Positions 1 to 64,000 of a stretch of 64,000 bases of DNA are shown here, piece after piece. Where the stretch lies: IMG/VR virus record IMGVR_UViG_3300043603_000010, positions 26,648 to 90,647 of that record. One strand, written 5' to 3'. Both the position numbers and the translations under genes were made by a program. A model generated the notes under the pieces. That model did no database searches and was not told where the DNA came from. It saw nothing but the letters and a program-made list of their open reading frames with translations. This stretch comes from a virus. Lineage: Duplodnaviria > Caudoviricetes. Each line of letters opens with the position of its first letter. Positions within the stretch are counted from its first letter, which is position 1.

Positions 1-81
1 GCGGTCAATCCGAACAGCCTCACCCAGCGGGCCCGGACGTACAGCGTCGACCACCGCCCCGTGCGCAGGGCCGGATCATGA
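1..81 (+). CDS. 3' end of probable head-to-tail adaptor (truncated by window)
   Basis: Frame 1 reads AVNPNSLTQRARTYSVDHRPVRRAGS*, resembling the C-terminus of actinophage head-tail adaptors; lies upstream of tail genes. Confidence 0.5.
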   Translation, partial: AVNPNSLTQRARTYSVDHRPVRRAGS

Positions 82-224
82 GGGCCGCCTGGAAGCGCTG
101 GCGTTACCGGCGGGCGCAGTGCAGCTGGGAGGTCTTCCTCTTCAACTACGGCACGATCGGGAAGTGGATCCAGGTCCGGGACCTGAACAGCATGACCGGC
201 GTCTGGAAGAAGTGGCCGCTGTGA
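78..224 (+). CDS. small hypothetical protein (48 aa)
   Basis: ATGA overlap with upstream stop and GTGA overlap with downstream start; MRAAWKRWRYRR... Confidence 0.55.
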   Translation: MRAAWKRWRYRRAQCSWEVFLFNYGTIGKWIQVRDLNSMTGVWKKWPL

Positions 225-730
225 CGACACCGCTCCGGGGACCGCTGAAGTGGTACACCGTCATGGCGTGGATCAGGGATGCGGTGAACGCGGCCCTGGT
301 CCCGGCTGTGCCGTCGGCAACGGTCGTCCCCGGCGCCATCGCCTGGGACAGCGCGGACTGCGGGGCGCTGTACGTGTCGGCAGTCCGCTACTACCACAGC
401 AACGAGTTCCCCGACATCGTGGCCTTGCCGACAGGCAACTGCGACGCCAGCTGGGATGCGGCGGAGATCGTGGTCCAGGTGGTGCGCTGCGTCAACGGGC
501 CGGACGGCTCGCAGTCGATCGCTCCACCCCGAGGCGCGCTGGACGGTGCGGCACAGCAGATCGCGTCGGACGCCTGGTACATGATGACGTCGGTCACCGC
601 TCTGCTGTGCCAGCTGGAGGAACAGGGAACAATCGGGTACTACCTGCTCGGGGAGACGATCCCGCTCGGGCCGACCGGAGCCAACGGCGGCACGGACCTG
701 CGCGTGGTTATTGGAATCTCCCGTGGGTAG
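221..730 (+). CDS. tail terminator-like virion protein
   Basis: GTG start overlapping upstream stop; PGAIAWDSADCGALYV and C-terminal GPTGANGG motif; position in the connector module. Confidence 0.6.
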   Translation: MTTPLRGPLKWYTVMAWIRDAVNAALVPAVPSATVVPGAIAWDSADCGALYVSAVRYYHSNEFPDIVALPTGNCDASWDAAEIVVQVVRCVNGPDGSQSIAPPRGALDGAAQQIASDAWYMMTSVTALLCQLEEQGTIGYYLLGETIPLGPTGANGGTDLRVVIGISRG

Positions 731-1106
731 CGTCACGCAGATCAAGATTGACCAGGTGGCGGTCCGCAACATGTTCCGCAGTCCGACCGGCATGGTCGGC
801 AGGCGGCTCATCGCGCAGGGCAAGGAGATCGAGCGGCTGGCTTCCGAGAAGGCGGCGAAGCACAACATGCGGGACTGGGTGCACTCCACCCCGCTGCCGT
901 CGCTGTACGGAGTTAACGTCCTGATCTACTGCGACCACCCGGCGGCCGTCTACGTCCTGGGCGGCACGCGTCCCCATGACATCCACTACACGAAGCCCCA
1001 GGCTCTTCAGTTCAAGGTCGGTTGGCGCACGGTGACCGTGGTCCACCACCCCGGGTACCGTGGCGATAATTTTCTCAAGACAGCGATGGAGGAGGCCCGG
1101 ATCTGA
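723..1106 (+). CDS. HK97 gp10-like neck/tail-completion protein
   Basis: Basic protein with GTRPHDI and VHHPG motifs typical of actinophage gp10-like proteins; synteny. Confidence 0.65.
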   Translation: MGSVTQIKIDQVAVRNMFRSPTGMVGRRLIAQGKEIERLASEKAAKHNMRDWVHSTPLPSLYGVNVLIYCDHPAAVYVLGGTRPHDIHYTKPQALQFKVGWRTVTVVHHPGYRGDNFLKTAMEEARI

Positions 1107-1148
1107 CTCCGGACGGATCTTGGTAGGAGCACGTCTAGCCTGGCCCGT

Positions 1149-1580
1149 ATGGCGAAGAAGGATTTCAGTAAGAAGCGTGAGCGGATCAGTTTCGAGATCG
1201 ACGGTGAGGACTTCGAAGCTGCGGAAGCGATCCCGGCCGACGACCTGGCGCGCGTGGTGACCATGCTGAACAGCGTCGATCCCAACGTGGCCACACCTAC
1301 CGAGCAGGTGGAGGCCTTCAAGTCGTTCATGGAGACATGCCTGTTCCCGGAGTCGTACGAGCGGTTCGCCTACCGGATGGGCAACAAGGCCAACCCGATC
1401 GACCTGGACCAGGTGAACGACATCTCCACTTGGATAGTCGAGCAGTACGGGATGCGCCCTACCAAGCCGTCTGCCGACTCGTCCAGTGGGCCACCCAGCC
1501 TGGCGTCTGGCATGTCCTCGACGGTAGAACCGCAGGTCGTAGTGTCGACTTCGGAGCCCTCCCTTTCGACCGCTTCCTGA
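1149..1580 (+). CDS. tail assembly chaperone (G)
   Basis: AGGAG upstream; FEIDGEDFEA N-terminus, EQYGMRPT motif and Ser-rich tail; directly upstream of tape measure. Confidence 0.8.
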   Translation: MAKKDFSKKRERISFEIDGEDFEAAEAIPADDLARVVTMLNSVDPNVATPTEQVEAFKSFMETCLFPESYERFAYRMGNKANPIDLDQVNDISTWIVEQYGMRPTKPSADSSSGPPSLASGMSSTVEPQVVVSTSEPSLSTAS

Positions 1581-1807
1581 ACTTCGTCTACGCGGAAATG
1601 CTGGAAGGCCTTCAGGCCAAAGAGGGCCAGACCATGGAGGACGCGGTGCGCCAGTTCGACGCAGAGCTGCTGGTCTCCTCCTGGCGCGTCTTCCCCGGCC
1701 AGGATGAGCCGGACACTGGGGACCGGGACCCGAACGCCCCGTACTGGTGGACGTCGGACGAAGACGCGTCCGCCAGCTTCCTCGCGGCCGTGGGCCAGGT
1801 GCTCTGA
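1456..1807 (+). CDS. tail assembly chaperone T segment (probably expressed as a G-T frameshift fusion)
   Basis: -1 frame ORF overlapping G, reading PYQAVCRLVQWA...DFGALPFDRFLNFVY...; no clear RBS; stop overlaps TMP start; 5' boundary approximate. Confidence 0.6.
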
Positions 1808-4800
1808 TGATCAGCCTGGGGCGCGGGACGCTGCTCGGGATGGGCTACATCCGGATCTCCGCAGACACCTCTGCGGCGGAGGGGTCGCTGGGCCTGCTCA
1901 GCAAGGCCGCTGCCGGGACCGTGCTGGCTGTCGCGGCTATCGGGATAACCACCACGGTCATGGCAGCGAACTTCAACAAGGACATGTTGAAGATCAGCAC
2001 GCAGGCGGGCGGCACGTCCCAGGACGTGAAGACCCTGTCCAAGGACGTTCTGAACATGAAGAACGTCCAGCAGGGGCCGGACCAGCTGGCCGAATCGCTG
2101 TACCACCTCAAGTCGATCGGGCTGGGCAACGCCGACGCGATGAAGGACCTCCGGGTCGCCTCCGACCTGGCGGCCGTCGGCGGCTCGAACCTGGAGGCGA
2201 CCACCAACGCGCTGGGCGGCGCGTGGCGCTCCGGTATCAAGGGCGCCGCCACCTTCGCCCAGTCGGCCGCCACGGTGAATGCGATCATCGGCGCGGGCAA
2301 CATGCGGATGGAGGACTTCGTTGCGGCCATCGGCACCGGCATCCTCCCAGCCGCGAAGACGTTCGGCGTCTCGCTGTCCTCCATGGGCAGCGCTCTCGCG
2401 CTGATGACGGACGAAGGCATCCCGGCCACCGACGCGGCCACCCGGCTGAAGATGTCGCTCTCCCTGCTCGCGGCTCCCAGCAACGTAGCGAGCAAGCAGC
2501 TTGCGAAGATCGGTCTGACCGGTCTCCAGCTGGCGAACGAGATGCGTTCCCCGGCCGGGCTGGTCGGCGCCATCGGACTGCTGAAGAGCCACCTGGACGC
2601 GTCCGGCATGAGCCTGTCCGAACAGGCCATTTTGCTGAGCCACGCGTTCGGCGGCGGCCGGTCGTCGTCGGCCATCCTGACAATGATCAACAATTACGAC
2701 GTCCTGGTGAAGAAGCAGAGCCAGATCAACAACTCGCTGGGGAACTTCTCGGCAGCCGTGGCCGCGCAGCGGGCCACCGTGTCGGCGCAGCTGAAGATCC
2801 TGGAGTCCAGCTTGGAGGCGACCGGGATAAAGATCGGTGAGTTCCTGATCCCGCCGGTCACCAAGTTCATGACCTTCCTGAACTCGACCGCCATCCCCGG
2901 GATCGAGAAGTTCAGCGGCTACCTGTTCCATCTGGTACCGGTCGACCGGATCAAGTCCGACTTCGGCACGGTGTCCGGGATCATCGGCCAGTTCTACGAC
3001 GGACTGGTAGGGAAGAAGCAAGCGGCGTCCAAGCAGGCCGGGCCGACCATCCTGCCCTGGTCCACGATGGGGACCGGACTGGCGTCCGGCGGTGTCGGGT
3101 CTCTCGCGCAGCAGCTGATGGGTTCCCAGGTACCGAAGTTCCTGGGGAACGCCACCTCTTCCGGCCGGAGCAACAGTCAGCTGCTGAACAGCCAGCTCCC
3201 CAGCGCGCTGTCCGCCGGGTATGCGGTGTCCGCCGGACCGAAGTCGGCTGCGGCCGGGCAGTCGATGGTGGCTCAGGTCCCCGGGTCGAAGTACATCCCA
3301 GCGGTAGCGGCCAAGCCGCCGGACCCGTCCGTCTGGGTCAAGTTCGGCATCGCCATCGCCGGGGCCGGACTCCAGATCCTGGGCCTGGCCAAGTCCCTCG
3401 CCGTCTCACTGCTGCCCCCGATCACGAAGATCGTCGTCCTCATCGCGACCGACTTCCTCCCGGTCGTGATCAAGCTTGCCCTGATGGCGCTCCCCTACCT
3501 GGTCACCGCGTTGAAGGGGGTCGGTATCGCACTGGGCGCCGTACTGGGCTTCCTGGTCAACATAGGCCCCTGGTTCCAGTCGCTGGGCGGCTGGGGCGCC
3601 CTGCTGATCGCTGTCGCCACTCCGCTGGCTCTCCTGGTCGGGACACTGGGAACGTTCAAGCTCCTGGCCATGGGCCTGTCACTGGCGGAGAGGGGAGTGG
3701 AGCTGGCCACGCTCGCCTGGGGCAAGGCGCAGATGCTGTTGAACATCGTCACCGAGGCGAACCCGTTCGTCCTGGTGGCCACTGCTGTGATCGCGCTCGG
3801 TCTGGCCTTCTACTACGCGTACACGCACAGTAAGACCTTCCGCGACATCGTCCAGGACACGTTCCACGGGATCAAGACCGTAGCCCTGGACGTCTTCGGC
3901 TTCCTGACCCACGGGCTCGGCCAGTTCACTTTGCTGCTGCTCGGACCGATCGGCGTGCTCCTGCTGCTGGCCGTCCACTGGCGCGGCACCTGGACTGTGA
4001 TGAAGGACACCGCGCTGGCCGTCGCCGGATGGTTCGCGGGCCCCTTCGTCGGCTTCTTCCTGTCCATCGGACGCTGGTTCACCGGCCCCTTCGTCGGCTT
4101 CTTCCTGTCCATCGGACGCTGGTTCACCGGCCCCTTCGTCGGCTTCTTCATGACCATCGGATCATGGTTCAGCGGCCCCTTCGTCGGCTTCTTCATGACC
4201 ATCGGACGCTGGTTCAGCGGCCCCTTCGTCGGCTTCTTCATGACCATCGGACGCTGGTTCAGCGGCCCCTTCGTCGGCTTCTTCATGACCATCGGACGCT
4301 GGTTCAGCGGCCCCTTCGTCGGCTTCTTCCAGTCCATGTGGAACGTGATCCAGGGCGTACTCCGGTTCCTGGTCAACGGCTTCCTGTCGATGGCGTCCAC
4401 GGTCATCCATGCAGCGGCTGACATGTTCGGCTGGGTGCCCGGGATCGGCGGCAAGCTGAAGTCCGCTGCGAAGCAGTTCGACATCTTCCGGGACAGCGTC
4501 AACGCGGCCCTGGGCGGGGTCAACGGGAAGAACGTCCAGGTCAACGTGGGCTTCACGGCAGGCCAGGTGCACGGCAAGGCTGTAGCGGTCTTCGCCACCG
4601 GCGGTCCGGTCTTCGGCGCGGGCACTACTACGTCGGACTCCATTCCGGCCCGGTTGTCCAACGATGAGCACGTGTGGACGTCGGCGGAGGTGCACGGCGC
4701 GGGCGGGCACGGCGCGGTCACCGCCATGCGCAGGCAGGCGCTCGGGTACGCCAGGGGCGGCCCGGTGGGGATCTCCGTCGGCGGTTCGCGCACCACGCCG

Positions 4801-5481
4801 TCCGCTGTCGGGGCAGCGGTGTCCCAGAGCATCACCGACCTGGTGGCAGCCAACATCAACGCCCTGGCCAAGGCAGTCAAGGACGCTACTGCCGCCGCAG
4901 CGGCAGCCGCTGCGGCAGCGTCCGGTTCGGCCGCCCTGAACAACTCCGGCGGCTTCTCCGGCGCTGCTGTCGGCGCGGCGCAGCAGTACGCGCAGTCCCT
5001 GCTGGGTCGGTTCTTCTGGAGCGGCGACCAGATGGGGCCGCTGATCAAGCTCTGGAACCAGGAGTCCGGCTGGAACCCGTACGCGGTCAACCCGTCATCG
5101 GGCGCCTACGGGATTCCGCAGGCGCTGGGGCACGGCCACCCCTACAACCTGGGGGACTACAAAGCGCAGATCCTCTGGGGGCTCCAGTACATCGCGGGCC
5201 GGTACGGCTCCCCGGGCGCGGCCTGGCAGCACGAGATGGCGAACAACTGGTACGACACCGGCGGCTGGCTGCCGACCGGGACCAGCATTGCCCACAACGG
5301 CACCGGGCGCCCGGAACGGGTGGTCGGACCCGGCGGTGCGGGAGCAGGCGGGGACGTCCACATCCACGTGCACAACCACGGAGTGATCGGCAGCCAGCGC
5401 GAGACGGAGAACTGGCTGGTGGCCTCCCTGGTCGGTGCCAAGCGCAACGGCCGCCTGCGCACGATCATCCCGGGGACGTGA
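1807..5481 (+). CDS. tape measure protein (TP901-like core) with C-terminal lytic transglycosylase
   Basis: ~1224 aa Ala/Gly-rich; TP901-type N-terminal region; C-terminal LWNQESGWNPYAVNPSSGAYGIPQAL...YIAGRYGSP SLT-like motif. Confidence 0.95.
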   Translation: MISLGRGTLLGMGYIRISADTSAAEGSLGLLSKAAAGTVLAVAAIGITTTVMAANFNKDMLKISTQAGGTSQDVKTLSKDVLNMKNVQQGPDQLAESLYHLKSIGLGNADAMKDLRVASDLAAVGGSNLEATTNALGGAWRSGIKGAATFAQSAATVNAIIGAGNMRMEDFVAAIGTGILPAAKTFGVSLSSMGSALALMTDEGIPATDAATRLKMSLSLLAAPSNVASKQLAKIGLTGLQLANEMRSPAGLVGAIGLLKSHLDASGMSLSEQAILLSHAFGGGRSSSAILTMINNYDVLVKKQSQINNSLGNFSAAVAAQRATVSAQLKILESSLEATGIKIGEFLIPPVTKFMTFLNSTAIPGIEKFSGYLFHLVPVDRIKSDFGTVSGIIGQFYDGLVGKKQAASKQAGPTILPWSTMGTGLASGGVGSLAQQLMGSQVPKFLGNATSSGRSNSQLLNSQLPSALSAGYAVSAGPKSAAAGQSMVAQVPGSKYIPAVAAKPPDPSVWVKFGIAIAGAGLQILGLAKSLAVSLLPPITKIVVLIATDFLPVVIKLALMALPYLVTALKGVGIALGAVLGFLVNIGPWFQSLGGWGALLIAVATPLALLVGTLGTFKLLAMGLSLAERGVELATLAWGKAQMLLNIVTEANPFVLVATAVIALGLAFYYAYTHSKTFRDIVQDTFHGIKTVALDVFGFLTHGLGQFTLLLLGPIGVLLLLAVHWRGTWTVMKDTALAVAGWFAGPFVGFFLSIGRWFTGPFVGFFLSIGRWFTGPFVGFFMTIGSWFSGPFVGFFMTIGRWFSGPFVGFFMTIGRWFSGPFVGFFMTIGRWFSGPFVGFFQSMWNVIQGVLRFLVNGFLSMASTVIHAAADMFGWVPGIGGKLKSAAKQFDIFRDSVNAALGGVNGKNVQVNVGFTAGQVHGKAVAVFATGGPVFGAGTTTSDSIPARLSNDEHVWTSAEVHGAGGHGAVTAMRRQALGYARGGPVGISVGGSRTTPSAVGAAVSQSITDLVAANINALAKAVKDATAAAAAAAAAASGSAALNNSGGFSGAAVGAAQQYAQSLLGRFFWSGDQMGPLIKLWNQESGWNPYAVNPSSGAYGIPQALGHGHPYNLGDYKAQILWGLQYIAGRYGSPGAAWQHEMANNWYDTGGWLPTGTSIAHNGTGRPERVVGPGGAGAGGDVHIHVHNHGVIGSQRETENWLVASLVGAKRNGRLRTIIPGT
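4030..4329 (+). repeat. 45-bp (15-aa) tandem repeat, ~6.7 copies, inside tape measure
   Basis: WF[AST]GPFVGFF[LM][ST]IG[RS] units starting at 4030, 4075, 4120, 4165, 4210, 4255, 4300. Confidence 0.95.
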
Positions 5482-5484
5482 GCC

Positions 5485-8346
5485 GTGGCCATCGGAGTCC
5501 GCAGTTCGCCCGCCACCGGGACCAACACCGGCGGCGGTGCTGTCGCTGTGCCGACCCCGCCGTCCTTCGCGGCCGGGGACCTCCTGGTCATGGTCCTGCT
5601 CCAGGACGGCAACAGCAACGAGACCGCTCCGTCCGGGTGGACCCGGCGGGCCCGGGACAACGCGGGGTCCTCCGGCGGTCCGGTCGCCTCTCCGCACGCC
5701 GTGGTCTACACGAAGATCGCAACCGGGTCCGAGGGGGCTTCGGTCTCCGTCACCTACTCCAGCGCGTCCTGGCCGTCCGGCAACGCGAACGTGCTCGGAT
5801 TCATGTGCGGCTACACCGGGACCAACACGTCATCCCCGGTGGAAGTGGTCGCCACCGACAGCGACTCGGCACCGGCGAGCGCGGCGCAGGTGCACCCGCA
5901 GCTGACTACGTCGGTGGCCAATGACTGGCTGATCACCGTCCGGTTCGGCTCCGGGTCCGGCACGCCGACCACCACCTGCTCCGTGGGTACCGACGTCGAA
6001 CGCAAGGACGCCACCTTCAGCGAGCTGAACCTGGCCTACTACGACAGCAACACCGCGCTGTCGGCCGGGACCCAGACCCAGCGCACCACGACCACCAGCG
6101 CCCCGAACGACGACGGCGCGGTCATGTTCTCCCTGGCGATCAAGCCCGCCACCGGGGCGGCTGCGGCCACCGCGTTCCCGTCCACAGCGGCAGCCACCGG
6201 TACCGCGTCCGGTGCTTCGTCCGCCACCGTGGCCGGAGGCTGGTCCACGGTCTGCGGCACCGGGTCCGCGCCGTTCTACACCTGGGCGGTGGACTGGGCG
6301 CAGTCCGGCATGACTGCGGCCGGGAAGATCCTGAGCACCAACGGCTACCTGGACAGCGGGGACCTCACCGGATGGGCCGCGTCCAACTCCGTGGTGTCCT
6401 ACGCCTACGTCCCGGTCGGCCAGCGGCTGCTGCGCACCTTCACCGTGGTCCCTAACGGGTCCTCCGCCTCCGGCGGGGTCAACGACAGCGCGCCCGCGCC
6501 CGGGGTCACCGCCGGGAACTCCTATATCGCGGACTGCTGGGTCTACTCCGCACAGGGCTGGTCCGACGTGCGCGCCTGTGTCGACTGGTACACCGCCGGA
6601 GGCGTCTTCGTCAGCTCCGGACTCGGGTCGGCCACCGTGCTGTCCGCCGGAGTGTGGACGCACCTGCGGCAGACCCTGGTGGCTCCGGCGACAGCCTCGC
6701 AGAGCCTGGTGCGCTTCCGCTGGGGCAGCACTCCGCCGTCGTCCACGGTCTTCTCCGTGTGGGGCGTCCTGCTGATGGACCCCACCCTGACGGAGACCCG
6801 GATGACCCCGGACGCCACCGCCGTGGTCCAGGGGGACATCCTGGACGGGGGCGCCGCCGGATCGGTCACCGCCACGTGGGGCCGGGACCAGTTCCGGCCG
6901 CTGTCCCCGGCCGCGCTGGGCACCGGCGCCACCGCGCTGACCAACAAGGACCGGGTGTACTCGCCGGACTGGCCCACGTCCCCGCTGGCGGGCGACCAGG
7001 ACGCGGCCCGCCCGGTGCAGGGGCAGGTCGTCTTCAACGGCACCGTCTACCCGCTGTTCTTCGGCTACCTGGACGACTACACCGTGACGGTGTCCCGCAG
7101 CAACCGCTCGGTGGCGCTGTCCTTCCAGGACGGCCTGTCGCGGGCCCAGAACACGGCGGTGTCCACTGCGCTCTACCAGGGCATCCGGACCGGGGACGCG
7201 GTCAACGTGATCCTGGACGCCATCCACTGGCCGGGGCCGCGCGACATCGACCCCGGCGGCACGGTGATGCCGTACTGGTGGCTGGAGAACACCCTGGTCC
7301 CCACAGCGCTGGACGACCTGGTCCGGTCCGAGGGGACGCCCGCCATCGCCTACCCGGCGCCGGACGGGACGTTCGTCTTCCGCGACCGGCACCACCGGCT
7401 GCTGCGCCCGCAGTCGCTGGTCGTCCAGGAATCCTACGCAGCCGGGGAGCTGGGCGTCTGCGGTACGACCCCACCGGCAGGACTGTCCTTCTCGGAGCCG
7501 TTCACCTACGCCCACGGCTGGAAGGACATCGTCAACAGCGTGTCCTTCAGCGTCGGCGAGCGGGCTCCCAGTGCGGACGTCTCCGCTGTCTGGACGTCGA
7601 ACACGCCGGTGTCGGTGCAGGCCGGGCAGACCGTCCTGGTCCAGGTGTCGGCTTCGGACCCGTTCATCGACCCGCTGGTCCCGGTGGCCGGGACCGACTT
7701 CACCGTTACGGCGGGCGGCACGGTCAACGCCGGTCTGACCAGCGTCAACGCGCAGTCCGCGACGATCACTCTCCAGGCGGTGGGCAGCGACGCCACCGTG
7801 TCCGGGCTCCAGCTGCGTGCCACCGCCGTCCCGGTGGCCAGCACGGTGACCATCAGCGCACAGGACACCGCGTCGATCTCCCAGCACGGGCAGCAGAACT
7901 ACCCGAACACCGTGCCGTGGGCGGGCTACGCCGACGCGCAGGCCGTGGCGCAGCTGATCATCAACAGGTACGCGCAGCGGCGCCCCACGGTCCAGCTCAC
8001 GGTGGAGTCCTCGGACCCGCAGCATTTCGCCGCTGTGGTCGGCACCGAGATCTCCGACCTGGTCAACATCGAGCATGACGAGATGGGTCTGGACAGCCCG
8101 TTCTATGTCGAGCACATCGCCCACGCGGTGAGCCGGATGAACCCCCCGGGGCAGCCCCCGGTGCACCTGGTGACCCTGGGCTGTGAGGAGCAGGGCGGCG
8201 CGACCGGGAACCCCTTCACCTTCGACCAGCGCGGTGCCGGGTTCGACGACGGCGAGTTCGGCAGCGGTGCCGACACACCGGATACAGTCTTCATATTCGA
8301 TGATCCGGTCCAGGGCCGGTTCGATTACGGATTGCTGGGGACGTGA
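5485..8346 (+). CDS. minor tail protein (N-terminal beta-rich domain, carbohydrate-binding-like domain, hub-like domain)
   Basis: 953 aa Thr/Ser/Gly-rich, directly after TMP; internal CBM4/9-like stretch (YIADCWVYS...VDWYTAGG...WTHLRQT); hub-like C-terminal half. Confidence 0.8.
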   Translation: MAIGVRSSPATGTNTGGGAVAVPTPPSFAAGDLLVMVLLQDGNSNETAPSGWTRRARDNAGSSGGPVASPHAVVYTKIATGSEGASVSVTYSSASWPSGNANVLGFMCGYTGTNTSSPVEVVATDSDSAPASAAQVHPQLTTSVANDWLITVRFGSGSGTPTTTCSVGTDVERKDATFSELNLAYYDSNTALSAGTQTQRTTTTSAPNDDGAVMFSLAIKPATGAAAATAFPSTAAATGTASGASSATVAGGWSTVCGTGSAPFYTWAVDWAQSGMTAAGKILSTNGYLDSGDLTGWAASNSVVSYAYVPVGQRLLRTFTVVPNGSSASGGVNDSAPAPGVTAGNSYIADCWVYSAQGWSDVRACVDWYTAGGVFVSSGLGSATVLSAGVWTHLRQTLVAPATASQSLVRFRWGSTPPSSTVFSVWGVLLMDPTLTETRMTPDATAVVQGDILDGGAAGSVTATWGRDQFRPLSPAALGTGATALTNKDRVYSPDWPTSPLAGDQDAARPVQGQVVFNGTVYPLFFGYLDDYTVTVSRSNRSVALSFQDGLSRAQNTAVSTALYQGIRTGDAVNVILDAIHWPGPRDIDPGGTVMPYWWLENTLVPTALDDLVRSEGTPAIAYPAPDGTFVFRDRHHRLLRPQSLVVQESYAAGELGVCGTTPPAGLSFSEPFTYAHGWKDIVNSVSFSVGERAPSADVSAVWTSNTPVSVQAGQTVLVQVSASDPFIDPLVPVAGTDFTVTAGGTVNAGLTSVNAQSATITLQAVGSDATVSGLQLRATAVPVASTVTISAQDTASISQHGQQNYPNTVPWAGYADAQAVAQLIINRYAQRRPTVQLTVESSDPQHFAAVVGTEISDLVNIEHDEMGLDSPFYVEHIAHAVSRMNPPGQPPVHLVTLGCEEQGGATGNPFTFDQRGAGFDDGEFGSGADTPDTVFIFDDPVQGRFDYGLLGT

Positions 8347-8717
8347 GCATGAGCAGCCAGGCGCGAGCGTACGTCTACGGCGGTGACTGGGTCGCCGACT
8401 GCCCTTATCCCTTCTGCTACAGCACGGACTTCCTGTTCGCCCTGCGGCACCCGGGACGCCCGCACGGGCCGAACAACCCGCGCGAGGCACGCAAAACCGT
8501 CTTCCTGTGCTCGAACTGCCAGCAGCTGGCGGAGATCGACTGGCCTCCGGACTCGGTGATGGGCGGGATCATGTCGGTCCTGGCGCTGCGGCCGGTGCCC
8601 GGGACGCGCAACTGGTACCCGAAGGACCACGACGTGGCCGTCCGCTTCCATGTCGAGCACGGGCAGACTGTGGAAGAGTTGCGCGAGGAGAACGAAGCCC
8701 ACGGAGTAGCGGTCTGA
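8343..8717 (+). CDS. hypothetical protein with CxxC motifs
   Basis: GTGA coupling; ADCPYPFC and CSNC motifs; tail-module position. Confidence 0.7.
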   Translation: MSMSSQARAYVYGGDWVADCPYPFCYSTDFLFALRHPGRPHGPNNPREARKTVFLCSNCQQLAEIDWPPDSVMGGIMSVLALRPVPGTRNWYPKDHDVAVRFHVEHGQTVEELREENEAHGVAV

Positions 8718-9019
8718 TGGAGCTGATCAACCACGGGCTGCTCCAGTACGGAGCTGTCGGCATCCTGGCCATCGTGGGCGGCCTGGTCTCGAAGATGCTG
8801 TTCGAGAGGTGGAGCAAGGCGCAGGCGGCGGAGGTGGAGCGGATGGTCCAGGCGCTGGACCGGGAGACCAAGCGGGCTGACCGGCTGGAAACAGAACTGG
8901 GACGACTCAACGAGGCGGTACGTGGTGGCTACGTGGACGCGATCACCCGGGCTACGCAGGCGACCACTGAGGCGGCCAATGCCGTTGCTCTCGCCCTGGC
9001 CACGGTCCGCCGGAGCTGA
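8717..9019 (+). CDS. membrane protein with coiled coil (possible holin/lysis accessory)
   Basis: ATG overlaps upstream TGA; N-terminal TM segment LLQYGAVGILAIVGGLV then heptad-like region. Confidence 0.65.
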   Translation: MELINHGLLQYGAVGILAIVGGLVSKMLFERWSKAQAAEVERMVQALDRETKRADRLETELGRLNEAVRGGYVDAITRATQATTEAANAVALALATVRRS

Positions 9020-9023
9020 TCAC

Positions 9024-9239
9024 ATGTCGAACCGGCCCAGCCCGGTGGATCGCATGGTTGCGGAGTCCGAGCGGCTCCGGCGGGAACTGGCGCGGCTGCG
9101 CGATGAGCTGCTGCGCACGGCCGACTCGCTGACCACCGAGGCGGCCCGGCTGCGGGTGGAAGCGGAAGCAGTCCGTGAAGCGCAGGGTGCCGGTGAAGAG
9201 GAGGGTGAGGACGGTGACGGAACCGGTCGGGGGGCCTGA
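9024..9239 (+). CDS. coiled-coil hypothetical protein
   Basis: ATG 4 nt after upstream stop; heptad-rich. Confidence 0.6.
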   Translation: MSNRPSPVDRMVAESERLRRELARLRDELLRTADSLTTEAARLRVEAEAVREAQGAGEEEGEDGDGTGRGA

Positions 9240-9702
9240 ACCGGAGACGGCTGAGCAGCGCAGTATCCGACTGGCGGCTGCGGCGACAGCTCTGGTTGCC
9301 GAACTGGAGGAGTTCAGCGACGACGCGGGAGTCCAGTTCGTCACTCTGGCCAAGCGGGCACAGCAGAACCGGGTGCTGATCTGGATCGGTCTGGTCTTGG
9401 TCGCTCTGGGCATTGGTTTGTCGGTGGTGGTAGGGCTGACCGTGCTCCAGGTCCAGGACAACAGCCGGACGAACAGCGAACTCACACACCGGCTGGACGT
9501 CAGTCAGACCGTCACCCGGAAGAACACGCTGTGCCCGCTGTACATCCTGCTGCGGGCCGGAGACACCAAGGCCGCGCGCGACGCCTCCAAGGACAAGGCT
9601 GCGTTCGACAAGTCGTACATGGTGATCAACCAGGGGTACGCGGCCCTGAACTGCCAGGAGTTCACACCCTCACCGGTTCCCTCTCCCACCGCCGCGCCGT
9701 AG
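9214..9702 (+). CDS. membrane protein (spanin-like/lysis accessory candidate)
   Basis: GAGGAG upstream of GTG; one TM helix VLIWIGLVLVALGIGLSVVVGLTV; two Cys in the external domain. Confidence 0.65.
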   Translation: MTEPVGGPEPETAEQRSIRLAAAATALVAELEEFSDDAGVQFVTLAKRAQQNRVLIWIGLVLVALGIGLSVVVGLTVLQVQDNSRTNSELTHRLDVSQTVTRKNTLCPLYILLRAGDTKAARDASKDKAAFDKSYMVINQGYAALNCQEFTPSPVPSPTAAP

Positions 9703-9769
9703 CTCCGGCAGGGGGTGCGCCGTCCGGGTGGCACGATGGGCGGCAACGGACTCCCGGAGGAGCGGACCC

Positions 9770-9964
9770 ATGTCCCAGCTGGCGGCATCACTCGAACAGA
9801 CCATCGCGGCGGCCCGTGCAGCGGCCAAGGAGCACGTGGACGCGGCCACGGCGGGACTGGTGGCGCGGATCGAGGAACTGGAAGCCAAAGTGGACCAGCT
9901 GCTGGTCCCGGACAAGGCACCGGCGGCCCGGTCCGCACGCGCCAAGAGCGCCCCCACCCCCTGA
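9770..9964 (+). CDS. small coiled-coil protein
   Basis: GGAGGAG upstream of ATG 9770. Confidence 0.65.
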   Translation: MSQLAASLEQTIAAARAAAKEHVDAATAGLVARIEELEAKVDQLLVPDKAPAARSARAKSAPTP

Positions 9965-9998
9965 CTGACCCGGCGCAGCCAGAGAGGGCGTGGTCCGT

Positions 9999-10523
9999 GT
10001 GACCTGGAGCCCGCCGTTCACAGCGGTGGCGGGGAGCGTGTTCACCGCTGCCCAATTCAATCAGTACGTGAGGGACAACCTCAACGAGACCGGACCGGCG
10101 ATCGTAACGGCGGCCGGGCAGTACCTGGTCTCCGACGCGGCGAACTCGCTCGCGGCCCGCTCCCCGTCCCGTGCTTCGGTCAACACCAGCCAGACCACGA
10201 CCGCCACGTCCTACGGGGACCTGGCCACCGTCGGCCCGGTCGTGACCGTGGTCACCGGCACGTCCGCCCTGGTGACCATCGGGTCCGCGCTCCAGAACTC
10301 GGGTACCGCCAACTCCCTGATGGGGTGGGCCGTCTCCGGGGCGTCCACCATCGCGGTCACGGACGACGTCGGCGGGGCGTACGGCACCACCGGCGCCACG
10401 GTCACCGGGACCTTCCTCCAGACCGGGCTCACCCCGGGTTCGAACGTCTTCACTGCCAAGTACCAGGTCTCCGCCGGTACCGGGACCTTCACCTTCCGGA
10501 ACATCACGGTGCTTCCGTTTTGA
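9999..10523 (+). CDS. minor tail protein
   Basis: MTWSPPFTAVAGSVFTAAQFNQYVRDNL N-terminus typical of actinophage minor tail proteins; Thr/Gly-rich. Confidence 0.75.
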   Translation: MTWSPPFTAVAGSVFTAAQFNQYVRDNLNETGPAIVTAAGQYLVSDAANSLAARSPSRASVNTSQTTTATSYGDLATVGPVVTVVTGTSALVTIGSALQNSGTANSLMGWAVSGASTIAVTDDVGGAYGTTGATVTGTFLQTGLTPGSNVFTAKYQVSAGTGTFTFRNITVLPF

Positions 10524-10783
10524 CCACCGTCAAGCAGTACGTGCAAGCGATCCGGCCGGTGGCCCGGAAAGTCGGCCAGGCCATGGGAGCGGACGTCGGG
10601 ATCCAGTCGGAGGAGCAGCGCATCACGCTCAACCTGATTATGGGCATGGTGTGCGTCCTGATCAAACTCCTGGTGGACGCCGGACTGATCACCGACGCAC
10701 AGGTGACCGTGGCGTTCCAGACGTTCCTCAGCACGCCGAACGACTATCCGGACGTGCCGCCGCAACCGCCGTACGGCAACTGA
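10520..10783 (+). CDS. hypothetical protein (tail-associated)
   Basis: TTGA coupling to upstream gene; GC3-biased frame. Confidence 0.55.
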   Translation: MTTVKQYVQAIRPVARKVGQAMGADVGIQSEEQRITLNLIMGMVCVLIKLLVDAGLITDAQVTVAFQTFLSTPNDYPDVPPQPPYGN

Positions 10784-10796
10784 CCGAGAGGGTTCC

Positions 10797-11879
10797 ATGC
10801 GCATCACGGTCTACCCGGCGGACACCGCCGGTTGCGGCAGCTACCGGTTGCGGTGGCCCGCGCAGGCGCTCATCGCGCAGGAGAGCGGCCACACGATCCG
10901 GGTCCTGGACCCCGAGCAGCGCGACATCGAGCTGAAGATCAAGGACAACGCGGTGGAGCGCCTGGTCCTGCCGAAGGAACCGCCGGACCTGGTGGTCATG
11001 CAGCGGCTCACCCACCCGTGGATGGCTGCTGCCGTCCCGTTTCTGCGCGCTGCGGGGATCGCCGTGGTGGTCGACGTCGACGACGACCTGTCCGCGATCC
11101 ACCCCCGTAATCCTGCGTACATGAGCATGCACCCGCGACCGGCCCGGCTCGCGCAGCAGTACCGGGGGGAGATCCGGCACTCCTGGCAGAACCTGGTGTC
11201 CGCCTGTCAGGACGCGACCCTGGTCACCTGCTCGACTCCCGGACTGATGCCGGTCTACGCCCCGCACGGGCGCGGCGCCGTGGTGCGCAACTGCGTACCG
11301 GAGCGGTACCTGAAGGTGGAGCACCAAGACAGCGACGTGATCGGCTGGCCCGCCGCGCTGGTCTCCCACCCCGACGATCCCGGCGTGGTCGGCGGAGCGG
11401 TCGCCCGCATCGTCGGCGAAGGCGCGCAGTTCTGTACTGTCGGCCCGGCCACGGGGACCGGCGCGGCGTTCGGCCTGCTGCGCGACCCGGCCGGAGCGGA
11501 GATCGAGGACCTGTACGCGTGGCCGGACGCGGTGGCCGAGCTGGGCATCGGCATCGCCCCGCTGGCCGACACCCGGTTCAACCGGTCCAAGTCGGCGCTG
11601 AAGCCGCTGGAGCTGTCTGCTGTCGGCGTGCCGTGGGTCGGCTCGCCCCGGCCGGAGTACGCACGGCTGAACGCGCAGGGCTGCGGTGTGCTCGCCGACA
11701 CGCCCCGGCGCTGGTACAAGGAGCTGAAGAAGCTCCACAACGACGAAAAAGCCCGCACCGACCTCTCTGCCGGTGGCAGGGAAGCGGTGCGGGCGATGAC
11801 GATCGAGGGAAACGCGTGGCGCTGGCTGGAGCTGTGGGAACTGGCCGTGAAGATGCAGCGCGGTCAGGCGCCGGGATAG
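10797..11879 (+). CDS. glycosyltransferase (GT-B/GT4-like)
   Basis: MRITVYPADTAGCGSYRL start, VVDVDDDL, IGIAPLADTRFNRSKSALKPLELSAVGVP motifs. Confidence 0.85.
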   Translation: MRITVYPADTAGCGSYRLRWPAQALIAQESGHTIRVLDPEQRDIELKIKDNAVERLVLPKEPPDLVVMQRLTHPWMAAAVPFLRAAGIAVVVDVDDDLSAIHPRNPAYMSMHPRPARLAQQYRGEIRHSWQNLVSACQDATLVTCSTPGLMPVYAPHGRGAVVRNCVPERYLKVEHQDSDVIGWPAALVSHPDDPGVVGGAVARIVGEGAQFCTVGPATGTGAAFGLLRDPAGAEIEDLYAWPDAVAELGIGIAPLADTRFNRSKSALKPLELSAVGVPWVGSPRPEYARLNAQGCGVLADTPRRWYKELKKLHNDEKARTDLSAGGREAVRAMTIEGNAWRWLELWELAVKMQRGQAPG

Positions 11880-12226
11880 CCGATATCCCTGGCAAGCTTC
11901 ATGTAGTAGTCCACGAGGCTGACCGGTTCACCGGCCCGCACGGGCACGGGGTCGTCCCCGAAATAGATGGTCTGGTGGTCCTTGCGGGCGTTCGCGGTGA
12001 CCGGCGGCTGCGGTCGGAAGAACGCGACGACCAGGTCCGTCCATTCGCCGTGCACCAGTTCGCCCTGGCCCGGGACGGTGTCCCACGCCGTGGTGGCCGT
12101 CCACTCGTCACCGGTCCAGGTGTAGGTGATGACCAGGTCCCCGGCCCAGTCGTTCTGACTGTCCTCCAGGTGGACCCGGGTCATAACCGGTCCGGCCGTT
12201 GTCTCCAGATGTGTCGAACGGATCAT
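11864..12226 (-). CDS. hypothetical protein
   Basis: AGGAGAG RBS; last gene of the - strand arm, converging on the GT gene. Confidence 0.65.
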   Translation of the reverse strand: MIRSTHLETTAGPVMTRVHLEDSQNDWAGDLVITYTWTGDEWTATTAWDTVPGQGELVHGEWTDLVVAFFRPQPPVTANARKDHQTIYFGDDPVPVRAGEPVSLVDYYMKLARDIGYPGA

Positions 12227-12240
12227 TCTGCTCTCCTTGG

Positions 12241-13116
12241 TCAGTCGGCCGTCTCCTGGAGCATCCCCCGGAGCATTTCGAAGTCGAACAGGGGCTTCAT
12301 CCCGAACGCCGCGCGCACCCGGTCCTCCCAGTCCTGGGCGGTGAGATCCAGCACCGACAGCCCGTCACCGAACCGGTGGCCGGTCCAGCAGTCGGGGCGC
12401 ATCTCCCGCAGGCCGGTGTCGCTGTTCCGAAGTTCGATCATGCACAGCGCCCACTGCTCGGACGCGGGCAGTTCATCGAACCAGTCATCGTCCTCCTCCG
12501 TACGACCGAGCATCTTCCGGTTCGGGAAGCTCTCCGTCACGGAGTAGGACATCACTACGGGTTCGTCGTCCCGGGCCCGCAGGAGTGTGATGACGTCCTC
12601 CCAGCCCAGCGGAGCCTGCTTCAACGGAGCCCCGGGCCGGGGCTGGTAGCGCAGCGTCTTCCGGAAGATCCTCAGATCAAGACCTTCCTGCACGATGTCG
12701 GCGAGCCAGGCCCGGTTCGGACCGTCGACCCAGCCGTGGATCTCGTTCTGCCCCGCGATCCGGGCCGCCAGTCGGACTACGTCGTTCCCCATCACCAGTG
12801 CGGTGTTGAGCGCGAGCGTCAGCGGGTGCAGTTCGCGGCCCTGGTAGCGCATGAGTGCTCCGGCTCCGCCGGAGTCGGTCCGGAACGCGGTGCCGAAGTC
12901 GCGAGTCCAGTTCCGCGTGTTGGGGTTCTGGTAGGCGCCGTGCTTCAGGTAGTGCTCCGGCGGTACCAGGACGTACAGGTGGTCGGTGCCCGGGGACGTC
13001 CCGTCCAGGTTGAGCATGCCCACCGCGAGGTCGTAGACGAAGCCCCTCAGGTGGGCTCCCTCGGCTCCGAGCAGTTCGGCGTCCCCGGAGGGGGAGTTGA
13101 AGTAGATGCGGGACAC
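12241..13116 (-). CDS. hypothetical protein (291 aa)
   Basis: Long ORF with normal composition; GTG start with upstream purine tract. Confidence 0.75.
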   Translation of the reverse strand: MSRIYFNSPSGDAELLGAEGAHLRGFVYDLAVGMLNLDGTSPGTDHLYVLVPPEHYLKHGAYQNPNTRNWTRDFGTAFRTDSGGAGALMRYQGRELHPLTLALNTALVMGNDVVRLAARIAGQNEIHGWVDGPNRAWLADIVQEGLDLRIFRKTLRYQPRPGAPLKQAPLGWEDVITLLRARDDEPVVMSYSVTESFPNRKMLGRTEEDDDWFDELPASEQWALCMIELRNSDTGLREMRPDCWTGHRFGDGLSVLDLTAQDWEDRVRAAFGMKPLFDFEMLRGMLQETAD

Positions 13117-13129
13117 AGGAGTCCTTTCC

Positions 13130-13321
13130 TCAGTCGGTCGGTACGGTCAGTGCGGGGAGCGACAGCGTGATCTCGTCCACCCGGTGCTCCATGGCGGTGA
13201 TCTGCGCATTGATGTAGAGCGCGTACTTCGGGTCCATCCCGGCCAGCTCGGACCGCTTCTCCTCCAGCCGGGACCGGAGGCGCTCGCAGTGCTCACTCAT
13301 GTCCTGCGGGGACATCGCCAT
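13130..13321 (-). CDS. small coiled-coil hypothetical protein
   Basis: ORF track; tight spacing to WhiB. Confidence 0.6.
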   Translation of the reverse strand: MAMSPQDMSEHCERLRSRLEEKRSELAGMDPKYALYINAQITAMEHRVDEITLSLPALTVPTD

Positions 13322-13322
13322 C

Positions 13323-13835
13323 TCAGACCGCCTCCGGCAGGTGGACCGTATCCACTGCTCGGCTGCGGCCCTTGACGGCGATCCGTTTCGGTCCGACAGC
13401 CACGCTCCGTGGTAGCAGGGCCGATTCCGGGATCCGGTCGGTGAGCCACGAGTGCCCGCAGGACAGGCAGACCTGGTGCAGGTTCTCGATGCCGTCGGTC
13501 CCGGGCGCGTCCAGGACGGTGTCCACGGACCGGCACACCGGGCACTTGGCCCGGGACCGGCGCCGTCGGATGGCCGACCTGTTCGCCGTCGTGGTCCCGG
13601 CCCAGTTTCCCTCCAGCCGGTGCTCGATCGCGTAGGACAGGCACTCCGGCCGCACGGTGCAGTGGCTGCACAGGCGGATGATCATTTCGTCGACCCGGGC
13701 GTCCTCGTTCGCCGGGAAGATCAGATCGTCTAGCTCCTCCGGTCCGAGTTCCTTGACCAGCCCTCGGCAGAACGCGTCCTTGCTCCACTCCGGAGCCCGT
13801 GGCAGCGGCTCCCGGTTCACTGCGTATCCGCTCAT
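13323..13835 (-). CDS. whiB: WhiB-family transcription factor with extra C-terminal Cys/His motifs
   Basis: W..A.C, CxxCxVRxECL and GNWAGTT (G[VI]WGG-like) followed by basic helix; extra CPVC...CLSCGH. Confidence 0.85.
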   Translation of the reverse strand: MSGYAVNREPLPRAPEWSKDAFCRGLVKELGPEELDDLIFPANEDARVDEMIIRLCSHCTVRPECLSYAIEHRLEGNWAGTTTANRSAIRRRRSRAKCPVCRSVDTVLDAPGTDGIENLHQVCLSCGHSWLTDRIPESALLPRSVAVGPKRIAVKGRSRAVDTVHLPEAV

Positions 13836-13919
13836 TCCTCTGTCCCTGTCCCCAGCGGTGTTTTCTCCAGAATGGGGCCGGACCGGATCCGTGGACCCGG
13901 TCCGGTCGTACCAATACGG

Positions 13920-14099
13920 CTACCGCAGCACGACGGCGCGCGGCGTACGCCTGCGCACCCGGTCCGGCTGCGGCCGGTCGTCCTCGATCGTCAGCGCGAT
14001 GATCTCGCGCAGGGTCTTGGACCTCTGCTCCCGGGGTGCCCGCTCCCTGCGCAGCTGCGCACGGAGACCGCTGATCCGGGCCGCGTTCCTGGTAGCCAT
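13920..14099 (-). CDS. small basic hypothetical protein (59 aa)
   Basis: AGGAGAGAAC RBS before ATG; MATRNAARISGLRAQLRR... Confidence 0.55.
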   Translation of the reverse strand: MATRNAARISGLRAQLRRERAPREQRSKTLREIIALTIEDDRPQPDRVRRRTPRAVVLR

Positions 14100-14197
14100 C
14101 GTTCTCTCCTTGGTCGTGTACGGGATCCTTGCGCGCCCGCCGCTCCCTCACGGGGTACGCCGGTCCGGTACGGACCACGGCGGCGGGCTCTCCTCAC

Positions 14198-14413
14198 TCA
14201 GTTCCAGCGGGCCCCACGGTGCATGTCCGCCACCGACGCCTTGACGTCGGCCAGCAGGCTGAACCCGGCCGGGCAGGGGGCGGCCCCGTACCCGATGTGC
14301 GCGCACTGCGCGCAGCCGTCCCGGTGGTCCTCCCACCGGCCCAGGTCCCAGCTGTACGGCAGGACCCGGGTGACCGGGTCCCCGACCACGGGCACCGTGA
14401 CGAAGTCGTCCAC
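14198..14413 (-). CDS. small Cys-containing hypothetical protein
   Basis: GTG start; H..GCAQC...C motif. Confidence 0.5.
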   Translation of the reverse strand: MDDFVTVPVVGDPVTRVLPYSWDLGRWEDHRDGCAQCAHIGYGAAPCPAGFSLLADVKASVADMHRGARWN

Positions 14414-14417
14414 CGGG

Positions 14418-14765
14418 TCACCTCCGCTTCTCGGTGAGGGACGTTCCGCCCTCCACCGGCCGCAGCGCTCCGGGGCAGCGTCGGGCCCCGTCCCGGGACT
14501 GCCAGACATGGCCGTCGTGGTCGTACGGCTCCAGGCAGTCGTCCACCGGTTCCCCGTGCACGCTGTACCTGCGGATGAGCCGGTTGTCCTCCCGGACATA
14601 GTCCATCAGCAGCCAGACGGACCGGGTCCCGGATCCGATGATGATCCGCTTCGGTCCTTCCCGGGTGTATTCGACAGCCAGGAAGTTCTCACCCCCGGCC
14701 GCCAGATCGTTCAGGGCGTCGGCGATCCGCAGGCCCAGAAGGGCGCGCTGCTCACTGCTGATCAC
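14418..14765 (-). CDS. hypothetical protein
   Basis: GTGA coupling with thyX stop. Confidence 0.6.
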   Translation of the reverse strand: MISSEQRALLGLRIADALNDLAAGGENFLAVEYTREGPKRIIIGSGTRSVWLLMDYVREDNRLIRRYSVHGEPVDDCLEPYDHDGHVWQSRDGARRCPGALRPVEGGTSLTEKRR

Positions 14766-15493
14766 GGTGCGGTCCTTCCGTAGTCGTCGAACAGCTCCAG
14801 GGCCACCGGGACGATCCGGCGCGCCTGCTGCTCCATCAGCTCCGCCACCATCTCGATCTCCTTCAGGGGGAAGGTGGGGACCGTGGTGGCGCCGGTCACC
14901 CGCCGCAGCGACAGGAAGTTCATCAGGCTGCGCAGGTTGATCGTCAGGATCCAGGACGTGTAGATGTTGACCGGCAGCACCATCCGGGCCACTTCGCGGG
15001 CGATCCCGGCGTCCAGCATCTCCCGGTAGCGCTGGTAGGACTCGGTGCTGTTCTCCATGATCAGGTTCCGCGCCCGGTGGTACTGCTGGTCCCGGCCGGG
15101 GCCGAACACGTAGGCACCCGGCTTGCCGGTCTGCACCATCGGCCGGTCGCCCCGGGGCAGGTAGAACACCGGCTCCAGCTCCCGGTACCGGGCCGACGTC
15201 TCGTTGATCGAAGCGATCCGGTGCCGATGCGCCTCACGGGCCACGAACACCGGGGCGTCGATGAAGAACCGGAAGACCACCGACTCCCAGGGGGTGCCGT
15301 GCCGGTCCCGCATCAGCATGTTCAGCAGACCCCGGTCGGACTTCGTCAGTCCTCCGCCCTTGCGGTCCGCCCGGCTGCCGAGGTACGGCGCCACCCGGGC
15401 GGTGTCGCAGACAACGGTGTCGTCGCCCATGCTGTCGAGCAGCTTCACCGACATGTCACTGCGGAACCGGGTGTCCTGCTGCGGGGCGGTCAC
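14762..15493 (-). CDS. thyX: FAD-dependent thymidylate synthase ThyX
   Basis: RHRIASINETSARY signature (RHRx7SxR), HGTPWE, REVARMVLP, INLRSLMNFLSLR. Confidence 0.95.
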   Translation of the reverse strand: MTAPQQDTRFRSDMSVKLLDSMGDDTVVCDTARVAPYLGSRADRKGGGLTKSDRGLLNMLMRDRHGTPWESVVFRFFIDAPVFVAREAHRHRIASINETSARYRELEPVFYLPRGDRPMVQTGKPGAYVFGPGRDQQYHRARNLIMENSTESYQRYREMLDAGIAREVARMVLPVNIYTSWILTINLRSLMNFLSLRRVTGATTVPTFPLKEIEMVAELMEQQARRIVPVALELFDDYGRTAP

Positions 15494-15831
15494 CACGGAT
15501 TCCCCGGGCAGTAGCGCGTCTCCTGGGCGGAGACGCCCTGAGCCCAGTAGTGGCTGCCGTGGTCACCGAGCAAATGGCAGACGCGGACCGGGACCGGCTC
15601 CACCAGCAGCGGAGCCGCTGCGGCCGGGTTGAGGGCCGCTTCACGGCGAATCGCGTCCACGGCCCGGTCCACTCCTGTCTGGACGGTGTCCAGGGCCGCG
15701 TCCACGCCCGCGCGGAACCAGCGCAGGCCGTCCGCGTGCGCCGGGTCGTCCACCGGCTGGAGGGAGGACGGGACGGCGACGCCCTTGTAGCGGCCGGAGC
15801 GCAGTTTCCGCTCTGTCTCGGTCAGCTTCAC
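15490..15831 (-). CDS. hypothetical protein
   Basis: GTGA coupling; C-terminal CH...H...CPG metal-binding-like motif. Confidence 0.6.
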   Translation of the reverse strand: MKLTETERKLRSGRYKGVAVPSSLQPVDDPAHADGLRWFRAGVDAALDTVQTGVDRAVDAIRREAALNPAAAAPLLVEPVPVRVCHLLGDHGSHYWAQGVSAQETRYCPGNPW

Positions 15832-16028
15832 GTCTGTGCCTCCGCCCATGTCACGATTGCCGCGTACTGGTCGGCGATCTGCTGTGCGTGCTCGACCTGA
15901 CGGTCCAGCGTCTCCTTGTCGAGCAGGGAGAACGGGCCGTCCCTGTCGGATTCGTACTGCGCCAGCGCCAGGTCCGCCTGTGCGAGGGAGTAGCGCAGCT
16001 CCGCCAGGACCACACCGTCGATCTTCAT
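15828..16028 (-). CDS. hypothetical protein (66 aa)
   Basis: ATGA coupling; GAAGGAGGGG RBS. Confidence 0.6.
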   Translation of the reverse strand: MKIDGVVLAELRYSLAQADLALAQYESDRDGPFSLLDKETLDRQVEHAQQIADQYAAIVTWAEAQT

Positions 16029-16216
16029 CGACGCCCCTCCTTCCAGCAGTCGGAGCAGATGTCCCTGCCGTTCTTCGTCCGGTGCCAGCCCGCCCGACGC
16101 GCCTGACGTCGTGCCTCGGCTTTGGTTCCGGCATCCGGGATCGACCCGGAGTCAAACGGACCCTCGTCATGCTCGGGTACGTCGCAGAACAGGAACGCTC
16201 GTAGATAGACCGTCAC
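16025..16216 (-). CDS. small Zn-finger-like protein (paralog A)
   Basis: FCD...H ... GWHRTKNGRDICSDCWKEG; GTGA coupling. Confidence 0.65.
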   Translation of the reverse strand: MTVYLRAFLFCDVPEHDEGPFDSGSIPDAGTKAEARRQARRAGWHRTKNGRDICSDCWKEGRR

Positions 16217-16407
16217 CGCTGCCCCTCCTTCCAGCAGTCGGGGCAGATGTCCCGGCCGTTCTTCGTCCGATGCCAGCCCTGCCGCCGGAGTCCCTTGCGA
16301 GCAGACGTGGCCGTCGGCCGGGGACCGAGAGGGGAGTCCCAGGCATCGCACCGCGCTCCAGTGTCCTGGTCGACTCCGTCACATTCGATATACGCTCTCG
16401 CGGTCAC
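16213..16407 (-). CDS. small Zn-finger-like protein (paralog B)
   Basis: ECD...C ... GWHRTKNGRDICPDCWKEG; shares ~58 bp with paralog A. Confidence 0.65.
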   Translation of the reverse strand: MTARAYIECDGVDQDTGARCDAWDSPLGPRPTATSARKGLRRQGWHRTKNGRDICPDCWKEGQR

Positions 16408-16790
16408 GAGTTCACCTCCGTCATGCAGTGCCGCTCCCAGGCGCGGGAGACGTCGTCCAGCGTGGCCTCGGATGTGCTGCCGGAAGCCGAGGACAGCAGC
16501 GCCTTGCCGCACTGGCAGTGCGGTGCGATCTCCGGCGGCAGCGTCGGCGGGCAGTGCGCGAGCCACTGCGCGAGCACGGGTAGCCACGGCTTGTCGGGCC
16601 GTAGCGGGATCGGAGTGAAGTCGCGCCCGCACTGGCACCGGAAGTAGAACTCCACGTCCCCGTACTCGATCACCAGGGCGTGGCCGGAGGCGTGCTCCAG
16701 GACCAGCGCGTGGCCTCCGGCCACCGTCTCGCGGAAGTCGGGGTCCGGCGGATCGGCAGCCAGGGGCTGGTAGAATGCGCGCTCAGGCAC
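16404..16790 (-). CDS. hypothetical protein with two CxCG...W.xH(C) repeats
   Basis: RCQCG...WLAHC and HCQCG...WERHC. Confidence 0.65.
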   Translation of the reverse strand: MPERAFYQPLAADPPDPDFRETVAGGHALVLEHASGHALVIEYGDVEFYFRCQCGRDFTPIPLRPDKPWLPVLAQWLAHCPPTLPPEIAPHCQCGKALLSSASGSTSEATLDDVSRAWERHCMTEVNS

Positions 16791-17163
16791 GGGGAGTCTC
16801 TTCCGGCGCAGTCTCCCGGTACAGCCGGAGGATCATCCGGATCTCGCTGGTGGTCAGGTAGGCCGTGACTCCGCTATCGGTCCAACCCGACTCCTCCCGG
16901 TCGCATTTCTCCAGCAGCCGTGCGACGCGGACCGGCAGCGGACCGGCAGCCTCACCCGGGTCGGCGTTGTGCGCCTGTGCCAGGCTGATCAGGACGGCGT
17001 ACTCCTCCGCTCGGCTGTCGGCCTTGGCGGACCGTCGCGCATGCTCTTCCTGACCGAGAGGGCCGATTGACGCACGCTCCTTCTCCCGGTAGGCAGCTGC
17101 GTACCGGACATACGTGGCATGCTCCATGCGCAGGTCCGCCAGGACCAGCTCACTGATTTTCAT
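16783..17163 (-). CDS. hypothetical protein
   Basis: AGAGGAGAAC RBS, ATG. Confidence 0.65.
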   Translation of the reverse strand: MKISELVLADLRMEHATYVRYAAAYREKERASIGPLGQEEHARRSAKADSRAEEYAVLISLAQAHNADPGEAAGPLPVRVARLLEKCDREESGWTDSGVTAYLTTSEIRMILRLYRETAPEETPRA

Positions 17164-17539
17164 CGTTCTCCTCTGTCATGCCTTTCAGGGTGCTGACCTT
17201 GGCGAACAACTGCTTGGCCGCGTCGGATTCCAGCAGGGTGGCTGCCTCCTCCTTCGCCATCGACGTACGCCCGACCAGATCGGCGGGTACGCGGAAAGAA
17301 GAACCGTCGTCCCGGACAACGCCCCTACGGATCATCTCCGCAGTGAACCGGCCCTGGTCCGGATTGCCGTCCCGGAAGCTGAGCGACTCCGCCACCCGGG
17401 CGTCATGCTCGCGCTGGTCGGCGCGGACAGCTTCCTCGAACTCGGTCACCCCGTCCTGGAGCGAGTGCGCCGGGATCTCTGCGTCGATCCCTGACCGCAG
17501 AGCGGCCAGAGCCGTCTCGTAGGTGTCGTACGTGCTCAC
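17150..17539 (-). CDS. hypothetical protein
   Basis: GTGA coupling, GGAGGAG RBS. Confidence 0.65.
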   Translation of the reverse strand: MSTYDTYETALAALRSGIDAEIPAHSLQDGVTEFEEAVRADQREHDARVAESLSFRDGNPDQGRFTAEMIRRGVVRDDGSSFRVPADLVGRTSMAKEEAATLLESDAAKQLFAKVSTLKGMTEENDENQ

Positions 17540-17688
17540 TTCGACTCCTCCCGGAGGACTTCGCTGATCTCCTGCACCAGCTTCGCCGCCCGGCGCTTGC
17601 GCGTCAGGAAGTTAACAGCGGCGCCCCAGACGACCGACCACATGCCTCCGACAGCGGCTCCGGCGATGAACTCCCAGGACATGCTCAT
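17536..17688 (-). CDS. small membrane protein (50 aa)
   Basis: MSMSWEFIAGAAVGGMWSVVWGAAVNFLTRKRR: TM helix then basic stretch; ATGA coupling. Confidence 0.6.
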   Translation of the reverse strand: MSMSWEFIAGAAVGGMWSVVWGAAVNFLTRKRRAAKLVQEISEVLREESK

Positions 17689-18110
17689 CCCTCCGTCCTC
17701 TCGATCTGTGCGCTTCCGAGGTTCCAGCAGGGCGAGGTACCGAGGGTTACGGCGGTCACGCGCCAGCTGGTGAACTCCAGGCCAGGACTGCCGTTACCCG
17801 TATTGCCGTAGTGGATCAGGGCGGAGTCGGGGATGTCGTCCACGTCCAGTTCCATCCACACGGCACCCTGCGCAAGCGCGTCGGCGATGTCCGGGTCCGT
17901 GAGCGTGCCGGACGCGGTCAGGATTCCGTCCCGGATCTCCAGAGCGTCTATCGTGCCCCCGTAGCTGGCCAGTTCGTCGTAGCCGCCCCGGACCGGCAGC
18001 GGGAAGGCGTGGTGCCGTACGGTGCCGTCGGCAGGCGCGCGCAGCATGCGGCCGTCGTGCGTCCAGGTGTCGAGCAGGGCGATCGGGGCTGTGAAACGGA
18101 TCGTCTTCAC
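17685..18110 (-). CDS. hypothetical protein
   Basis: GTGA coupling. Confidence 0.6.
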   Translation of the reverse strand: MKTIRFTAPIALLDTWTHDGRMLRAPADGTVRHHAFPLPVRGGYDELASYGGTIDALEIRDGILTASGTLTDPDIADALAQGAVWMELDVDDIPDSALIHYGNTGNGSPGLEFTSWRVTAVTLGTSPCWNLGSAQIERTEG

Positions 18111-18310
18111 CGCACACCGCCCCTCAGCCGAGCGAGCAGGATCCGCGCCGTCTCGCCGGTGAACGCGTCGTCTAGTTCGTCCGCCGTGAGCGCCAGCACG
18201 GCACCCATGGGAGGGATGTCGGCCCGCGTCCAGCCGTCGGGCGCGGTCGGGTCCAGTACCGCCCAGCGGCCGGACACCTGTTCCGGCGTGCTCTCGGTCT
18301 TGTCCGTCAT
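18107..18310 (-). CDS. hypothetical protein (67 aa)
   Basis: GAGGAGAG RBS; ATGA coupling. Confidence 0.6.
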   Translation of the reverse strand: MTDKTESTPEQVSGRWAVLDPTAPDGWTRADIPPMGAVLALTADELDDAFTGETARILLARLRGGVR

Positions 18311-18654
18311 CTCTCCTCATTCCTTGTCGGGTCTGAAAGGTTCTGCTCGCGCCAGTGCGCGATTCCGGACGCGTTCGCCCGGCGGCACTTGGGGCACGGA
18401 GGTTCACCGTTGCGCAGGTGCCTCCGGTAGGCGGTGCGGTCACCGCAGTCCTCGTACCAGCCGATCAGTCCGTGCAGCACGGCCAGGTGGACCGCGTGCA
18501 CGGTGCTCCTGGCGTCCAGCTTCCGGATGGCCCGGTGCACGGCCATCCGGGTTCCCGCCTCGGTGGTTCCGAGCCGCTTGGCGGCCTGGTGGTTGGTGTC
18601 CCCGAGCGCCATGCGCTGGAGCGCGTCCGTCTCCCGCCGTGTCAGCGGTTTCAC
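18307..18654 (-). CDS. LuxR-type HTH regulator fused to Cys/His motif
   Basis: LTRRETDALQRMALGDTNHQAAKRLG...KLDARS LuxR HTH; C-terminal CG...RRHLRNGEPPCPKC. Confidence 0.8.
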   Translation of the reverse strand: MKPLTRRETDALQRMALGDTNHQAAKRLGTTEAGTRMAVHRAIRKLDARSTVHAVHLAVLHGLIGWYEDCGDRTAYRRHLRNGEPPCPKCRRANASGIAHWREQNLSDPTRNEER

Positions 18655-19190
18655 CGGACCGGGCCGGTCATCGTGTACGCGTCCGGGTGGAGTGGGCACC
18701 CGACGTGCCGGTCGGCGTGCATGTGCCGACGGCCGTCCGCCGCGCAGTGCGGAGAAGCGGGGCAGGTCGGCGAGCAGCGGCAGACCGCTCCGGCCGGGGG
18801 CTCGCGCCAGCCGGTCCATCCATGGTCGTCCTTGTCGGCGGTCCAGGCGGCCAGCGCGGCGGTGTCCGCTGCGCTCAGCGTCCCGATACCTCTGCCGCCT
18901 GACGCCGACTTCCAGCCGACCGAGACCGAGACGGTACCGGGGAACGGCGACCGCAGCCGGGCATAGTGCAGAGGGGTCTTGAACACCAGCTCCCGCAGGT
19001 GGTCAGTGCCCAGCCAGGTGCGCAGCTCGGTGAACTGCTCCCGCTCCAGCAGGAACGACGCCCCGCCCCCGATGGTCCGGTGGAACACACGCAGATCCGT
19101 GGTGCGGTCCAGCGGCTTCCGGTACCGGGGTCCGAGTTCGACCACCGTGCGACCGTCGGCACAGCGTGCCTGGAATCCATCGATCTTCAT
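18651..19190 (-). CDS. hypothetical protein with C-terminal Cys/His-rich motif
   Basis: GAGGAGAGAAC RBS. Confidence 0.65.
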   Translation of the reverse strand: MKIDGFQARCADGRTVVELGPRYRKPLDRTTDLRVFHRTIGGGASFLLEREQFTELRTWLGTDHLRELVFKTPLHYARLRSPFPGTVSVSVGWKSASGGRGIGTLSAADTAALAAWTADKDDHGWTGWREPPAGAVCRCSPTCPASPHCAADGRRHMHADRHVGCPLHPDAYTMTGPVR

Positions 19191-19220
19191 CGTTCTCTCC
19201 TCGATCAAGTGGTGCTCGTG

Positions 19221-19293
19221 AGCCCCGAGCAGGTCTCGAACCTGCTGCCTGCTGATTACGAATCAGCTGCTCTACCGGATGAGCTACCGGGGC
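19221..19293 (-). tRNA. tRNA-Thr(CGT), canonical cloverleaf, no encoded CCA
   Basis: GCCCCGG-TA-GCTC/GAGC D arm, GCTGA-TTCGTAA-TCAGC anticodon arm, GCAGG-TTCGAGA-CCTGC T arm, TCGGGGC. Confidence 0.85.
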
Positions 19294-19363
19294 GGGAGGA
19301 GCTTTCTTCCAGAAGGACCGTCGCCGGGTATCTGGCCCGGCGGGGTACTCCCCGCCTTCTTCG

Positions 19364-19435
19364 CTCCCGCTCCGGGGCTCGAACCCGGCCAGCCGACGCC
19401 ATGGACGCCTGCTGTCCTCCGGCAGTGGTGCGGGA
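19364..19435 (-). tRNA. degenerate tRNA-like element, anticodon position CAT
   Basis: T arm CCGGG-TTCGAGC-CCCGG, 6/7 acceptor pairs, weak D and anticodon stems, C33. Confidence 0.5.
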
Positions 19436-19465
19436 AGGTGCCCGGCCGGAGCCGGGCCGTACGGG

Positions 19466-19663
19466 TCAGACCTGGTCCTCCACCATGTGCTTCAGGTGCG
19501 CCTGGTCGGCGTCCCAGGCAGCGGCGTACTGGAGCGCCTCGCCCTCGCGGCACACGGCCACCGGGACGACGTCCCCGGTGCTCTCGTCCAGCTTGGCGGT
19601 ACACCCGGTGTGCTCCACCAGGTGGCTCTCGAACTCGCGCTGGGTGCTCGGGTCTCCGAACAT
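19466..19663 (-). CDS. hypothetical protein (65 aa)
   Basis: AAAGGAGAG RBS; sits between two tRNA-like elements. Confidence 0.7.
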   Translation of the reverse strand: MFGDPSTQREFESHLVEHTGCTAKLDESTGDVVPVAVCREGEALQYAAAWDADQAHLKHMVEDQV

Positions 19664-19698
19664 AGTGTCCTTCTCTCCTTTGTCGGGTGGTGCGTGCA

Positions 19699-19784
19699 GT
19701 GGCGGGCGGCGATTCGAACGCCGCACCCCTCGCCGGTCGCTCCTCTCCGGAGCTACTGGGTTCGGCTCTGCTCATGATCCGCCA
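19699..19784 (-). ncRNA. degenerate class-II-sized tRNA-like element
   Basis: T arm CGGCG-TTCGAAT-CGCCG and TGGCGG/CCGCCA acceptor pairing; central GCTC/GAGC hairpin; D arm not recognisable. Confidence 0.4.
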
Positions 19785-19830
19785 GTACAGATGCCTCTGT
19801 ACTTCCAGCTGCCGGTGCGCACCGGCCGCG

Positions 19831-19902
19831 CTCCTCGCCGTGGATTCGAACCACGATCAGCCACTCCAGGGGCGGCTGTCCTGCCGGTTGGACGAACGGG
19901 GA
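19831..19902 (-). tRNA. tRNA-Gln(CTG), atypical (C33, one acceptor mismatch)
   Basis: U1-A72, G73, GTCC/GGAC D stem, GCCGC-CCCTGGA-GTGGC, CGTGG-TTCGAAT-CCACG. Confidence 0.75.
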
Positions 19903-19972
19903 AGGTGTCCGGCCGGAGCCGGACCGTTCTTCGATCTCTTTCGCTCTTTTCCATCTTACTGCGCACTTACGG

Positions 19973-20044
19973 TGGACGCAACGCGGGTCGAACGCGCATC
20001 CCGCCTCTTTTAAGGAGGCTGCTCTTCCGTTGAGCTATGCGCCC
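19973..20044 (-). tRNA. class I tRNA with TAA anticodon and alanine-type acceptor stem (G3:U70, A73)
   Basis: GGGCGCA/TGCGTCC-A acceptor, GCTC/GAGC, GCCTC-CTTAAAA-GAGGC, 5-nt variable loop, GCGCG-TTCGACC-CGCGT. Confidence 0.85.
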
Positions 20045-20050
20045 CCGGGG

Positions 20051-20758
20051 TCAGTCCTCCGGGACCTGTACAGGGGTGGCGAAGACACGGGTGTACGTGT
20101 TGATCGTGGGGTACTCCTCACTGCGGCCGTACACCTCCCAGCGCCGGGCCCTGGTCGCTTCTGCGACGGTACGCGCGAAGCCGGGGCCGATGCACACGGG
20201 TTCCCCGCCGTCGTCCGGCAGCACGCAGCGGCCGTTCTTCGTGAACGGTGCTCCGTCGACGTGGACGGAGACGACCACGCCACGACGGGCGGTGCCGCTG
20301 TCCGTCCAGCCGACCCACGATCCGGCCTCGAACGGCGCGGTGGCCGGACGCGGAACCGACCGCTTCTTGCGGGACCGCCTGACGTCGCGCACGACCGCTT
20401 CCGTCTCACCGGGGAAACTGGCCCGCAGCCGGGCGTACGCGCCGTCCTGGGGACGCGCCTTCGGTCCGGTAAGGGCCAATTCGGCGTCCAGGTACCGGAG
20501 GCGTGCCTCACGCTCCTCCGCCTTCAGCACAGAGCGGGCTTCCAGGTCGACTCCGGGGCCGTAACCGGGATCCCGGGCCATTGCGGCGTAGTACTCCTCC
20601 TTGGCGTCGTCGCGGACCTTCTCCAGCCCGGCCAGGACGCCCGTGTAGCCGTCGCGCACGGCGGCGGTGACCGTCTTCGTGTGCGCGGCCTGCGTGCCTG
20701 ATGTGGTGACTACGGTCTCCGCTCCAGCGAAGTGCAGCCTGGTGGTGTGCTCGGTCAT
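20051..20758 (-). CDS. hypothetical protein (235 aa)
   Basis: GGAGGA RBS; ATGA coupling. Confidence 0.7.
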   Translation of the reverse strand: MTEHTTRLHFAGAETVVTTSGTQAAHTKTVTAAVRDGYTGVLAGLEKVRDDAKEEYYAAMARDPGYGPGVDLEARSVLKAEEREARLRYLDAELALTGPKARPQDGAYARLRASFPGETEAVVRDVRRSRKKRSVPRPATAPFEAGSWVGWTDSGTARRGVVVSVHVDGAPFTKNGRCVLPDDGGEPVCIGPGFARTVAEATRARRWEVYGRSEEYPTINTYTRVFATPVQVPED

Positions 20759-21204
20759 GTCGTCCTCCGTGCGGTGTGGTTGTACCAGGACACCGAGCGC
20801 GAGCAGGACCCGCAGCGGATCCACCGGCGCTTCGTCTGGGTGTTCTCGAACGAGACCGGCTGCGCGGGGTGCACCTCACGGGACCGCTGGAGGCAGTCCT
20901 GGCAGTCGTTGGCCTGCTCGTTGGGGCCCCGCAGCAGGAACGGCACGCCGTGCCCGCAGACGGCCGCCTGGGGGATGTCCCCGAACAGTCCGGGGAACTG
21001 CGCCCGGCCCGGGAACGCGGCACGGGCCGCCATCACGACGCCCTTGTAGCGGAACCCGTCCAGGCCGTCGGCCAGGGCGCGGACGCGTTCCAGCGCGTCC
21101 AGCTCCCACTCCAGTTCCAGCCGTTCGAGCAGGACGCGCAGGGAGTCCTGCGTCTTCGGGTGCATGCCGTCCGCGAAGGACAGCAGGTCGTCACGTGCGG
21201 ACAT
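20755..21204 (-). CDS. hypothetical protein with CGH/CxxC motifs
   Basis: AGAGGAG RBS; AVCGHG, CQDC, CGSC. Confidence 0.65.
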   Translation of the reverse strand: MSARDDLLSFADGMHPKTQDSLRVLLERLELEWELDALERVRALADGLDGFRYKGVVMAARAAFPGRAQFPGLFGDIPQAAVCGHGVPFLLRGPNEQANDCQDCLQRSREVHPAQPVSFENTQTKRRWIRCGSCSRSVSWYNHTARRTT

Positions 21205-21772
21205 GGCTTTCATCTCCTCTCTCGGGGTGGGGCGCTCCGCACCCGTTGCAGGTGCAGCGCCCGGTGTCCTTGTCGCGGCACTTCGGGCAGCGGCAGTAGC
21301 AGAGCAGGAACCCGCGAGCGGGCCCGCAGTAGCTGGCGTGCTCCGGGGACAGCGGCGGGTGCTTGCGTGCGCCCTGCTCCACCAGGTCGACCAGCAGAGA
21401 CGCCCGCCGCGCGGCGGTCCCCGGGTCCAGGCCTGCGTCCAGGTACGCCCGCACCAGGTGGTCCACCACTGTGCGCCGCGCCGCTCGGCTGTCCTCCATG
21501 GCCTTCCTCCATCTGAGCATCCGCTGGTAGTCGTTCAGGGCGCGTCGGCAGCGTCGGCAGGGCGGGGTCCGCTCGCGCCGGTGGATCATCCATCCGGCGT
21601 AGCTGCCGCACTTCCCGCTGGTGCAGGCGGCTCGTGCCCGCAGGCAGTCCCCGCAGGGACGCTCGTTGCGGCGCCGGTGCCGCAGCCACCCGTCGTTGCT
21701 GCCGCAGTCCTTCAGGCCGATCCCCAGCATGCGGCGCTGGTCCTCCGTCCAGACGACTCCGTGCCCGTTCAT
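21191..21772 (-). CDS. Cys/His-repeat (putative Zn-binding) protein
   Basis: Two CG..xGW..H.R..E.PC..C units plus C-terminal CYCRCPKC...CTCNGC. Confidence 0.7.
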   Translation of the reverse strand: MNGHGVVWTEDQRRMLGIGLKDCGSNDGWLRHRRRNERPCGDCLRARAACTSGKCGSYAGWMIHRRERTPPCRRCRRALNDYQRMLRWRKAMEDSRAARRTVVDHLVRAYLDAGLDPGTAARRASLLVDLVEQGARKHPPLSPEHASYCGPARGFLLCYCRCPKCRDKDTGRCTCNGCGAPHPERGDESHVRT

Positions 21773-21850
21773 TCGGCCTTCTCTCCTCGATCTGTTCAGG
21801 CGTACAGGACCGGGGTAGGCGTCCGGCAGTCAGCGCATCGGAGGTGCCCC

Positions 21851-21919
21851 GTGCTGGAGACCGTCCTGATCATCGTGCTCATCGTCGCCATCGTCCTGTT
21901 CGTCCTGCGACGGTTGTAG
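21851..21919 (+). CDS. 22-aa hydrophobic peptide, antisense to the arm (type I toxin-like)
   Basis: GGAGGTG RBS, GTG start; MLETVLIIVLIVAIVLFVLRRL*. Confidence 0.65.
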   Translation: MLETVLIIVLIVAIVLFVLRRL

Positions 21920-21934
21920 CCGGTCGTCCCTGCG

Positions 21935-22006
21935 CACTCGCAGCCGGTCATGATCCGGCATCTCCGCCTTGAAAGGGCGGCGGGCATCCGATTACCCCAT
22001 GCGAGC
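21935..22006 (-). tRNA. tRNA-Glu(TTC)-like with non-canonical T loop (ATCATGA)
   Basis: CCGCC-CTTTCAA-GGCGG anticodon arm; GCCGG-ATCATGA-CCGGC; acceptor GCTCGCA/TGCGAGT. Confidence 0.7.
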
Positions 22007-22036
22007 GGGTGCCCGGCCGGAGCCGGGCGGGTGGTG

Positions 22037-22639
22037 CTACTTCTTGTGTGCGGAGAAGCTGAACGACGGTGCTCCGACCAGCTGGACCGACTTCGTGGCC
22101 GCGTCCCACTTGGCCGGGCCGAACACGGTCTGCACCGGACCCTCCCAGTAGTCGGCGTAGGGCTTGCCGTCGGCACCGACGCAGATCACGTAGGTCCCGG
22201 CGGAGTCGCCGGAGTAGACGCCGGTCGGGTCCATCTGCCCGACCGTGATGTTGCCGCCGTTCGACTCGCTGTGCCCGACCACCTGTTGCGGGTTGGTCAG
22301 CTGGTCGGTGGACGGGATCGGCGCACCGATCGACGGGCAGACCTGGATCGGCGCGTACCCGGCGGACCCGGAAGCGCCCATCGGGAAGAAGAACGTGGTG
22401 GTCTCGACACCCTGTGCCTGCGCGTTCTCCAGCTCGATCAGGTTCTGCCGGAGCTGGCTGTACGTGTAGCCCGGGATGCCCTGGTTGTTGATCAGAGTCC
22501 CGGAGTCGGTGGCCTGCTTGGACGACTCGACGTTGTTGGCGCTCGGCTTGCTGCTGCCGAAGCAGGCGGTCAACCCGAATGTGGCCAGCACGGCGACCGA
22601 GACGGCCACGGCGATACGCGACCCGGCGATGTTCCTCAT
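22037..22639 (-). CDS. lipoprotein
   Basis: Signal peptide with lipobox GLTA-C; conserved-looking GPVQT/YVICVG region. Confidence 0.8.
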   Translation of the reverse strand: MRNIAGSRIAVAVSVAVLATFGLTACFGSSKPSANNVESSKQATDSGTLINNQGIPGYTYSQLRQNLIELENAQAQGVETTTFFFPMGASGSAGYAPIQVCPSIGAPIPSTDQLTNPQQVVGHSESNGGNITVGQMDPTGVYSGDSAGTYVICVGADGKPYADYWEGPVQTVFGPAKWDAATKSVQLVGAPSFSFSAHKK

Positions 22640-22653
22640 GCGGCGGTTCCCCT

Positions 22654-23037
22654 TCACTTGGCGGACCCTGCGGAGCAGTGGTCAGCGACGTACGCGGCCT
22701 GGTCGGTCGGCAGCGGATCGCCGGTGACCTGGTCCGCGTCCTGGCAGACGATGTTGACGAGTGCCTTCTGCTGCGCCTTCAGCGCTGCCGTCTCCGCTGC
22801 GTCCCCGGAGACCTCGGTGATCTGCGTCCCGATGGCCTGCGCGTCAGCGATCTTGTTCGTGATCTGCTCGCGCAGGGTCTGCTGGTTGCTGTAGCCGTTG
22901 CGGACCAGGTGCGCGTCCCGGGCGGCGTTCTGACCGGCGAACCACCATCCGGCCTGCCAGCCCCCCAGGACGATCCCGGTGACGATGGCAGCGGCCAGCA
23001 GGACGCCGAGGACACCTCTGGTCATTGCTGTGAACAC
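22654..23037 (-). CDS. membrane-anchored protein (partner of the lipoprotein)
   Basis: N-terminal TM helix, GGWQAGWWF, two C-terminal Cys. Confidence 0.75.
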   Translation of the reverse strand: MFTAMTRGVLGVLLAAAIVTGIVLGGWQAGWWFAGQNAARDAHLVRNGYSNQQTLREQITNKIADAQAIGTQITEVSGDAAETAALKAQQKALVNIVCQDADQVTGDPLPTDQAAYVADHCSAGSAK

Positions 23038-23064
23038 ATGCTCTCCTCTCACTCGGTGTGTGCG

Positions 23065-23137
23065 TGCGCCCGGCAGGGGTCGAACCTGCGCGCTCCGGGG
23101 CTTCACTCCGGTGCTCTGCCAGCTGAGCTACGGACGC
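23065..23137 (-). tRNA. tRNA-Phe(GAA), atypical anticodon loop (G32, C38, 31-39 mismatch)
   Basis: GCGTCCG/CGGGCGC-A, GCTC-AGCTGGCA-GAGC, CCGGA-GTGAAGC-CCCGG, GCAGG-TTCGACC-CCTGC. Confidence 0.75.
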
Positions 23138-23164
23138 GGGCGCCCCGGCGGTCCGGGGCCGTTC

Positions 23165-23593
23165 TCAGAACTCCGGCAGCGGCTGCACCGGCGGCAGCCA
23201 GGCGACCTCCACTCCGTCGGACTTGCGGACCCAGCGTTTGCCGGGGCCCTGCGACCGGTACGGGTCAACGCTGTCGGCCAGGTGCGCCCGTGCGGGGTTG
23301 GCCACCAGGTCGGACCTGGGGCTCACCCGCAGCTCCTGCGCCACGGCGTGCCGGGTCAGTTCGTCGGCCCGCTTCAGCCGGACGGACAGTTCGGTGGCCA
23401 CGGTGCAGGCGGTGGACGTCGCGTTGTTGACGTACGGCATCACCATCCGCGCGTCCTCCGCTCCCTTCTCCAACCACTGGCAGGCCTGGTTGACCGCCCG
23501 GCGCAGCTCGGTCGGTGTGGCCGCCTTGACGAAGGCTCTCAACCGATCCTCGAACGCGTCGATATCGCCGATCCGTACGCTAGGTGCGTTCAT
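23165..23593 (-). CDS. hypothetical protein
   Basis: AGAGGAGAG RBS. Confidence 0.7.
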   Translation of the reverse strand: MNAPSVRIGDIDAFEDRLRAFVKAATPTELRRAVNQACQWLEKGAEDARMVMPYVNNATSTACTVATELSVRLKRADELTRHAVAQELRVSPRSDLVANPARAHLADSVDPYRSQGPGKRWVRKSDGVEVAWLPPVQPLPEF

Positions 23594-23605
23594 CGTGCTC
23601 TCCTC

Positions 23606-23878
23606 TCACTTCGGGTTCTGCCGGGCCACGCGCTGCATGAAGTCGATCGCGTTGACCAGGCTGACGCGCTGCTCCGGGGTGTCGGTCCCGGTGATGTGCG
23701 TCACGTGCGGCACCCTGGCCATGTCGGTGTGGACCCGCCAGAACGGCCCTGCGCTCCCGTCGCGGAAGACGTCCGGGTAGTCGTAGACCAAGTGCGTCCG
23801 TGCGGCTTCGTGGACGCAGTCGGCATGGACGAACCCGGCTTGCGCCGCAGCCGCGTCCAGCATCTTCAGACTGGCCAT
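23606..23878 (-). CDS. hypothetical protein (90 aa)
   Basis: AGAGGAGAG RBS directly after tRNA-like element. Confidence 0.7.
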   Translation of the reverse strand: MASLKMLDAAAAQAGFVHADCVHEAARTHLVYDYPDVFRDGSAGPFWRVHTDMARVPHVTHITGTDTPEQRVSLVNAIDFMQRVARQNPK

Positions 23879-23906
23879 CGTGCTCTCCTCTCGATCGGTG
23901 TATGCG

Positions 23907-23989
23907 TGCGCCCGGCCGGACTCGAACCAGCACTGTCACCGACTGCCCTTACAGGCGTCGGCTGCCTCTGCCTATTGGGCTACGGACGC
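23907..23989 (-). ncRNA. tRNA-like element with extended anticodon arm (Leu-type D arm)
   Basis: Acceptor identical to the Phe element; D arm GCCCAATAGGCAGAGGC; anticodon stem GCCGAC/GTCGGT capped by GCCT-GTAA-GGGC; canonical T arm. Confidence 0.65.
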
Positions 23990-24016
23990 GGGTGCCCGGC
24001 CGGAGCCGGGCCGTTC

Positions 24017-24454
24017 TCAGGACCGGCCGATCCGCACCGTGTTGGGTGCCTGCGGCTTGACGTACAGGACGTTGATCCCGCTGACTTCCAGCTGGCCGTC
24101 CTTCATCTTCACCTCGAACCCCTCTGCCGGACCCGAGTCCGCGTCCCGGAACTCCACCGTGACACCGTGGCCCAGAGGGCGGACATCCTTGCCCGGGTCG
24201 TCACCCCAGCCCCCGTCACTGACGGCGGAGGTGGACAGCCACAGGAAGGTGTCGCTGTCGGCGGGTCCCTCGTTCAGCAGGGCACGGGCCGCGTCCACCT
24301 CTTCGGCCGCCTTCTCCGCAGTGCGGAGCCTGGACGCCTCTGCACTGCGGAGCCGGACGTCCAGGACGGCAACCAGCTGCTGCACCCATGCAGGCTGCTT
24401 GGCCAGCCTGGGGTCCTTGGCCTTCTCGTGCAGCTGCTCGTTGGTCATCGTCAT
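24017..24454 (-). CDS. hypothetical protein
   Basis: AGAGGAGAG RBS; DPRLAKQPAWVQQL and PLGHGVTVEF motifs. Confidence 0.7.
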   Translation of the reverse strand: MTMTNEQLHEKAKDPRLAKQPAWVQQLVAVLDVRLRSAEASRLRTAEKAAEEVDAARALLNEGPADSDTFLWLSTSAVSDGGWGDDPGKDVRPLGHGVTVEFRDADSGPAEGFEVKMKDGQLEVSGINVLYVKPQAPNTVRIGRS

Positions 24455-24481
24455 CGTGCTCTCCTCTCGGTCGGTCGTGCG

Positions 24482-24552
24482 CACCCCCGGCCGGTCATGA
24501 TCCGGCACTTCCGCCTTGAGGGGGCGGCGAGCATCCGTTACTCAACGGGGGC
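24482..24552 (-). tRNA. tRNA-Glu(CTC)-like with non-canonical T loop (ATCATGA) and C33
   Basis: GCCCCCGTT...CCGCC-CCCTCAA-GGCGG...CGGGGGT closely resembles actinomycete tRNA-Glu(CTC). Confidence 0.7.
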
Positions 24553-24583
24553 GGGTGCCCGGCCAGGCCGGGCTGTTCGGTGG

Positions 24584-24805
24584 TCACGGCTCCAGGCACT
24601 CCTCCGAGACCTCGAATGCGGAGAAGGCGACCACGTGCAGGTCCGCCGGATAGACGCCCTTCTCCTTGGCCCATTCCTGGAGCATGAGCCTCTCAGTCTG
24701 GTCCTCGGAGAAGACGTCGACCGCGTCCCCGGTGATCGTCCACTTGCCGGAGACGAGACCGAAGGAGTGTGCTTCCACCAGGGCGACGTACGCGTACCTG
24801 GCCAC
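24584..24805 (-). CDS. hypothetical protein (73 aa)
   Basis: ORF track; GTG 2 nt after upstream stop. Confidence 0.6.
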   Translation of the reverse strand: MARYAYVALVEAHSFGLVSGKWTITGDAVDVFSEDQTERLMLQEWAKEKGVYPADLHVVAFSAFEVSEECLEP

Positions 24806-24807
24806 GG

Positions 24808-25053
24808 CTACCGCCCTTCCGGCTTCAGCAGGGACACCCGGACGTCCGTGTCCGTGCCGGGGTACGGCGCGAGCAGGGAATCCGTACGCAGATGGACACC
24901 GAGCCGGGCACCGGCAGCCATGCCCGGCAGGCTCAGCACTTCCCAGCGGGCCGCCTGCAACAGCGCGTTGCGGTTGTCGAGCGCGGTCAGCGTCAGGAAC
25001 ATGCGCTCTTCCTCGGTCGGCTCCGCCACCAGGTCGAACAGGGTCCTGGTCAT
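24808..25053 (-). CDS. hypothetical protein (81 aa)
   Basis: CGACCGAGGAGAGAAC RBS. Confidence 0.65.
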   Translation of the reverse strand: MTRTLFDLVAEPTEEERMFLTLTALDNRNALLQAARWEVLSLPGMAAGARLGVHLRTDSLLAPYPGTDTDVRVSLLKPEGR

Positions 25054-25086
25054 CGTTCTCTCCTCGGTCGTCGGATCGTACGTGCG

Positions 25087-25169
25087 TTCCCCGCCGTGGA
25101 CTCGAACCACGATCGCCGAAGCACCGGAACCAGCCGGGTACGGTCTGTCCGCCGGTCGGACAGCAGGGA
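25087..25169 (-). ncRNA. tRNA-Gln-derived tRNA-like element with expanded anticodon arm
   Basis: TCCCTGC/GCGGGGA acceptor, GTCC/GGAC D stem, CGTGG-TTCGAGT-CCACG T arm shared with the Gln gene; no 7-nt anticodon loop. Confidence 0.6.
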
Positions 25170-25215
25170 TGGTGCCAGCCGGGCAGGGTTCGTCACACCC
25201 CCTGCCCGGCCGGGT

Positions 25216-25416
25216 CTAGTGGAGGACCATCGCGAGAAGGAACGCCGTCATGAAACCGATGACGACGATGGCGGTCGGTAGGCCTGGATGGTCGGAGACG
25301 GACAGGAAGCCGTCCGTGATCTCGTCCAGGACGGACCGCCGTGGCTTCTCCGGTCCGACGCGCTTCGGGTCGTACCGACGGGATGGCCCGTTGCGGACGT
25401 ACAGCCCGGCGTTCAC
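25216..25416 (-). CDS. small membrane protein
   Basis: C-terminal TM helix; GTGA coupling. Confidence 0.6.
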   Translation of the reverse strand: MNAGLYVRNGPSRRYDPKRVGPEKPRRSVLDEITDGFLSVSDHPGLPTAIVVIGFMTAFLLAMVLH

Positions 25417-25553
25417 AGGCTCAGCAGCCAGAGCAGCAGGGGGTACATCATCGCGCAGATGATCAGGCTGAACGCCAGCTCCACCACGGTCTGCGCCGCG
25501 TTGGACCGGGAGGCGAACCTCCCGATTACGTCCACGATCCGCCCGGCGTTCAC
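25413..25553 (-). CDS. small membrane protein (46 aa)
   Basis: GTGA couplings at both ends; VVELAFSLIICAMMYPLLLWLLSL. Confidence 0.55.
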   Translation of the reverse strand: MNAGRIVDVIGRFASRSNAAQTVVELAFSLIICAMMYPLLLWLLSL

Positions 25554-25726
25554 CGCGCGTGGGTCAGGTCGTACCGGACCCGGCGGGGAGCGCCGGAGAC
25601 GAACGCCAGGGCCCGCTCCTGCGCCCGTTGCGGGCTGACGTAGGAGGCGAAGACCCGGCGGACCGGCCTGCCGTCACTGCCGGTGTAGGCCACCTGAACG
25701 CAGTGGCGGGTGTTGATCGTGCTCAT
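25550..25726 (-). CDS. hypothetical protein (58 aa)
   Basis: AGAGGAGAAC RBS. Confidence 0.6.
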   Translation of the reverse strand: MSTINTRHCVQVAYTGSDGRPVRRVFASYVSPQRAQERALAFVSGAPRRVRYDLTHAR

Positions 25727-25802
25727 GGCCGTTCTCCTCTCGGTCGGACTGAGTGCCCGTGGCCGGGGAACGGACCGCAGTCCGCTTCCCGCCATGCTGT
25801 AC

Positions 25803-26198
25803 TCAGCTCCCTGCGCGGTACTTCTCGATCGCCTCGGCAACCGCCAGCACCAGTCCGCCATTGTCCAAGCGACCGGACAGCTGCTGCTGGAGCCCAGCCG
25901 CGTGGATAACCTCCCACGCCGCCTCTACACGCCGGTCGTACGCCAGCTGATCACTGGTGAGCAGTTTCGGGGAGTACCCGACGTACCGGTTGCTCAGGTC
26001 GAAGTAGAGGCCCGTGGACAGTACGAACTGCCAGTCGAACGGGTACCGGCTGTCCCGGATCTCCGTCACGGTGGCGTACTTCCGTCCGATCTTGGTCACG
26101 GTCACCGGAACCGGCTCCGGAGCCTTACGGCCGGACTGTCCGGGCAGGACCAGCAGTTCCATGCCGACGGACAGCGTCGGCATCTCGGGTCGCTCCAT
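25803..26198 (-). CDS. hypothetical beta-barrel-like protein
   Basis: VTVTKIGRKYATV motif; AAGGAGAGG upstream. Confidence 0.65.
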   Translation of the reverse strand: MERPEMPTLSVGMELLVLPGQSGRKAPEPVPVTVTKIGRKYATVTEIRDSRYPFDWQFVLSTGLYFDLSNRYVGYSPKLLTSDQLAYDRRVEAAWEVIHAAGLQQQLSGRLDNGGLVLAVAEAIEKYRAGS

Positions 26199-26330
26199 GA
26201 TCTTCGTCCCTCTCCTTGGTCGTTGTTCAGCTGGGGTGGGCGGGTTTCTTTCAGCCGTACCTTCACCGGCACCACGGCCCCGTCTGGCGGGTACCGGCCG
26301 GTTTCTGAGTACCGCCCACGGCCTTCACGT

Positions 26331-26375
26331 GCTCCCCGGTGCCTTGACGGCGTACGGCGGATCCCGCCGGGGAGC
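26331..26375 (-). repeat. branched hairpin repeat, copy A (also 29504-29548 and 31079-31130)
   Basis: GCTCCCCGG/CCGGGGAGC outer stem enclosing CGTAC and GCC-loop-GGC. Confidence 0.8.
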
Positions 26376-26382
26376 TGGTGGA

Positions 26383-26847
26383 TCAGATCAGACGGGACAG
26401 CTGGTCGACGTCGGCCAGGGCGTCGTTGACCGCGTCCTCCAACTGGTGGCGGACAGCCATCTGCTCGCCCTCATAGGAGACGAACCAGCTGCCGGTGCCG
26501 TCCTCCCACTCGGTCTCCGCCGCGTACGGCTCGCCCCGGTAGGTGAAGGTGTACGCGCTGGGGAGCCCGTTGGCGCCGGTCTCCGCTGCGGTCAGCACGA
26601 CCGTGCTGCCGTCGGGACGGAGGTGACCGAGAGTGCCAAGGGGAGCTTCGTCCGCCAGGATCTCCTCTGGACCGGCGTACTCGTTGCGCCCGTCGATCTC
26701 CGCGAACACTCCGGCGTTGTCCAGGGTGTCGAGGTCCCGGGCGATCTGCGCGTACACGCCGATCTTCCCGTCGGCCGCGATCTGCCGCAGCCGGGCCAGT
26801 GCCTCGCTGACCGCCGGAGTGACGTCCATGGGCTGGATCATGGTCAA
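26383..26847 (-). CDS. hypothetical protein
   Basis: ORF track; GAGAGGA upstream. Confidence 0.65.
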   Translation of the reverse strand: MTMIQPMDVTPAVSEALARLRQIAADGKIGVYAQIARDLDTLDNAGVFAEIDGRNEYAGPEEILADEAPLGTLGHLRPDGSTVVLTAAETGANGLPSAYTFTYRGEPYAAETEWEDGTGSWFVSYEGEQMAVRHQLEDAVNDALADVDQLSRLI

Positions 26848-27068
26848 TTCCTCTCGTTCAGGGCGTGCAGGACGGAGCGTCCGGCGGGGGTGAGCCAGAG
26901 CGCCTGGGACTTCGTCCGGGACACCAGGCCCCGGTGCAGCAGCGGGTTGACGACCGGACCGGCCGGGAGCCGGAGCGCCCCGGCCAGATCCACCTCAGTC
27001 AGCACGGCGTGCTGGTCGGCGGTGACGAACCGGCCGGGGTTCCTCAGGTACTGCTCCATCGTGGTCAC
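26844..27068 (-). CDS. small wHTH-like hypothetical protein
   Basis: LLHRGLV...LTPAGRSVL wing motif; GTGA coupling. Confidence 0.55.
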   Translation of the reverse strand: MTTMEQYLRNPGRFVTADQHAVLTEVDLAGALRLPAGPVVNPLLHRGLVSRTKSQALWLTPAGRSVLHALNERN

Positions 27069-35332: not shown

Positions 35333-36015
35333 AGCCCGTACTCCTCCTTCACCCGGTCCACGGCCCGCGCGAACCGGCCGTCCGAAACGAAAGCCTCCCA
35401 TGCGGCACGGTCGGCGGTGTCCACGGAGGGCGCGTTCACTTCCGCGTACCGGTCGTCCCACGGCGCGGTTCCGCCCACCGGGTGCAAGTGCTCGATCACT
35501 ACGTCCGGCAGGTGGACCAGACCGCCCAGAGCCTGCCCCAGGGCGAGCCAGAAGTTGTCGGCATACAGATGCGTGAGCACCGGCGGGGCGAAGAACCCCA
35601 GCGCGGTCACGACCCGGGACGGCATGAACACGGCCGTGGGCAGGTTCGCCCCCTGGATCCGGTCGTCGCCGTAGACCACGGCCGGGCCCTCGCGGTCCAG
35701 CGCGCTCTGGACGGCGGTGTCCCAGTGCTCGGTGCGCGGCAGGTGGTCATCCCCCATGAAGCCGATCCACGGGTACCGGTCGGCGTACTTCAGCGCCACC
35801 TGGTTCAGCGTGCCGACCAGCCGCAGCCGGGGGCCCATCGCCACCCGGTCCAGCCCGATCTCCAGGTAGCGGCCCCGCTCGGGGTCGTCGTCGTCCAGCG
35901 CGTACAAGAAATCGGCGCACCTGGAATGGGTCTCCAGGCGCGCCGTCTCCAGTCGCCGGACGTTATCCGGTCGCCCCCGGGTGGGAACGACAACGAGAAT
36001 ACGTCCTTTGCCCAT
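35329..36015 (-). CDS. glycosyltransferase family 2
   Basis: VVVPTRGRP, GFMGDDH, YADNFW, EHLHP. Confidence 0.85.
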   Translation of the reverse strand: MGKGRILVVVPTRGRPDNVRRLETARLETHSRCADFLYALDDDDPERGRYLEIGLDRVAMGPRLRLVGTLNQVALKYADRYPWIGFMGDDHLPRTEHWDTAVQSALDREGPAVVYGDDRIQGANLPTAVFMPSRVVTALGFFAPPVLTHLYADNFWLALGQALGGLVHLPDVVIEHLHPVGGTAPWDDRYAEVNAPSVDTADRAAWEAFVSDGRFARAVDRVKEEYGL

Positions 36016-36017
36016 GT

Positions 36018-36452
36018 TCAGTCCTTCTCCCTGTTGGACGGTGCCTTCCAGGCGGCAATTCCCAGCACCGCCACGATTCCGAGAGCCAGCACGGACCCGG
36101 CCATGGCCTGGAATCCGGCGACGACCGTCCCGAACAGCGCCATCGCCAGGAAGACGACAGCTGCCACTGCTCCCAGCACGATAGCGACAGCTCCCGCAGC
36201 GAGCGGAATCCCGACGAATCCGAGAATGACCCACTGCCCGTGCTTGTCCAGCGGACCCGCTTCCTTTTCAGCGGGCGGAGCCTGTGGCGGGGCGGCGTGG
36301 TAGTGGACGTGCACGCTGGACCCGCCCGACGGCGGCACCCCGTGCGGGTACCTGCTCAGCGCAGCGGCTTCCCGGATGGCCCGGGACACCTGGTCCTGCG
36401 CGGGCAGGTCCGGGTCGTAGGGCTCGATCTCCCCGTACACCGGCTCAGGCAC
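36018..36452 (-). CDS. membrane protein (Spd-like candidate)
   Basis: Long C-terminal hydrophobic hairpin; downstream of traB. Confidence 0.65.
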   Translation of the reverse strand: MPEPVYGEIEPYDPDLPAQDQVSRAIREAAALSRYPHGVPPSGGSSVHVHYHAAPPQAPPAEKEAGPLDKHGQWVILGFVGIPLAAGAVAIVLGAVAAVVFLAMALFGTVVAGFQAMAGSVLALGIVAVLGIAAWKAPSNREKD

Positions 36453-36729
36453 GGCGCCGCTCCTTCCGCAGTTCGGCCCAGGCGGTCACCAGGTAGATGC
36501 CCAGGCACAGCATCACGTCGGCCGCCAGCAGCATGACCTCCGCCTTGGCGAACGCGTCCGTGCGCATCGGCGGGTTGTGCGCGCCGGTGTAGGACGCCAG
36601 CACCAGGAACGCGACGATGCCGAGCACCCAGTGCACCCCCCGGGCCGTCCGGGTGGCGAACCCCTTCCGGACGATGTCGTTCACGGTCCAGCGGGCCTGG
36701 TGTGCCGCCTTGCGGCGGATCTCCTTCAT
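36445..36729 (-). CDS. membrane protein (Spd-like candidate)
   Basis: Two TM helices; AAGGAGG RBS. Confidence 0.65.
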   Translation of the reverse strand: MKEIRRKAAHQARWTVNDIVRKGFATRTARGVHWVLGIVAFLVLASYTGAHNPPMRTDAFAKAEVMLLAADVMLCLGIYLVTAWAELRKERRRA

Positions 36730-36803
36730 GATCGTTCCTCCTTCTTGTCACATTCGTGTCGCACGCCGTCTGACGCGAGACCCTTCTTAAGGCCAGATGC
36801 CGT

Positions 36804-36879
36804 TTGACAGCTCCTGACACGCTCTGACAGACCCTGGACAGACACTGACAAACAGGTCACGTCTGACAGGCTCTGACAT
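36804..36879. repeat. phased CTGACA direct repeats (clt-like) immediately after the traB stop
   Basis: TGACA cores at 36805, 36815, 36825, 36846, 36864, 36874 plus TGGACA at 36835. Confidence 0.75.
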
Positions 36880-38861
36880 CATCCGCCGTAGCCGTTGACC
36901 GACCGCAGCTGCGTCCGGATCCGGTACAGCGCCTTGCCGTCGCCCTCTTCCAGGACTCCGGTCTCCAGGAGGCGCTTCAGTTCGTCGTAGACCCAGGTGC
37001 GGCCCTTGCCGATCTCCGCCACCCAGTCCTTGAAGTCCGATCCCCGGACTTCAAGGACGCCATCGGCAGCCATCTCTTCGATCTTCATGGCCAGCGCTTC
37101 GCGTGCTTCGTCGGCGCCCACCACCTCCTCCGGTGCGGCCTGCGGCAGGTTGCCGATAGCTCGGACCGGCGGCAGTTCCTGAGTGATGTCCACAGGTCCG
37201 TCCTCCGTCTCCTTGACCAGTTCAGGTCCCTGAGTCTCTTCGTCGGCGTCTTCGTCGGTGCCGTCCGGCATGTCGACCGGGACCAGCGGCAGCCTCGCCG
37301 TGATCGCCTGGTCGGTCAGGCTCGGGATCCCGGCTCCGAGCCGCATCTTCGTGCCCGGGTCCATTTCCGCCCACATCCCCGCGTCCCGGCTCGCGTCCAG
37401 TTCCGCCCGGATCTCCGCGTCGGAGACGTCGAACGTCCGAGCCGCGATAGGCCATTCCTCCGACGGGATCCCGATGAGTTCCGCGTAGTGCATTCCGGGG
37501 TAATTGGCCTTCCACTGCGTGGGGTCGGCCCCGGATTCCAGCGTCTTCGGATTCATCGAGAACTTGGCGTCGTACATCTCGGAGCAGCCGTGGGTAATGC
37601 TCTGAGTAAGGAGTCCTCGCGACTTCCTTTCCAGGTTGCTGCCGTGCGCACTCTGGAGGGACGCTACGACGACCAGGCCGCTGGAGCGCCCGGTACGGAC
37701 CGCTTCGTCGAATGCCGGATTTTCCCCGTCCAGCGTGGTGGTGGCCTCCTCGAAGTCGACCACCACCAGCGGGATCCGGTGCTTCGTCCAGCACTCGGGG
37801 ACCCACTGCTTGTACCCCAGGCTCCCGAGCAGGTCAGAACGGTAGCCGATGGCGTCCACCAGGTTCTTCGCCATCCGGCGGCACTGGGCCTTGTCCACGG
37901 CGGCCAGCCCCAGCGTGTCCGCGATGTCTCCGAAGTCCTGGTAGAACTTGTTCGGGTTGGCCACCACCGGGACGAAGTCGGAGCGCCAGCGGCCCAGCAT
38001 GATGATGATCCGCATGGTCTGGGTCTTCCCGGCGTTCGGCGCGCCGGTGAGCAGGATGTGCCCGGTCGCCCGGGGCTCGCTGGCCTTGCTCCCCGGCGAT
38101 CCGCAGACCCACAGGCCTACCGGCCGGTTGTCCGTGCGCATGCCGTAGACCAGCGGGGAGTCTGCCACCGAACCGCCGCGCTGGGACGGTCCGGCCCAGG
38201 TCACGCGCTTGTCCAGCTGGGAAGCAGCTGTGATCACAATGTCCGCCTGGTCCTCGCGGCCGGGCACCCGGCGCACTGCCACCTGCTCGGTGCCGACCCG
38301 CGCGTTCGAGGCGATCCGGGTCTTCTCCAGCTGGACGTCCCCGACCGTCTTCGGCCGGTTCAGCTGGACACGTGCCGTGACCTGGTCTTCCTCCACCGTG
38401 ACCGTCTTGGCGCGAGACCCCTTGATGGCGTCGATGCCCTTGGCGATCCGTCCCATGCCGTCGTCCGCGCTGGCAGCCCGGTCGTTCTCGTGCGGGACCG
38501 CGAACCCGGTGATACGCAGCCACCAGGAGGAGATCAGGAACAGCGTGCCCAGACCCCAGGCGTCCAGCATGCCGGGACTGTAGGGACCGGTGGCCGTGGC
38601 CATCGACACCCAACCGGCCACCGCACCGGTGAAGACCGTCGCGTGCAGCCGGGTCTGCCGGTGCCGCTTGTGCCAGGTGTGGTGAGTCAGCCCGGTCAGG
38701 CAGACAGCTCCGGCACCGATGATCGTGTCAACGACCGTGTTCCCGCCCCAGACGAAGTTCGTGACCATGGCCACAGGGTAGGCCGCGCAGCACGCGACGA
38801 CCGGTGCCAGGTATGCCGACCTGTTGTTACCGTCCTTCGTCGCCTTGACCTTCTTCGCCAT
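36879..38861 (-). CDS. traB: TraB-like FtsK/SpoIIIE DNA translocase (Streptomyces conjugation type)
   Basis: N-terminal TM helices, GSVADSPLVYG, Walker A GAPNAGKT, Walker B VVVDFEEA, RSSG...SLQ, C-terminal wHTH (RTWVYDELKRL). Confidence 0.85.
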   Translation of the reverse strand: MAKKVKATKDGNNRSAYLAPVVACCAAYPVAMVTNFVWGGNTVVDTIIGAGAVCLTGLTHHTWHKRHRQTRLHATVFTGAVAGWVSMATATGPYSPGMLDAWGLGTLFLISSWWLRITGFAVPHENDRAASADDGMGRIAKGIDAIKGSRAKTVTVEEDQVTARVQLNRPKTVGDVQLEKTRIASNARVGTEQVAVRRVPGREDQADIVITAASQLDKRVTWAGPSQRGGSVADSPLVYGMRTDNRPVGLWVCGSPGSKASEPRATGHILLTGAPNAGKTQTMRIIIMLGRWRSDFVPVVANPNKFYQDFGDIADTLGLAAVDKAQCRRMAKNLVDAIGYRSDLLGSLGYKQWVPECWTKHRIPLVVVDFEEATTTLDGENPAFDEAVRTGRSSGLVVVASLQSAHGSNLERKSRGLLTQSITHGCSEMYDAKFSMNPKTLESGADPTQWKANYPGMHYAELIGIPSEEWPIAARTFDVSDAEIRAELDASRDAGMWAEMDPGTKMRLGAGIPSLTDQAITARLPLVPVDMPDGTDEDADEETQGPELVKETEDGPVDITQELPPVRAIGNLPQAAPEEVVGADEAREALAMKIEEMAADGVLEVRGSDFKDWVAEIGKGRTWVYDELKRLLETGVLEEGDGKALYRIRTQLRSVNGYGG

Positions 38862-38897
38862 GACCGAACCTCCCTCCAGAACCGTTGTGAGCTGGGA

Positions 38898-39302
38898 CTA
38901 CTTGTGCGTCTTAGACCGGCCGCTGTACCCGGCCTTCGCTTTGGCCTCCTTCTCCGCCAGCGCCGTCTCCACTTCGACGATCAGTTCCACTGCCGCGTGG
39001 TAGGCCTGGATGAAGTCGCTGGCCGCGTCCCCCATGTGGTCGGACGCGTTGTCGAGCTTGCGCAGCACCTTCCGGGTGAAGCGCCAGTTCCCGACCTTCA
39101 GCGCTTTGAGCTGGCGCTTCAGCTCGCCTTTGACTTCGCCACCTGCTCCGGCCACTTCGACCGCGAGGTAGTGCGACACCTTGCGCCCCGCCTCGCAGTA
39201 ATCGCGGAAGGCGTCCATGAACTCGTCGAAGTCCTTGTAGTTGTACAGCTCCATCGAATCCAGGGTCTTGATCTGTGCAGGCAGCGTCTCTGCTTTCGGC
39301 AT
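38898..39302 (-). CDS. TraA-like small helical transfer protein
   Basis: Directly upstream of traB as in Streptomyces plasmid/AICE tra operons; helical 134 aa; family call rests mainly on synteny. Confidence 0.55.
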   Translation of the reverse strand: MPKAETLPAQIKTLDSMELYNYKDFDEFMDAFRDYCEAGRKVSHYLAVEVAGAGGEVKGELKRQLKALKVGNWRFTRKVLRKLDNASDHMGDAASDFIQAYHAAVELIVEVETALAEKEAKAKAGYSGRSKTHK

Positions 39303-39329
39303 CTCCGGTCTCCTTCGGGTCAGGCCGGA

Positions 39330-40628
39330 TCAGGCCGGACGCCTGATCCCTTGGATGATCCGTCGTACGCTGTCCTGCTTCACGTCGGGCCGCTCCCGGA
39401 CGATGTCTCCCACGATCAAGCCGGGATCGGTCATCCCCGCGTCCAGCCGTTCCAGGACCAGCGCCTTGATCGACTTCCGGATGGACACCGGAATGGATTC
39501 CGGACTGAGGTCCGGACGCGGTCCGGAATCCGGAGTCCAGTCCGGAGACACGCCCGGATCCGGGACCAGCATGTCCGGGCAGTGCTCCCAGACGAAGTCG
39601 CGCAGCTCCCCTGTGAACTCGAACCATTCCGTACTCGGGACGTTGGTTCCGTAGAAATCCGGATTGCTCGGGGTGTGCAGAACCGGGATCCGGTAGGCCG
39701 CGAAGCGGTCGTGGACCGCGCGTTCGTAGGCGTGCCCCCCCGCCAGCGTCAGCATGACGTCATCGGGTGAGTACCTCATGTACGACGTCCTCTGAGGGAT
39801 GTTGACGGTTGCTCCGATCTTCATCCGGTGCCCGTCCCTGAGGAAGTAGACCACCGGGGGGTGGGGACCTTCGCGGGGAACAGGGACGGGCGTCCCATCC
39901 GGAAGGAGTCCGGTCGGGACCGGAGAGCCGTCCGGAAGAATCCGGGCCCTGTAAATGGACCACGGGGATTGCTCCGGATCGGAGACCCGGGAATCTGAAC
40001 CCTGTCCGGATTCCAGAGCCAGCCGGAGGCGGTCCGTCCTGGACGTGGTCCGGAGGAGTCCGCGCTGGGCATCCGCTCTGGCCAGCTGGGCGGTGATCTT
40101 GGACCTCTCCTTGTCCAGCCACCCCCGGGTGTCCGGATCAAGTTCGGTCGAACTGTGCTTCATGACCAGATGCCACATGGACTTGCTCACGGCTGCGACC
40201 AGGGATCCGCACAGGCCCGCGATCAGGTGCCCCTGCTGGTAACCGTGCAGGGCGATCAGGGCCATGGACACCGCCAGAGACAGCCACCCGGCCCGGCGGG
40301 GAGCGTCAGCCCGTGCATCGTCGTACCGGGAGAGCCACTCCAGCGTCAGAGCGGTGATCCAAGCCAGGTCGAACACTCCTGCCACCAGGTACGCCGTCCA
40401 GGGAGGTGCCACCGTGGACAGGAGAGAGCCGATCGCAACCGTGCTCCACACCACAGCGCCCGCCACCACCAGCACCGTCAGTACGGTGACCGCCCGGAAC
40501 GCGGCTGCTTCCACGTCCAGGGGTGCCACAGGGACGTTCACGGTGTACTCCTGGTCGATCCTGTTGGTCACCCCGTCCACAGTGTGGTCCACCGGACGAG
40601 TCCGGATCTCCTTCCGGAAGTTCCTCAC
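39330..40628 (-). CDS. Spd/DUF2637-like membrane protein fused to a T5orf172 (GIY-YIG-like) domain
   Basis: TM bundle (VWSTVAIGSLL...AGVFDLAWI); later VVYFLRDGHRMKIG...ERAVHDRF...WFE; PD/PE-rich linkers. Confidence 0.7.
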   Translation of the reverse strand: MRNFRKEIRTRPVDHTVDGVTNRIDQEYTVNVPVAPLDVEAAAFRAVTVLTVLVVAGAVVWSTVAIGSLLSTVAPPWTAYLVAGVFDLAWITALTLEWLSRYDDARADAPRRAGWLSLAVSMALIALHGYQQGHLIAGLCGSLVAAVSKSMWHLVMKHSSTELDPDTRGWLDKERSKITAQLARADAQRGLLRTTSRTDRLRLALESGQGSDSRVSDPEQSPWSIYRARILPDGSPVPTGLLPDGTPVPVPREGPHPPVVYFLRDGHRMKIGATVNIPQRTSYMRYSPDDVMLTLAGGHAYERAVHDRFAAYRIPVLHTPSNPDFYGTNVPSTEWFEFTGELRDFVWEHCPDMLVPDPGVSPDWTPDSGPRPDLSPESIPVSIRKSIKALVLERLDAGMTDPGLIVGDIVRERPDVKQDSVRRIIQGIRRPA

Positions 40629-40709
40629 TCCAGCCTCCTGACTTAGTCCATTCGTCCAACCGGTCAGGCTAATGGAAGCAGGGCGGAGGAAGATTGTCCA
40701 ATGCGCCCA

Positions 40710-40818
40710 TCCGGATCCGGACAAAGGACTTCTGCACAGCATCCGGATCCGGATGGAACACCAGAATCGATCCGGACTCTTCCGGACTGGTCCCGGAAGG
40801 AATCCGGAAGAGTCCGGG
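40710..40818. repeat. dense TCCGGA repeat cluster upstream of the transfer operon
   Basis: Exact TCCGGA at 40710, 40716, 40742, 40748, 40771, 40781, 40803 plus near copies. Confidence 0.75.
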
Positions 40819-40869
40819 TCTGACGAAGCCCCGGACACCGAGTGTCCGGGGCAGTCCGTCCGCTGTCCG

Positions 40870-40992
40870 TCAGCGACGGTTCCAGCGGTTGTTCGCCTTG
40901 CGGTTGGCCAGCCAGAGGATGAGGCCCGTCCCGCACCAGACGACGGCTCCCCATGCTCCGGTGTCGCCGTGCTCCAGAAGCCGGTAGATCAT
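40870..40992 (-). CDS. small membrane protein (40 aa)
   Basis: ATGA coupling; WGAVVWCGTGLILWLA. Confidence 0.5.
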   Translation of the reverse strand: MIYRLLEHGDTGAWGAVVWCGTGLILWLANRKANNRWNRR

Positions 40993-41657
40993 GACGTCAA
41001 CTCCGTGACGCGGGGCTTCCCGGCCGTGCTGCTCGGGTTGACAAACCAGATCCACGTCTTGCAGTTCACATGGTGGAACCGTGCTCCGGCGTCCAGGAGG
41101 TTGAGCAGGTATCCTTCGTCCTCGCCCCGGTATCGGCCGTCCGGCAGTACTTCGCCTTCCGGGAAGCCCCCTGCACGGCGCGCCGTCTCCGCACGGACCA
41201 TGTGCGTGATCGGGATGAAGGAGCCGCGCACCCGGATGTGCTCTTCGAACTCGGGGCACCAGCGCAGCCCCCACGGCGAGTAGGGCCACATGCCCTGGTA
41301 GGTGGTCGCCGTCGGGTCGAACCCGTGCTCCATGACCGGGACCGGGTAGACCAGGTCGACACCCGGATCCGCTTCGAAGGTGCGGGCCAGGACGTCGATG
41401 TGCCGGGGCAACAGGTGGTCGTCGTCGTCCAGCCAGGCGACCAGGTCCGTGTCCACCCGGGCCAGCAGCCGGTTGCGGGCCGCAGCGGCGCCGGAGCGCC
41501 CTTCGTCCCGGTCGACCAGGATCCGGTCCGGCTGGCGGGTCTGCGCGTGCACCGAGGCGACCGCGCGCCGGTACAGCGCTTCGCGGCCGGGGATCGTCGG
41601 GACGGCGACCGAGACCGTCAGCCGCTTGCGGCCGGGGTTGCGCCTGTGCTGACCCAT
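40989..41657 (-). CDS. glycosyltransferase family 2
   Basis: VAVPTIPGR, GAAAARNRLL, AWLDDDD, GED motifs. Confidence 0.85.
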   Translation of the reverse strand: MGQHRRNPGRKRLTVSVAVPTIPGREALYRRAVASVHAQTRQPDRILVDRDEGRSGAAAARNRLLARVDTDLVAWLDDDDHLLPRHIDVLARTFEADPGVDLVYPVPVMEHGFDPTATTYQGMWPYSPWGLRWCPEFEEHIRVRGSFIPITHMVRAETARRAGGFPEGEVLPDGRYRGEDEGYLLNLLDAGARFHHVNCKTWIWFVNPSSTAGKPRVTELTS

Positions 41658-41971
41658 CAGATCCACCCGTTTCCGTCGCTGGGCTGCGCCACGCCGGACT
41701 CCGGGTGGATCCGGCTGCGTCGGCGCCGCACAGAATCGTGCGCGTCGAAAGCCTCCTCCAGGTCGGCCAGACGCCGAGCCAGCGTCAGCACAGCGGTTAG
41801 CGCGCCTCCGGAGGACAAGTCCATCTTCAGCAGCAGGCTCAGCTCCGCCAGGTCCAGCGCGTCCTCCCGGCTGTAGGGGACGCCTTCGATCCGCCACGCG
41901 AACGGCGGTACTGCCGGGTCGGCCTGGGCTGCCAGCAGCCGAAGGCAGTCGTCCTTCGTCGGCCGCTTCAT
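41657..41971 (-). CDS. hypothetical protein
   Basis: ATGA coupling. Confidence 0.55.
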   Translation of the reverse strand: MKRPTKDDCLRLLAAQADPAVPPFAWRIEGVPYSREDALDLAELSLLLKMDLSSGGALTAVLTLARRLADLEEAFDAHDSVRRRRSRIHPESGVAQPSDGNGWI

Positions 41972-42267
41972 GCCTGGTTCCCGGTGCAGCGGCAGTCGTC
42001 GTCCAGCAGGCCGCAGGTCTCGCAGCGGGTCCGGTCCACCGGGAAGGGCTTCAGCAGGGAGACTCTCACTGGTCCGCCCAGACCGATGTTCAGCAACCGG
42101 AAGAAAGCACTCATGTCGGCTCCAGCTTCTGTCACGGTAATCCCGGCTACGAGCGGAGCGCCCTCGGAGTGTTCGGCCTTGTACTGCGCGGCCCGTCGGC
42201 GCAGTACCTGGTTCAGAGCCCGGTCCGGGTCGGGACGCCTGATCTTCGGAGCGAGGATCACCGGCAC
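41968..42267 (-). CDS. hypothetical protein with C-terminal CxxC...CxC
   Basis: RCETCGLLDDDCRC. Confidence 0.55.
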   Translation of the reverse strand: MPVILAPKIRRPDPDRALNQVLRRRAAQYKAEHSEGAPLVAGITVTEAGADMSAFFRLLNIGLGGPVRVSLLKPFPVDRTRCETCGLLDDDCRCTGNQA

Positions 42268-42515
42268 GGCAGGTCACCTCCCGCAGCCCAGCGGACCACG
42301 CCCCCGCCCTCCAGGCACGGACGGACCCGGCCCGCGTTGCGCAGCCGGTCCAGGGCGTTGTACACCAGCGAGGTGCGCAGGTCCATCTTCTCCGCCAGCT
42401 CGTTCCGGGTCGCCGGTCCGCCGGTCTCCAGCAGCGCGTACACGGCGTCGTCCCGCGCCTCACACGCGGGGTCGCGCGGCCTGCCCCTCGGCTTGGCCTC
42501 CTGCTCGGTGCTCAT
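42258..42515 (-). CDS. winged-HTH DNA-binding protein
   Basis: PATRNELAEKMDLRTSLVYNALDRLRNAGRV. Confidence 0.75.
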   Translation of the reverse strand: MSTEQEAKPRGRPRDPACEARDDAVYALLETGGPATRNELAEKMDLRTSLVYNALDRLRNAGRVRPCLEGGGVVRWAAGGDLPCR

Positions 42516-42560
42516 GTCCGGGTCTCCTTTCCTCGATTCATCCGATCGGACGAATACAGG

Positions 42561-43016
42561 TTACCCCGGAATCGGTCGGCTGAGCGCGTCGCGGATCCCG
42601 AGGTCGACAGCGGCTGCCTGCGACAGCGCGGCCAGGGCGGGCCCGGTGAGCGTGCGCCCGGTGCCACCGGAGCGCAGTTCCTCCGCACGGGTCGACGCGG
42701 CGGACAGCGCCTCGTAGGGTCCGACGGCCCAGCGGAAGGACGTCAGCCGGACTTCCCCGGGTACCGAGGACATGCCGTGCTTGACGACCAAGTAGCGCGG
42801 CGTGCAGGCGCTGCGCGTGTCCTCGCGGTAGACCTCCATCTCGGTCCACCGGCAGGCGGCGCAGCCCTGCTGCGGGACCCGGGTCCCGTCACGGTGCCGG
42901 TGGCGGTGGCGCGGCTTTCGGGACGTCCCGGTGCCCAGGAGCCACCCCATCAGCTCCGCCCGGTCCCCGTTGCCGTCTTCGACGACCAGTCTCATCGTCG
43001 GCGTATCCGTGATCAC
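42561..43016 (-). CDS. hypothetical protein
   Basis: AAGGAGAG RBS; H...CAACRW. Confidence 0.65.
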   Translation of the reverse strand: MITDTPTMRLVVEDGNGDRAELMGWLLGTGTSRKPRHRHRHRDGTRVPQQGCAACRWTEMEVYREDTRSACTPRYLVVKHGMSSVPGEVRLTSFRWAVGPYEALSAASTRAEELRSGGTGRTLTGPALAALSQAAAVDLGIRDALSRPIPG

Positions 43017-43124
43017 GGTGCTCTCCTTCGTCGTCGGCCGGTCCCAGACAGAGTATGCGGAAGCCCCCGCCCGGACTGCGGGGGATACAGTCCGAACGGG
43101 GGCGCTCAGGGGATCAGGGAACGG

Positions 43125-43727
43125 TCAGAACGGGCTCTCTTCGTCGAACGGGCTCCCCTCGGGGGCTTCGCCCTGCGCCTTCAGCAGGTGGGCGGCGGCG
43201 TTCGGGTTCTGCGCGGCCGGAGTGTAGACGGCGGAGTAGAGGTACTTGATGAAGTCCCCCTGCTTGACCGCGCGGGTACGCGTCATCGACAGGTGGAAGC
43301 CGGACCGCTCGGGGATCTGGAGACCGTGCGGCTCCAGGGCCTTGGCTAGGGCGCGGATCCGGTCGCCGGTGACGTACAGCGAGCGCATCCCGTCGTCGCC
43401 GGGGATCTCCTTGCGGATGTAGTGGATGGTCTCCCAGGTCTCCCCGGTGGGCTCGCCCTGAAGGCTGATCACCATCTGCATGACCCGGCTCTTCGGGTTG
43501 GCCTTGACGTACGCGGGGACCTTGGTGTCCTCGGTCTTCTTCCGGTTGTGCCAGAAGAGCAGCTCACCGCTGTCCTTGTGAGTGGACTGCTCCATGCGCC
43601 AGTCGGTGCCGTCACCCTCGATCGTGAAGCCGTCCCGGGGGAACACGGCCCCGATGCTGCGGGGGCTGAACAGTGCCATCGCATCGGCGTTCTCCGCCGC
43701 GAACGGGTCCTGCATGATGTCGGTCAC
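43125..43727 (-). CDS. single-stranded DNA-binding protein (actinophage type)
   Basis: DDGMRSLYVTG motif, KYLYSAVYTP, acidic C-terminal DEESPF; adjacent to exonuclease. Confidence 0.7.
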   Translation of the reverse strand: MTDIMQDPFAAENADAMALFSPRSIGAVFPRDGFTIEGDGTDWRMEQSTHKDSGELLFWHNRKKTEDTKVPAYVKANPKSRVMQMVISLQGEPTGETWETIHYIRKEIPGDDGMRSLYVTGDRIRALAKALEPHGLQIPERSGFHLSMTRTRAVKQGDFIKYLYSAVYTPAAQNPNAAAHLLKAQGEAPEGSPFDEESPF

Positions 43728-43890
43728 GTGGGTCTCCTTCTCGTATCTTCTTCTCGTGTCTTCTTCTCTGGGTGCGGGACCGCTGTCGTACCTGCCTCGT
43801 TCCAGCGGTCCCGCCGCAACGGAGGGCCGGATCCCACCCGGTCCGGCCGTCCTTGCTGGTTCTGATCCTACCGTATTTCGTCCGATCGAC

Positions 43891-46464
43891 CTAATGTACG
43901 GCGAGAGTTTCCCGGCCGATCCGTAGCAGGTCAGCCAGCCTTTCAGGGGTCATCCCGGGGTCCGCCTTGGCGTCCCGGTACGCGGCGTTCGCGTCGTCCC
44001 GGTCCCGGAGCATACGGAACTTCTGCTCCCACCGGGACCAGTGCTCCCAGTCGTCCAGCGCGCTCCGGCCGGAGGCGACCAGGGCCGCCAGCCGCTCCGG
44101 GCCGACCTCCGGATCCGCCTTCGCCTCGCGCCACAACCGGTTCGCGTCCTCCTTCGTGCGCACCAGCGAGAACGAGACCTCCCAGCTCGGCAGACGGGGC
44201 TGGGAAGGCGCGGCCATCGCCATGACCTTCTCCGCCAGTGCCGCGACGGACGCCGGGGTCTCCGGCGGGACCGCCCGCAGTTCCGCAGCGCTGGCCACCC
44301 TGCCGACCTCCGCAGGAACCTCGGATGCGAACCCCAGTTCCGCGCGCACCTGTCCACGGTTCAGGACGGCCGGGGGCAGGTGCGCGTCCAGTTCGTCCTT
44401 GGCCTGCCGGGTCAGCGGCGCGTCCCGGGGGTCCCCGCCGTCAGCGCTCGGGGCGTACCCGGTGTCGCGCGGATCGGCGTCCGGACCGTCCACCGGGTCG
44501 GGGACGTCGATCAGCGCGAAGTCGACCTTGTTGCGGTTCAGCGCCCGGACGTCGGCGCACACCTGCGCGATGCGCCAGCCCTTGTCGATCGGGACGGTGT
44601 GCAAGGTGTCCCCGCGCCCGTCCTGCGGCATGTGGACCACGACGGCTTCGGTCTCACTGACCACGATGGGCCTCCCGTCCCCGTCGACGGGCCGGACCCA
44701 CTGCCAGTTCGCCGCGTCGATCTTGTCTCCCTCGCCGGTCCAGACGCAGACTCCGTTCTCGTTGAACCCGTGGGCGTAGACAGCCAACTGCGCAGCTATC
44801 TCATCCTTCCCCCAGGTCAGCTCGCCGGTCTTCTTGTCCACGATCAGGTGCACGCCATCCTCGGTCCTGCGCCAGACCTGGTCACCGCGCCCGGCCACCC
44901 TCATCCCGGGCAGCGCCGTGGTGAACTCGATCAGCGAGGGGACCACCTCGAACCCCGACGCCTCCACCAGGTCGCGGTACCGGCGCACGGCCGCGCGGTG
45001 CTCCTTCGGCACGGCGTCCACGGTGATCATCCCGGCGTCCACGTTCTCGGTGAACTTGTGCACCTGGGTACCGATGGACGACTTGCCCTGCTCCTTGGTC
45101 TTCGCCGCGTCCTTGGCCCGGCCCGCCAGCACGTTGAGCGCCTGCTTCTCGGTCTTGACCACGGTGGCGACGTCGAACCCGGCTACCCTGGCCTGCCGCA
45201 TCAGGGCTGAGACGGCTTCGCCGACCGAGCCGTCCCGGACCATGCCGACCAGGGCGCAGCGCAGTTCCCAGTCGAACAGCGCCCGGTGGTCGGACGCGGC
45301 CTTGACGAAGGTCGTGCACCTGCTGAACGCGGTCAGCTTGCCCGTCCTCGGGTGCGGCAGCCGGTACTGGTTGTTGCCGTTCATCGGCGCGGCGTCGGCC
45401 ACCCGGCGCGGCCGGACCTGCTTCGGCTGCGTCCGGCGCAGCTTCGCCAGGTCCTCCTCCGCCATGTCCTCCTGTATCCCGCAGCAGTCCTCGCTCTGGT
45501 ACTCGCCGTCCCCGGTGGCGCGGATCAGGGACCCCTCGGGGAACCACTCTCCGCAGGGGCCGCAGGTGCCGTCGTACGTCGCCCTGAAGTACGGCCCGGG
45601 ACCGGAGTCGTCCCCGGGGCCCGACCCGGCGAGGAACGCGGCAGCGTCGGCGTCCTGGTCACCGGAGACCACCGGCGCGGACCGCGTGCCCAGGAACGCG
45701 GCAGCGTCGGCGTCCTGGTCGGCCGCCGGAGAGCGCGGCGCCGTGGCACCGGAGCGGTCCAGGTTGTTGCGGAACGTCCTGTCGGTGCCGGACACGCGGT
45801 CTCCCTCGGGATCGGGGCGGTACTTCTGCTTCAGCGCGGCCACCTGCGGGGAGAGCTCCGCCGCCCGGGACAGGATGTCATCGGTGCTGACGACGGCGAA
45901 CGGGTCGGGAGCAGGTCCCTTCCGGGACGGCAGGGCGTCCAGTTCACTGCGCGGGTCGGCGCGGCGCCGGTCGATCTCCGCCTGCTGCTCAGGGGTGCGG
46001 CCGTCATCCGGCTGCTGGTCGGAGAACGGGTTGACTCCGGCCCAGGAGGGCTGGCGCCTGGGTCCGTCGTGGTCGTCCAGACCGTTCAGACCCACGTCCG
46101 GGCGCACGCCGTACTCGTCTGCCGCGTTGTCCACAGCGGCGGCCTGGGACCAGACCTCCTCCGGGACGTCCGGCGCGGCCAGCACTTCGCGGGCGTCGCG
46201 CAGGTCCTCCCGGGTCGGACGCGGGTCGTTGGCCGGGTGCTGCACGGCCCACTGCGCCATCTGGGCGTGGAAGTCGGCGTCACTCTCCTCCGGCAGCCGG
46301 ACCGGCAGCGGCGGCGTGTCGGCTTCCAGCGGGAGCGTGCTGCCGCCTCCGCAGGGGTTCTGCCGGGGCCCGTGGCTGCGCACCCGGCCGTTCTTCGTCA
46401 GGGTGATGTCGTCGCGCAGGCACACCCGGCAGGTGCCGGTGGGCTTGTCCGTCGTCTCGGTCAT
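43891..46464 (-). CDS. Cas4/RecE-like PD-(D/E)XK exonuclease with long N- and C-terminal extensions
   Basis: FSRCTT, IGTQVH, AGRGD..., IVDKKTG, AAQLAVYAHG nuclease motifs. Confidence 0.8.
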   Translation of the reverse strand: MTETTDKPTGTCRVCLRDDITLTKNGRVRSHGPRQNPCGGGSTLPLEADTPPLPVRLPEESDADFHAQMAQWAVQHPANDPRPTREDLRDAREVLAAPDVPEEVWSQAAAVDNAADEYGVRPDVGLNGLDDHDGPRRQPSWAGVNPFSDQQPDDGRTPEQQAEIDRRRADPRSELDALPSRKGPAPDPFAVVSTDDILSRAAELSPQVAALKQKYRPDPEGDRVSGTDRTFRNNLDRSGATAPRSPAADQDADAAAFLGTRSAPVVSGDQDADAAAFLAGSGPGDDSGPGPYFRATYDGTCGPCGEWFPEGSLIRATGDGEYQSEDCCGIQEDMAEEDLAKLRRTQPKQVRPRRVADAAPMNGNNQYRLPHPRTGKLTAFSRCTTFVKAASDHRALFDWELRCALVGMVRDGSVGEAVSALMRQARVAGFDVATVVKTEKQALNVLAGRAKDAAKTKEQGKSSIGTQVHKFTENVDAGMITVDAVPKEHRAAVRRYRDLVEASGFEVVPSLIEFTTALPGMRVAGRGDQVWRRTEDGVHLIVDKKTGELTWGKDEIAAQLAVYAHGFNENGVCVWTGEGDKIDAANWQWVRPVDGDGRPIVVSETEAVVVHMPQDGRGDTLHTVPIDKGWRIAQVCADVRALNRNKVDFALIDVPDPVDGPDADPRDTGYAPSADGGDPRDAPLTRQAKDELDAHLPPAVLNRGQVRAELGFASEVPAEVGRVASAAELRAVPPETPASVAALAEKVMAMAAPSQPRLPSWEVSFSLVRTKEDANRLWREAKADPEVGPERLAALVASGRSALDDWEHWSRWEQKFRMLRDRDDANAAYRDAKADPGMTPERLADLLRIGRETLAVH

Positions 46465-46691
46465 CCGTCCTCTCCTCTCACCAGTGCGTTGAACAGCTTG
46501 AACAGGATGTAGGGCCAGATCAGCAGCAGCTTGGCGGCGACCATCGGGAAGTCGTCCTCCAGCTGGTCCAGGATCAGGTCCGGATCCTCCTTGTAGTCGT
46601 GGGGCCACAGCCTGATCATGATGACCAGGACCAGGACGACCCCCAGCCACCCGACCAGCCAGGCGATCAGCACTTCTGCTACGGGGTTCAT
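46461..46691 (-). CDS. small membrane protein
   Basis: Two hydrophobic helices; AAGGAGAG RBS. Confidence 0.7.
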   Translation of the reverse strand: MNPVAEVLIAWLVGWLGVVLVLVIMIRLWPHDYKEDPDLILDQLEDDFPMVAAKLLLIWPYILFKLFNALVRGEDG

Positions 46692-46728
46692 GCTCTCCTT
46701 CTCCTTGGTCCGTCGTCGCGGGAGGCGG

Positions 46729-49251
46729 TCAGCCTCCCACCTTCCGCATGTGCCGGTCCATGGCCCGGCTGGCTTCGTGCACGGCTACCAGGTCGGAGAC
46801 CTGGCCCATGTTCATGAACGGCGTGATCTGATCGTTCAGGCCGATCCGGCGGGCCCGGGAGACCAGCGGCAGGGACGGCGGCTTGCGCTTCCAGGACGCG
46901 CCACGGCGCACGTTCAGGTCGGACATCTGGTCAGCCACCTCTTCCGCCCACGCCATCGCCAGACCCATCGGCAGGGCGCGGTGCTCGGTGTACACCGACT
47001 TCCCGGCCAGGTCGACGGTGATCACGTCCCACTGCCCGGGGAACTCCCGGGCGGGCCAGAGCGCGACGTGCCCAGCCGGAGTCGGGACGAACTGCACGCC
47101 CGCGTACGTCCGCAGCCAGTTCTGCGACGACGCGGCGAAGACGTCCAGGTCCCGCTGCTTGATGACGAACCGGACCGACCCGGCGGACACCGGGGCGTTG
47201 GAGCGCTCCTCCTGGGAGACGGCCGCCTCCATCAGCGTCTCGCCCTCGCGGACGGAGAGGACTTCGCCCTCCGACAGGTCCTCCAGGGTGGCCAGCGTGC
47301 CGCCGGTGCCGCCCAGCACCAGCAGCAGCGCGTCCTGCTTGCCCGGGTAGGGGCGCAGCGCGCGTCCGGCCATCTGCTGGAACAGCGGTGCCGACCGGGT
47401 CGGCCGGGCGATCACCGCGCAGTCGATCCACGGGAAGTCCGCGCCCTCGGTGAGGACGCCGACGTTCACGATGGCCTGGAGCGCGCCGGTCCGGGACGCT
47501 TCGTAGATCCGCTGGCGCTCGGGGTGCGGTGTCGTCCCGGTGACGGTGCCGCAGCCGATACCGACGGCAGCCAGCTCCCGGGCGACCGCTGCGGCGACCG
47601 ACACCAGCGGCGTGAACACGAGCATCCGGCGGTCCCGGGCGTGCTCCGCCACGGCGCGGGCGACGAACTTCGGCGCCTCCGCCTCCAGCATCGCCTCACC
47701 CAGCGCCCGGTCCTGGTAGTCCCCACCGGAGCGCTTCACACCGGACAGGTCCATCTCCATGCCGACGCCCACCGCGCGCACGTCGGCGAGGTAGCCGCGA
47801 GCGATCATCCACAGCACGGTCTTCCGGTACGCCACACCGTCCCAGGCGGAGCCCAGCCCGACACCGTCCCCGCGCGCCAGCGTGGCGGTGAAGCCGATGT
47901 TCCGCGCGCCGGGGAACGCTTCGCGGATCCGGACATATGAGCTTGAAATAGAATGATGGCAGTTGTGCACAACGGTTCCGCCGTTGATCAAGTAGGTGTG
48001 CGTGGTGTCCACTGCGATGTTGTAGACCAGACCGTTCGGACACACTCCTCCGTACGTTCCATCGCTTCCAGGTTCGAGAACCTCAACGTGATCCACCCCA
48101 AGGAAGCCAGGCGTGCGTCCCGGCGCTGATCCGATTTTTGGCGGGCCAGAGGACAGTGCGACCCCCCGTCCACTTCTACGCACACCTTCATCGCCGGGTG
48201 AGCGATGTCTGCTTTGTAGTGCCGGGGATGCTCCCCGTCGCCCGGCACTACTGTAACTTCCGTCGGCCACCCCAGCAGGGACGCCAGCTTGGCCTGAGCC
48301 TCCGGCAGCGGCTTCCCGTTCCCACCTTGTACGGACGGCTTGTGCTCGATACTCCGGAGAGTTGCCGCCATTTTGGCCCGCGTCTCCGGAGAGTGCATGG
48401 GGTTCTTCCGGCGCATCCGCTCCGACGCGTACTTCTGGTTGGTCCTGGCCATCCGTTCGGACGATGCCCGGCGCACCCATGTGTCTCGGCACGCATCCGA
48501 GCAGTACGTCCGCCCTCTGCTCCGATAGCTGTCGATCTTCGATTTGCTGATCAGAGTTACCTGAGAACCGCACTCCGTGCACACTGCTTCTATCGGCGTT
48601 CGCGTCATGTGCAAACGATAGCACCCGGACACCATTCGAAAGCTCCCCGGCCTGACGCCAACCTGCGGCAGTCATCACCGGGTGATTCGGCGTACACACG
48701 AAGAACGATCCATTGCCCAGAGTGACTCGGACCAGGGCGGACGGCCGCTTGTGCATGGTCTGGGTCACATACCGCGATTCCCGCAGACCGGTCGCTTCGT
48801 TGTACGACGGCACCAGATCCCCGACCCGCAACATCTCGATCGGAACGTCCCCGACCAGAGTTCCCGCCGGGAAGCACTCGTCATGGACGACCATGCCGAA
48901 CTCCCCGGCGTCCACCAGCTTCCTCAGCCGGGCCGCGCGGGACGCGGTCTGCACGCTGGCGACCACGACCGGCGCGGCCACGTCGTCGTCCTTCGCCTGG
49001 ACCCGGCCGACGGTCAGGTGCGGCGCCACCCGGAGCAGCTTGTCCACGGTCTGCCGGGCCAGTTCGTCCCGGTGGACCAGGACCAGGGTGCGCCCGCCGG
49101 TGCTGTCGGCGTACTCCTTGACCAGGTGGGACAGGACGACGGTCTTGCCCGCGCCGGTCGGCAGCACGACGGCCGGACGGACCAGGTCGGACGCGGTCAC
49201 CGCGTCCACGCATTCGCGCTGGTAGGGCCGCAGGGGGAGCAGGTCACTCAT
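46729..49251 (-). CDS. SF2 (DEAD/DEAH-like) helicase containing an intein
   Basis: LRPYQ, LPTGAGKT, VVHDE|C...HN|CHH, GFTAT, NVGVLTEGADFP, QQMAGRALRP; true start ATG 49251. Confidence 0.92.
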   Translation of the reverse strand: MSDLLPLRPYQRECVDAVTASDLVRPAVVLPTGAGKTVVLSHLVKEYADSTGGRTLVLVHRDELARQTVDKLLRVAPHLTVGRVQAKDDDVAAPVVVASVQTASRAARLRKLVDAGEFGMVVHDECFPAGTLVGDVPIEMLRVGDLVPSYNEATGLRESRYVTQTMHKRPSALVRVTLGNGSFFVCTPNHPVMTAAGWRQAGELSNGVRVLSFAHDANADRSSVHGVRFSGNSDQQIEDRQLSEQRADVLLGCVPRHMGAPGIVRTDGQDQPEVRVGADAPEEPHALSGDAGQNGGNSPEYRAQAVRTRWEREAAAGGSGQAGVPAGVADGSYSSAGRRGASPALQSRHRSPGDEGVRRSGRGVALSSGPPKIGSAPGRTPGFLGVDHVEVLEPGSDGTYGGVCPNGLVYNIAVDTTHTYLINGGTVVHNCHHSISSSYVRIREAFPGARNIGFTATLARGDGVGLGSAWDGVAYRKTVLWMIARGYLADVRAVGVGMEMDLSGVKRSGGDYQDRALGEAMLEAEAPKFVARAVAEHARDRRMLVFTPLVSVAAAVARELAAVGIGCGTVTGTTPHPERQRIYEASRTGALQAIVNVGVLTEGADFPWIDCAVIARPTRSAPLFQQMAGRALRPYPGKQDALLLVLGGTGGTLATLEDLSEGEVLSVREGETLMEAAVSQEERSNAPVSAGSVRFVIKQRDLDVFAASSQNWLRTYAGVQFVPTPAGHVALWPAREFPGQWDVITVDLAGKSVYTEHRALPMGLAMAWAEEVADQMSDLNVRRGASWKRKPPSLPLVSRARRIGLNDQITPFMNMGQVSDLVAVHEASRAMDRHMRKVGG
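47962..48876 (-). mobile_element. intein (305 aa) inserted in helicase motif II
   Basis: N-terminal CFPAGTLV, block B CTPNHPVMT, block F VYNIAV...HTY, C-terminal VVHN followed by Cys. Confidence 0.93.
47988..48608 (-). CDS. Vsr/DUF559-like endonuclease nested out of frame within the intein
   Basis: CTECG...YCSDAC Zn motif, NPMHSPETRAKMA (NUMOD3-like), YKADIA...VEVDGGSH...DARLASLGWITLRFSN. Confidence 0.88.
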   Translation of the reverse strand: MTRTPIEAVCTECGSQVTLISKSKIDSYRSRGRTYCSDACRDTWVRRASSERMARTNQKYASERMRRKNPMHSPETRAKMAATLRSIEHKPSVQGGNGKPLPEAQAKLASLLGWPTEVTVVPGDGEHPRHYKADIAHPAMKVCVEVDGGSHCPLARQKSDQRRDARLASLGWITLRFSNLEAMERTEECVRTVWSTTSQWTPRTPT

Positions 49252-49711
49252 CGCTGTCCTCCGGATGCTCCGAGACCCAGGTGCGCACGGCCTGTTCCAG
49301 CGCACGCATCCCGGCCAGTGCCTTCTCCCGGTACTCCAGGCCCTCCGGGGACTGCTCCTTGACCTTCTGGTTCGCTGCCAGCTGCGCGTTCCACACCATC
49401 CGGCGAGTGATCCGGTCCACGTCCCGGGCCAGGCTCCCCACAGCGTCCAGCCAGTCGGGGTCCACCGGGTTCCAGTACGGCGGAGGGACGCTGAGCGCGT
49501 GCTCAGCGGCTGTCTCCTTGCGCTGGTGCCGCACCGTCGTGAACTCCCCGACCACGGACCCGCATCCACACCCCTGCGGGTACCTGCGGTCCGCGTTGGG
49601 GCGCTTCCAGCCGCAGCGTGAGCACGTCCAGTGTGCGCAGACCGTGCACATGTGCGCGGACCAGTCGGTCCGCCGGGTCAGCCGTGGCTGCCGCCAGTAG
49701 TCCTCAGCCAT
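49244..49711 (-). CDS. hypothetical protein with Cys-rich N-terminal domain
   Basis: CTVC..WTCSRC...GCGC. Confidence 0.6.
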   Translation of the reverse strand: MAEDYWRQPRLTRRTDWSAHMCTVCAHWTCSRCGWKRPNADRRYPQGCGCGSVVGEFTTVRHQRKETAAEHALSVPPPYWNPVDPDWLDAVGSLARDVDRITRRMVWNAQLAANQKVKEQSPEGLEYREKALAGMRALEQAVRTWVSEHPEDSDE

Positions 49712-50063
49712 CCGAGGCCAGCTCCTGCGGCGCACCGGCGGGACGGCTGTCGATGTCGGCGATCCAGGCGAACCCGACGGCGATCACCTGGAGCAGTTCG
49801 GTACGCAGCCGGACCGGGTCGGACTCCGCATACGCTTCATGGACTTCTTCGTCCAGGATCAGGCGCCAGTCGACCCGGCCGCCACGGGCCGCCGTCTGGC
49901 AGGTGCTCCGTGCCAGGTCGGCGTCCCGCGCGAACTGCTCACCGCCGGTGCCGTCGGGGTGGTGCTGGTCGCCGAACTTCGCGATCTGGCGCGCCCTCTC
50001 GTCGTCGACCTCCTCAGCCAGCGGGCCGACTCCGGGGGTGCGGAACAGGAACGGGTAGCTCAT
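49704..50063 (-). CDS. MazG-like nucleotide pyrophosphohydrolase
   Basis: ILDEEVHEA...ELLQVIAV EExxE/ELxQ pattern. Confidence 0.6.
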   Translation of the reverse strand: MSYPFLFRTPGVGPLAEEVDDERARQIAKFGDQHHPDGTGGEQFARDADLARSTCQTAARGGRVDWRLILDEEVHEAYAESDPVRLRTELLQVIAVGFAWIADIDSRPAGAPQELASDG

Positions 50064-50093
50064 CGGTGCTCTCCTTGTCCTCGTGGTGCGCGG

Positions 50094-50420
50094 TCAGAGC
50101 AGGAACAGCTGGTGGACCCAGACAGCGGTGACCGCCAGTACGGCGGTGAACAGCAGGCCGCAGACGATGCCCCTGAAGACGTTCCGGTCCGGCTCGCGGA
50201 CCGCCGCACTGGCGGTCCGGATCATGACCAGGTTCAGGTCCAGGAAGGCACGGCAGTCCGGGCAGCTGACGCAGGACGGGGAGACGCGGGGCAGCTCCGG
50301 TACGTCCTCGTAGAGCAGCTCCGAGCAGACCGGCCACTCCTGTGACCCTCCGTCCAGGGTGAAGACCGCGTGCGCGCGGCCCCACCGGTCCATGACGGCA
50401 GCAGTGCTCCAGGCGCTCAT
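50094..50420 (-). CDS. membrane-anchored Cys-containing protein
   Basis: H...C...VSCPDC; C-terminal TM helix. Confidence 0.55.
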   Translation of the reverse strand: MSAWSTAAVMDRWGRAHAVFTLDGGSQEWPVCSELLYEDVPELPRVSPSCVSCPDCRAFLDLNLVMIRTASAAVREPDRNVFRGIVCGLLFTAVLAVTAVWVHQLFLL

Positions 50421-50758
50421 GCGGCGGCCACCCACTGCGCCAGGGCGCGCCGTCCGGCGCGGCGCCGGTCCACGGGCCGGATCCGGAGCGCACGGCGGAA
50501 CGCGGTGACCGTCCGCGCGGTGGCTTCCGGCCGGGTCCAGGTGAACCAGTTCAGCGCGTACAGCGCGGCGTAGAACGACGTGCCGAGCAGCAGGCCGGGC
50601 TGCCCCACGCCGTACAGGGCGTAGACCGCCCACAGGACCTGCGTCCCCAGGCCCATCAGCCAGCCGACGGCCAGCTTGCGGCCGATCACGAACTGCCCGG
50701 CCAGGCTGACCGGGAACAGGCAGTACTGGAGTGCGACGGACAGGAACCAGTGCAGCAT
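50417..50758 (-). CDS. membrane protein (PnuC-like fragment)
   Basis: IGRKLAVGWLMGLGTQVLWAVYA...NWFTW; three TM helices. Confidence 0.55.
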   Translation of the reverse strand: MLHWFLSVALQYCLFPVSLAGQFVIGRKLAVGWLMGLGTQVLWAVYALYGVGQPGLLLGTSFYAALYALNWFTWTRPEATARTVTAFRRALRIRPVDRRRAGRRALAQWVAAA

Positions 50759-50759
50759 G

Positions 50760-51059
50760 TCAGTCCTCCCAGGTGACAGCGGCGAACTCGGACAAGTCTT
50801 TGCGGTAGGTGTCCACGGTGTAGCCCATCCGGGCCTCAACCTCGCCCTGAACGCAGTACAGCCAGACTTCGGGCCCTTCGTCCGCACTGCCGCCAGCGCG
50901 GAACACGTGCTGGACACGGTCCACGACGAAGCCATGCGCGAGATCGAAGTGGATCTCCTCCTCCGGGCGGGGAAGCGGACTGTCCGCGAGTTCGATGAAG
51001 AACTCCAGACTGTCCTCTTCGTCCGGCAGCTCCACCGAGATGTTGACCAGAACCTTCAT
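50760..51059 (-). CDS. acidic hypothetical protein
   Basis: AAGGAGG RBS. Confidence 0.6.
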   Translation of the reverse strand: MKVLVNISVELPDEEDSLEFFIELADSPLPRPEEEIHFDLAHGFVVDRVQHVFRAGGSADEGPEVWLYCVQGEVEARMGYTVDTYRKDLSEFAAVTWED

Positions 51060-51064
51060 GGGAA

Positions 51065-51316
51065 TCAGTCCTCCTTGATCACGATGTGCCAGTAGAGCCA
51101 GGCGAGGAACGCACCGAAGGCCCACCGGCGCGGCGCTCCGTGCCAGGACGCGCAGCGGGCCCCGGCCACCCAGCGGGCCACGTTGGTCAGCGGTGCCATC
51201 CGCTTCGTGCGCAGCGCGCAGTACTCGCCGACGCCGAACAGCGCCAGCCAGCCGAGCCAGACGGCGCGGGACCCGGACTCCTCATGGCGGGTGAGCACCG
51301 CCAGGGCCGGGCTCAC
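51065..51316 (-). CDS. membrane protein
   Basis: GTGA coupling; two hydrophobic segments. Confidence 0.6.
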   Translation of the reverse strand: MSPALAVLTRHEESGSRAVWLGWLALFGVGEYCALRTKRMAPLTNVARWVAGARCASWHGAPRRWAFGAFLAWLYWHIVIKED

Positions 51317-51729
51317 CGGTTCTCCAGAGCGGTGCGGTAGTTCTTCCGGCACGTCTCCAGGGTGTCGGCCGACGGGACCCAGAGCCGCAGCTTCCCGGTG
51401 GCCGGGACCGGGTCGACAGCGACCACGCGGTCCAGCACCCAGTGGAAGCCGCCGGGCCCGCCCCACGGGGCGCAGCAGCCGTCGGCCGGGTGCACGTCGA
51501 CCCAGGACGCCCACGCCACGACGGCGCCGTGCGCCATCGGGCCGGTGTAGTCCTCCAGCGCGTTCCAGGCGTGCGGGCAGGTCCGCGCCACGGGGTCCCA
51601 CGCCATTCCGGCGTGGATGAGCAGGGGTCCGTCGAAGGACGCCGACGGGCGCCAGCTGCGGTTCTCCACCGGCTTGACTCCGGCTGCGGCGAGTGCGGCC
51701 CACGGCTGTTTCAGGGTGAGCGCGCGCAC
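51313..51729 (-). CDS. ASCH-domain protein
   Basis: RALTLKQPWA...GVKPVENRSW...LLIHAG...GKLRLW. Confidence 0.88.
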   Translation of the reverse strand: MRALTLKQPWAALAAAGVKPVENRSWRPSASFDGPLLIHAGMAWDPVARTCPHAWNALEDYTGPMAHGAVVAWASWVDVHPADGCCAPWGGPGGFHWVLDRVVAVDPVPATGKLRLWVPSADTLETCRKNYRTALENR

Positions 51730-51742
51730 GGTGCAGTACTCC

Positions 51743-52117
51743 TCAGGGTCGACCGGCACCGGGCACCTCCCGGGCGTACAGCCGGTCGCAGCGGACCAGC
51801 ACGGACGCGGTGGACGTCAGTCCTTCCAGGTCGACCGGCGCGCCGGTGACGGCGTCCGCCGCGTGGACGCTGATCCGGACGACTTCGTCCCAGCGGTGGA
51901 CCGGGCAGTCCACGGACAGCAGGACCAGGTGGGTGTCCGGACCGCCTTCCGGCGGCCTGAAGACCGTTCCGGACTCCTGCGAGCAGATCCGCGCCGTGGT
52001 CCAGCTCTGCGTCTGGCGCCGGTGCGTGGGGAAGAACGGGACGCGCACCGGCGCCATGCCGTAGACCTGCGGCAGGTACCGGCTGTCGGTCTCTCCTCTG
52101 TCGAGCGCATGTGTCAT
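51743..52117 (-). CDS. hypothetical protein (start uncertain)
   Basis: First ORF after the leftward promoter. Confidence 0.5.
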   Translation of the reverse strand: MTHALDRGETDSRYLPQVYGMAPVRVPFFPTHRRQTQSWTTARICSQESGTVFRPPEGGPDTHLVLLSVDCPVHRWDEVVRISVHAADAVTGAPVDLEGLTSTASVLVRCDRLYAREVPGAGRP

Positions 52118-52182
52118 AGAAAGATTATGTCATACAGCGCAGAAGATAGTCAATGAGCGTAGCTTGTTGTATGCTGAGGGCA
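52110..52182. promoter_or_regulatory. divergent promoter region between the two arms
   Basis: - strand TTGACT (52148-52153)-18 bp-CATAAT (52124-52129); + strand TATGCT (52170-52175) 6 nt before ATG 52182; TGTCATA direct repeats at 52112 and 52128. Confidence 0.7.
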
Positions 52183-52430
52183 TGACTGAGACACGAGAGA
52201 GCACGTCGGGCGCGGAAGCTCCCCCCGGCGACCTGGTCCCGATCCGGGAAGCGGTGGAGATCGCGGGGGTGTCCCGGCGCACCCTTGAGAACTGGATCAA
52301 CGCCGGTCTCCTGGACAAGTACGTGAGGGACCTGAACCGCACCTACGTCAGCCGGGGCCAGCTGCTTGAGCTGCGGACCCCGCGCAAGGTGCTCCCGGAG
52401 GCGGGGCAGGTAGTACCGTCCGAGGACTGA
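52182..52430 (+). CDS. HTH DNA-binding protein (excisionase/MerR-like)
   Basis: IREAVEIAGVSRRTLENWINAGLL. Confidence 0.8.
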   Translation: MTETRESTSGAEAPPGDLVPIREAVEIAGVSRRTLENWINAGLLDKYVRDLNRTYVSRGQLLELRTPRKVLPEAGQVVPSED

Positions 52431-52467
52431 CCCACGCCCTGAACGACCGACCGAGGAGGGGCGGCAG

Positions 52468-52923
52468 ATGATCAAGCCTATCGAGACGCGTTACGCGGGG
52501 TGCCGCTTCAGGTCCCGGCTGGAAGCCAGAGTGGCCGTCCTGCTGGACGAACTGGGTGCGGCCTGGGAGTACGAGCCGCAGGGCTTCGCCACCGATGCGG
52601 GGCCCTACCTGCCCGACTTCCTGGCGGCGCTGGACGGCGGCGGTGCGTGCTGGATCGAGGTCAAGGGGAAGGACGCGCCCACCGAGCGGGAGTTCGCCGT
52701 GGCGCGCGAAGTGGAGGCCGGGACGGGATCACGGCTGGTCTTCCTGTGCGGGGACCTGCCCCGGGAGTGCACCGAGGACGGCGGGGAGGGCTGCCTTCCC
52801 GCGCTGCGCACCGACGGCTCGCCGACGCTGCTGTGCTTCGACGGTGCCGACGCGGCACGGATGGACGCGGCGCTGTCCACAGCGCGCAGTGCCCGGTTCG
52901 AGCACGGGGAGCACGGCCGGTGA
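52468..52923 (+). CDS. PD-(D/E)XK-type endonuclease-like protein
   Basis: FRSRLEAR...WEYEP...YLPDFL...WIEVKG. Confidence 0.75.
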   Translation: MIKPIETRYAGCRFRSRLEARVAVLLDELGAAWEYEPQGFATDAGPYLPDFLAALDGGGACWIEVKGKDAPTEREFAVAREVEAGTGSRLVFLCGDLPRECTEDGGEGCLPALRTDGSPTLLCFDGADAARMDAALSTARSARFEHGEHGR

Positions 52924-55502
52924 CCGCCGTGGACGACGCTCCGGCAGCCGCTGTGTACGGGCCGGAGCTGGGGGAGGCGCACCAGCAGGAGCTGGCCAGA
53001 TCCGTGGTGGCTCCCGAGCTGGCGAACTCGCGCGGCTACCGGACGCTGTACGGGACCGAGGACGACCGGCGGCTGCTGCGCGACGCGCAGATCCCGCGCT
53101 GGGGCTGGCGCGAGGACGCGGCCTTCCCGGGCCTGCTGCTGCCGATGTACCGGGTCAGCGGCGAGCTGATCAGCTACCAGTGGAAGCCGTGCGTACCACA
53201 GCCCCGCAGCCCCGAGGACCGCAACCCGCCGAAGTACGTGACGTCGTCGGGCCTGATGCACCTGGACGTGCCGCCGGTGGCGGGCGAGCGGGTGCGCGAC
53301 GTGTCGGTACCCCTGTGGATCACCGAGGGGATCAAGAAGGCCGACTGCCTGGCCGGGCAGGGGCGGGCGCCGCTGACCGTGACCGGCGTCTACAACTGGC
53401 GGAACAAGCACACGACGCTGGGGGACTGGGAGGACGTCCCGCTGCGCGGGCGCTCGGTGGTGGTCTGCTTCGACTCCGACGCGCGGGACAACCGGAACGT
53501 GATGACGGCCATGCAGCGGCTGGGCCGCTGGCTGGAGTCCAAGGGCACCCGGGACGTGCAGTACGTGATCGTCCCTGCGGACGTGGGCGGCGTCCCGGTC
53601 AAGGGCGTGGACGACTTCTTCGCGGCCGGGGGCACGCTGGACGGGCTGCGCGAGGCGGCGCGCCGGGAGCTGCCGACCGAGGGACCGCAGGACGCGGCGT
53701 TCACGGACGCGGTGCTGGCCGACACGCTCTGCTCGGAGGCCCTGGACGGGGTGTACCGCTGGGCGTCGGGACTGGGGTGGATGCACTGGAGCGGCCGGGT
53801 CTGGGAGGCGGTCACCGACGTGGCGGTGACCGAGGAGATCCGGCTGTGGGCCCTGGACCGGTTCGCCGGAGCCCTGGACCGGCAGCGGGTGGACCCGGAC
53901 CGGCAGCTGTCGGCGCAGATCGACGGCTGGCGCTCGGTGCTGGGAGCCGGTCGGCTGCGCTCGCTGGTCTCGCTGGCGCGCGGGGTGCTGGAGTGCGCGG
54001 CGGAGGACTTCGATGCCGACAAGGACCTGTTCAACTGCCCGAACGGCGTGGTCGACCTGCGCACGGGGCAGCTGCTGCCGTCCGACCCGGACCTGCTGAT
54101 GACGAAGATCGCCGGATGCGACTACGTCAAGGGCGTGTCCCATCCGGACTGGGACCTGGCGCTGACCGCGCTGCCCGACGACGTCCGGGGCTGGTTCCAG
54201 CTGCGGATGGGGCAGGCGGCCACCGGGTGGACGCCCCCGGACGACGTGGTGGTGATCAGCGAGGGTTCGGGCAGCAACGGGAAGTCGACCACCGTCGACG
54301 CCATGACCACGGTCTTCGGGCAGTACCGGGTGGCCGTGGCCGACCGGGCGCTGCTGGGGTCCGCGAGCGACAACCACCCCACCGAGATGATGGACTTCCT
54401 GGGGGCGCGGTACGCGGTGCTGGAGGAGACGCCGGAGGGGAAGAAGCTGGACACGGTCCGGCTGAAGAAGACGGCGGGGACCAAGGAGATCACCGCGCGC
54501 CGGATCCGGAAGGACAGTGTGACCTTCCCGGTCACGCACTCGATGTTCATCTCCACCAACAACCGGCTGATGGTCACCGACACGGACCACGGCACCTGGA
54601 GGCGGCTGGCGCTGCTGAAGTGGCCGTACACCTACCAGGACAGCGAAGCGGAGTGCAAGGGGCCGATGGACCGGGCCAAGGACCCCACGCTGCGCCAGCG
54701 GGTGGCGGGCGACCCGCAGGTGATGGAGGCGGCGCTGGCCTGGGTGGTGCAGGGCGCGTCGGCCTGGTACGCGGCCGGGCGGATCATGCCGGAGCACCCG
54801 GCCCGGGTGAAGGCCGACACGATGAAGTGGCGCAGGGAGGCGGACCCGGTGATGGGGTTCCTGGACGCGTGCACGGTCTTCGATCCCCGGGCGCACGTGA
54901 TGGCCACCGAGCTGTTCGAGGCCTTCGACCGGTGGATGGTGGAGCAGAAGAACACGTCCTGGTCGATGAAGCTGTTCAAGGCGCGGTTCGAAGGGCACCA
55001 GCTGCTGGTCCAGAACGGTGTGGCGGTGAAGAAGGTCAAGTACAACGCGGGGCTGTCGCGCTGGAACGGGGACCTGTCCCATCCGGCGGTCTACAGCGCC
55101 TGGACCGGGATCCGCTTCAACCGTCCCGAGGATGACGCGTCAAGTCTCGACGATCTTGACGGTGACAACTCCGGGACAAGCCCTTTCGATCATGATCCCG
55201 GGGGTCCCGCGTCAAGTCCCAGCGATCTTCAGAGGGGTGGTAGCGCGATCTTGAGCGAATCTCCCACCTGCAAGGTTCCGGGAGTTCCGGCAAATTATAT
55301 AACGGCTCTATCGCGTAGCGATCCAGGGTTATCAGATTTGCCGGAACTGCCGGAACCTGATCTTGGAGAGGTCCGACTTGACACCCCCGTGTACACGGAG
55401 TCGGAGACCGCTACCGGCACCGACTTGACCGTGTACACGGACACAGATCCGGCGCCCGACGCGTTCGGCGGCACATTCGACTGGGAGGAGCCGTGGCCGT
55501 GA
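52920..55502 (+). CDS. primase-helicase (DUF3854-type primase + D5/P4-family SF3 helicase)
   Basis: LWITEGIKKAD, VCFDSD, KGVDDFF; NCPNGVVDLRTG; GSGSNGKST; STNN. Confidence 0.92.
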   Translation: MTAVDDAPAAAVYGPELGEAHQQELARSVVAPELANSRGYRTLYGTEDDRRLLRDAQIPRWGWREDAAFPGLLLPMYRVSGELISYQWKPCVPQPRSPEDRNPPKYVTSSGLMHLDVPPVAGERVRDVSVPLWITEGIKKADCLAGQGRAPLTVTGVYNWRNKHTTLGDWEDVPLRGRSVVVCFDSDARDNRNVMTAMQRLGRWLESKGTRDVQYVIVPADVGGVPVKGVDDFFAAGGTLDGLREAARRELPTEGPQDAAFTDAVLADTLCSEALDGVYRWASGLGWMHWSGRVWEAVTDVAVTEEIRLWALDRFAGALDRQRVDPDRQLSAQIDGWRSVLGAGRLRSLVSLARGVLECAAEDFDADKDLFNCPNGVVDLRTGQLLPSDPDLLMTKIAGCDYVKGVSHPDWDLALTALPDDVRGWFQLRMGQAATGWTPPDDVVVISEGSGSNGKSTTVDAMTTVFGQYRVAVADRALLGSASDNHPTEMMDFLGARYAVLEETPEGKKLDTVRLKKTAGTKEITARRIRKDSVTFPVTHSMFISTNNRLMVTDTDHGTWRRLALLKWPYTYQDSEAECKGPMDRAKDPTLRQRVAGDPQVMEAALAWVVQGASAWYAAGRIMPEHPARVKADTMKWRREADPVMGFLDACTVFDPRAHVMATELFEAFDRWMVEQKNTSWSMKLFKARFEGHQLLVQNGVAVKKVKYNAGLSRWNGDLSHPAVYSAWTGIRFNRPEDDASSLDDLDGDNSGTSPFDHDPGGPASSPSDLQRGGSAILSESPTCKVPGVPANYITALSRSDPGLSDLPELPEPDLGEVRLDTPVYTESETATGTDLTVYTDTDPAPDAFGGTFDWEEPWP
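55273..55358. promoter_or_regulatory. candidate replication origin: inverted repeat around an AT-rich core
   Basis: AGGTTCCGG-GA-GTTCCGGCAAAT ... ATTTGCCGGAAC-TG-CCGGAACCT flanking AAATTATATAA, in the low-complexity 3' end of primase-helicase. Confidence 0.55.
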
Positions 55503-57355
55503 GGAGGACCGCGTACTACGACATCGAGAGCTGCTCGGCAGACTGGCTCCGGACGTACCGGGGCCAGCAGGGGCCCTACGTGAGGCTGTGCGGCGTTTCT
55601 ACGGGGTCCCCGGTCTCCGGTGTCACCACGGACCCGCAGCGGCTCCTGGGCGTCCTGGAGGGCGCTGACGAGATCACCGGGCACAACATCATCGCGTTCG
55701 ACAACGCGGCGATGGCGCTGCACGCCGGAGCCGACTACGACGCGCTGTGCGCCAAGTCGGTGGACACGCTGGTCCTGGCCCGGCTGGAGGACCCGCCCGG
55801 CAGCCGGGGGCAGAAGCCCTGGGGGGTCAAGGGCTACTACTCGATGGACGCGGTGTGCAGGCGGCGCGGCCTGGTGGCCAAGACCGACGACCTGGCTGCG
55901 CTGGCTCGCGAGTACTGCCCGGACGGCACGCTGGGGGACGACGGGCGCAGGCTCACCGAGGCGGAGCGCACGTCGCTCGGCTTCGGGCTGATCCCGGCCG
56001 ACGACCCGCGCTACACGGACTACCTGCGCGGGGACATCGCGGCCACCCGGGCGCTGCGCGACTCGTACGGGGAGATCAGCGCCTACGCGCGCCGGGAGAT
56101 GAAGGTGGTCCACCTCCAGAACCGGATGTCGCTGACCGGCTGGCGGATCGACGAAGCCCTGCTGGAGGAGCGGGTGGCCCGGGAGGACCGGCGCCGGGAC
56201 GACGCGGCGGCGTTCCTGGCGCAGCTGGGCCTGCCGGTCACCAGGACGGTCCCGCACGGCCGGGGGAAGGCGAGGACCACCGAAGAGGAGGACATCGCCT
56301 CACCGCTGGCGACGAAGGTCGGGAAGGAGTGGATGGAGGGCGTCTGGAAGGACTTCGGCGTGCGCGAGGGGTCGGGGCGGTTCAACATCCCGCGCACGCC
56401 GAAGTCCGGCGACGTCGCGGTGGGCAGGGACAGGCTGGTCCCGTTCACCGAGCACCCGAACTGCCCGGCCGCGCTGAAGGAGATCCTGGCGGCGGTGCTC
56501 GACTTCACCGGGGCGACCCGCAAGTACGCGGAGATCGCCCGGTTCGTCGTCGACGGGCGGGTGCACCCCGGCGTGGGCGGCGACCAGGCGTCCGGCCGCT
56601 GGGCGATGGTGCGCCCGTCGACGACGAACCTGGGCAAGCACGGGGCCAAGCTCCAGGAGCGCGGCGTCTTCGTCGCCGACGAACCGGACCGGGAGTACCC
56701 GGACGGGTACGTCCACATCTGCTGCGACATGGACCAGGTCGACATGCGGGCCATCGCCGCGCTGTGCCAGGACCCGGCGTACATGCGGCTGTTCCTGCCC
56801 GGCGAGGACGCGCACTCCGCCAACGCGGACGCGATCTTCGGACGGCACGACGGCGAGTGGCGCGACCGGGCGAAGAAGATCGGCCACCTGTGGAACTACG
56901 GCGGCGGGATCGACGCGATCGTGCGCGCCGGGTCCAGCCGCGAGCACGCGGTGGCGTACGACCGCGCCATGCTGGCGACGTACCGCGTGCTGTGCGCCTG
57001 GCGGGAGGAGATCCGCGAGCAGGGCAGGCACGGGCTGCTGGACAACGGGTTCGGCCGGAAGATGCGCTGCGACCCGGGCCGCGCGTACACGCAGGCACCG
57101 GCGCTGATGGGGCAGGGCGGCGCGCGGGACCTGATGACGACCGGCATGCTCCGGCTGGCCGACGCGGTCCCCGAGTCGGTGGCCTGGTTCCGGGGTGTCG
57201 TCCATGACGAGATCGTCCTGTCCGTGCCGAGGAAGCACGTGGAGGAGATCACCCGCGAGGTGCAGAAGGCGATGACGTTCGAGTGGCGCGGCGTGGCCAT
57301 CACGTCCGCCGTCACGAAGCCCGGAGACAACTGGGCATCGTGCTACCCCGAATGA
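55499..57355 (+). CDS. DNA polymerase family A with 3'-5' exonuclease
   Basis: YYDIES, GHNIIAFD; motif A DMDQVDMR, motif B RDRAKKIGHLWNYG, motif C VHDEI. Confidence 0.93.
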   Translation: MRRTAYYDIESCSADWLRTYRGQQGPYVRLCGVSTGSPVSGVTTDPQRLLGVLEGADEITGHNIIAFDNAAMALHAGADYDALCAKSVDTLVLARLEDPPGSRGQKPWGVKGYYSMDAVCRRRGLVAKTDDLAALAREYCPDGTLGDDGRRLTEAERTSLGFGLIPADDPRYTDYLRGDIAATRALRDSYGEISAYARREMKVVHLQNRMSLTGWRIDEALLEERVAREDRRRDDAAAFLAQLGLPVTRTVPHGRGKARTTEEEDIASPLATKVGKEWMEGVWKDFGVREGSGRFNIPRTPKSGDVAVGRDRLVPFTEHPNCPAALKEILAAVLDFTGATRKYAEIARFVVDGRVHPGVGGDQASGRWAMVRPSTTNLGKHGAKLQERGVFVADEPDREYPDGYVHICCDMDQVDMRAIAALCQDPAYMRLFLPGEDAHSANADAIFGRHDGEWRDRAKKIGHLWNYGGGIDAIVRAGSSREHAVAYDRAMLATYRVLCAWREEIREQGRHGLLDNGFGRKMRCDPGRAYTQAPALMGQGGARDLMTTGMLRLADAVPESVAWFRGVVHDEIVLSVPRKHVEEITREVQKAMTFEWRGVAITSAVTKPGDNWASCYPE

Positions 57356-57377
57356 ATAATGAGAAAGGAGAGTACGT

Positions 57378-57767
57378 ATGAGGCACGAAGAGAAGTTCGT
57401 CATGTCGCACAAGCCGTTCGCCGTGGTGCTGGCCAGCCTGCACCCGTGGGCGGATGACGCCGGGCAGGCACACGGCTGGTGGCAGGTCCAGGCGGTCTGG
57501 TTCCGTCGCCGCTACGGGGTCACGGTGGCCTGCGTCGGCAACCTGCATACGATCTGCGACGCACCCCGGGACGCGCGTGAGTTCCTGACCGGGTACACCG
57601 ACGGCAGGTACGGCGGCCACTGCGACGGCCGCTGGGACGGGACCGGCTACTGGGGTGCGGAGAACCCGGACACGGTGGCATCGCACCTGATGCTGCTGCG
57701 GCCGATGCTGGAGAACTTCCCGGCGGTCCCGGCCGGGTTCGACGGGTGGTGGACGTTCAAGCCATGA
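57378..57767 (+). CDS. hypothetical protein
   Basis: AAAGGAGAG RBS. Confidence 0.7.
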   Translation: MRHEEKFVMSHKPFAVVLASLHPWADDAGQAHGWWQVQAVWFRRRYGVTVACVGNLHTICDAPRDAREFLTGYTDGRYGGHCDGRWDGTGYWGAENPDTVASHLMLLRPMLENFPAVPAGFDGWWTFKP

Positions 57768-57790
57768 GCAGTCAGCGAGAGGAGAAGACG

Positions 57791-58294
57791 ATGGGTGACC
57801 GACAGGACGACATCAGGTACGAGGACGACCCGGCGGTGTGGGCGTCCGCACGACGGGAGGACGCGGTGTCCGGTCAGCGCGACGAAGAGCCGACGGTGGT
57901 CCAGGTCCGGCTGCCCGGCGCGGCGCGCACGTACGCGTACACCGTTCCGCACGGCTGGGACGCGGTGGCCGTCGGCGACTGGGTGGCGGTGCCCGGCAAC
58001 CAGGTCTCGCCCGACGGCGGCAAGGGCCGGGTGGAGTCGTTCGGCCGGGACGCGTACAAGGGTCCGCTGAAGGAGCTGGTACACCTGCTGGAGCCGCAGG
58101 ACCCCTGGCTGGTGCGGATGGAGGTGGTGCGCAGCTCCAAGGAGGCCAACACGGTCTGGCAGGCCGCCAAGGAGGCGCAGGTCGGACCGGACCGGATGCG
58201 GCGGCTGCGGCGGACCGGGTCGGAGCGGCTGGCGGCCGTCAAGGAGGAGCAGGCGAGCCGGGCACGCTGGCGCACGGAGCGGGAGCAGCGGTGA
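57791..58294 (+). CDS. hypothetical protein (PriA-N-like beta domain plus helical module)
   Basis: RTYAY...VGDWVAVP; GAGGAGAAG RBS. Confidence 0.6.
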   Translation: MGDRQDDIRYEDDPAVWASARREDAVSGQRDEEPTVVQVRLPGAARTYAYTVPHGWDAVAVGDWVAVPGNQVSPDGGKGRVESFGRDAYKGPLKELVHLLEPQDPWLVRMEVVRSSKEANTVWQAAKEAQVGPDRMRRLRRTGSERLAAVKEEQASRARWRTEREQR

Positions 58295-58539
58295 GCACTT
58301 ACCTGGACGTATACCTGGACTACCGGGGCCGCCTGCGGGGGATTCGCAGGGATGCCGTCCTGGAGTTCATCACTGCGCACCCGGACAGCAGCGGCTACCA
58401 GATCCACAAGGGGTCCGGTGTGGTCGTGAGCTGGACGTACGTCGTGCTGGATGAACTGGTGCGGGACGGGCGGATCGAGGCCCGGTGGCTGGACGGTCCG
58501 CAGCCCCGCAGGCGCGTGTACCGGGCGGTGGTCCGGTGA
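58291..58539 (+). CDS. PadR-like winged-HTH protein
   Basis: SGYQI...YVVLDELVRDGRIEARW...RRRVYR. Confidence 0.7.
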   Translation: MSTYLDVYLDYRGRLRGIRRDAVLEFITAHPDSSGYQIHKGSGVVVSWTYVVLDELVRDGRIEARWLDGPQPRRRVYRAVVR

Positions 58540-58853
58540 ACCCGTTCCGCAACACGGAGGCCATGCTGCCGGTGGCCGGGTCGATCGTGATCGATGAGCA
58601 GGTGGTCCCGCTCACCGGGGTCCGGCTGGAGAACGGCCTGCTCCACTTCGTCGGCTATGTGGAGGAGTGCGCCAAGGAGGTGGAACTCAGGAGCGGCATG
58701 GAGTTCCGGATCCACGGGTCCGACGGGTCGGAGATCGCCGTCTGCCGCTGGAACGTGCGGGGCTGCGGGCCGGTGCGGACCAAGGCCGGGCAGTCGCTGA
58801 CGGTGATCTTCCCGGTGCACTTCGAAGTACTGATCGGGGGTGGTGAGCTGTGA
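58536..58853 (+). CDS. hypothetical protein
   Basis: GTGA couplings. Confidence 0.6.
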   Translation: MNPFRNTEAMLPVAGSIVIDEQVVPLTGVRLENGLLHFVGYVEECAKEVELRSGMEFRIHGSDGSEIAVCRWNVRGCGPVRTKAGQSLTVIFPVHFEVLIGGGEL

Positions 58854-59035
58854 GTGAGCACGACGACCTGAGGACCGCACTGGAAGGAGTCCTGCCGGAC
58901 GGCAGCAGGGCTCCGCTCGCGCGGGTCAGCGAGGCGGAGCGCCGTCTGGACCGCAGGGCGGTGGAGTCCGGGAAGATCACACAGCAGTGCTTCCGGGAAC
59001 TGTGGGGCGTGGATTTCACGGAGGTGGAGCTGTGA
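58850..59035 (+). CDS. hypothetical protein (61 aa)
   Basis: GTGA couplings. Confidence 0.55.
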   Translation: MSEHDDLRTALEGVLPDGSRAPLARVSEAERRLDRRAVESGKITQQCFRELWGVDFTEVEL

Positions 59036-59526
59036 AGATCACAGCATTGGACCTGAGCATCACGGCGACCGGCGTGTGCCTGCCGGACGGAACCGTGTCC
59101 ACGGTCAGGACGAAGACGACCGACGGCGACCGGCGGCTGCTGGTGATCGAGGACGCGGTCAGGTCGGCGGTCACCGGAGCCGACCTGGTGGTGATGGAGG
59201 CGCTGACCGGGAACCTGAAGGGCAGCGCCTCGGTGACGGTCGGCAAGGTGCACGGCGTGGTGGACCGGCTCCTGATGCGCGAACTGGGCATCCCGTACGC
59301 GGAAGTGTCCCCGTCCACGCTGAAGAAGTTCGCCACCGGGAACGGGAACTGCAACAAGGTTGAGATGGGTGTGTCCGCGATGGAGCGGTTCCACCTGCGG
59401 TTCAAGGACGACAACCAGTGCGACGCGTTCTGGCTCTGGCAGGCCGCACTGGTCCACTACGGGCTCGCCGACGTCACGTTCCCGCCGGTGCAGCGGAACG
59501 CACTCAAGACGGTGGTGTGGCCGTGA
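59032..59526 (+). CDS. RuvC-like Holliday junction resolvase
   Basis: ITALDLSITATG, VVMEA, SPSTLKKFATGNGN..K, DDNQCDA. Confidence 0.88.
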   Translation: MKITALDLSITATGVCLPDGTVSTVRTKTTDGDRRLLVIEDAVRSAVTGADLVVMEALTGNLKGSASVTVGKVHGVVDRLLMRELGIPYAEVSPSTLKKFATGNGNCNKVEMGVSAMERFHLRFKDDNQCDAFWLWQAALVHYGLADVTFPPVQRNALKTVVWP

Positions 59527-59747
59527 ACGCCCGGGAGATCACCGCGACAGTCGTCGAAGGCGGGACGAAGTTCCAGCTGCTGGCCATGCTTCCCAGCTGT
59601 GACGACATGATTGCGCCGGACCGGGTCGAAGAGATGGTCCGGCAGCAGGTGGAAGCCGAGATGCGCCGGTACGGGCTTCAGGGAGAAGTCGTCTTCGTGA
59701 CGGCGGACGTCGCATACCCGGACCTGGACGAAGCGGAGCAGCCGTGA
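59523..59747 (+). CDS. hypothetical protein
   Basis: GTGA couplings. Confidence 0.55.
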   Translation: MNAREITATVVEGGTKFQLLAMLPSCDDMIAPDRVEEMVRQQVEAEMRRYGLQGEVVFVTADVAYPDLDEAEQP

Positions 59748-60385
59748 GCAAGTTCAACAGGCGGGAGACGATGCGGAGGATCATGTCCTCCGCCGGAGGA
59801 GTGGTCGGAGCGATGAACGCCATGGGAGACACGCTGCGCCAGGCGGCCGAGCAGCAGCGGCAGCAGATCGAGGCAGACACCCGGGACGGTGTGCAGCCGG
59901 GCAGCGTGGTGCACGTCTACCCGGTCAGTGTTGCGCAGCGGCTGGCACGGACAGGGGGCGTCTCCCCGGAGGAGGCGGCGCAGCGGTTGCAGAGCGTCCT
60001 CAGCCCGGATCTCGGAGCGTGGTGCTTCCATCCGAACGCCGTGTGCCGGGAGTGGCGGCAGCCGGAGAGCTGCTACTCGGTTGTCCGGGCGACTTGCCCC
60101 GACTGCGGGGACTGCCAGGAGGCGGTGGACGCCTACCCGGTGCTGGTGTCCAGGCCGATGCCGGGGCCCGTCGTCGGCAGGGACCGGGGTGACCTGGTCC
60201 GGGCCTACGCCGACGCGGCCGGGCGCGGGGTTCCGGACCACCGGCCGCGATCGTGGGACTCGGGTCGCCCGTGGGACGATCGGCCGTCCCCGGCGCGGAA
60301 CGTACTGCCGGAACGGGATCCGGGGACCACCCGCCAGCAGCGGTTGCGCGACGCGGCCGACCGGGTCAGCCGGGGTGTCTGGTAG
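59744..60385 (+). CDS. hypothetical protein with C-H-C/CxxC motifs
   Basis: WCFH..VC...CY...CPDC. Confidence 0.6.
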   Translation: MSKFNRRETMRRIMSSAGGVVGAMNAMGDTLRQAAEQQRQQIEADTRDGVQPGSVVHVYPVSVAQRLARTGGVSPEEAAQRLQSVLSPDLGAWCFHPNAVCREWRQPESCYSVVRATCPDCGDCQEAVDAYPVLVSRPMPGPVVGRDRGDLVRAYADAAGRGVPDHRPRSWDSGRPWDDRPSPARNVLPERDPGTTRQQRLRDAADRVSRGVW

Positions 60386-60681
60386 TGGCGCACTGGCTGT
60401 CGCACTTCATCGGCGCAGACGACGGGACCGGGTTCTGGTACCTCTTCTGGTCCGGGTTCATCAGCGACGTCGGGCTTCTGGGCATCGTCGGCACCACGCT
60501 GCGCAGGCACAAGTGCGAAGTGCACCGGTGCTGGCGGATGGGGCGGCACGGAACGGCGGCCGGGCACACGGTGTGCCGCCACCACATGCCGGGCGGAGCA
60601 CCCAGCCACGCACGGGTCCTGGCTGCCCACCGGCTGGCACTGCACCAGCGGACCGGCGGGCACAATGAGCCGGGGGCCTGA
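60385..60681 (+). CDS. membrane protein with Cys/His motif
   Basis: FWYLFWSG...HKCEVHRCWRMG...CRHH. Confidence 0.65.
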   Translation: MAHWLSHFIGADDGTGFWYLFWSGFISDVGLLGIVGTTLRRHKCEVHRCWRMGRHGTAAGHTVCRHHMPGGAPSHARVLAAHRLALHQRTGGHNEPGA

Positions 60682-60794
60682 TGGGTGCGCAGGTGGTCCC
60701 GTGGCGGTCGCCGTGGACGACGCTGATGGTTCTCGGGCTCGCGCTGTACGTCATGGCGCTGGCTGCCGTGCTGATGATGTGGGGTGTGATGTGA
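60681..60794 (+). CDS. small membrane protein (37 aa)
   Basis: TGATG and GTGA couplings; single TM helix. Confidence 0.55.
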   Translation: MGAQVVPWRSPWTTLMVLGLALYVMALAAVLMMWGVM

Positions 60795-61342
60795 GCCTGC
60801 TGGAGCAGATCGAGGAGATCAGGCTGAACAAGGTCCGGCTGTACCCGGGCAACCCGCGCCGGGGCGACGTGGACCTGATCGCGTCCTCGCTGGAGGCCAA
60901 CGGGCAGTACCGGCCCGTCGTGGTGCAGCGCTCCACCGGCTACGTGCTGGCGGGCAACCACACGGTCCGCGCTGCCCGGAAGCTGGGGTGGAAGTCCATC
61001 TCTGCCGTGGTCATCGACGTGGACGACATCGGAGCCAAGCGGATCGTGCTGGCCGACAACCGGACGGCCGACGCCGGGACGTACGACCAGCAGGCGCTAG
61101 CCGACCTGCTCTCCTCCCTGGAGGACCTGGAGGGCACCGGGTACGCGGACGCCGACCTGGCGGTGCTGCTGGACCAGGAGGTGCAGGCGAACCCGCTGCC
61201 GGAGGTCGGCGATGCGCCGGTGGACGACCGGGTGATGGCCTGGGGCGTCGTGGTCGTGGTGGGCGACGAAGCAGCGCAGGCGGACCTGCTCACCCGGCTG
61301 GCCGGGGAGGGCTTCGACGTCCGGGCCCTGGTCGGGGGCTGA
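60791..61342 (+). CDS. ParB/Srx-like domain protein
   Basis: YPGNPRRG...SLEANGQYRPVVV...LAGNHTVRAARKLG...LADNRT. Confidence 0.9.
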   Translation: MSLLEQIEEIRLNKVRLYPGNPRRGDVDLIASSLEANGQYRPVVVQRSTGYVLAGNHTVRAARKLGWKSISAVVIDVDDIGAKRIVLADNRTADAGTYDQQALADLLSSLEDLEGTGYADADLAVLLDQEVQANPLPEVGDAPVDDRVMAWGVVVVVGDEAAQADLLTRLAGEGFDVRALVGG

Positions 61343-61343
61343 C

Positions 61344-62462
61344 GTGCACGCCGTGGTGGACCTGCACAGCGACGTGGTGCGCTCTGCCCGGGTGCTCCAG
61401 CTGGCCGGGATGTTCGATGTGCCGCTGTCGCAGAAGCTGCGGCACCGGCTGGACGTGGACCTGCCTGCGGAGGAGCGCCCGTGGTCGGTCGGCCTGCTGG
61501 TCGGCCCGTCCGGAGCGGGCAAGTCGACGCTGCTGGACGCGCTGTGGCCGGAGCGCACCCTGTCCTACCCCTGGTCGCCGGACCGGGCGCTGGTGGACGA
61601 CTTCCCGGCCGGGATGGGTGTGCGGGACGTGGTCGGTCTGCTCACCGCTGTGGGGCTCGGATCGCCTCCGGCGTGGATGCGCCCGTACCGGACCCTGTCC
61701 AACGGTGAGGCGTTCCGGGCCTCGATCGCCCGCGCGCTGGCGGAGGAGCAGGGGACCGTCGTGGTCGATGAGTTCACGTCCGTGGTGGACCGCCAGGTGG
61801 CGAAGGTGGCCAGCCACGCGGTGCAGAAGGCGGTGCGGCGCTCCGGCCGACAGCTGGTGGCGGCCACCTGCCACTACGACGTCACCGACTGGTTGCAGCC
61901 GGACTGGGTGTTCGACGTGGCCGCGCAGTCCTTCGCCTGGAGGTCGGTTCAACCCCACCCCGGGCTCAGCCTCGCCGTCCGCGCTGTCGACCGGGGCGTC
62001 TGGCCTGCCTTTGCACGTCATCACTATCTGAGCGCGGACCTGAACCCGACGGCGGTCTGCCACGGAGCGTTCCTGCCGGACGGCCGGATCGTGGCGTTCT
62101 CCAGCTACCGGCACTTCGCCCACGCTCGGACACGCAACATCAAGAAAGCACACCGGATCGTCGTGCTCCCGGACTGGCAGGGCTTCGGGATCGGGATGGC
62201 GATGGCGGCGTGGACCGGCCAGCACCTGTACGAGAGCGCGGGGCAGCGGTACCGGATCACGTCGGTCCATCCGGCGGTGGCCGCGCACTGCGCACGGTCC
62301 CCGCGCTGGCGCGAAGTGGGGGTTCCGACCGGCAGTCTGGGCAAGGCGTCCCGGGACCGATCCCGGGGAACGCTCAGGCAGGAGCAGCTGCGCGCACTGA
62401 CACTGGACACTCGGCAACTGACTGTGCGCAGCTTCGAATACGCGCCGGTTCCAGCCGGGTGA
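61344..62462 (+). CDS. ABC-type ATPase fused to GNAT acetyltransferase
   Basis: GPSGAGKST, LSNGE, VVDEFTS, ATCH; C-terminal RHHYL...RIVVLPDWQGFGIG. Confidence 0.88.
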   Translation: MHAVVDLHSDVVRSARVLQLAGMFDVPLSQKLRHRLDVDLPAEERPWSVGLLVGPSGAGKSTLLDALWPERTLSYPWSPDRALVDDFPAGMGVRDVVGLLTAVGLGSPPAWMRPYRTLSNGEAFRASIARALAEEQGTVVVDEFTSVVDRQVAKVASHAVQKAVRRSGRQLVAATCHYDVTDWLQPDWVFDVAAQSFAWRSVQPHPGLSLAVRAVDRGVWPAFARHHYLSADLNPTAVCHGAFLPDGRIVAFSSYRHFAHARTRNIKKAHRIVVLPDWQGFGIGMAMAAWTGQHLYESAGQRYRITSVHPAVAAHCARSPRWREVGVPTGSLGKASRDRSRGTLRQEQLRALTLDTRQLTVRSFEYAPVPAG

Positions 62463-62481
62463 ATTAGGAAAGGAGAGGACG

Positions 62482-63036
62482 ATGGCGTTGGAGAAGGGTG
62501 CTCCGGACGGGGGCGGACGGGCGGATGTGGCCACCCGTCGCAAGACGGCCATCGCCCTGAAATTGGCGGGGGCCACCTGGGAGCAGGTGGCGGAGCAGTG
62601 CGGGTATGCCGGTGCGGGCGCGGCGAACGCGGACATCGGGAAGTTCCGCAAGCAGCAGAACCTGGTGGCCGCAGCCAACTTCGAGGAACTGCGCGCCCAG
62701 GAGAACGAGCGGTACGACCGTCTTCAGATGGCGTACTGGCCCAAAGCGCTCCAGGGTGACAAGGACGCGGCGCTGATCGTTCTCAAGATCTTCGACCGGC
62801 GCGCCAACACGAACGGCCTGAACGCTCCGAAGGACATCAACCTCCAGCTGGCCGCACGGATCGACGTGGAAGCGGCGGCCGTGGTGGACGCCATCCTGGC
62901 AGCGGCGGACATGGTCGAACTGGCGCCGGACACCCGGATGAAGATGCTGGAGGCGGCGCAGGAGCACTTGGTGCGCACGGCGGCCCAGGGCGACGTGATC
63001 GTGGGAGAGATCGTCTCGGAGGTGGAGGACGGGTGA
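62482..63036 (+). CDS. HTH protein, terminase small subunit-like
   Basis: ALKLAGATWEQVAEQCGY...ERYDRLQ...WPKAL.GD...RR...GL.AP. Confidence 0.7.
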   Translation: MALEKGAPDGGGRADVATRRKTAIALKLAGATWEQVAEQCGYAGAGAANADIGKFRKQQNLVAAANFEELRAQENERYDRLQMAYWPKALQGDKDAALIVLKIFDRRANTNGLNAPKDINLQLAARIDVEAAAVVDAILAAADMVELAPDTRMKMLEAAQEHLVRTAAQGDVIVGEIVSEVEDG

Positions 63037-63209
63037 CAGCGCGTACGCCGGTAGAAGCAGCGCAGGAACTGGCCGACCTGCTCAACGACCTGGGCAGACT
63101 GGGCTTCGTGATTGCTGCCGAGGGGTTCGACGTCATGGTCATCGGTCAGCCCTTGATCGGCGTCGTCTTCGTGGCGGACGGCGTCTGGCACGTAGCGGAG
63201 AACGGCTGA
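63033..63209 (+). CDS. small hypothetical protein (58 aa)
   Basis: GTGA coupling; GGAGG RBS. Confidence 0.5.
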   Translation: MTARTPVEAAQELADLLNDLGRLGFVIAAEGFDVMVIGQPLIGVVFVADGVWHVAENG

Positions 63210-63223
63210 CCGCCCGGAGCAGA

Positions 63224-63262
63224 CAGCAGCGCCCCCGTCCGGAGATCCGGGCGGGGGCGCTG
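63224..63262. terminator. hairpin between convergent genes
   Basis: CAGCGCCCCCGTCCGG/CCGGGCGGGGGCGCTG. Confidence 0.75.
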
Positions 63263-63272
63263 TGCTGCCGGG

Positions 63273-63470
63273 TCAGACCGGGAGGCGCATCTCTCCAGCG
63301 GCGACACCGGCCGTGAAGGCGTCCCATTCGGCTCCGGTGAACACCAGGTAGCTGCCCTCCGGGTGCTTGGAGTCGCGCACCAGCACGGTGCCGTCACCCC
63401 CGTTCGCGATCTCCACGCAGTTGCCGTTGCCGCTGAACGTGCTCTTGGTCCAAGTCAGTCCGGACTTCAC
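63273..63470 (-). CDS. DUF397-domain protein (orphan)
   Basis: WTKSTFSGNGNCVEIA...VRDSKHP...FTGAEWDAF. Confidence 0.9.
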   Translation of the reverse strand: MKSGLTWTKSTFSGNGNCVEIANGGDGTVLVRDSKHPEGSYLVFTGAEWDAFTAGVAAGEMRLPV

Positions 63471-63645
63471 GGGATCTCCTCTGTCAGTGGGTCGATCGGT
63501 GAGCCACCACCCTACCGGATTAGTCCTACCGGATCGACTAATGCGGCCGGATCTGCCGGAGTTCCTGGGTCTGCGGACGATTCTTAGCTAGGGTGTGCCC
63601 TTCCAGACGGCATCGGGGGAACGATGATCCAGAAGGAGCACACCC

Positions 63646-64000
63646 ATGGGACACCACAGGCGTCCGAAGCCGGTGACGACAGCGACCCGTGTTGCGGTTG
63701 CGGTGGCCGTCGGCGGATCCGCCACCACTGCCGGGATCGCCACAGCACACGCCGCGTCCGTCAGCACCTGGGATGCGGTTGCCCAGTGCGAGAGCAGCGG
63801 AAACTGGTCCGACAACACCGGGAACGGCTACTTCGGAGGGCTCCAGTTCTCTCCGTCCACCTGGTCCGCCTACGGCGGCAGGGCCTACGCACCCGAAGCG
63901 TCCGGCGCCACCAAGGCGCAGCAGATCGCCGTGGCGGAGAAGGTCCTGGCCTCGCAGGGACCCGGCGCGGGGGCCGGCGGGGGGCCCCGCGCCGGCCGCA
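63646..64000 (+). CDS. secreted Rpf-family transglycosylase (truncated by window)
   Basis: AGAAGGAG RBS; signal-like N-terminus; [13 protein letters not shown]...[15 protein letters not shown]...[14 protein letters not shown]. Confidence 0.92.

Follow-up and report, generated by a model that had tools for sequence, protein, structure and literature searches.

tRNA and tRNA-like elements set between the genes of a soil actinophage operon as candidate RNA-processing signals

The 90.6-kb genome of an uncultured soil actinophage (G000), whose hosts are high-GC bacteria, carries ten tRNA or tRNA-shaped genes, all on the minus strand and interspersed with small protein genes in a single long leftward operon (Table 1). 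We propose, with a probability of about 0.5, that host RNase P and RNase Z cut these tRNAs and t-element-like mimics out of a shared transcript and thereby segment the mRNA. The elements lie between genes and mostly behind copies of one strong hairpin, so host enzymes probably cut the message into hairpin-capped pieces. Five or six of the elements probably also work as tRNAs. Both the cleavages and their stabilising effect are what we infer from the sequence.

Results

A cassette runs in a constant order: a stop codon and a 7-bp GC hairpin, four unpaired bases (NCCN), the tRNA or tRNA-like element with its base 73, a CGCA-type leader with a long purine-rich Shine-Dalgarno sequence, and the start codon. 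Such cassettes occupy almost every second gene junction of the operon. Read directly from the sequence, the distance from stop codon to element is 6-48 nt in seven of the ten cases and that from element to next start codon 27-35 nt in six, placing elements against cistrons within a polycistronic unit, as in mitochondrial t-elements and tRNA punctuation. CGCA directly follows base 73 in six elements, and CCA is encoded in none. This layout agrees with a preliminary description of the region, which had reported ten minus-strand elements at these lower coordinates, seven of them within about 50 nt of an upstream stop codon, six followed by a gene within about 40 nt, and most with a CGCA-like trailer and no CCA; all ten were recovered by ARAGORN, Rfam and our own acceptor/T-arm scan.

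Table 1. Promoter, hairpins, tRNA and tRNA-like elements and two of the intervening reading frames, listed from right to left
Feature	Position	Strand	Properties
Nearest upstream consensus promoter	27779..27807	-	TTGACA, 17 nt, TACATT; promoter scan
Hairpin 7 (variant)	25175..25213	-	14-bp stem; fold -33.4 kcal/mol, z -3.9
E10, 83-nt tRNA-like	25087..25169	-	7/7 acceptor, canonical T arm, A73; below Rfam detection
Hairpin before Glu-CUC	24557..24573	-	7-bp stem, 3-nt loop; tail ACCC 24553-24556; after ORF C (24584-24805)
tRNA-Glu (CUC)	24482..24552	-	C33, G1-U72, T loop ATCATGA; ARAGORN
ORF D	24017-24454	-	DUF7239 (Pfam); after Glu-CUC and CGCA leader
Hairpin before E3	23994..24011	-	7 bp, UCCG loop; tail ACCC 23990-23993; 6 nt past ORF D stop
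E3, 83-nt tRNA-like	23907..23989	-	7/7 acceptor; Rfam 35.1 bits; fold z -2.8; repeats D4, D12; then leader and ORF E (23606-23878)
Hairpin before tRNA-Phe	23142..23159	-	7 bp, ACCG loop; tail GCCC 23138-23141; after ORF F (23165-23593)
tRNA-Phe (GAA)	23065..23137	-	Rfam 54.7 bits; then leader and ORF G
ORF G	22654-23037	-	membrane protein; downstream of tRNA-Phe leader
Hairpin before Glu-UUC	22011..22028	-	7 bp, UCCG loop; tail ACCC 22007-22010; after ORF H (22037-22639, lipoprotein-like)
tRNA-Glu (UUC)	21935..22006	-	T loop ATCATGA; Rfam 50.8 bits
tRNA, UAA anticodon	19973..20044	-	class I shape, G3-U70, A73; Rfam 57.2 bits; starts 6 nt past ORF K (20051-20758), no hairpin
Hairpin before tRNA-Gln	19907..19924	-	7 bp, UCCG loop; tail ACCU 19903-19906; no ORF before it
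tRNA-Gln (CUG)	19831..19902	-	U1-A72, G73, C33, one acceptor mismatch; ARAGORN, Rfam 37.7 bits
E8, 86-nt tRNA-like	19699..19784	-	6/7 acceptor pairs, canonical T arm, no recognisable D/anticodon arms; abutted by a different 7-bp hairpin (19785-19802); ORF L (19466-19663) downstream
Hairpin before E9	19440..19457	-	7 bp, UCCG loop; tail ACCU 19436-19439; after ORF L
E9, 72-nt degenerate cloverleaf	19364..19435	-	CAU loop, C33, U1-A72, 6/7 acceptor; relaxed ARAGORN, own scan
tRNA-Thr (CGU)	19221..19293	-	canonical; Rfam 62 bits; ORF M (18651-19190) 30 nt later

The scoring that the preliminary description had suggested as a check bears out most of the elements as tRNAs. ARAGORN called seven of ten at default settings, and six reached our cut-off for tRNA membership, the Rfam RF00005 gathering score of 29 bits; it was not reached by Glu-CUC (called by ARAGORN only), E8, E9 and E10. 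We also searched the complete 90.6-kb genome with criteria of our own, namely a T loop on a 5-bp T stem and no fewer than six of seven acceptor pairs. The minus-strand matches were the eight elements whose T loop is of the TTCGA type and no others; the two Glu tRNAs were invisible to this search because their T loop is ATCATGA. The Thr, UAA-anticodon, Phe and Glu-UUC elements have a 5-bp anticodon stem closed by a 7-nt loop that contains U33. C33 replaces U33 in Gln, Glu-CUC and E9, and a standard loop is absent from E3 (GUAA tetraloop), E10 (6-nt loop) and E8 (no arm). At least five elements look like working tRNAs, and the earlier view of them as cassettes rather than (only) decoding tRNAs was too strong.

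E3, E8 and E10 appear unable to decode, and E9 probably is too. E3 could not do so because its 'anticodon arm' is a bulged 10-bp helix capped by GUAA; its acceptor stem and flanks have the same sequence as those of tRNA-Phe. The middle of E10 consists of non-tRNA hairpins in place of the normal arms, one of them bearing the 6-nt loop. All four elements contain, in sequence, a 5-bp T stem with a TTCGA-type loop, and in the minimum-energy folds acceptor and T arm form in E10, E3 and E8, and the acceptor alone in E9. The non-decoding members thus keep acceptor stem and T arm, as t-elements do. The preliminary description had the anticodon arm destroyed in such copies, which is true of E10, E8 and E3 but not of E9, a weak but complete cloverleaf that falls below the Rfam and default ARAGORN thresholds.

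These copies bear on a rather unlikely alternative, in which the set comprises ordinary tRNA genes and decaying pseudogenes, the hairpins serve as independent attenuators, terminators or 3' stabilisers of the genes upstream, the spacing stems from duplicated and homogenised cassettes, and any cutting of mRNA is an unselected by-product. That five or six elements appear functional fits such a set, and so does the presence of three paralogue groups with common flanks. Repeat D8 is common to the Glu-CUC and Glu-UUC units. Being paralogues, the copies within this genome are not independent observations. Against simple decay, the aberrant copies have rebuilt middles, not point mutations, and retain six or seven acceptor pairs and perfect T-arm sequences. 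Compensatory changes occur as well: the two Glu tRNAs differ by three compensatory acceptor pairs, and Gln and E10 differ from E9 in this manner at pairs 5-68 and 6-67.

A GC hairpin precedes seven of the ten elements at a fixed distance, and three elements lack it. On folding, six of the seven have stems of 7 bp and loops of 3-4 nt (UCCG in four cases), with exactly four unpaired bases behind the stem (ACCC, n=3; ACCU, n=2; GCCC, n=1); the hairpin before tRNA-Phe has an arm sequence altered on both sides relative to the others. The seventh, a variant that starts right after the stop of ORF A (25216-25416), is followed by five unpaired bases (25170-25174, ending ACCA). All seven hairpins had been described before with a spacer of exactly 5 nt; the hairpins stand, but the spacer is four in six of them and five only behind the 14-bp stem. 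A degenerate pattern for hairpin plus spacer matched nine times in the window, the whole 64-kb stretch of DNA that was analysed, against 0.74 expected, and all four exact matches and one 2-mismatch match lie directly 5' of an element.

The nearest upstream consensus promoter is one of three identical units, each followed by a conserved structured leader RNA with seven covarying pairs across the three copies and the orthologue in the relative G001. Between 27779 and 19200 no further promoter of the E. coli-type consensus was found, and Streptomyces promoters are diverse; a weak promoter-like site at 19953-19981 overlaps the 3' end of the UAA-anticodon tRNA. None of the seven hairpins is backed by a U-tract or reported by the terminator scan: their stems are followed by NCCN and then the G/C-rich acceptor strand, not by the tail of an intrinsic terminator. 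The cassettes thus appear to lie within one leftward transcription unit, with co-transcription suggested by this arrangement. The preliminary description had likewise read a polycistron. A point against the processing reading is that, in actinophage phiC31, hairpins lacking U-tails have been reported to terminate transcription in the early region (Ingham 1995, as cited in PMC3993855). Were the hairpins here full terminators, as the pseudogene account allows, the tRNAs and the genes downstream would be left without an evident promoter.

The relative G002 (87.8 kb) is collinear with this phage at 65-72% identity and carries, in the same arm, seven to eight dispersed tRNA or tRNA-like elements; in front of two of them stands the same hairpin, its tail being CCA. 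By blastn, the Glu-UUC unit is 83% identical to a Glu cassette of G002. The six clustered cassettes of G002 all lie between one promoter (63715-63743) and one canonical U-tract terminator (50453-50489), and the operon ends of G002 bear true U-tract terminators; the lineage therefore employs such terminators at points where transcription ought to end. Of 21 flanking proteins, the two phages have only 3 in common, so the search of related phages that had been suggested earlier found the cassette architecture recurring between different genes. A dedicated scan of G000, G001 and G002 for 40-50-nt minihelices, with the acceptor stacked directly on the T arm, found none, and the lineage uses full-length tRNA shapes.

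A shared architecture with almost entirely different flanking genes is also what one would expect if the cassette ends (hairpin and leader) were mainly recombination joints that shuffle accessory genes, with tRNAs as passengers. In one soil contig (X3), ORF E runs at its end directly into the Glu-UUC cassette, and the joints fall on cassette borders; with a depth of 2.4 and a side of 21 nt, the case is weak. The repeats are only 20-50 nt long, and conserved non-decoding tRNA shapes with compensatory changes would go unexplained. We regard recombination as the main role as very improbable, and it would not exclude processing.

Hairpin and leader motif are also found where no tRNA is present: in G001, at other places in the same operon and in three further large phages. 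The hairpin is a general intercistronic feature of the lineage, and since it also occurs alone, the hairpin-tRNA unit looks like a tRNA inserted behind an older hairpin rather than a purpose-built module. The constant distance could therefore be a product of duplicated and recombined cassettes, and not of any need of RNase P. These observations favour the pseudogene account, as does the lack of any tRNAs in close relatives, which makes the elements dispensable. The retention of acceptor and T arms in non-decoding copies and the recurrence in G002 speak for the processing cassettes originally proposed.

An unrelated actinophage family (L139, L140, L144 and L143) has a comparable slot. At one syntenic junction, a hairpin is always followed, after 3-4 nt, by a tRNA-shaped element. 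A homologous element of 31-37 bits is present in three members; its 6-nt 'anticodon' loop differs at 2-4 of 6 positions, and its stems covary at pairs 27-43 and 51-63. In the fourth, the hairpin is the same but the element is a canonical tRNA-Met (67.7 bits), and distant relatives have the hairpin alone. The slot retains its tRNA shape even as the loop drifts or another tRNA takes the place. Pseudogene decay does not readily account for a non-decoding element that is held at one junction among 78-86%-identical relatives with covarying stems, and that is replaced by another tRNA instead of being lost.

Loop variation could alternatively point to an anti-defence set, composed of nuclease-resistant substitutes for host tRNAs that anticodon nucleases cleave during infection, with the odd copies as decoys or sponges for anticodon nucleases or tRNA-binding defence proteins. 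Phage tRNAs have been proposed to escape VapC/PrrC-type nucleases via loop mutations (PMC10264068), and several elements have altered anticodon loops: C33 in Gln, Glu-CUC and E9, the loops of E10 and E3, and a CUA-anticodon tRNA in G002. Moreover, the canonical elements read abundant, not rare, codons, and none of the 58 leftward genes contains a UUA codon, so the UAA-anticodon tRNA, at least, is not there for reading those genes; together, this argues against simple codon supplementation. Nonetheless, we consider an anti-defence set improbable. It leaves the hairpin, the fixed tail and the placement at nearly every second junction unexplained; a decoy should mimic a host loop, yet the second family has a hypervariable one, and E8 lacks an anticodon arm altogether. 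For the decoding copies it is compatible with punctuation.

Discussion

In the processing mechanism that we favour, RNA polymerase would read through the hairpins, which carry no U-tract. Host RNase P would cut at tRNA base 1, and RNase Z or exonucleases would cut after base 73, thereby releasing the tRNAs and dividing the transcript into pieces that each span one to three genes. The upstream segment would end in a stable hairpin plus 4 nt, as natural Streptomyces RNA 3' ends do, and the downstream segment would begin with the conserved leader. E3, E8, E10 and probably E9 might be retained as t-element-like processing or stability signals.

Mitochondria provide the tRNA punctuation model. In plants, mitochondrial t-elements are tRNA-like structures next to cistrons, and the tRNA 5' and 3' endonucleases are thought to set the mRNA ends there (Forner et al. 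2007, PMC1920247). The phage elements resemble them as non-decoding tRNA shapes directly beside cistrons of predicted long transcripts. They differ in belonging to a bacterial virus, in the predicted use of bacterial RNase P (an RNA enzyme) with RNase Z, and in the addition of a GC hairpin 4 nt upstream and a conserved leader downstream. In E. coli, the secG-leuU mRNA-tRNA co-transcript is separated by RNase P (Mohanty and Kushner 2007, PMC2241853). The phage would likewise join protein gene and tRNA on one transcript; however, that type involves single canonical tRNAs at operon ends, whereas the phage has ten elements, four counted as non-decoding, operon-wide and with a dedicated hairpin.

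Actinobacterial gene ends often carry very stable GC hairpins shortly past stop codons with few U behind them (Czyz et al. 2014, PMC3993855; PMC12207403), and Streptomyces RNA 3' ends in the Term-seq data of the TERMITe atlas lie a median of 4 nt past the hairpin base (PMC12207403). In the phage, by contrast, the fifth base after the stem is tRNA base 1, so an endonuclease cut could make that 3' end without termination. Just before start codons, Cluster K mycobacteriophages have a repeated motif (SAS/ESAS) upstream of many genes, with an inverted repeat in front of about half of the copies (Pope et al. 2011, PMC3203893). The phage leader is likewise an actinophage repeat in that position, but its sequence is a different, purine-rich motif and not the 13-bp SAS motif located 3-8 bp before start codons, and SAS/ESAS have no tRNA between inverted repeat and start-associated motif.

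Alongside plant-mitochondrial t-elements, the closest functional analogues are the prophage hammerhead ribozymes that flank single genes or short blocks and are proposed to cut transcripts into gene-length mRNAs (Perreault et al. 2011, PMC3088659), and the earlier statement that such an architecture had not been described in phages needs qualifying to that extent. Both systems place structured RNA between genes, and the flanked genes vary among relatives. In the phage, however, the host's tRNA-processing enzymes would do the cutting, with tRNA shapes as their substrates: an Rfam gathering scan of the window returned tRNA only, and self-cleaving ribozymes were likewise absent from an E-value scan of 18500-26500. 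The enzymes would have to come from the host, as the phage encodes neither RNase P or RNase Z nor a CCA-adding enzyme; PolyA_pol (CCA-adding enzyme), Lactamase_B_2 (the metallo-beta-lactamase fold of RNase Z) and RtcB had no match in the genome.

A point against a stabilising effect is that RNase Z would leave the downstream mRNA with a 5'-monophosphate end, which could make it less stable rather than more.

Ten tRNA and tRNA-like elements within a leftward operon arm

The phage genome G000 comprises 90,647 bp (about 68% G+C; bases 26648-90647 form the window), is 100% complete according to CheckV, and encodes a tape measure protein, a primase-helicase, a DNA polymerase and a helicase, a set typical of tailed actinophages. 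Small genes between 12.2 and 52.1 kb of the window constitute a single leftward (minus-strand) arm, and the tRNA-bearing cassettes lie inside it. The ten elements of the preliminary description proved to be real: a whole-genome scan, which required six or more of the 7 acceptor pairs to enclose a 5-bp T stem and T loop, found ends that match its coordinates, with the two Glu tRNAs falling outside that scan because both bear an ATCATGA T loop (Table). On the minus strand of G000 the scan returned exactly eight elements, all within the cassette region, and with a strict TTCGA loop the sole further match in the genome was the tRNA-like domain of the phage Y RNA. ARAGORN called seven tRNAs on the minus strand, and six elements exceeded the 29-bit threshold of the Rfam tRNA model; relaxed ARAGORN settings also reported E10 and E9, amid many false positives.

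Table. Coordinates of the elements and other features (window positions unless a genome or contig is named).
Feature	Coordinates	Strand	Observations
tRNA-Thr-CGU	19221-19293	-	Rfam 62 bits, normal loop
E9	19364-19435	-	Weak cloverleaf, CAU loop, C33; relaxed ARAGORN and acceptor/T-arm scan
E8	19699-19784	-	6/7 acceptor pairs, perfect T arm, middle not tRNA-like
tRNA-Gln-CUG	19831-19902	-	Rfam 37.7 bits, C33
UAA-anticodon tRNA	19973-20044	-	Rfam 57.2 bits, normal loop; class I
tRNA-Glu-UUC	21935-22006	-	Rfam 50.8 bits, normal loop, ATCATGA T loop
tRNA-Phe-GAA	23065-23137	-	Rfam 54.7 bits, normal loop
E3	23907-23989	-	Rfam 35.1 bits; 10-bp bulged helix capped by GUAA as anticodon arm
tRNA-Glu-CUC	24482-24552	-	C33, ATCATGA T loop
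E10	25087-25169	-	7/7 acceptor pairs, perfect T arm, middle not tRNA-like
Promoter plus leader copies	27600-27862; 31105-31364; 32205-32469	-	Leader about 100 nt, conserved in relative G001
Y-shaped intercistronic elements	26328-26378; 29501-29551; ~14110-14180	-	7-9-bp closing stem around two mini-hairpins, then 1-2 bases; first two copies 98% identical
Direct repeats	16020-16099; 16208-16287		80 nt each, 86% identical
22-codon ORF	21851-21919	+	GTG start, GGAGG site 6 nt upstream
Ro60/TROVE gene and adjoining tRNA-like match of Y-RNA-like units	G000 ~9850-11500		Upstream of the window
G002 intrinsic terminators	G002 50453-50489 (L165 10453-10489); 68566-68610 (L166 8566-8610)	-	Canonical, at operon ends
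G002 amber-reading tRNA	G002 57027-57096 (L159 543-613)	-	70 nt, CUA anticodon, Rfam 40.6 bits
tRNA-Glu(CUC) of an unrelated viral contig	L075 4235-4307	-	Own promoter-like site

The elements fall into three paralogue groups, namely the two Glu tRNAs, Phe with E3, and Gln with E9 and E10, the last sharing U1-A72, and acceptor and T stems show compensatory differences within these groups; the cassette copies within G000 are paralogues. In acceptor stem and flanks E3 is identical to tRNA-Phe, and its fold has a z score of -2.8. Acceptor and T stems had been said to persist where the anticodon arm is destroyed, which is borne out by E10, E8 and E3; the T arm of E9 is absent from the minimum-energy fold. 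Plain tRNAs accompanied by pseudogenes with duplicated flanks would be another account of the cassettes, and we regard it as rather unlikely.

None of the ten elements encodes CCA. A family search of G000 gave no match to PolyA_pol (CCA-adding), Lactamase_B_2 (RNase Z fold) or RtcB, and maturation of the elements must therefore rely on host enzymes. No UUA codon occurs in 58 leftward genes (10,096 codons), and the tRNAs other than the one with the UAA anticodon read codons that are common in these genes, so simple codon supplementation is a poor explanation. The UAA-anticodon tRNA, nominally a 'Leu' tRNA, may act on host UUA codons, or may not decode at all; its G3-U70 pair and A73 make up the alanine identity set. 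Alternatively, the elements could be nuclease-resistant anti-defence tRNAs or decoys (PMC10264068), a role that we consider doubtful.

Hairpins, spacers and leaders

A degenerate hairpin-plus-spacer pattern matched the window nine times against 0.74 expected, and all four exact matches, together with one 2-mismatch match, lie directly 5' of an element. Folding confirmed the seven hairpins proposed earlier and corrected their spacing: the reported 5 nt included the last stem pair. Six hairpins consist of a G/C stem of 7 bp closed by a loop of 3-4 nt, which reads UCCG in four of them; their folding energies are -15 to -18 kcal/mol, and exactly four unpaired bases (ACCC in three, ACCU in two, GCCC in one) separate them from tRNA base 1. 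The seventh, before E10, pairs over 14 bp, and the five bases behind it end in ACCA. The hairpins start 0-11 nt 3' of a stop codon. In six elements base 73 is directly followed by CGCA and a conserved purine-rich Shine-Dalgarno leader, with the start codon 27-35 nt on. At other junctions of the operon, the CGCA-type leader known from behind the tRNAs is preceded by different hairpins or by Y-shaped elements.

Sequence reading and a terminator scan found a U-tract behind none of the seven hairpins. Such a tract is needed for termination by mycobacterial RNA polymerase, and hairpins lacking one have been suggested to act as RNA stabilisers or to set RNA 3' ends (PMC3993855). In Streptomyces, Term-seq finds the median RNA 3' end 4 nt beyond the base of the hairpin (PMC12207403), a position that coincides exactly with the onset of tRNA base 1 in the cassettes.

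A simple scan for an E. coli-type consensus returned only three identical promoter units between 15 and 34 kb of the window (at 32414, 31309 and 27807) and none between 19.2 and 25.4 kb; the UAA-anticodon tRNA, however, overlaps a weak candidate at its 3' end. Behind each of the three units lies a structured leader RNA that is conserved and shows seven covarying pairs, making it a candidate for antitermination or regulation at the start of each leftward transcription unit.

Comparison with relatives of G000

The relative G001 (82.9 kb) is collinear with G000 at 65-83% identity and contains no tRNA at all; it nevertheless retains hairpins behind its stop codons and the same leader of CGCA type in front of genes. 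tRNAs are likewise missing from seven more distant metagenomic relatives. All eight relatives found via the phrog_1221 protein (L007, L013-L019) are tRNA-free, precluding cross-genome covariation of the G000 elements. The exact G000 hairpin has five matches in IMG/VR, none adjoining a tRNA; it stands between genes of three other large phages without one. Since hairpin and leader persist in tRNA-free relatives, the base architecture consists of these two parts, with the tRNA placed between them.

The hairpin-tRNA unit, which the preliminary description suggested seeking in related phages, recurs in G002 (87.8 kb, 100% complete, collinear with G000 at 65-72%), a genome found via the leader motif. 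Its same arm bears 7-8 dispersed tRNA or tRNA-like elements, with tRNAs Glu-CUC and Thr-CGU behind the same hairpin with a CCA tail, and others behind different hairpins at 2-7 nt. The G002 tRNA-Glu has the ATCATGA T loop and G1-U72 in common with G000, and its T stem differs by a compensatory change. Of 21 flanking proteins, only 3 occur in both genomes. Recombination joints would be a further explanation for elements among shuffled genes, and in our judgement a very unlikely one. The six clustered G002 cassettes lie between one promoter and one canonical U-tract terminator. The terminators at G002 operon ends combine 16-20-bp stems with a U-tract, whereas the intercistronic hairpins lack this tract. 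The amber-reading tRNA of G002 is followed by the leader and a gene start.

Among 50,697 deposited phage genomes, no DNA match, near or distant, to the region or to single cassettes was found, and proteins K and H of the operon retrieved no useful syntenic relatives. A run search located the stretch in only three soil DNA runs, two of them probably its source, and listed no RNA run. The X3 soil contigs (single contigs, depth below 5, short sides) weakly hint at a deletion at the cassette level and an altered position -1; in one of them, the hint is of a relative whose ORF E (23606-23878 in the window) is joined directly to the Glu-UUC cassette.

A tRNA-shaped junction in a second phage family

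A pattern search combining a hairpin arm with a T loop gave 119 matches, mostly due to chance, of which only L083 was relevant. This fragment (L083/L139) belongs to an actinophage unrelated to G000. Between the small gene after its major capsid gene and the next gene, a stop codon is followed by a hairpin, ACCA, a tRNA-like element, a Shine-Dalgarno sequence and a start codon. The slot is kept in five contigs with 78-86% identical capsid proteins. Three sequence variants have one tRNA-like homologue in common (Rfam 31-37 bits), in which a 6-nt loop replaces the anticodon loop and differs between variants at 2-4 of 6 positions. Variation is almost absent from the D arm and T loop, and at pairs 27-43 and 51-63 both partners are substituted, a covariation drawn from only three distinct homologous sequences. 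In one member, a canonical tRNA-Met (67.7 bits) takes the place of this homologue, preceded by the same hairpin. Where capsid identity drops to 47-49%, as in relatives that include Kibdelosporangium and Amycolatopsis prophages, the hairpin stands alone; a search of genome contigs with the L083 capsid protein yielded only distant prophages of this kind, with a hairpin and no tRNA. By this comparison, the junction keeps a tRNA shape and not a codon-reading function.

In the unrelated viral contig L075, the 16-bp leader hairpin of a tRNA-Glu(CUC) ends 1-3 nt before base 1 and abuts the tRNA in a different arrangement.

Possible function of the cassettes

If the tRNAs are expressed and have no promoter or terminator of their own, they would have to be cut out of the operon transcript, and this excision would necessarily segment the mRNA. 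We propose, at even odds (about 0.5), that segmentation or end-capping of the mRNA would itself be useful, because there are non-decoding copies, the architecture is kept across shuffled genes, and the slot of the second family behaves as described. This proposal and the three alternatives weighed above are not mutually exclusive.

The hairpin and its tail could additionally mimic a tRNA acceptor end, such that RNase P cleavage would leave the mRNA with a CCA-type 3' end that is spared by host exonucleases and repairable by the CCA-adding enzyme. The basis for this idea, which we think improbable, is a 7-bp helix followed by NCC and one base. Of 21 cassettes, 12 have a tail of NCCN or CCA, many of these being paralogues, and an exact CCA or NCCA occurs in E10, two cassettes of G002, L139 and its family member L144. 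If true, a viral operon would combine tRNA-style punctuation with protection of mRNA 3' ends by mimicry of tRNA ends.

Other origins were considered and rejected. An N4-like promoter function of the hairpin is contradicted by the lack of an evident phage RNA polymerase and by hairpins that follow stop codons without a tRNA. The elements are full-length, numerous and not adjacent to an integrase, unlike attP or integration-site remnants. The acceptor strands, with 5' and 3' parts only 70-86 nt apart, speak against tmRNA or Y-RNA domains, and the real Y-RNA/Ro60 cassette is located elsewhere in the genome. Mobile repeats of the MITE or REP type do not fit copies that share one orientation, are confined to this operon arm and lack terminal repeats.

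The closest analogues include mitochondrial tRNA punctuation and plant-mitochondrial t-elements (PMC1920247), hammerhead ribozymes flanking single prophage genes (PMC3088659), E. coli secG-leuU (PMC2241853) and the SAS/ESAS repeats of Cluster K mycobacteriophages (PMC3203893); our literature searches found no account of tRNA-based punctuation in a phage. A dedicated scan of G000, G001 and G002 for shorter minihelices, in which an acceptor stem stacks on a T arm, returned none, so that the cassettes represent a form with full-length tRNA shapes and a coupled hairpin. Should RNase P and RNase Z cut the cassettes, as initially suggested, the host tRNA-maturation machinery would cut and cap the mRNAs of a long operon and set their relative levels. 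This would constitute a bacterial-virus counterpart of mitochondrial punctuation and t-elements, provide a non-decoding reason for odd or "broken" phage tRNAs, and account for the U-tract-free hairpins that follow actinophage genes. The compact and portable unit of hairpin, 4 nt, tRNA shape and leader could serve as an insulator or processing part in multi-gene Streptomyces constructs. The comparative data, with the same slot holding different tRNA shapes and with hairpin-only relatives, make the idea directly testable.

Other features of the genome

G000 also carries a predicted RNA quality-control module, composed of a Ro60/TROVE gene and Y-RNA-like units. Two direct repeats lie within a gap of 376 nt in the leftward arm. 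Another gap, of 160 nt, follows tRNA-Glu(UUC) and contains a 22-codon ORF antisense to any operon read-through; its purely hydrophobic peptide, which ends in RRL, could be a small membrane peptide or the product of a type I toxin-like gene.

Follow-up and report, generated by a model that had tools for sequence, protein, structure and literature searches.

Introduction

Hybrid-identity tRNAs, in which the anticodon and the acceptor end point to different amino acids, are already known from yeasts and bacteria. The tRNA-Ala(CAG) of Pachysolen tannophilus and the yeast 'CUG-Ala' clade (PMC4937558; reviewed in PMC11415595) is a natural tRNA that joins alanine identity (G3:U70) to the anticodon of a leucine codon, a hybrid permitted by the indifference of AlaRS to the anticodon. 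The yeast reassignment is nuclear and genome-wide, is matched by changes in codon use, and has been confirmed as alanine by mass spectrometry. A second group is formed by the natural allo-tRNAs of bacteria and metagenomes, of which those with G3:U70 led to alanine insertion in E. coli (Mukai et al. 2017, PMC5389517); they are likewise of hybrid identity, their anticodons include ones for UUA and UUG, their variable arm is long and their acceptor/T architecture is 8/4 or 9/3. In Streptomyces and its relatives, the tRNA-ProX/ProRSx pairs provide a further example of an actinomycete tRNA whose anticodon and acceptor do not match: proline identity is combined with Ala, Thr or Asn anticodons, a dedicated synthetase is present and the genes are chromosomal (PMC10404621).

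The UUA codon has a special place in Streptomyces, where it gates development and antibiotic production and is read by the bldA tRNA-Leu(UAA), a chromosomally encoded class II tRNA with a long variable arm that is charged with leucine (PMC2000904, PMC10732093). [quoted passage not shown] The G3:U70 pair is sufficient for AlaRS to charge foreign tRNA bodies, and tRNA-Tyr given G3:U70 takes both amino acids (PMC9976931, PMC11415595). Two identity sets on one tRNA can lead to charging by both enzymes (PMC9976931, PMC11415595, PMC5389517).

Here we describe a phage tRNA gene that joins a UAA anticodon to an alanine-type acceptor stem. It has the same anticodon as the bldA tRNA and probably belongs to the same host group; it is, by structure, no bldA homologue, being set apart by the class of its body rather than by sequence comparison, since it is a class I tRNA with an alanine acceptor. 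Unlike the allo-tRNAs it has the standard 7/5 class I architecture, and unlike the tRNA-ProX systems it is accompanied by no encoded synthetase, so that the host AlaRS would act on it. It differs from the yeast tRNA in being phage-borne, in reading the codon UUA and in having no clear descent from tRNA-Ala, and it is known here from sequence alone. In the literature covered, which leaves out most subscription journals, we found no description of a phage tRNA that combines alanine identity with a leucine anticodon, and phages are absent from the text of a 2024 review of mistranslating tRNAs.

Results and discussion

A class I tRNA with a UAA anticodon and an alanine-type acceptor stem

The window analysed here is a stretch of 64,000 nucleotides, the right-hand 64 kb of a 90,647-bp IMG/VR virus record of 68.9% GC that is rated complete. 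ARAGORN calls a tRNA-Leu(taa) in it (Table 1), and the Rfam model RF00005 covers the 72-nt tRNA end to end (model positions 1-71) with 57.2 bits (E = 1.3e-10; gathering score 29), the second-best Rfam score within the tRNA cluster of the window. Read as the reverse complement, the gene gives a canonical 7/5 class I cloverleaf. The acceptor stem is formed by G1:C72, G2:C71, G3:U70, C4:G69, G5:C68, C6:G67 and A7:U66 and is followed by A73; the D arm has a 4-bp stem (GCUC/GAGC) and a 7-nt loop (AACGGAA), the anticodon arm a 5-bp stem (GCCUC/GAGGC) and the loop C-U-UAA-A-A, and a 5-nt variable loop (GGGAU) precedes the T arm GCGCG-UUCGACC-CGCGU. The invariant bases are complete (U8, A14, G18, G19, A21, U33, G53, U54, U55, C56, A58 and C61), and the tertiary partners A15:U48, A26/G44, G10:C25/G45 and C13:G22/G46 are conventional. 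The CCA end is only partly encoded: C74 and C75 are followed by a G, so that the terminal A must be added post-transcriptionally. Folded by minimum free energy, the bare sequence does not form a cloverleaf, which is common for tRNAs and carries no weight against the covariance-model match. The first-pass annotation, made by reading the letters, had described a clean cloverleaf with a UAA loop, a short variable loop, G1:C72, G2:C71, G3:U70 and A73; ARAGORN, Rfam and the sequence agree with it on every one of these points, and the strand, which was only implicit there, is the minus strand.

Table 1. Positions of the features discussed, given on the plus strand; window coordinates except where another locus is named.
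Feature	Location	Strand	Source or remark
Class I tRNA, anticodon UAA	19971..20044	minus	ARAGORN, Rfam RF00005, direct reading
Extent of the Rfam match (72 nt)	19973-20044	minus	RF00005
G3 of the tRNA	20042	minus
U70 of the tRNA	19976	minus	pairs with G3 (RNA strand)
A73 of the tRNA	19973	minus
C74 and C75 of the tRNA	19971-19972	minus
Anticodon of the tRNA	20010-20012	minus
257-aa ORF, function not assigned	20051..20824	minus	ORF list, GC3 gene call
tRNA-Gln(CUG)-like gene, non-canonical anticodon loop	19830..19902	minus	ARAGORN, sequence
tRNA-Phe(GAA)-like gene	23064-23137	minus	mismatch in anticodon stem
tRNA-like gene, 84 nt	23906-23989	minus	ARAGORN
RadD/XPB-like helicase with intein, 946 aa	46729-49569	minus	NCBIfam
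Primase-helicase ORF, 1000 aa	52500-55502
Primase-helicase and family-A DNA polymerase	52500-57355
Former primase-polymerase linker	~55090-55400
Sole TTA in a confidently called gene of the 90.6-kb genome	55329..55331	plus	codon counts
UAA tRNA with the alanine set, record G005 (91 kb)	L027		Rfam 69.7 bits
UAA tRNA with the alanine set, record G006 (15-kb fragment)	L031		Rfam 56.7 bits
UAA tRNA with the alanine set, record G010 (74 kb)	L065		Rfam 53.6 bits
Class I tRNA, anticodon UAG, 75 nt, record G005	L027:2969-3043
tRNA-Leu(CAA), 74 nt, Streptomyces phage GiJojo	L206:3657-3730
Truncated tRNA fragments, four metagenome contigs	L200:11889-11926; L201:6850-6885; L202:11499-11536; L203:4346-4382

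The main AlaRS element, G3:U70, and the supporting elements A73, G2:C71 and G1:C72 are all present. Two minor elements of E. coli tRNA-Ala are absent: position 20 is A in place of G20, and 4:69 is C:G in place of G4:C69. Acceptors beginning GGGC also occur in phage tRNA-Ala genes, for example those of GiJojo and of loci L039 and L046, and C4:G69 is therefore compatible with tRNA-Ala. Descent of the gene from tRNA-Ala was considered and is not demonstrable, the body being generic, with phage tRNA-Trp and then tRNA-Ala as its best non-UAA matches. At another locus (L068) an alanine-type UAA-like gene adjoins a tRNA-Ala of which it is no recent duplicate.

The tRNA also carries part of the E. coli leucine set, namely A73, A14, A15:U48 and G18G19, and on these marks leucine charging or dual charging may occur. 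It is distinctly possible, if short of probable, that the gene encodes a plain short-armed leucine tRNA, which LeuRS would charge through A73 and the tertiary core and which would supply leucine at UUA when the bldA tRNA is scarce. The G3:U70 wobble would then be incidental, or simply tolerated, and the rarity of UUA would keep it harmless. [quoted passage not shown] However, the leucine-type D arm, with its 3-bp stem and enlarged loop containing A20a, is replaced by a stem of 4 bp and a 7-nt loop without a 20a, and the class II long variable arm is replaced by the 5-nt loop, which is not of the nnAGU type found in short phage tRNA-Leu (see below). Even if LeuRS charges this tRNA, AlaRS would compete for it through G3:U70.

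The alanine acceptor set is tied to alanine anticodons in phage tRNAs, with UAA as a recurrent exception

A background was assembled by running ARAGORN on all loci fetched in our pattern scans, which cover phage tRNA clusters, and keeping the distinct class I tRNAs with fully paired acceptor stems. Each of the 24 tRNA-Ala in this background has G3:U70, G3:U70 with A73, and the full set of G1:C72, G2:C71, G3:U70 and A73. By comparison, G3:U70 was found in only five of the 561 tRNAs with neither an alanine nor a UAA anticodon, G3:U70 with A73 in three, one of which is a tRNA-His register artefact, and the full set in none. The first-pass annotation had thus picked out a combination that is real, a complete AlaRS identity set on a tRNA with a UAA anticodon, and that set is otherwise exclusive to tRNA-Ala among these 585 phage class I tRNAs. 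Functional non-alanine tRNAs evidently avoid G3:U70, and this argues against its presence as a chance feature of a leucine tRNA. In favour of chance, the other tRNAs of this phage often have G.U pairs in their acceptor stems, which makes a wobble at 3:70 less improbable here than in the general background.

We also searched for UAA tRNAs that have the generic D arm (GCUC/GAGC), blind to the acceptor stem, and obtained 40 loci, from which 9 distinct tRNAs passed the strict filter used above. G3:U70 with A73 occurs in 4 of these 9 and in 2 of 157 controls (Fisher p = 5.9e-5), the controls being other non-alanine tRNAs with the same D arm that passed the same strict filter; the window tRNA is in neither count. 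Such an enrichment among generic-body UAA tRNAs (p = 6e-5) would be unexpected for a neutral wobble. A raw comparison of G3:U70 with G3:C70 loci (5 versus 113) at first seemed to oppose this enrichment and was rejected on inspection: the 113 G3:C70 loci are mostly members of a short tRNA-Leu family, together with tRNA-Lys genes caught by a one-base offset, and none of the G3:C70 loci fetched has both a generic D arm and a canonical UAA loop. Outside phages, the acceptor-plus-anticodon pattern gave only two matches in the representative genomes of 185,579 prokaryotic species, one in a Parcubacteria MAG and one in a gammaproteobacterial MAG, with none in Actinomycetota. Among the phage tRNAs sampled, therefore, the alanine set is strictly tied to alanine anticodons save for one recurrent exception, UAA. 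This stands whatever amino acid the exceptional tRNAs carry, and the exception needs explaining in either case.

Short tRNA-Leu genes form a separate phage family

The first-pass annotation had taken the short variable loop as a sign that the tRNA is not a leucine tRNA, bacterial tRNA-Leu being class II. That argument proved weak, because short tRNAs with leucine anticodons and a leucine-type D arm are numerous in phages, the isolated Streptomyces phage GiJojo among them. A pattern scan of IMG/VR for class I tRNAs with GGG...CCC-A acceptors and a UAA loop yielded the 113 loci mentioned above, most of which represent one conserved family. Its members are 72-75 nt long and have a 3-bp D stem of the GCC/GGC type, a leucine-type D loop with A14, A15 and G18G19, a 5-nt variable loop of the form nnAGU, a GUGGG/CCCAC T stem, A73 and G3:C70. 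They bear leucine anticodons, mostly UAA, and are found on about 50 IMG/VR contigs (L069-L148, for example L072, L078 and L079) from phages that range from 30% to 69% GC. The tRNA-Leu(CAA) of GiJojo is of the same build, with U3:A70. The short-armed tRNA-Leu therefore seems to be a regular feature of phages, and its wide occurrence lends weight to the possibility that the window tRNA is a leucine tRNA too.

The window tRNA resembles this family in being phage-encoded, of class I size and equipped with a leucine anticodon and A73. It differs from it in the 4-bp GCUC/GAGC D stem, the 7-nt D loop, the GGGAU variable loop and G3:U70, and has none of three family features (the GCC/GGC-type 3-bp D stem, the nnAGU variable loop and G3:C70). 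On these sequence features it falls outside the short tRNA-Leu family of phages.

The alanine/UAA combination recurs in other phages

Three further virus records of 66-69% GC carry UAA tRNAs with G1:C72, G2:C71, G3:U70 and A73 (Table 1). In each, the sole wobble of the acceptor stem sits exactly at 3:70. The three tRNAs are 59-71% identical to each other and to the window tRNA, and every other stem differs; judged from this, the four would be either independent inventions or old divergences that have kept the identity set. G006 and G010 have no tRNA besides the UAA one, and the same is true of G008, whose UAA tRNA has A3:U70; this points to a specific value of the UAA anticodon. Such recurrence in independent contigs from other samples speaks strongly against an assembly or sequencing artefact, in which U70 or the anticodon bases would be wrong. 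The record is an uncultivated virus genome derived from a metagenome, and error is conceivable on that ground. However, two separate errors would be needed, one at position 70 and another of one or two bases in the anticodon, and we consider this highly improbable.

The wobble is not universal among the UAA tRNAs of high-GC phages. The tRNA of G008, a record whose polA is 46% identical to that of this phage, and the UAA tRNA of G007, which has A3.C70, both lack G3:U70, as would be expected if a UAA tRNA of this kind were simply a leucine tRNA. Three other high-GC records (L026, L033 and L047) have Watson-Crick pairs at 3:70, and the tRNA of a further one (L129) belongs to the short tRNA-Leu family. 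Low-GC phages hold the alanine/UAA combination as well (L046, L063 and L067); UUA is a common codon in such phages, and alanine insertion there would be costly. In G005 a second class I tRNA, with the anticodon UAG for the leucine codons CUA and CUG, G1.U72 and A73, lies about 240 nt from the alanine-type UAA tRNA.

No orthologue of the window tRNA was found in any of the collections searched, and conservation of G3:U70 within its own lineage therefore cannot be shown. A blastn search against isolated phages gave nothing beyond a generic similarity to tRNA-Trp, Val, Lys and Asn, the exact anticodon-arm pattern gave chance matches in IMG/VR with no tRNA at the match, and the polA relatives lack this UAA tRNA. 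A 5'-half pattern found in metagenomes only truncated tRNA fragments adjoining tRNA-Ile. These fragments, on four contigs, consist of an acceptor strand, a D arm and a UAA-type anticodon loop that run into unrelated sequence; a complete tRNA-Ile(UAU), which starts with nearly the same 14 bases, follows about 60-100 nt further downstream. Such tRNA 5' halves may be remnants of integration or of tandem duplication.

The tRNA gene lies in a minus-strand cluster of a Streptomyces-type phage-plasmid

The best relatives of the polA product among isolated phages are those of Streptomyces phages (35% identity), and 43 of 48 matches to a 660-aa TraB-like translocase are to Streptomyces plasmids. The best TraB match belongs to the linear 'plasmid' pS1D4-14.2 of Streptomyces sp. 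S1D4-14 (98.8 kb; NZ_CP041606.1; L207, L208), which carries a complete structural module of a tailed phage, encodes a portal, capsid, tape measure, terminase, primase, ParA/ParB, WhiB, TraB and an integrase, and is syntenic with this genome over 36 proteins (25-62% identity). On this comparison the virus record and pS1D4-14.2 appear to belong to one Streptomyces-type phage-plasmid lineage. The host, as judged from these relatives, is very probably a Streptomyces-like actinomycete; the synteny, the TraB matches and the polA relatives all favour the Streptomyces setting that had been supposed at first reading.

Between 19.2 and 24.6 kb of the window, ARAGORN calls seven tRNA genes, all on the minus strand. 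The 257-aa ORF upstream of the UAA tRNA ends with a TGA stop 6 nt before base 1 of the tRNA; it gave no match in Pfam, PHROG or NCBIfam and has no relative in IMG/VR. Downstream, a GC-rich hairpin separates the UAA tRNA from the tRNA-Gln(CUG)-like gene, and no consensus promoter was found in window positions 18500-25500. Given the short distance to the stop codon, the tRNA is most likely cut from a long polycistronic transcript rather than transcribed from a promoter of its own.

This setting raises the question of whether the gene acts mainly outside decoding, as one of several tRNA-shaped processing signals along the operon, as the donor or decoy of a tRNA-binding enzyme, or as a decaying passenger that serves no selected function. 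The gene is one of a series of tRNA and tRNA-like elements, several non-canonical, that are interspersed with protein genes, and close relatives manage without the UAA tRNA, both of which would suit such a role. Nevertheless, the UAA tRNA is, with tRNA-Thr, the best-formed tRNA of the cluster, and its intact anticodon arm, U33 and A36-A37-A38 context would be needless for a mere processing signal. That UAA anticodons are joined to alanine acceptors in unrelated phages also weighs against it, and no aminoacyl-tRNA-dependent transferase was recognised in a non-exhaustive scan of the proteins. We regard a main role outside decoding as quite unlikely.

The phage has almost no codon for the tRNA to read

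Genes called by third-position GC cover 77% of the genome and hold 23,227 codons, exactly one of which is TTA (0.04 per 1000). The single in-frame TTA that the first-pass annotation had seen in the primase-helicase is confirmed by these counts, and the count over the whole phage that it had called for shows the codon to be nearly absent; a scan of every ORF of at least 50 codons, whatever its composition, found no further convincing TTA-containing gene. Streptomyces phages are usually without UUA (PMC10732093), and the counts here agree. The other tRNAs of the phage, by comparison, match heavily used codons (ACG 478, CAG 733, GAG 809 and TTC 580). Among 11 related or comparable high-GC elements, the carriers of a UAA tRNA have 0-0.24 TTA per 1000 codons and relatives without one have 0.17-0.27. 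Compensation for codon usage is ruled out as the reason for the gene, since there is one TTA in 23,227 codons and carriers have no more TTA than non-carriers. The near-absence of a cognate codon would also be in keeping with a role outside decoding.

The TTA is codon 944 of the primase-helicase. Homology to the primases of phage and plasmid relatives stops some 50-70 residues upstream of it, and the tail that contains the codon is acidic and rich in proline, with GC3 down to 0.4-0.6 in every frame. Primase and DNA polymerase are fused in a protein of about 1400 aa both in pS1D4-14.2 and in the IMG/VR relative G008. Here the primase-helicase and the family-A DNA polymerase are encoded by separate genes, which overlap at a GTGA stop/start preceded by a strong ribosome-binding site, and the primase tail, by comparison with the fused forms, is a vestige of the primase-polymerase linker. 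The former linker has no codon bias and holds ATA, CTA and TCA codons as well as the only TTA of the genome. The TTA site is thus in a non-conserved, disordered linker tail outside the catalytic part of the primase, and it is unlikely that leucine or alanine at codon 944 matters for the enzyme. Homologues give no residue for comparison at this TTA, which lies beyond the conserved part of the primase, and the TTA-containing ORFs of the other phages had no homologues among the sequences compared.

A model for UUA decoding by the phage tRNA

Our preferred reading, held with roughly even confidence, is that the gene encodes a bldA-independent UUA decoder of a Streptomyces-type phage-plasmid that is charged with alanine. 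For predominant or substantial charging with alanine, the chances appear about balanced. The gene and its structure, its identity marks, the missing codon demand and the recurrence in phages are matters of observation, and from them we infer expression, alanine charging and any effect on phage or host.

According to this model, the gene would encode a functional elongator tRNA, carried by a temperate-type phage-plasmid that infects a Streptomyces-like actinomycete. It would be transcribed within a long minus-strand operon, released by RNase P and 3' processing, and completed at its CCA end by a host enzyme. UUA readers are normally modified in the context of an A36-A37-A38 loop, as present here, and on the ribosome the tRNA would read UUA and perhaps also UUG. 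AlaRS would recognise G3:U70, backed by G2:C71, G1:C72 and A73; because it ignores the anticodon and recognises this acceptor set, alanine is the most likely amino acid, with leucine possibly attached as well. Decoding of UUA would thereby be freed from the developmentally limited bldA tRNA of the host. As the sole TTA of the phage is in a disordered linker, the inserted amino acid would hardly matter for the phage, and the benefit would lie in unblocking ribosomes at UUA, either on the primase-polA message or on host messages that contain TTA. Relief of stalling at UUA when the bldA tRNA is limiting is the simplest idea of what the phage gains. The first-pass annotation had suggested that alanine insertion at UUA might either bypass bldA control or corrupt regulators and defence genes of the host.

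In many Streptomyces the TTA codon of adpA, too, falls within an interdomain linker (PMC10732093). It might be, speculatively, that alanine is tolerated there as in the phage linker. A broader proposal, which we think unlikely, is that high-GC actinomycete phages and phage-plasmids repeatedly evolve an alanine-charged UUA reader that allows bldA-independent translation of TTA codons and so overrides or retimes the developmental and defence programme of the host. The targets could then be the phage linker codon or host regulators such as AdpA, and alanine would have been chosen because AlaRS is the sole synthetase that accepts a small generic body with any anticodon.

Should alanine charging hold, the tRNA would be a natural, virus-encoded recoder of a sense codon, acting at the very codon on which Streptomyces relies to control development and antibiotic production. 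Phage infection or lysogeny would then be linked to bldA-dependent regulation, and the tRNA would offer a ready tool for bldA-independent expression of biosynthetic genes that contain TTA.

Other elements of the window

The 84-nt tRNA-like gene of the cluster has an enlarged anticodon loop, in which ARAGORN reads the four-base anticodon CCUG, and its acceptor stem (GCGUCCG/CGGGCGC, A73) recurs in the neighbouring tRNA-Phe(GAA)-like gene. Elsewhere in the window, the intein of the RadD/XPB-like helicase is marked by an NCBIfam C-terminal splicing match at residues 515-537, within a gap of about 350 residues between two helicase matches.

Follow-up and report, generated by a model that had tools for sequence, protein, structure and literature searches.

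A Streptomyces plasmid-type TraB module conserved in a clade of large tailed phages

The TraB-containing gene module described here is best explained by a clade of tailed phages that carries a double-stranded DNA (dsDNA) transfer apparatus of the Streptomyces plasmid type and uses it to move the phage genome, an explanation that we consider rather likely. As a part of this explanation, and with the same degree of confidence, the TraB apparatus is regarded as a core, vertically inherited component of the clade genome. TraB was present in all 23 of the near-complete capsid-clade genomes checked. Since each of these relatives carries the gene for the putative pump, the phage family can probably pass DNA between hyphae without virus particles.

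Gene content and context of the module

The window analyzed here, a stretch of 64,000 nucleotides, belongs to an IMG/VR record of 90,647 bp (IMGVR_UViG_3300043603_000010) with a CheckV completeness of 100%. One ORF spans both ends of the record, and the map therefore closes. The record encodes a virion and lysis set (TerL, portal, MuF/protease, major capsid protein, major tail protein, tape measure protein and endolysin) as well as the replication proteins PolA and D5 primase. The window is part of a complete, circularly closing 90.6-kb tailed phage with a Streptomyces-like host. The module, whose genes were called by GC3, occupies window positions 36018-40870 on the minus strand throughout and is co-oriented with the flanking phage genes and with the replication and recombination genes. 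It consists, in this order, of a 432-aa membrane protein, a TraA-like protein, TraB, a direct-repeat array and two small membrane proteins. A first-pass annotation of the same DNA had described a co-oriented module among phage genes with tail and replication functions, and this description was confirmed.

TraB (660 aa; 36879-38861, minus strand) was assigned by the NCBIfam model NF041214 (plasmid_TraB), by alignment with TraB of plasmid pSN22, and by AlphaFold and Foldseek. The match to NF041214 has an E-value of 1.9e-101, with residues 16-651 falling on profile positions 8-635 of 639, and its score of 340 bits compares with an equivalog cut-off of 800. Judged by its sequence, the phage protein is a divergent member of the plasmid TraB family rather than an equivalog or orthologue. 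The alignment with pSN22 TraB, which is annotated as a plasmid transfer protein, is collinear (27% identity, E 3e-41) and covers the Walker motifs and the winged helix-turn-helix (wHTH) domain, which aligns with those of both pSN22 and pJV1. The AlphaFold model (pLDDT 76) comprises four transmembrane (TM) helices (residues 14-119), a beta domain (150-250), a P-loop motor of the FtsK fold (265-510), a disordered linker and a winged helix (583-648). When this model was searched by Foldseek, the best matches were the FtsK motor structures 6t8o and 2ius (E ~1e-13), and the combination of TM segment, FtsK-type ATPase and wHTH domain proposed at first sight was thereby recovered. Walker A reads GAPNAGKT (273-280), and a Walker B-type acidic motif ends at E372. 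The module looks functional, because G273, G278 and K279 of Walker A, together with E372, do not vary among 26 homologues whose identity is only 30-75%.

The relationship of TraB to septal FtsK is confined to the level of the fold. The score with Pfam FtsK_SpoIIIE was 11.4 bits, below the cut-off of 24, and the match was limited to the surroundings of the P-loop; no FtsK model was found among the NCBIfam matches at E<=0.1. The first-pass annotation had called for HMM and phylogenetic comparison with FtsK; the plasmid TraB model matched from end to end, and no grouping with septal FtsK was observed. In a tree rooted on plasmid TraBs, the phage TraBs formed one well-supported clade with a long stem, beside which chromosomal TraBs of Streptomycetaceae branched. 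This single clade and its long stem point to an old acquisition of TraB followed by its retention.

Directly upstream of traB lies the gene for a TraA-like protein of 134 aa with no TM helix (38898-39302, minus strand). It matched NCBIfam NF041213 (plasmid_TraA) at E 1.8e-6, with 28 bits against a cut-off of 80, and pSN22 TraA by BLASTP at E 4e-4. Moreover, the positional orthologues in relatives L002 and L007 matched NF041213 at E 4e-5 and 1e-7, respectively. The position and these matches, of which that of the phage protein scores below the cut-off, are compatible with the TraA-like label given earlier. Pfam at E<=0.01 gave no match for TraB, the TraA-like protein or the small proteins of the module, and it was NCBIfam that resolved TraB and the TraA-like protein.

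The 432-aa membrane protein (39330-40628, minus strand) has four TM helices. Its gene had previously been drawn as a 502-aa ORF from 40838, which over-extends into a non-coding leader; the likely start is the GTG at 40628, in the context AGGAGG-n5-GTG. The protein has a hydrophobic N-terminal domain (approximately residues 37-160) with several TM helices predicted by hydropathy, a T5orf172/MUG113 (GIY-YIG-like) domain identified by Pfam at residues 261-340, and an HTH-looking C-terminus; it matched phrog_35187 at E 1e-50. Homologues of its N-terminal domain are encoded by small plasmids (pADI95-16c, Protofrankia) and by the phages SF3 and TurkishDelight (gp97). Its positional counterparts in relatives L016 and L002 have a homologue in pZL12.73c (E 5e-34). 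Downstream of the repeats, a 94-aa protein (36445-36729, minus strand) has two TM helices predicted by hydropathy, with small two-TM positional counterparts after the repeats in L006, L007 and L010, and no family match in Pfam, PHROG or NCBIfam. It is followed by a 144-aa protein (36018-36452, minus strand) with a Pro-rich N-terminus, two or three TM helices by hydropathy and weak tblastn counterparts in L007 and L010. The presence of two membrane proteins at this end of the module had been noticed before and is borne out by hydropathy.

All three membrane proteins are Spd-like by position only. This putative label draws on their position, their TM helices and the relatives on small plasmids; BLASTP against the spd-region proteins of pSN22 and pJV1 gave no match. 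The 432-aa protein had initially been called Spd/DUF2637-like: it is a membrane protein in an Spd-like position, whereas a search of the complete record for DUF2637 (PF10935) found nothing even at E<=10, nor did hmmscan at E<=0.1. As for possible alternative pumps, gp100 of phage TurkishDelight and the pSITFR-21c neighbours had no family match.

Immediately downstream of traB is an array of seven phased direct repeats of the (C)TGTCAG(A) type with a spacing of ~10 nt (36803-36879, minus strand), the first of which overlaps the traB stop codon. This array corresponds to the repeat tract seen in the initial reading. CTGACA occurs eight times in the 64-kb window, and five of these copies fall within 65 nt at the array (genome-wide Poisson tail 5e-12). 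The relatives have arrays at the corresponding place downstream of traB, clear ones (at least five copies) being found in 18 of 29 only. We suggest that the array is the equivalent of clt and a candidate docking site of TraB. When covariation between the recognition helix of the wHTH domain and the repeat sequence was sought, the alignment was good and no clear rule emerged.

Several other features were searched for around the module and in the record. None of the ten genes around the module has a GntR domain, so that the usual TraR/Kor repressor is without a counterpart there; a small HTH-like protein is encoded at 42258-42515, and the HTH_24 match is weak in relative L007. A search of the record with PF00589 gave no match to a tyrosine integrase, and no repeats flanking the module were found. 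The search for a lysogeny switch revealed no clear repressor, only an HTH_17/MerR-like protein encoded at 52164-52430. Among partition genes, only that of a ParB_N protein was found, with no obvious ParA. A simple promoter and terminator scan of the module yielded nothing useful. In comparisons with 50,697 phage records, a set from which records very close to the window may be excluded, megablast with the module gave no match and tblastn with TraB none at E<=1e-5.

Relatives of the phage and comparison with known elements

In all 23 near-complete relatives, TraB and the capsid gene are on one record, and at least 10 of these genomes have terminal repeats. The same combination was also found in the Streptomyces plasmid pS1D4-14.2 and in contig29 of NRRL S-455, and the chimeric assembly that had been raised as a concern does not apply. 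The clade has dozens of members, with sizes of ~78-98 kb. In the loci examined, TraB occupies a fixed syntenic place between glycosyltransferase genes, and the flanks are conserved. When the capsid protein alone was used as the query against metagenome contigs, one contig only was retrieved.

The relatives from cultured Streptomyces are separate replicons or contigs of ~93-102 kb, and one of them, pS1D4-14.2, encodes an integrase, ParB and an XRE regulator. Since relatives occur as the deposited plasmid pS1D4-14.2 and as such contigs, the clade has a host-resident form that would profit from mating. For the phage itself, plasmid-like residence is no more than possible, the genes in question being those of ParB_N and of its own PolA and primase, with no integrase or clear repressor found. 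The element had at first been labelled a phage-AICE hybrid, which is not the right term. AICEs combine integrase/excisionase, Rep and TraB, are integrated in a tRNA gene and have no virion genes. The phage resembles AICEs such as pSAM2 and SLP1 in its TraB-type dsDNA transfer system, but it differs from them in lacking a tyrosine integrase, in having a full virion gene set and in having a record that closes on itself. Given that the relatives from cultured strains form replicons or contigs of their own (~93-102 kb), the term "conjugative phage-plasmid-like element" fits better.

The closest parallels in gene organization are the rolling-circle Streptomyces plasmids pSN22 and pJV1, whose TraB proteins belong to the pSVH1 TraB family. 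These plasmids and the phage have homologous TraA and TraB, a common TraB architecture (TM segment, FtsK-like motor and wHTH domain) and the common order traA, traB, direct repeats and small genes, the small genes of the phage encoding membrane proteins. In both, seven to nine repeats directly follow the traB stop codon, with the sequence CCGCACA(C/G) in the plasmids and a TGTCAG-type sequence in the phage. The repeats that directly follow traB in pJV1 are its proven clt, and PMC3583192 describes this clt as nine direct repeats. The differences are also evident: TraB identity is only 26-27%, and the phage protein falls short of the NCBIfam equivalog cut-off; the phage has no adjoining GntR-type TraR gene, and the carrier is a 90-kb tailed phage rather than an 11-kb plasmid.

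The experimental precedent for a dual-mode phage-plasmid is pZL12 (GQ919031; Zhong et al. 2010, J Bacteriol 192:3747), both a phage and a conjugative plasmid according to PMC3583192 and PMC4487206. Like the present phage, pZL12 is a ~90-kb Streptomyces element with a tailed virion and a conjugal transfer locus. The membrane protein pZL12.73c of its tra region is homologous to the protein upstream of traA in relatives of the phage. In contrast, its virion and replication genes are unrelated to those of the phage, its FtsK-like Tra protein pZL12.71c is only remotely similar (BLASTP E 0.58 with the phage TraB and E 1.7e-4 with the TraB model), and it has ParAB, an integrase and a GntR regulator. 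It has been treated as a singleton (PMC7157519), whereas the clade of the phage has dozens of members. In actinophages, Spd homologues of the SpdB2 type were proposed by Thoma et al. (2015) to spread phage DNA in the mycelium (PMC4447253). SF3 and TurkishDelight have relatives of the ~400-aa multi-TM protein only, whereas the phage described here also has TraA, TraB and a clt-like array.

In the usual description, virions are the vehicle of phage-plasmids and mating is that of conjugative plasmids (review PMC12282955). The one documented exception in Streptomyces is pZL12; here, the canonical set of TraA, TraB and clt appears as a core set of a large and apparently old phage clade. If the module works, a virus would be capable of receptor-independent spread, of escape from receptor-based resistance and of TraB-mediated mobilization of host DNA. 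Since Streptomyces sp. S1D4-14, which carries pS1D4-14.2, is in culture, this can be tested directly.

Proposed function and alternative readings

In the transfer that we favour, TraB would be inserted in the membrane by its four N-terminal helices and would form an FtsK-like hexameric ring. Its winged helix would dock on the TGTCAG array at the traB stop codon, and ATP hydrolysis would drive the phage genome, double-stranded and unprocessed, into a hypha in contact with the donor and/or through hyphal cross-walls. The TraA-like protein, the 432-aa protein and the two small membrane proteins would act as spread (Spd-type) helpers. What the sequences establish is homology, architecture, intact motifs, the repeats, conservation and synteny; DNA binding, pumping and virion-independent transfer are what we infer.

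TraB might instead be a segregation device that, in the manner of FtsK/SpoIIIE, clears or pumps a low-copy extrachromosomal phage genome through closing cross-walls and sporulation septa and thereby secures its inheritance by all compartments and spores, with no passage to other individuals. FtsK and SpoIIIE are paired with the short repeats KOPS and SRS, and the phage motor likewise has the FtsK fold and short repeats beside it; the core status of traB in every complete genome checked and the lack of an obvious ParA are also in keeping with such a role. However, its family is that of plasmid TraB rather than septal FtsK, its TraA-like and membrane partners stand in plasmid order, and the TGTCAG-type repeats form a single local array like clt rather than a genome-wide polar motif. 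In pSN22, pock formation, and with it transfer and spread, is linked to the traA gene, which also counts against segregation, and we judge this role to be unlikely. About equally low is the probability we give to a module that acts in the lytic cycle only, pushing replicating phage DNA from an infected compartment to those adjoining it within one mycelium for a larger burst, with no plasmid state or mating. Such spreading is what Thoma et al. suggested for the actinophage Spd homologues (PMC4447253), and it would suit a record with no integrase or clear immunity repressor found and a module co-oriented with replication and recombination genes. On the other hand, close relatives persist in cultured strains as separate replicons or contigs, including pS1D4-14.2 with its integrase, ParB and XRE regulator; moreover, the mechanism overlaps that of the favoured explanation and differs from it only in the timing of pump action.

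It seems improbable that the module serves host takeover, "kil" activity or exclusion, slowing host growth or blocking incoming plasmids, AICEs or the DNA of superinfecting phages while the phage genome is not moved. Unregulated traB is toxic in plasmids, in a kil-kor relation (PMC4447253), and no cognate repressor was seen here, but exclusion would have no need for a conserved sequence-reading winged helix with a cognate array on the phage's own DNA, and PADLOC gave matches at the P-loop level only, with no defence-family match beyond it. An artefact or passenger, whether a chimeric assembly, a recent AICE or plasmid insertion or a decaying relic, is very improbable. The record is metagenomic, and the 36-40 kb part has a GC content (0.66) a little lower than the mean of the record; nevertheless, the same combination of genes recurs in all 23 near-complete records as well as in a finished plasmid and contigs of isolates, the flanks are conserved in the loci examined and the map closes, integrase and flanking repeats were not found, the reading frames are intact and the catalytic residues are invariant.

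A second hexamer cluster shared with Streptomyces plasmids

Besides the clt-like array, a second, putative cis-element was newly noticed in the module. It is a cloud of 22 TCCGGA hexamers (39476-40808, no strand assigned) in mixed reading frames over the gene of the 432-aa protein and its leader. The hexamer is 11-fold enriched there, and 22 of its 99 copies lie within 1.5 kb (Poisson tail 1e-16), which makes the cloud the top cluster genome-wide. The non-coding leader (40629-40870, minus strand) contains a GC hairpin at ~40828-40850 after the upstream gene, seven TCCGGA copies in direct and inverted pairs, and the AGGAGG-n5-GTG start of the 432-aa protein. ATCCGG is found there in 9 of 176 copies (Poisson tail 9e-13), the strongest 100-nt hexamer cluster genome-wide. 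When hexamer clusters are ranked across the genome, the top two both fall within the module. In the favoured explanation, the cloud would serve as a second site in cis, with regulation or the tethering of DNA to the membrane as possible roles.

No description of such a second-tier cloud was found in the literature. An equivalent, lineage-specific cloud was detected in all 29 relatives examined and also in pSN22 and pJV1, where the motif inside the membrane-protein gene is CCGTGAGCG instead of TCCGGA and where the cloud-bearing gene lies downstream of traB, whereas it lies upstream of traA in the phage. A more far-reaching version of our explanation, which we put forward tentatively as possible rather than probable, is that a dual mode is obligatory throughout this widespread clade of Streptomyces phages of ~78-98 kb, which would disperse as virions and also rely on TraB-driven transfer or spread of naked dsDNA within and between mycelia. 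In this version, the pump would use cis sites of two tiers, a phased direct-repeat clt at the traB stop codon and a lineage-specific cloud in which 20-66 hexamers overlie the gene for the membrane protein, the second tier being common to pSN22 and pJV1. The cloud may be an unrecognized element of Streptomyces conjugation in general, and its occurrence in these two plasmids may point to a missing cis-element in the current model of that process.

TraB and the other genes of the transfer module

The five genes of the module lie co-oriented on the minus strand of window 36018-40870, along with two repeat features, which agrees with the operon described in the first-pass annotation. The product of the longest gene (660 aa; 36879-38861, minus strand) has no match in Pfam and is matched over its whole length by the NCBIfam plasmid_TraB model (NF041214, E = 1.9e-101), though its score of 340 bits falls short of the equivalog cut-off (800). 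BLASTP against pSN22 TraB gave a single collinear alignment of 634 residues (27% identity, E = 3e-41), spanning Walker A, Walker B and the C-terminal helix-turn-helix. In an AlphaFold model built from a 26-row alignment (mean pLDDT 76), four N-terminal membrane helices (residues 14-119) lead into a beta domain and a well-modelled P-loop domain (265-510), which a disordered linker connects to a winged helix (583-648). Walker A residues G273, G278 and K279, as well as E372, are invariant in 26 homologues (30-75% identical). Foldseek ranked FtsK motor structures at the top (E about 1e-13), followed by the conjugation coupling protein TcpA and EccC. Since the TraB model matches the full length, compared to only 11 bits at the P-loop for Pfam FtsK_SpoIIIE, the protein is a divergent TraB and not a septal FtsK, with the membrane, FtsK-type ATPase and winged-helix parts previously proposed from the sequence.

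The neighboring 134-aa protein (38898-39302, minus strand) matches plasmid_TraA (NCBIfam NF041213, E = 1.8e-6) and pSN22 TraA (E = 4e-4), in line with its TraA-like assignment; NF041213 is also matched by its positional orthologues in two relatives. Beyond a 149-nt gap after traB, the 94-aa (36445-36729) and 144-aa (36018-36452) minus-strand products are predicted to contain two to three membrane helices, in agreement with the membrane proteins claimed at first, and lack a family match. The 432-aa protein (39330-40628, minus strand) starts at 40628 with AGGAGG-n5-GTG; a longer ORF to 40838 was rejected, as it enters the non-coding leader. Its N-terminal domain is hydrophobic with several predicted membrane helices, and is followed by a T5orf172/MUG113 (GIY-YIG-like) domain and an HTH-looking tail. 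The DUF2637 label suggested for this protein could not be upheld (zero matches at E<=10). Relatives of its membrane domain were found in small actinomycete plasmids, adjoining Tra-like ATPases, and in phages SF3 and TurkishDelight.

Between a GT2 gene and the leader of the module, a small ORF of about 40 aa with one hydrophobic helix (40870-40992) stops just short of a GC hairpin. The module is bordered on both sides (32534-36015 and 40989-41666) by genes for glycosyltransferases, for two class I methyltransferase-like proteins and for an NAD-dependent epimerase; their products have 35-69% identity in relatives and may modify glycans of the virion or host envelope.

Two repeat features of phage and plasmid modules

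The repeat tract noted earlier (36803-36879) consists of seven direct repeats of the (C)TGTCAG(A) type, about 10 nt apart, the first of them at the traB stop codon; of the eight CTGACA copies in the window, it holds five. Direct reading of the pJV1 and pSN22 sequences revealed that their CCGCACA(C/G) direct repeats begin at the same place, directly 3' of the traB stop. The nine pJV1 copies are the described clt (PMC3583192), and clt regions hold direct 8-bp repeats recognised by the cognate TraB (PMC4447253). Arrays at the same place were also observed in phage relatives (such as nine TGTCAGG copies in L007), and 18 of 29 relatives have clear downstream arrays (at least 5 copies).

A second feature, on which the first-pass annotation was silent, is a cloud of 22 TCCGGA copies at 39476-40808, which spans the 432-aa gene in all three reading frames and is dense in its leader. 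In a hexamer cluster scan of the 90.6-kb genome, this cloud (Poisson tail 1e-16) and the TGTCAG array (5e-12) were the two strongest clusters. All 29 relatives have an equivalent cloud upstream of traB (15-66 copies, both orientations), largely within the membrane-protein ORF; the usual motif is (G/C/A)GGACA, with CGTCTC, CTGAGC or CGAAAG in some relatives. The phage cloud parallels one in pSN22 (L013, 5797-6400) and pJV1 (L014, 1093-1742), where 17-20 copies of CCGTGAGCG lie within the spdB-like membrane-protein gene and are distinct from the CCGCACA clt repeats that follow traB. No description of such CCGTGAGCG/TCCGGA-type clouds was found in the literature searched. The clouds might serve as operator arrays or as tether sites for TraB or the C-terminal domain of the membrane protein.

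TraB as a core gene of the phage clade

The window covers bases 26648-90647 of a 90,647-bp IMG/VR virus record. This record has a CheckV completeness of 100%, and genes were called by third-position GC because its GC content is ~68%. Elsewhere it encodes a large terminase, portal, MuF/protease fusion, major capsid protein, major tail protein, tape measure, endolysin, family A polymerase and D5-type primase, consistent with the tailed-phage context assigned initially. The map closes on itself, as one open frame crosses the record end/start join (window 63703-64000 to record 1-692), encoding an Rpf-like transglycosylase, a Gly/Ala/Pro linker, NlpC/P60 and a LysM-like tail. Its product is a secreted peptidoglycan hydrolase with candidate roles in lysis, tail or mating. 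Also encoded are an intein-bearing SF2 helicase (ResIII/Helicase_C, 46729-49251; PT-HINT and Intein_splicing matches at residues ~131-212) and, just upstream of the portal gene, a Ro60/TROVE and VWA protein (record 10410-12044).

TraB is a core gene of this phage clade and the record is not chimeric, so an artefact, passenger or relic is highly improbable. Thirty IMG/VR contigs have a TraB relative; a capsid gene is on the same record in 21 of 29 searched, including all 20 with a completeness of 90% or more (ten of these with direct terminal repeats). Two more complete records, found via capsid, both have TraB, giving 23 of 23 near-complete capsid-clade genomes together with this record. Streptomyces sp. 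NRRL S-455 and S. africanus each have TraB and capsid genes on a single ~93-96 kb contig. TraB has its top plasmid match (36% identity) on the 98.8-kb replicon pS1D4-14.2 from a cultured Streptomyces, which encodes capsid (59%) and portal (55%) homologues, a terminase and a tape measure; genes for ParB, for an integrase and for an XRE regulator are also present, and the flanks of the module agree (GT2, module, GT, methyltransferase, epimerase).

A profile search gave 447 representative TraB-family clusters (E<=1e-30). In a maximum-likelihood tree (omitting the fragments P0014 and P0026 and the partial loci L022 and L026), all phage-context TraBs formed one clade (SH-aLRT 100) with a long stem; with rooting on pSN22 and pJV1, Embleya and Yinghuangia chromosomal TraBs adjoin it, then Streptomyces ones. 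A 56.5-kb record with direct terminal repeats and a 51% identical capsid (IMGVR_UViG_3300009985_000001) has no TraB match and may be a smaller relative without the module. Conservation is far higher for a DUF932 protein (415 aa, 29772-31019), which has 83% identity with its counterparts in relatives L008 and L009, as against 40% for TraB.

Possible roles of the module

Judged from sequence, the module is probably a working TraB/clt system, which would carry the genome of the phage as double-stranded DNA within or between mycelia, independently of virions. It represents a divergent form of the pSN22/pJV1-type traA-traB-clt system. The absence of a TraR-type repressor and the divergent sequence count against virion-free transfer. 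The same pump might act during lytic infection only, which differs in timing and seems unlikely, and FtsK-like segregation of a resident genome into compartments and spores, despite the FtsK motors among the structural matches, is equally doubtful. A kil or exclusion role is less probable still. Neither a tyrosine integrase nor a clear repressor was found in the record, which encodes a ParB_N protein. Hundreds of proteins make up the capsid family, and several of them are encoded on ~92-102 kb contigs from cultured Streptomyces, whereas capsid identity to the nearest isolated phages is just 28-33%; thus, most of what is known of the clade comes from plasmid-like residents and metagenome contigs. 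This pattern is compatible with a phage-plasmid-like life, short of proof for this member.

Virion plus transfer has one experimental precedent, the plasmid-phage pZL12 (PMC3583192, PMC4487206). The pZL12 phage is unrelated to the present one, and its FtsK-like Tra is no more than a remote relative of this TraB, although one of its tra-region membrane proteins is homologous to the membrane protein of the clade's relatives. Spd homologues on actinophages have been suggested to spread phage DNA (Thoma et al. 2015, PMC4447253). What is of interest here is a whole phage clade with TraB as a core gene, and a two-tier repeat architecture common to that clade and classical plasmids.

The membrane domain of the 432-aa protein is also carried by the isolated 93.6-kb phage TurkishDelight (L029, 69598-73802) and the circular 103.5-kb Streptomyces plasmid pSITFR-21c (L031, 16658-21330). 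In both, it is followed by conserved ~300-, ~136- and ~424-aa proteins with no family match and without TraB, a gene set that may represent a different spread cassette.

Follow-up and report, generated by a model that had tools for sequence, protein, structure and literature searches.

The window analyzed here, a stretch of 64,000 nucleotides (positions 26,648 to 90,647) of the IMG/VR record IMGVR_UViG_3300043603_000010, is part of a complete, high-GC phage record of 90.6 kb (genome GC, 68 to 74%). On its minus strand it codes for an SF2 (ResIII/DEAD-type) DNA helicase (46729 to 49251) with matches to Pfam ResIII (5.9e-21), Helicase_C (1e-11), and phrog_16 (2.6e-74). The helicase-frame ORF spans positions 46729 to 49569, and alignment with 7 homologs, together with a Shine-Dalgarno (SD) sequence (GGAGGA, 5 nt upstream), makes the ATG at 49251 the most likely start rather than the GTG at 49569. 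From 49251 down to 46729 the frame runs without interruption and codes for a precursor of 840 amino acids (aa), which would be reduced to 535 aa once spliced, versus 545 to 571 aa in intein-free homologs of the helicase. An alignment of 8 helicases delimits an N-extein of 125 aa (48877 to 49251) that ends in VVHDE of motif II, and the C-extein of 410 aa (46729 to 47961) begins with CHHSISS. In the helicase of phage Kratio, an intein-free allele, the same region reads LVDECHHAG, uninterrupted. A tblastn search found this helicase family in 612 phage records.

Motif II is split between its E and C residues (DE/CHH; a slash marks the boundary between extein and intein) by a class-1 intein of 305 aa (47962 to 48876), which runs in the helicase frame from Cys1 through TPNH (block B) to VVHN and is followed by Cys+1. 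GC content is lower inside the intein (0.61 to 0.65) than in its flanks (0.70 to 0.74). Cys1 (in CFPAGTLV), both T62 and H65 of block B (T62-P-N-H65), and the terminal N305 (VVHN/CHH) are invariant among 30 aligned inteins, H304 is at least 90% conserved, and Y285, N286, and V289 are also conserved. Across related loci, Cys1 is present in 74 of 74 and the +1 residue is Cys in 72 of 74 and Ser in 2, with 73 of 74 inteins showing DE/C at one end and N/C or N/S at the other; the C-terminal junctions comprise 71 HN/C, 1 HN/S, and 3 SN/C (a DEAH/C locus included). Among the Pfam splicing models, only PT-HINT passes its cut-off (30.1 bits against 27.7), as Intein_splicing scores 24.9, below its cut-off of 35.8.

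The flanks of the intein are predicted to fold as a mini-intein. In the AF2 model, the N-terminal half of the Hint fold (intein aa 1 to 93; 48598 to 48876) has a pLDDT of 92 to 98 and the C-terminal half (aa 251 to 305; 47962 to 48126), which carries blocks F and G (VYNIAV..HTY..VVHN), one of 77 to 97. Foldseek returned 34 PDB matches at an E value of 1e-3 or lower (TMt up to 0.79), and those listed are all inteins or Hint domains, including the Mtu RecA and Ssp DnaB mini-inteins (prob 1.0). Between both halves lies a linker of about 157 aa (aa 94 to 250; 48127 to 48597) with a pLDDT of about 40 and no secondary structure. We could therefore reject a canonical intein with an in-frame LAGLIDADG or HNH domain, as this middle part yielded neither a match in the Pfam search nor predicted structure in the AF2 model. 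Among the longer proteins searched there was no complete in-frame intein-endonuclease, which is weak evidence, and one truncated, frameshifted fusion only. An earlier note, made from the sequence alone, had placed a 305-aa intein at 47962 to 48876, with intact splicing blocks around a compositionally odd filler. The position proved correct, the splicing residues (C1, T62-x-x-H65, H304-N305, and Cys+1) show little or no variation among the aligned inteins, and the middle, unstructured and only 24% identical among relatives, fits that description.

On the strand that encodes the helicase, in the +1 frame, the intein DNA contains a second gene, a homing-endonuclease ORF of 215 aa plus TGA (47988 to 48635) whose stop codon ends 26 nt short of the end of the intein. 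The earlier note had given this ORF as 47988 to 48608 (about 206 aa); its stop, strand, and frame stand, but we prefer the ATG at 48633 to 48635 as the start, since an SD-like GGGGAG (48643 to 48648) lies 7 nt upstream, inside intein codons. Ahead of the first CxxC, 49 of 68 related loci (72%) have a start codon accompanied by an SD-like motif, compared with 17% of control codons. RNA structure around the nested start was not significant (z = -0.57).

The encoded protein combines a Cys4 zinc ribbon (C19, C22, C45, and C49), a helical NUMOD3-like region with the motifs NPM and GGNG, and a DUF559/Vsr-like nuclease core (aa 125 to 207; 48015 to 48263), the last supported by residue conservation, Foldseek, and phmmer. 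Pfam DUF559 (PF04480) matches the nested ORF with 37.7 bits against a curated cut-off of 20.6 (E value of 2e-9), and a protein search retrieved 84 metagenomic homologs, 83 of them with PF04480; close relatives are 65 to 72% identical. In the aligned homologs, C19, C22, and C45 are invariant, and so are the putative catalytic residues E154 (48174 to 48176), D156 (48168 to 48170), H160 (48156 to 48158), and D169 (48129 to 48131) in 23 homologs of 31 to 70% identity. Judging from the fold match, these four probably correspond to the EDxHD residues of I-Bth0305I. The AF2 model of the nuclease has a pLDDT of 84, and Foldseek ranks 3hrl, from a DUF559 protein, and 3r3p, from I-Bth0305I, highest, with TMt of 0.65 to 0.69 and prob 1.0 at modest E values (2e-3 to 7e-3); Vsr itself (1vsr) ranks 16th. 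The core also matches 3hrl in phmmer (E value of 9e-4). The claim that a complete endonuclease is encoded here in another frame is thus borne out by the domain match, the confident model, and the relationship of its fold to a DUF559 protein and to I-Bth0305I.

Selection was gauged by identity at each codon position and by stop-avoidance tests, and both frames are held open by it, with the selected frame switching in the middle of the intein. When the nuclease ORF was shuffled synonymously, a mean of 5.29 stops was expected in the helicase frame and none is observed [P(0) = 0.002]; the reverse shuffle gave a mean of 3.79 stops [P(0) = 0.0046]. The double openness is not due to chance, since stops are expected under synonymous shuffling and none is found, either in 8 loci (4.7 to 13.4 expected, P ≤ 0.002 each) or in 65 distinct IMG/VR loci (median of 8.1 expected, P < 0.01 in 61 of 65). 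In those 65 loci, without exception, the helicase frame is free of stops over about 650 nt, which would be hard to explain unless ribosomes read through. Within the middle, nucleotide identity at the three codon positions of the nuclease frame is 0.58, 0.64, and 0.37, a pattern seen in all 28 pairs, and amino acid identity is 48% in the nuclease frame versus 24% in that of the helicase. The pattern switches in the N-terminal splicing domain, where codon periodicity becomes that of the helicase frame. These values and the avoidance of stops indicate purifying selection on the endonuclease frame and, in the host frame, selection for openness alone. The linker stays stop-free yet lacks both conservation and a fold, and the overprinted nuclease gene dictates its sequence. 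At the other end, the coordinates of both models define an overlap of 139 nt (47988 to 48126) in which folded C-terminal parts of the nuclease and of the Hint domain are encoded simultaneously in two frames, and here third-position identity of the nuclease frame rises from 0.37 to 0.45.

The same +1 layout was found in all five cultured phages examined, whose hosts are Corynebacterium, Vibrio, and Pseudomonas, in 79 of 80 IMG/VR loci with GC contents of 0.30 to 0.68, and in one Acidimicrobiaceae MAG contig. The latter came from a tighter alignment. A scan of genome contigs with a single protein gave no match, and a DNA-level search of the cultured phages gave short matches only. Annotation over the nested ORF in the five cultured-phage records reads "helicase" or "hypothetical protein" only. 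Antisense open frames cross the region in 5 of the 80 loci, and we take them as by-products. Distribution is sporadic, with 41 phage records bearing the nuclease (tblastn) versus 612 with the helicase family. At one locus (L056), a free-standing homolog of the nuclease adjoins an intein-less helicase.

We interpret the locus as a mobile intein in which two genes overlap, a spliced helicase precursor and a separately initiated homing endonuclease, a reading to which we assign a probability of about 0.88. Ribosomes in the helicase frame would produce the 840-aa precursor, in which the Hint halves (aa 1 to 93 and 251 to 305) would fold together across the disordered loop. Class-1 splicing could then proceed through a thioester at Cys1, transfer to Cys+1, and cyclization of Asn305, restoring motif II (DECHH) in a 535-aa helicase. 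Other ribosomes would initiate on the same mRNA at the internal GGGGAG-N7-ATG (48635), in the +1 frame, to give a free 215-aa protein with its zinc ribbon, helical DNA-binding region, and Vsr/DUF559-type (EDxHD-like) nuclease. This protein would most likely cut near the DECHH codons of helicase alleles that lack the intein, in related phages infecting the same cell, and recombinational repair would copy the intein together with its nested gene into the cut allele (homing). As for the origin, it is plausible that a free-standing endonuclease gene invaded a mini-intein, which the free-standing homolog at L056 fits.

Spurious long ORFs are common at 68 to 74% GC, and the ORF list of the window contains many of them, so the nested gene might be a frame left open by chance in high-GC DNA, or else one or two sequencing frameshifts might have split a canonical in-frame intein-endonuclease. 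The latter could find some backing in a metagenomic protein (P0088) that fuses N-extein, N-intein, and nuclease in one frame. Chance is at odds with the Pfam match above cut-off, the 84 homologs, and the confident fold, and the identical +1 offset in 79 of 80 independent, divergent loci, down to a GC content of 0.30 and with the helicase frame open in all of them, rules out a GC artefact as well as sequencing error. P0088, a lone sequence from a 2.4-kb contig, ends at the nuclease stop, and we consider it a frameshifted or erroneous copy because it is the only one and lacks both the first CxxC and the C-terminal splicing domain. The earlier note had named in advance frameshift errors restoring a single in-frame gene as the outcome that would speak against its reading; the recurrence of the layout in dozens of loci gives such errors no support, and an artefact of either kind is already refuted, with a residual probability close to nil. 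P0088 could also be taken as an example of a genuine fusion, in which a programmed +1 ribosomal frameshift joins N-extein, N-intein, and nuclease without any internal initiation. In the window, the nuclease frame indeed extends without a stop through the 12 codons that precede the ATG, and no sigma-70-like promoter was found in 47800 to 49400. Against a fusion of this kind stand the ATG with GGGGAG 7 nt upstream and the enrichment of SD-like motifs at the start across the family; furthermore, several relatives leave no room for a ribosomal shift because a stop in the +1 frame directly precedes the ATG. We regard frameshifting as very unlikely.

The first link between Vsr-like endonucleases and inteins came from split arrangements (Dassa et al. 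2009, PMC2677866), in which split inteins flank a free-standing Vsr-like or GIY-YIG endonuclease gene and the 3' end of the nuclease overlaps the C-intein by 6 to 69 bp. These fractured genes share with our locus the endonuclease superfamily, the targeting of phage DNA metabolism, and the position of the endonuclease 3' end over the intein's C-terminal part. Two polypeptides could therefore be imagined here too, trans-spliced by a split intein with the endonuclease between them and with the open middle being incidental. However, fractured host genes are divided into two ORFs by a stop, a spacer of 27 to 51 nt, and a new start, whereas here the N-intein has no terminating stop, the host frame is under selection and stop-free in 65 of 65 loci against an expected median of 8 stops, and one uninterrupted ORF (46729 to 49251), as in the relatives, leaves no break in the host gene, which makes a fractured gene highly improbable. 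There is likewise only a slim chance that the nuclease no longer drives homing, either as a decaying relic or after recruitment to another role, such as excluding competing phages. Homing-cycle theory predicts endonuclease decay after fixation, and free-standing relatives do exist (L056), but the ORF is unbroken, its catalytic and zinc-binding residues do not vary, and conservation by codon position in the nuclease frame is the same as in an ordinary gene that purifying selection maintains. Moreover, the sporadic presence of the intein among phages with this helicase is what would be expected of an active mobile element, and a role in exclusion would rely on the same biochemical activity.

The two-gene intein that we favor has close parallels. 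The earlier note had warned that similar actinophage inteins might already have been reported, a justified caution, as the principle of an out-of-frame intein endonuclease is in print, both in work from the Gogarten laboratory (2025 to 2026) and in Gorbalenya 1998 (as cited). Gosselin, Arsenault and Gogarten (bioRxiv 10.1101/2025.01.02.630785) described noncanonical inteins of actinobacteriophages with the endonuclease in a separate overlapping ORF and proposed invasion of the intein by a free-standing endonuclease gene. As in those inteins, ours is contiguous, its splicing blocks are intact, its in-frame middle is unstructured, and the endonuclease lies in another frame. In that survey, though, VSR-like endonucleases are antisense only and the sole type out of frame on the sense strand resembles endonuclease VII ("frame 3"), whereas here a VSR-like gene occupies the sense strand in the +1 frame. 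The host proteins also differ (DNA polymerase, minor capsid, terminase, and thymidylate synthase there, motif II of an SF2 helicase here), and the helicase-intein family is by no means confined to actinophages, occurring also in Vibrio and Pseudomonas phages and at loci with GC contents of 0.30 to 0.68. The cyanobacterial dnaX intein, whose LAGLIDADG endonuclease is out of frame (Gorbalenya 1998, as cited; Phillips, DeSimone and Gogarten, bioRxiv 10.64898/2026.09.14.751524), is likewise contiguous and overlapped by an endonuclease ORF of the sense strand, with purifying selection in the endonuclease frame and relaxed selection in the extein frame. It differs in nuclease type, host gene, and bearer, being a LAGLIDADG in dnaX of cellular cyanobacteria, while ours is a Vsr/DUF559 nuclease in a phage helicase. 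Phillips et al. (bioRxiv 10.64898/2026.09.14.751524) note that documented examples with a broad distribution are few, and the helicase-intein family is one such example.

As for the nuclease, I-Bth0305I is the founding EDxHD/Vsr-like homing endonuclease and comes from a group I intron within recA of phage 0305phi8-36 (Taylor et al. 2011, PMC3239194; PDB 3R3P). Both proteins are phage encoded and share the fold of the catalytic domain (Foldseek prob 1.0, TMt of 0.65 to 0.68) and the order of an N-terminal DNA-binding region followed by a C-terminal PD-(D/E)xK-type core, but core identity is about 20%, and I-Bth0305I is intron borne while the nested nuclease is intein borne and its cleavage is predicted. 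In the ShiLan-type insertions, in which an HNH endonuclease lies out of frame within a phage's methylase gene (Arsenault et al. 2025, PMC11855218), the endonuclease is also overprinted on an insertion open in the host frame. Those insertions have no splicing domain and are retained in the host protein, whereas here the nested gene lies between the halves of a complete Hint domain. We found no published report that combines the sense strand, a Vsr-like nuclease, and helicase motif II (subscription journals were outside the search), and the intein of the window is one more member of a family documented in principle.

Frame offset and insertion site are constant across phages of Actinomycetota and Gammaproteobacteria at about 40% nuclease identity, and we lean toward viewing the +1 Vsr/DUF559 gene in the DE/CHH intein as an old and stable architecture rather than a passing intermediate toward an in-frame or split intein. 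If so, this would possibly be the most widespread family of out-of-frame inteins so far, largely unannotated, and it would include about 140 nt encoding folded parts of two proteins. The locus indicates that intein mobility needs no in-frame endonuclease domain, as a separate overprinted gene would serve here, and that the pairing of an intein with such a gene can persist over very long divergence. It also bears on the extent to which two reading frames can share DNA and on how inteins acquire endonucleases, favoring a model of splicing first and invasion by a free-standing gene. Similar inteins may pass for decaying or mini-inteins, because gene callers miss the nested ORF. Both products might be of interest for protein engineering, the Hint domain as a small one tolerating a long disordered loop and the nuclease as a compact Vsr-type enzyme with what would be a defined natural target.

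The 90.6-kb virus record, of which the window is a part, is complete according to CheckV and has a GC content of 68-74%. The helicase frame is a single ORF on the minus strand (49569->46729), which codes for an SF2 helicase according to its matches to Pfam ResIII (5.9e-21) and Helicase_C (1e-11) and to phrog_16 "DNA helicase" (2.6e-74). Judging from the alignment with seven homologs and from a GGAGGA motif 5 nt upstream, its true start should be the ATG at 49251. As mechanically called, the ORF has 106 extra codons upstream of this likely start (49244-49569 of the window); this extension overlaps the preceding gene (49244-49735, minus strand) at its 3' end, the TGA stop of that gene being 5 nt inside the helicase gene. 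A 919-aa ORF (43891-46650, minus strand) is found directly downstream.

Between the E and the C of motif II (VVHDE|C...VVHN|CHH), the helicase frame contains an insert of 305 aa (47962-48876, minus strand) with the splicing features of an intein, namely, Cys1, TPNH (block B), a terminal His-Asn, and Cys+1. The GC content over this region is 0.61-0.65, versus 0.70-0.74 in the flanks. The intact splicing blocks described in the earlier note were also found by comparison, as C1, T62, H65, and N305 are invariant in 30 aligned inteins and H304 nearly so. AlphaFold models residues 1-93 and 251-305 with a pLDDT of >90, and these match the mini-inteins Mtu RecA, Ssp DnaB, and gp41-1 with a probability of 1.0; residues ~95-250, which the note had considered odd filler, have a pLDDT of about 40 and lack secondary structure, in keeping with that description. 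The helicase of Mycobacterium phage Kratio is uninterrupted (LVDECHHAG), so an intein-free allele of the DE|CHH site exists. Alignment and model indicate that the intein in the helicase frame is real, with splicing itself predicted.

On the same strand, in the +1 frame relative to the helicase, an ORF scan identified a 215-aa ORF (48635->47988, stop TGA), with GGGGAG 7 nt ahead of its ATG; it ends 26 nt short of the intein end, as previously noted. The ORF matches Pfam DUF559 with 37.7 bits (curated cut-off, 20.6), and its protein has 84 homologs (E<=1e-5), all but one containing PF04480. Residues C19, C22, C45, the GGNG motif, E154, D156, H160, and D169 are invariant across 23 homologs (31-70% identity), and the AlphaFold model obtained from their alignment (mean pLDDT, 84.4) combines a zinc ribbon with a helical region and an alpha/beta core. 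In the PDB it best matches 3hrl, a DUF559 protein, and 3r3p, the catalytic domain of the homing endonuclease I-Bth0305I (for both, probability 1.0 and a target TM-score of 0.65-0.69), with Vsr itself ranking below both. The Pfam match, the homologs, the invariant residues, and the confident fold show that the nested ORF is a gene, and the proposal of a complete DUF559/Vsr-type endonuclease in another frame of the same strand stands.

Such a layout could also arise from sequencing frameshifts hiding an in-frame endonuclease or from a spurious ORF driven by GC content. When the nuclease ORF was shuffled among synonymous codons, keeping protein and codon usage, a mean of 5.29 stops appeared in the helicase frame, with none in only 0.2% of shuffles; the reverse test gave a mean of 3.79 stops and none in 0.46%. 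Using tblastn, we found the nuclease in the helicase genes of Corynebacterium phage phi673 (53% identity) and of Vibrio phages CP-T1, 104E43.1, and 1.088.O and Pseudomonas phage MR14 (about 38% identity), and in all five cultured phages the annotated helicase CDS is uninterrupted and has the nuclease in its +1 frame. A profile-guided scan of IMG/VR retrieved >389 relatives, and in 79 of the best 80 loci, which were analyzed and range in GC from 0.30 to 0.68, a long host ORF stays open and the nuclease occupies its +1 frame; an Acidimicrobiaceae MAG contig has the same arrangement. As the +1 layout recurs in phages, IMG/VR loci, and a MAG, both sequencing frameshifts and GC-driven spurious ORFs are excluded. 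The openness of the intein in both frames extends to 65 distinct loci, with 0 helicase-frame stops against a median of 8.1 expected (P<0.01 in 61/65). This recurrence is decisive evidence that the dual coding is real.

Selection on the two frames was compared through nucleotide identity by codon position in all 28 pairs of eight loci. Within the nuclease core, identity at nuclease-frame positions 1/2/3 is 0.58/0.64/0.37, a pattern that reads as the signature of an ordinary gene in that frame, while the N-terminal splicing domain follows the helicase frame (0.57/0.64/0.32). For the same nucleotides of the intein middle, amino acid identity is 48% in the nuclease frame versus 24% in the helicase frame, and therefore the latter is selected there only to stay open. 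Where the C-terminal portion of the nuclease lies over the folded C-terminal Hint half (47988-48126), third-position identity in the nuclease frame is higher (0.45 instead of 0.37), which modestly suggests constraint from both frames.

A start codon precedes the first CxxC of the nuclease in all 68 distinct loci, and 49 have a Shine-Dalgarno (SD)-like motif 4-16 nt before the start (42 of these with ATG), compared with 17% of +1-frame start-like codons in exteins. In Vibrio and Pseudomonas phages, the SD motif (GAGG) is located within the conserved D-E-V codons of the intein. Several loci have a nuclease-frame stop immediately before the nuclease ATG, which rules out a frameshift origin in them. 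In the window, neither a sigma-70-like promoter (47800-49400) nor significant RNA structure around the nested start was found. Given these start codons, the SD enrichment, the stops, and the lack of such a promoter or structure, we infer that the nuclease would most likely be translated by internal initiation on the helicase mRNA.

The principle of an intein endonuclease read from a separate overlapping ORF reportedly goes back to Gorbalenya in 1998, and the biochemistry of Vsr-like homing endonucleases is known from I-Bth0305I (Taylor, 2011). The dual-coding helicase intein was already anticipated in print, and the suspicion that similar non-canonical actinophage inteins had been reported proved correct. 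The Gogarten laboratory described actinophage inteins in polymerase, minor capsid, terminase, and thymidylate synthase genes whose nucleases are LAGLIDADG or VSR-like (both antisense) or endonuclease VII-like (sense strand) (bioRxiv 10.1101/2025.01.02.630785); the VSR-like nucleases are antisense there, whereas ours is on the sense strand in the +1 frame. A cyanobacterial dnaX intein has a sense-strand out-of-frame LAGLIDADG nuclease under frame-dependent selection (bioRxiv 10.64898/2026.09.14.751524), and an intein-less case is the out-of-frame HNH in a methylase (Gogarten laboratory, PMC11855218). The first link between inteins and Vsr-like homing endonucleases came from split "fractured" genes (Dassa 2009, PMC2677866). 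In the literature searched, we found no report of a very widely distributed sense-strand +1 Vsr/DUF559 nuclease in SF2 helicase motif II, so this particular combination is apparently unreported, although of a kind already described. What the earlier note described is confirmed, and its interpretation finds support. The helicase intein shows dual coding in a clean and strongly selected form and belongs to a widespread, unannotated family; splicing, internal initiation, and homing are predictions well grounded in anatomy and comparison.

Among inteins with both ends resolved, 73/74 are inserted at DE|C and 72/74 have Cys at +1. The exception to DE|C is L077, where the same intein and nuclease are inserted one turn further on (DEAH|C...HN|S), within a 2327-aa ORF (L077:2-6982) that has SNF2-related, Helicase_C, and Eco57I-like methylase domains; the nuclease is in the +1 frame and the intein ends in VHN|S. 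Apparently, the intein changed its extein by way of the motif II that both have in common. L056 (3358-5626), which alone among the 80 loci does not have the nested layout, codes for a free-standing nuclease homolog (213 aa; DUF559, 3.3e-10) whose ORF shares 35 nt with the beginning of an intein-less ResIII/DEAD helicase gene (motif II DEAH). This matches what is expected of a free-living ancestor and makes the homolog a candidate free-living form of the element. In cultured phages, the helicase family is present in 612 records and the nuclease in 41, with phi673 as the only actinophage carrying it, a distribution that appears sporadic. Among the longer proteins searched, no complete in-frame intein-endonuclease form was found, and the search yielded only P0088, a truncated, frameshifted metagenomic fusion (464 aa, 2.4-kb contig) that joins a ResIII N-extein, the N-intein, and the nuclease in a single frame. 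It lacks the first CxxC and terminates at the stop codon of the nuclease; a frameshift mutation or assembly error most likely produced it.

Some loci showed further variation. A 1267-aa helicase (L007:1329-5129, same contig as L009) has, in its P-loop, a further intein (TGAGK|G...THN|T) with an in-frame LAGLIDADG-like middle (LLHGLMDGDGS), in addition to the intein at DE|CHH and its overprinted nuclease, so that a canonical and a non-canonical intein share one gene. In CP-T1 (L002) and 1.088.O (L005), the inteins are about 50 aa longer, and the N-terminal zinc-ribbon module of the nuclease is duplicated (two CxxC...CS..C units). Last, the distance from nuclease stop to intein end in L009-L088 takes a few discrete values (8, 11, 20, 23, 26, 44, or 50 nt), which suggests a few sub-lineages differing in how far the nuclease tail reaches into the C-terminal splicing blocks.
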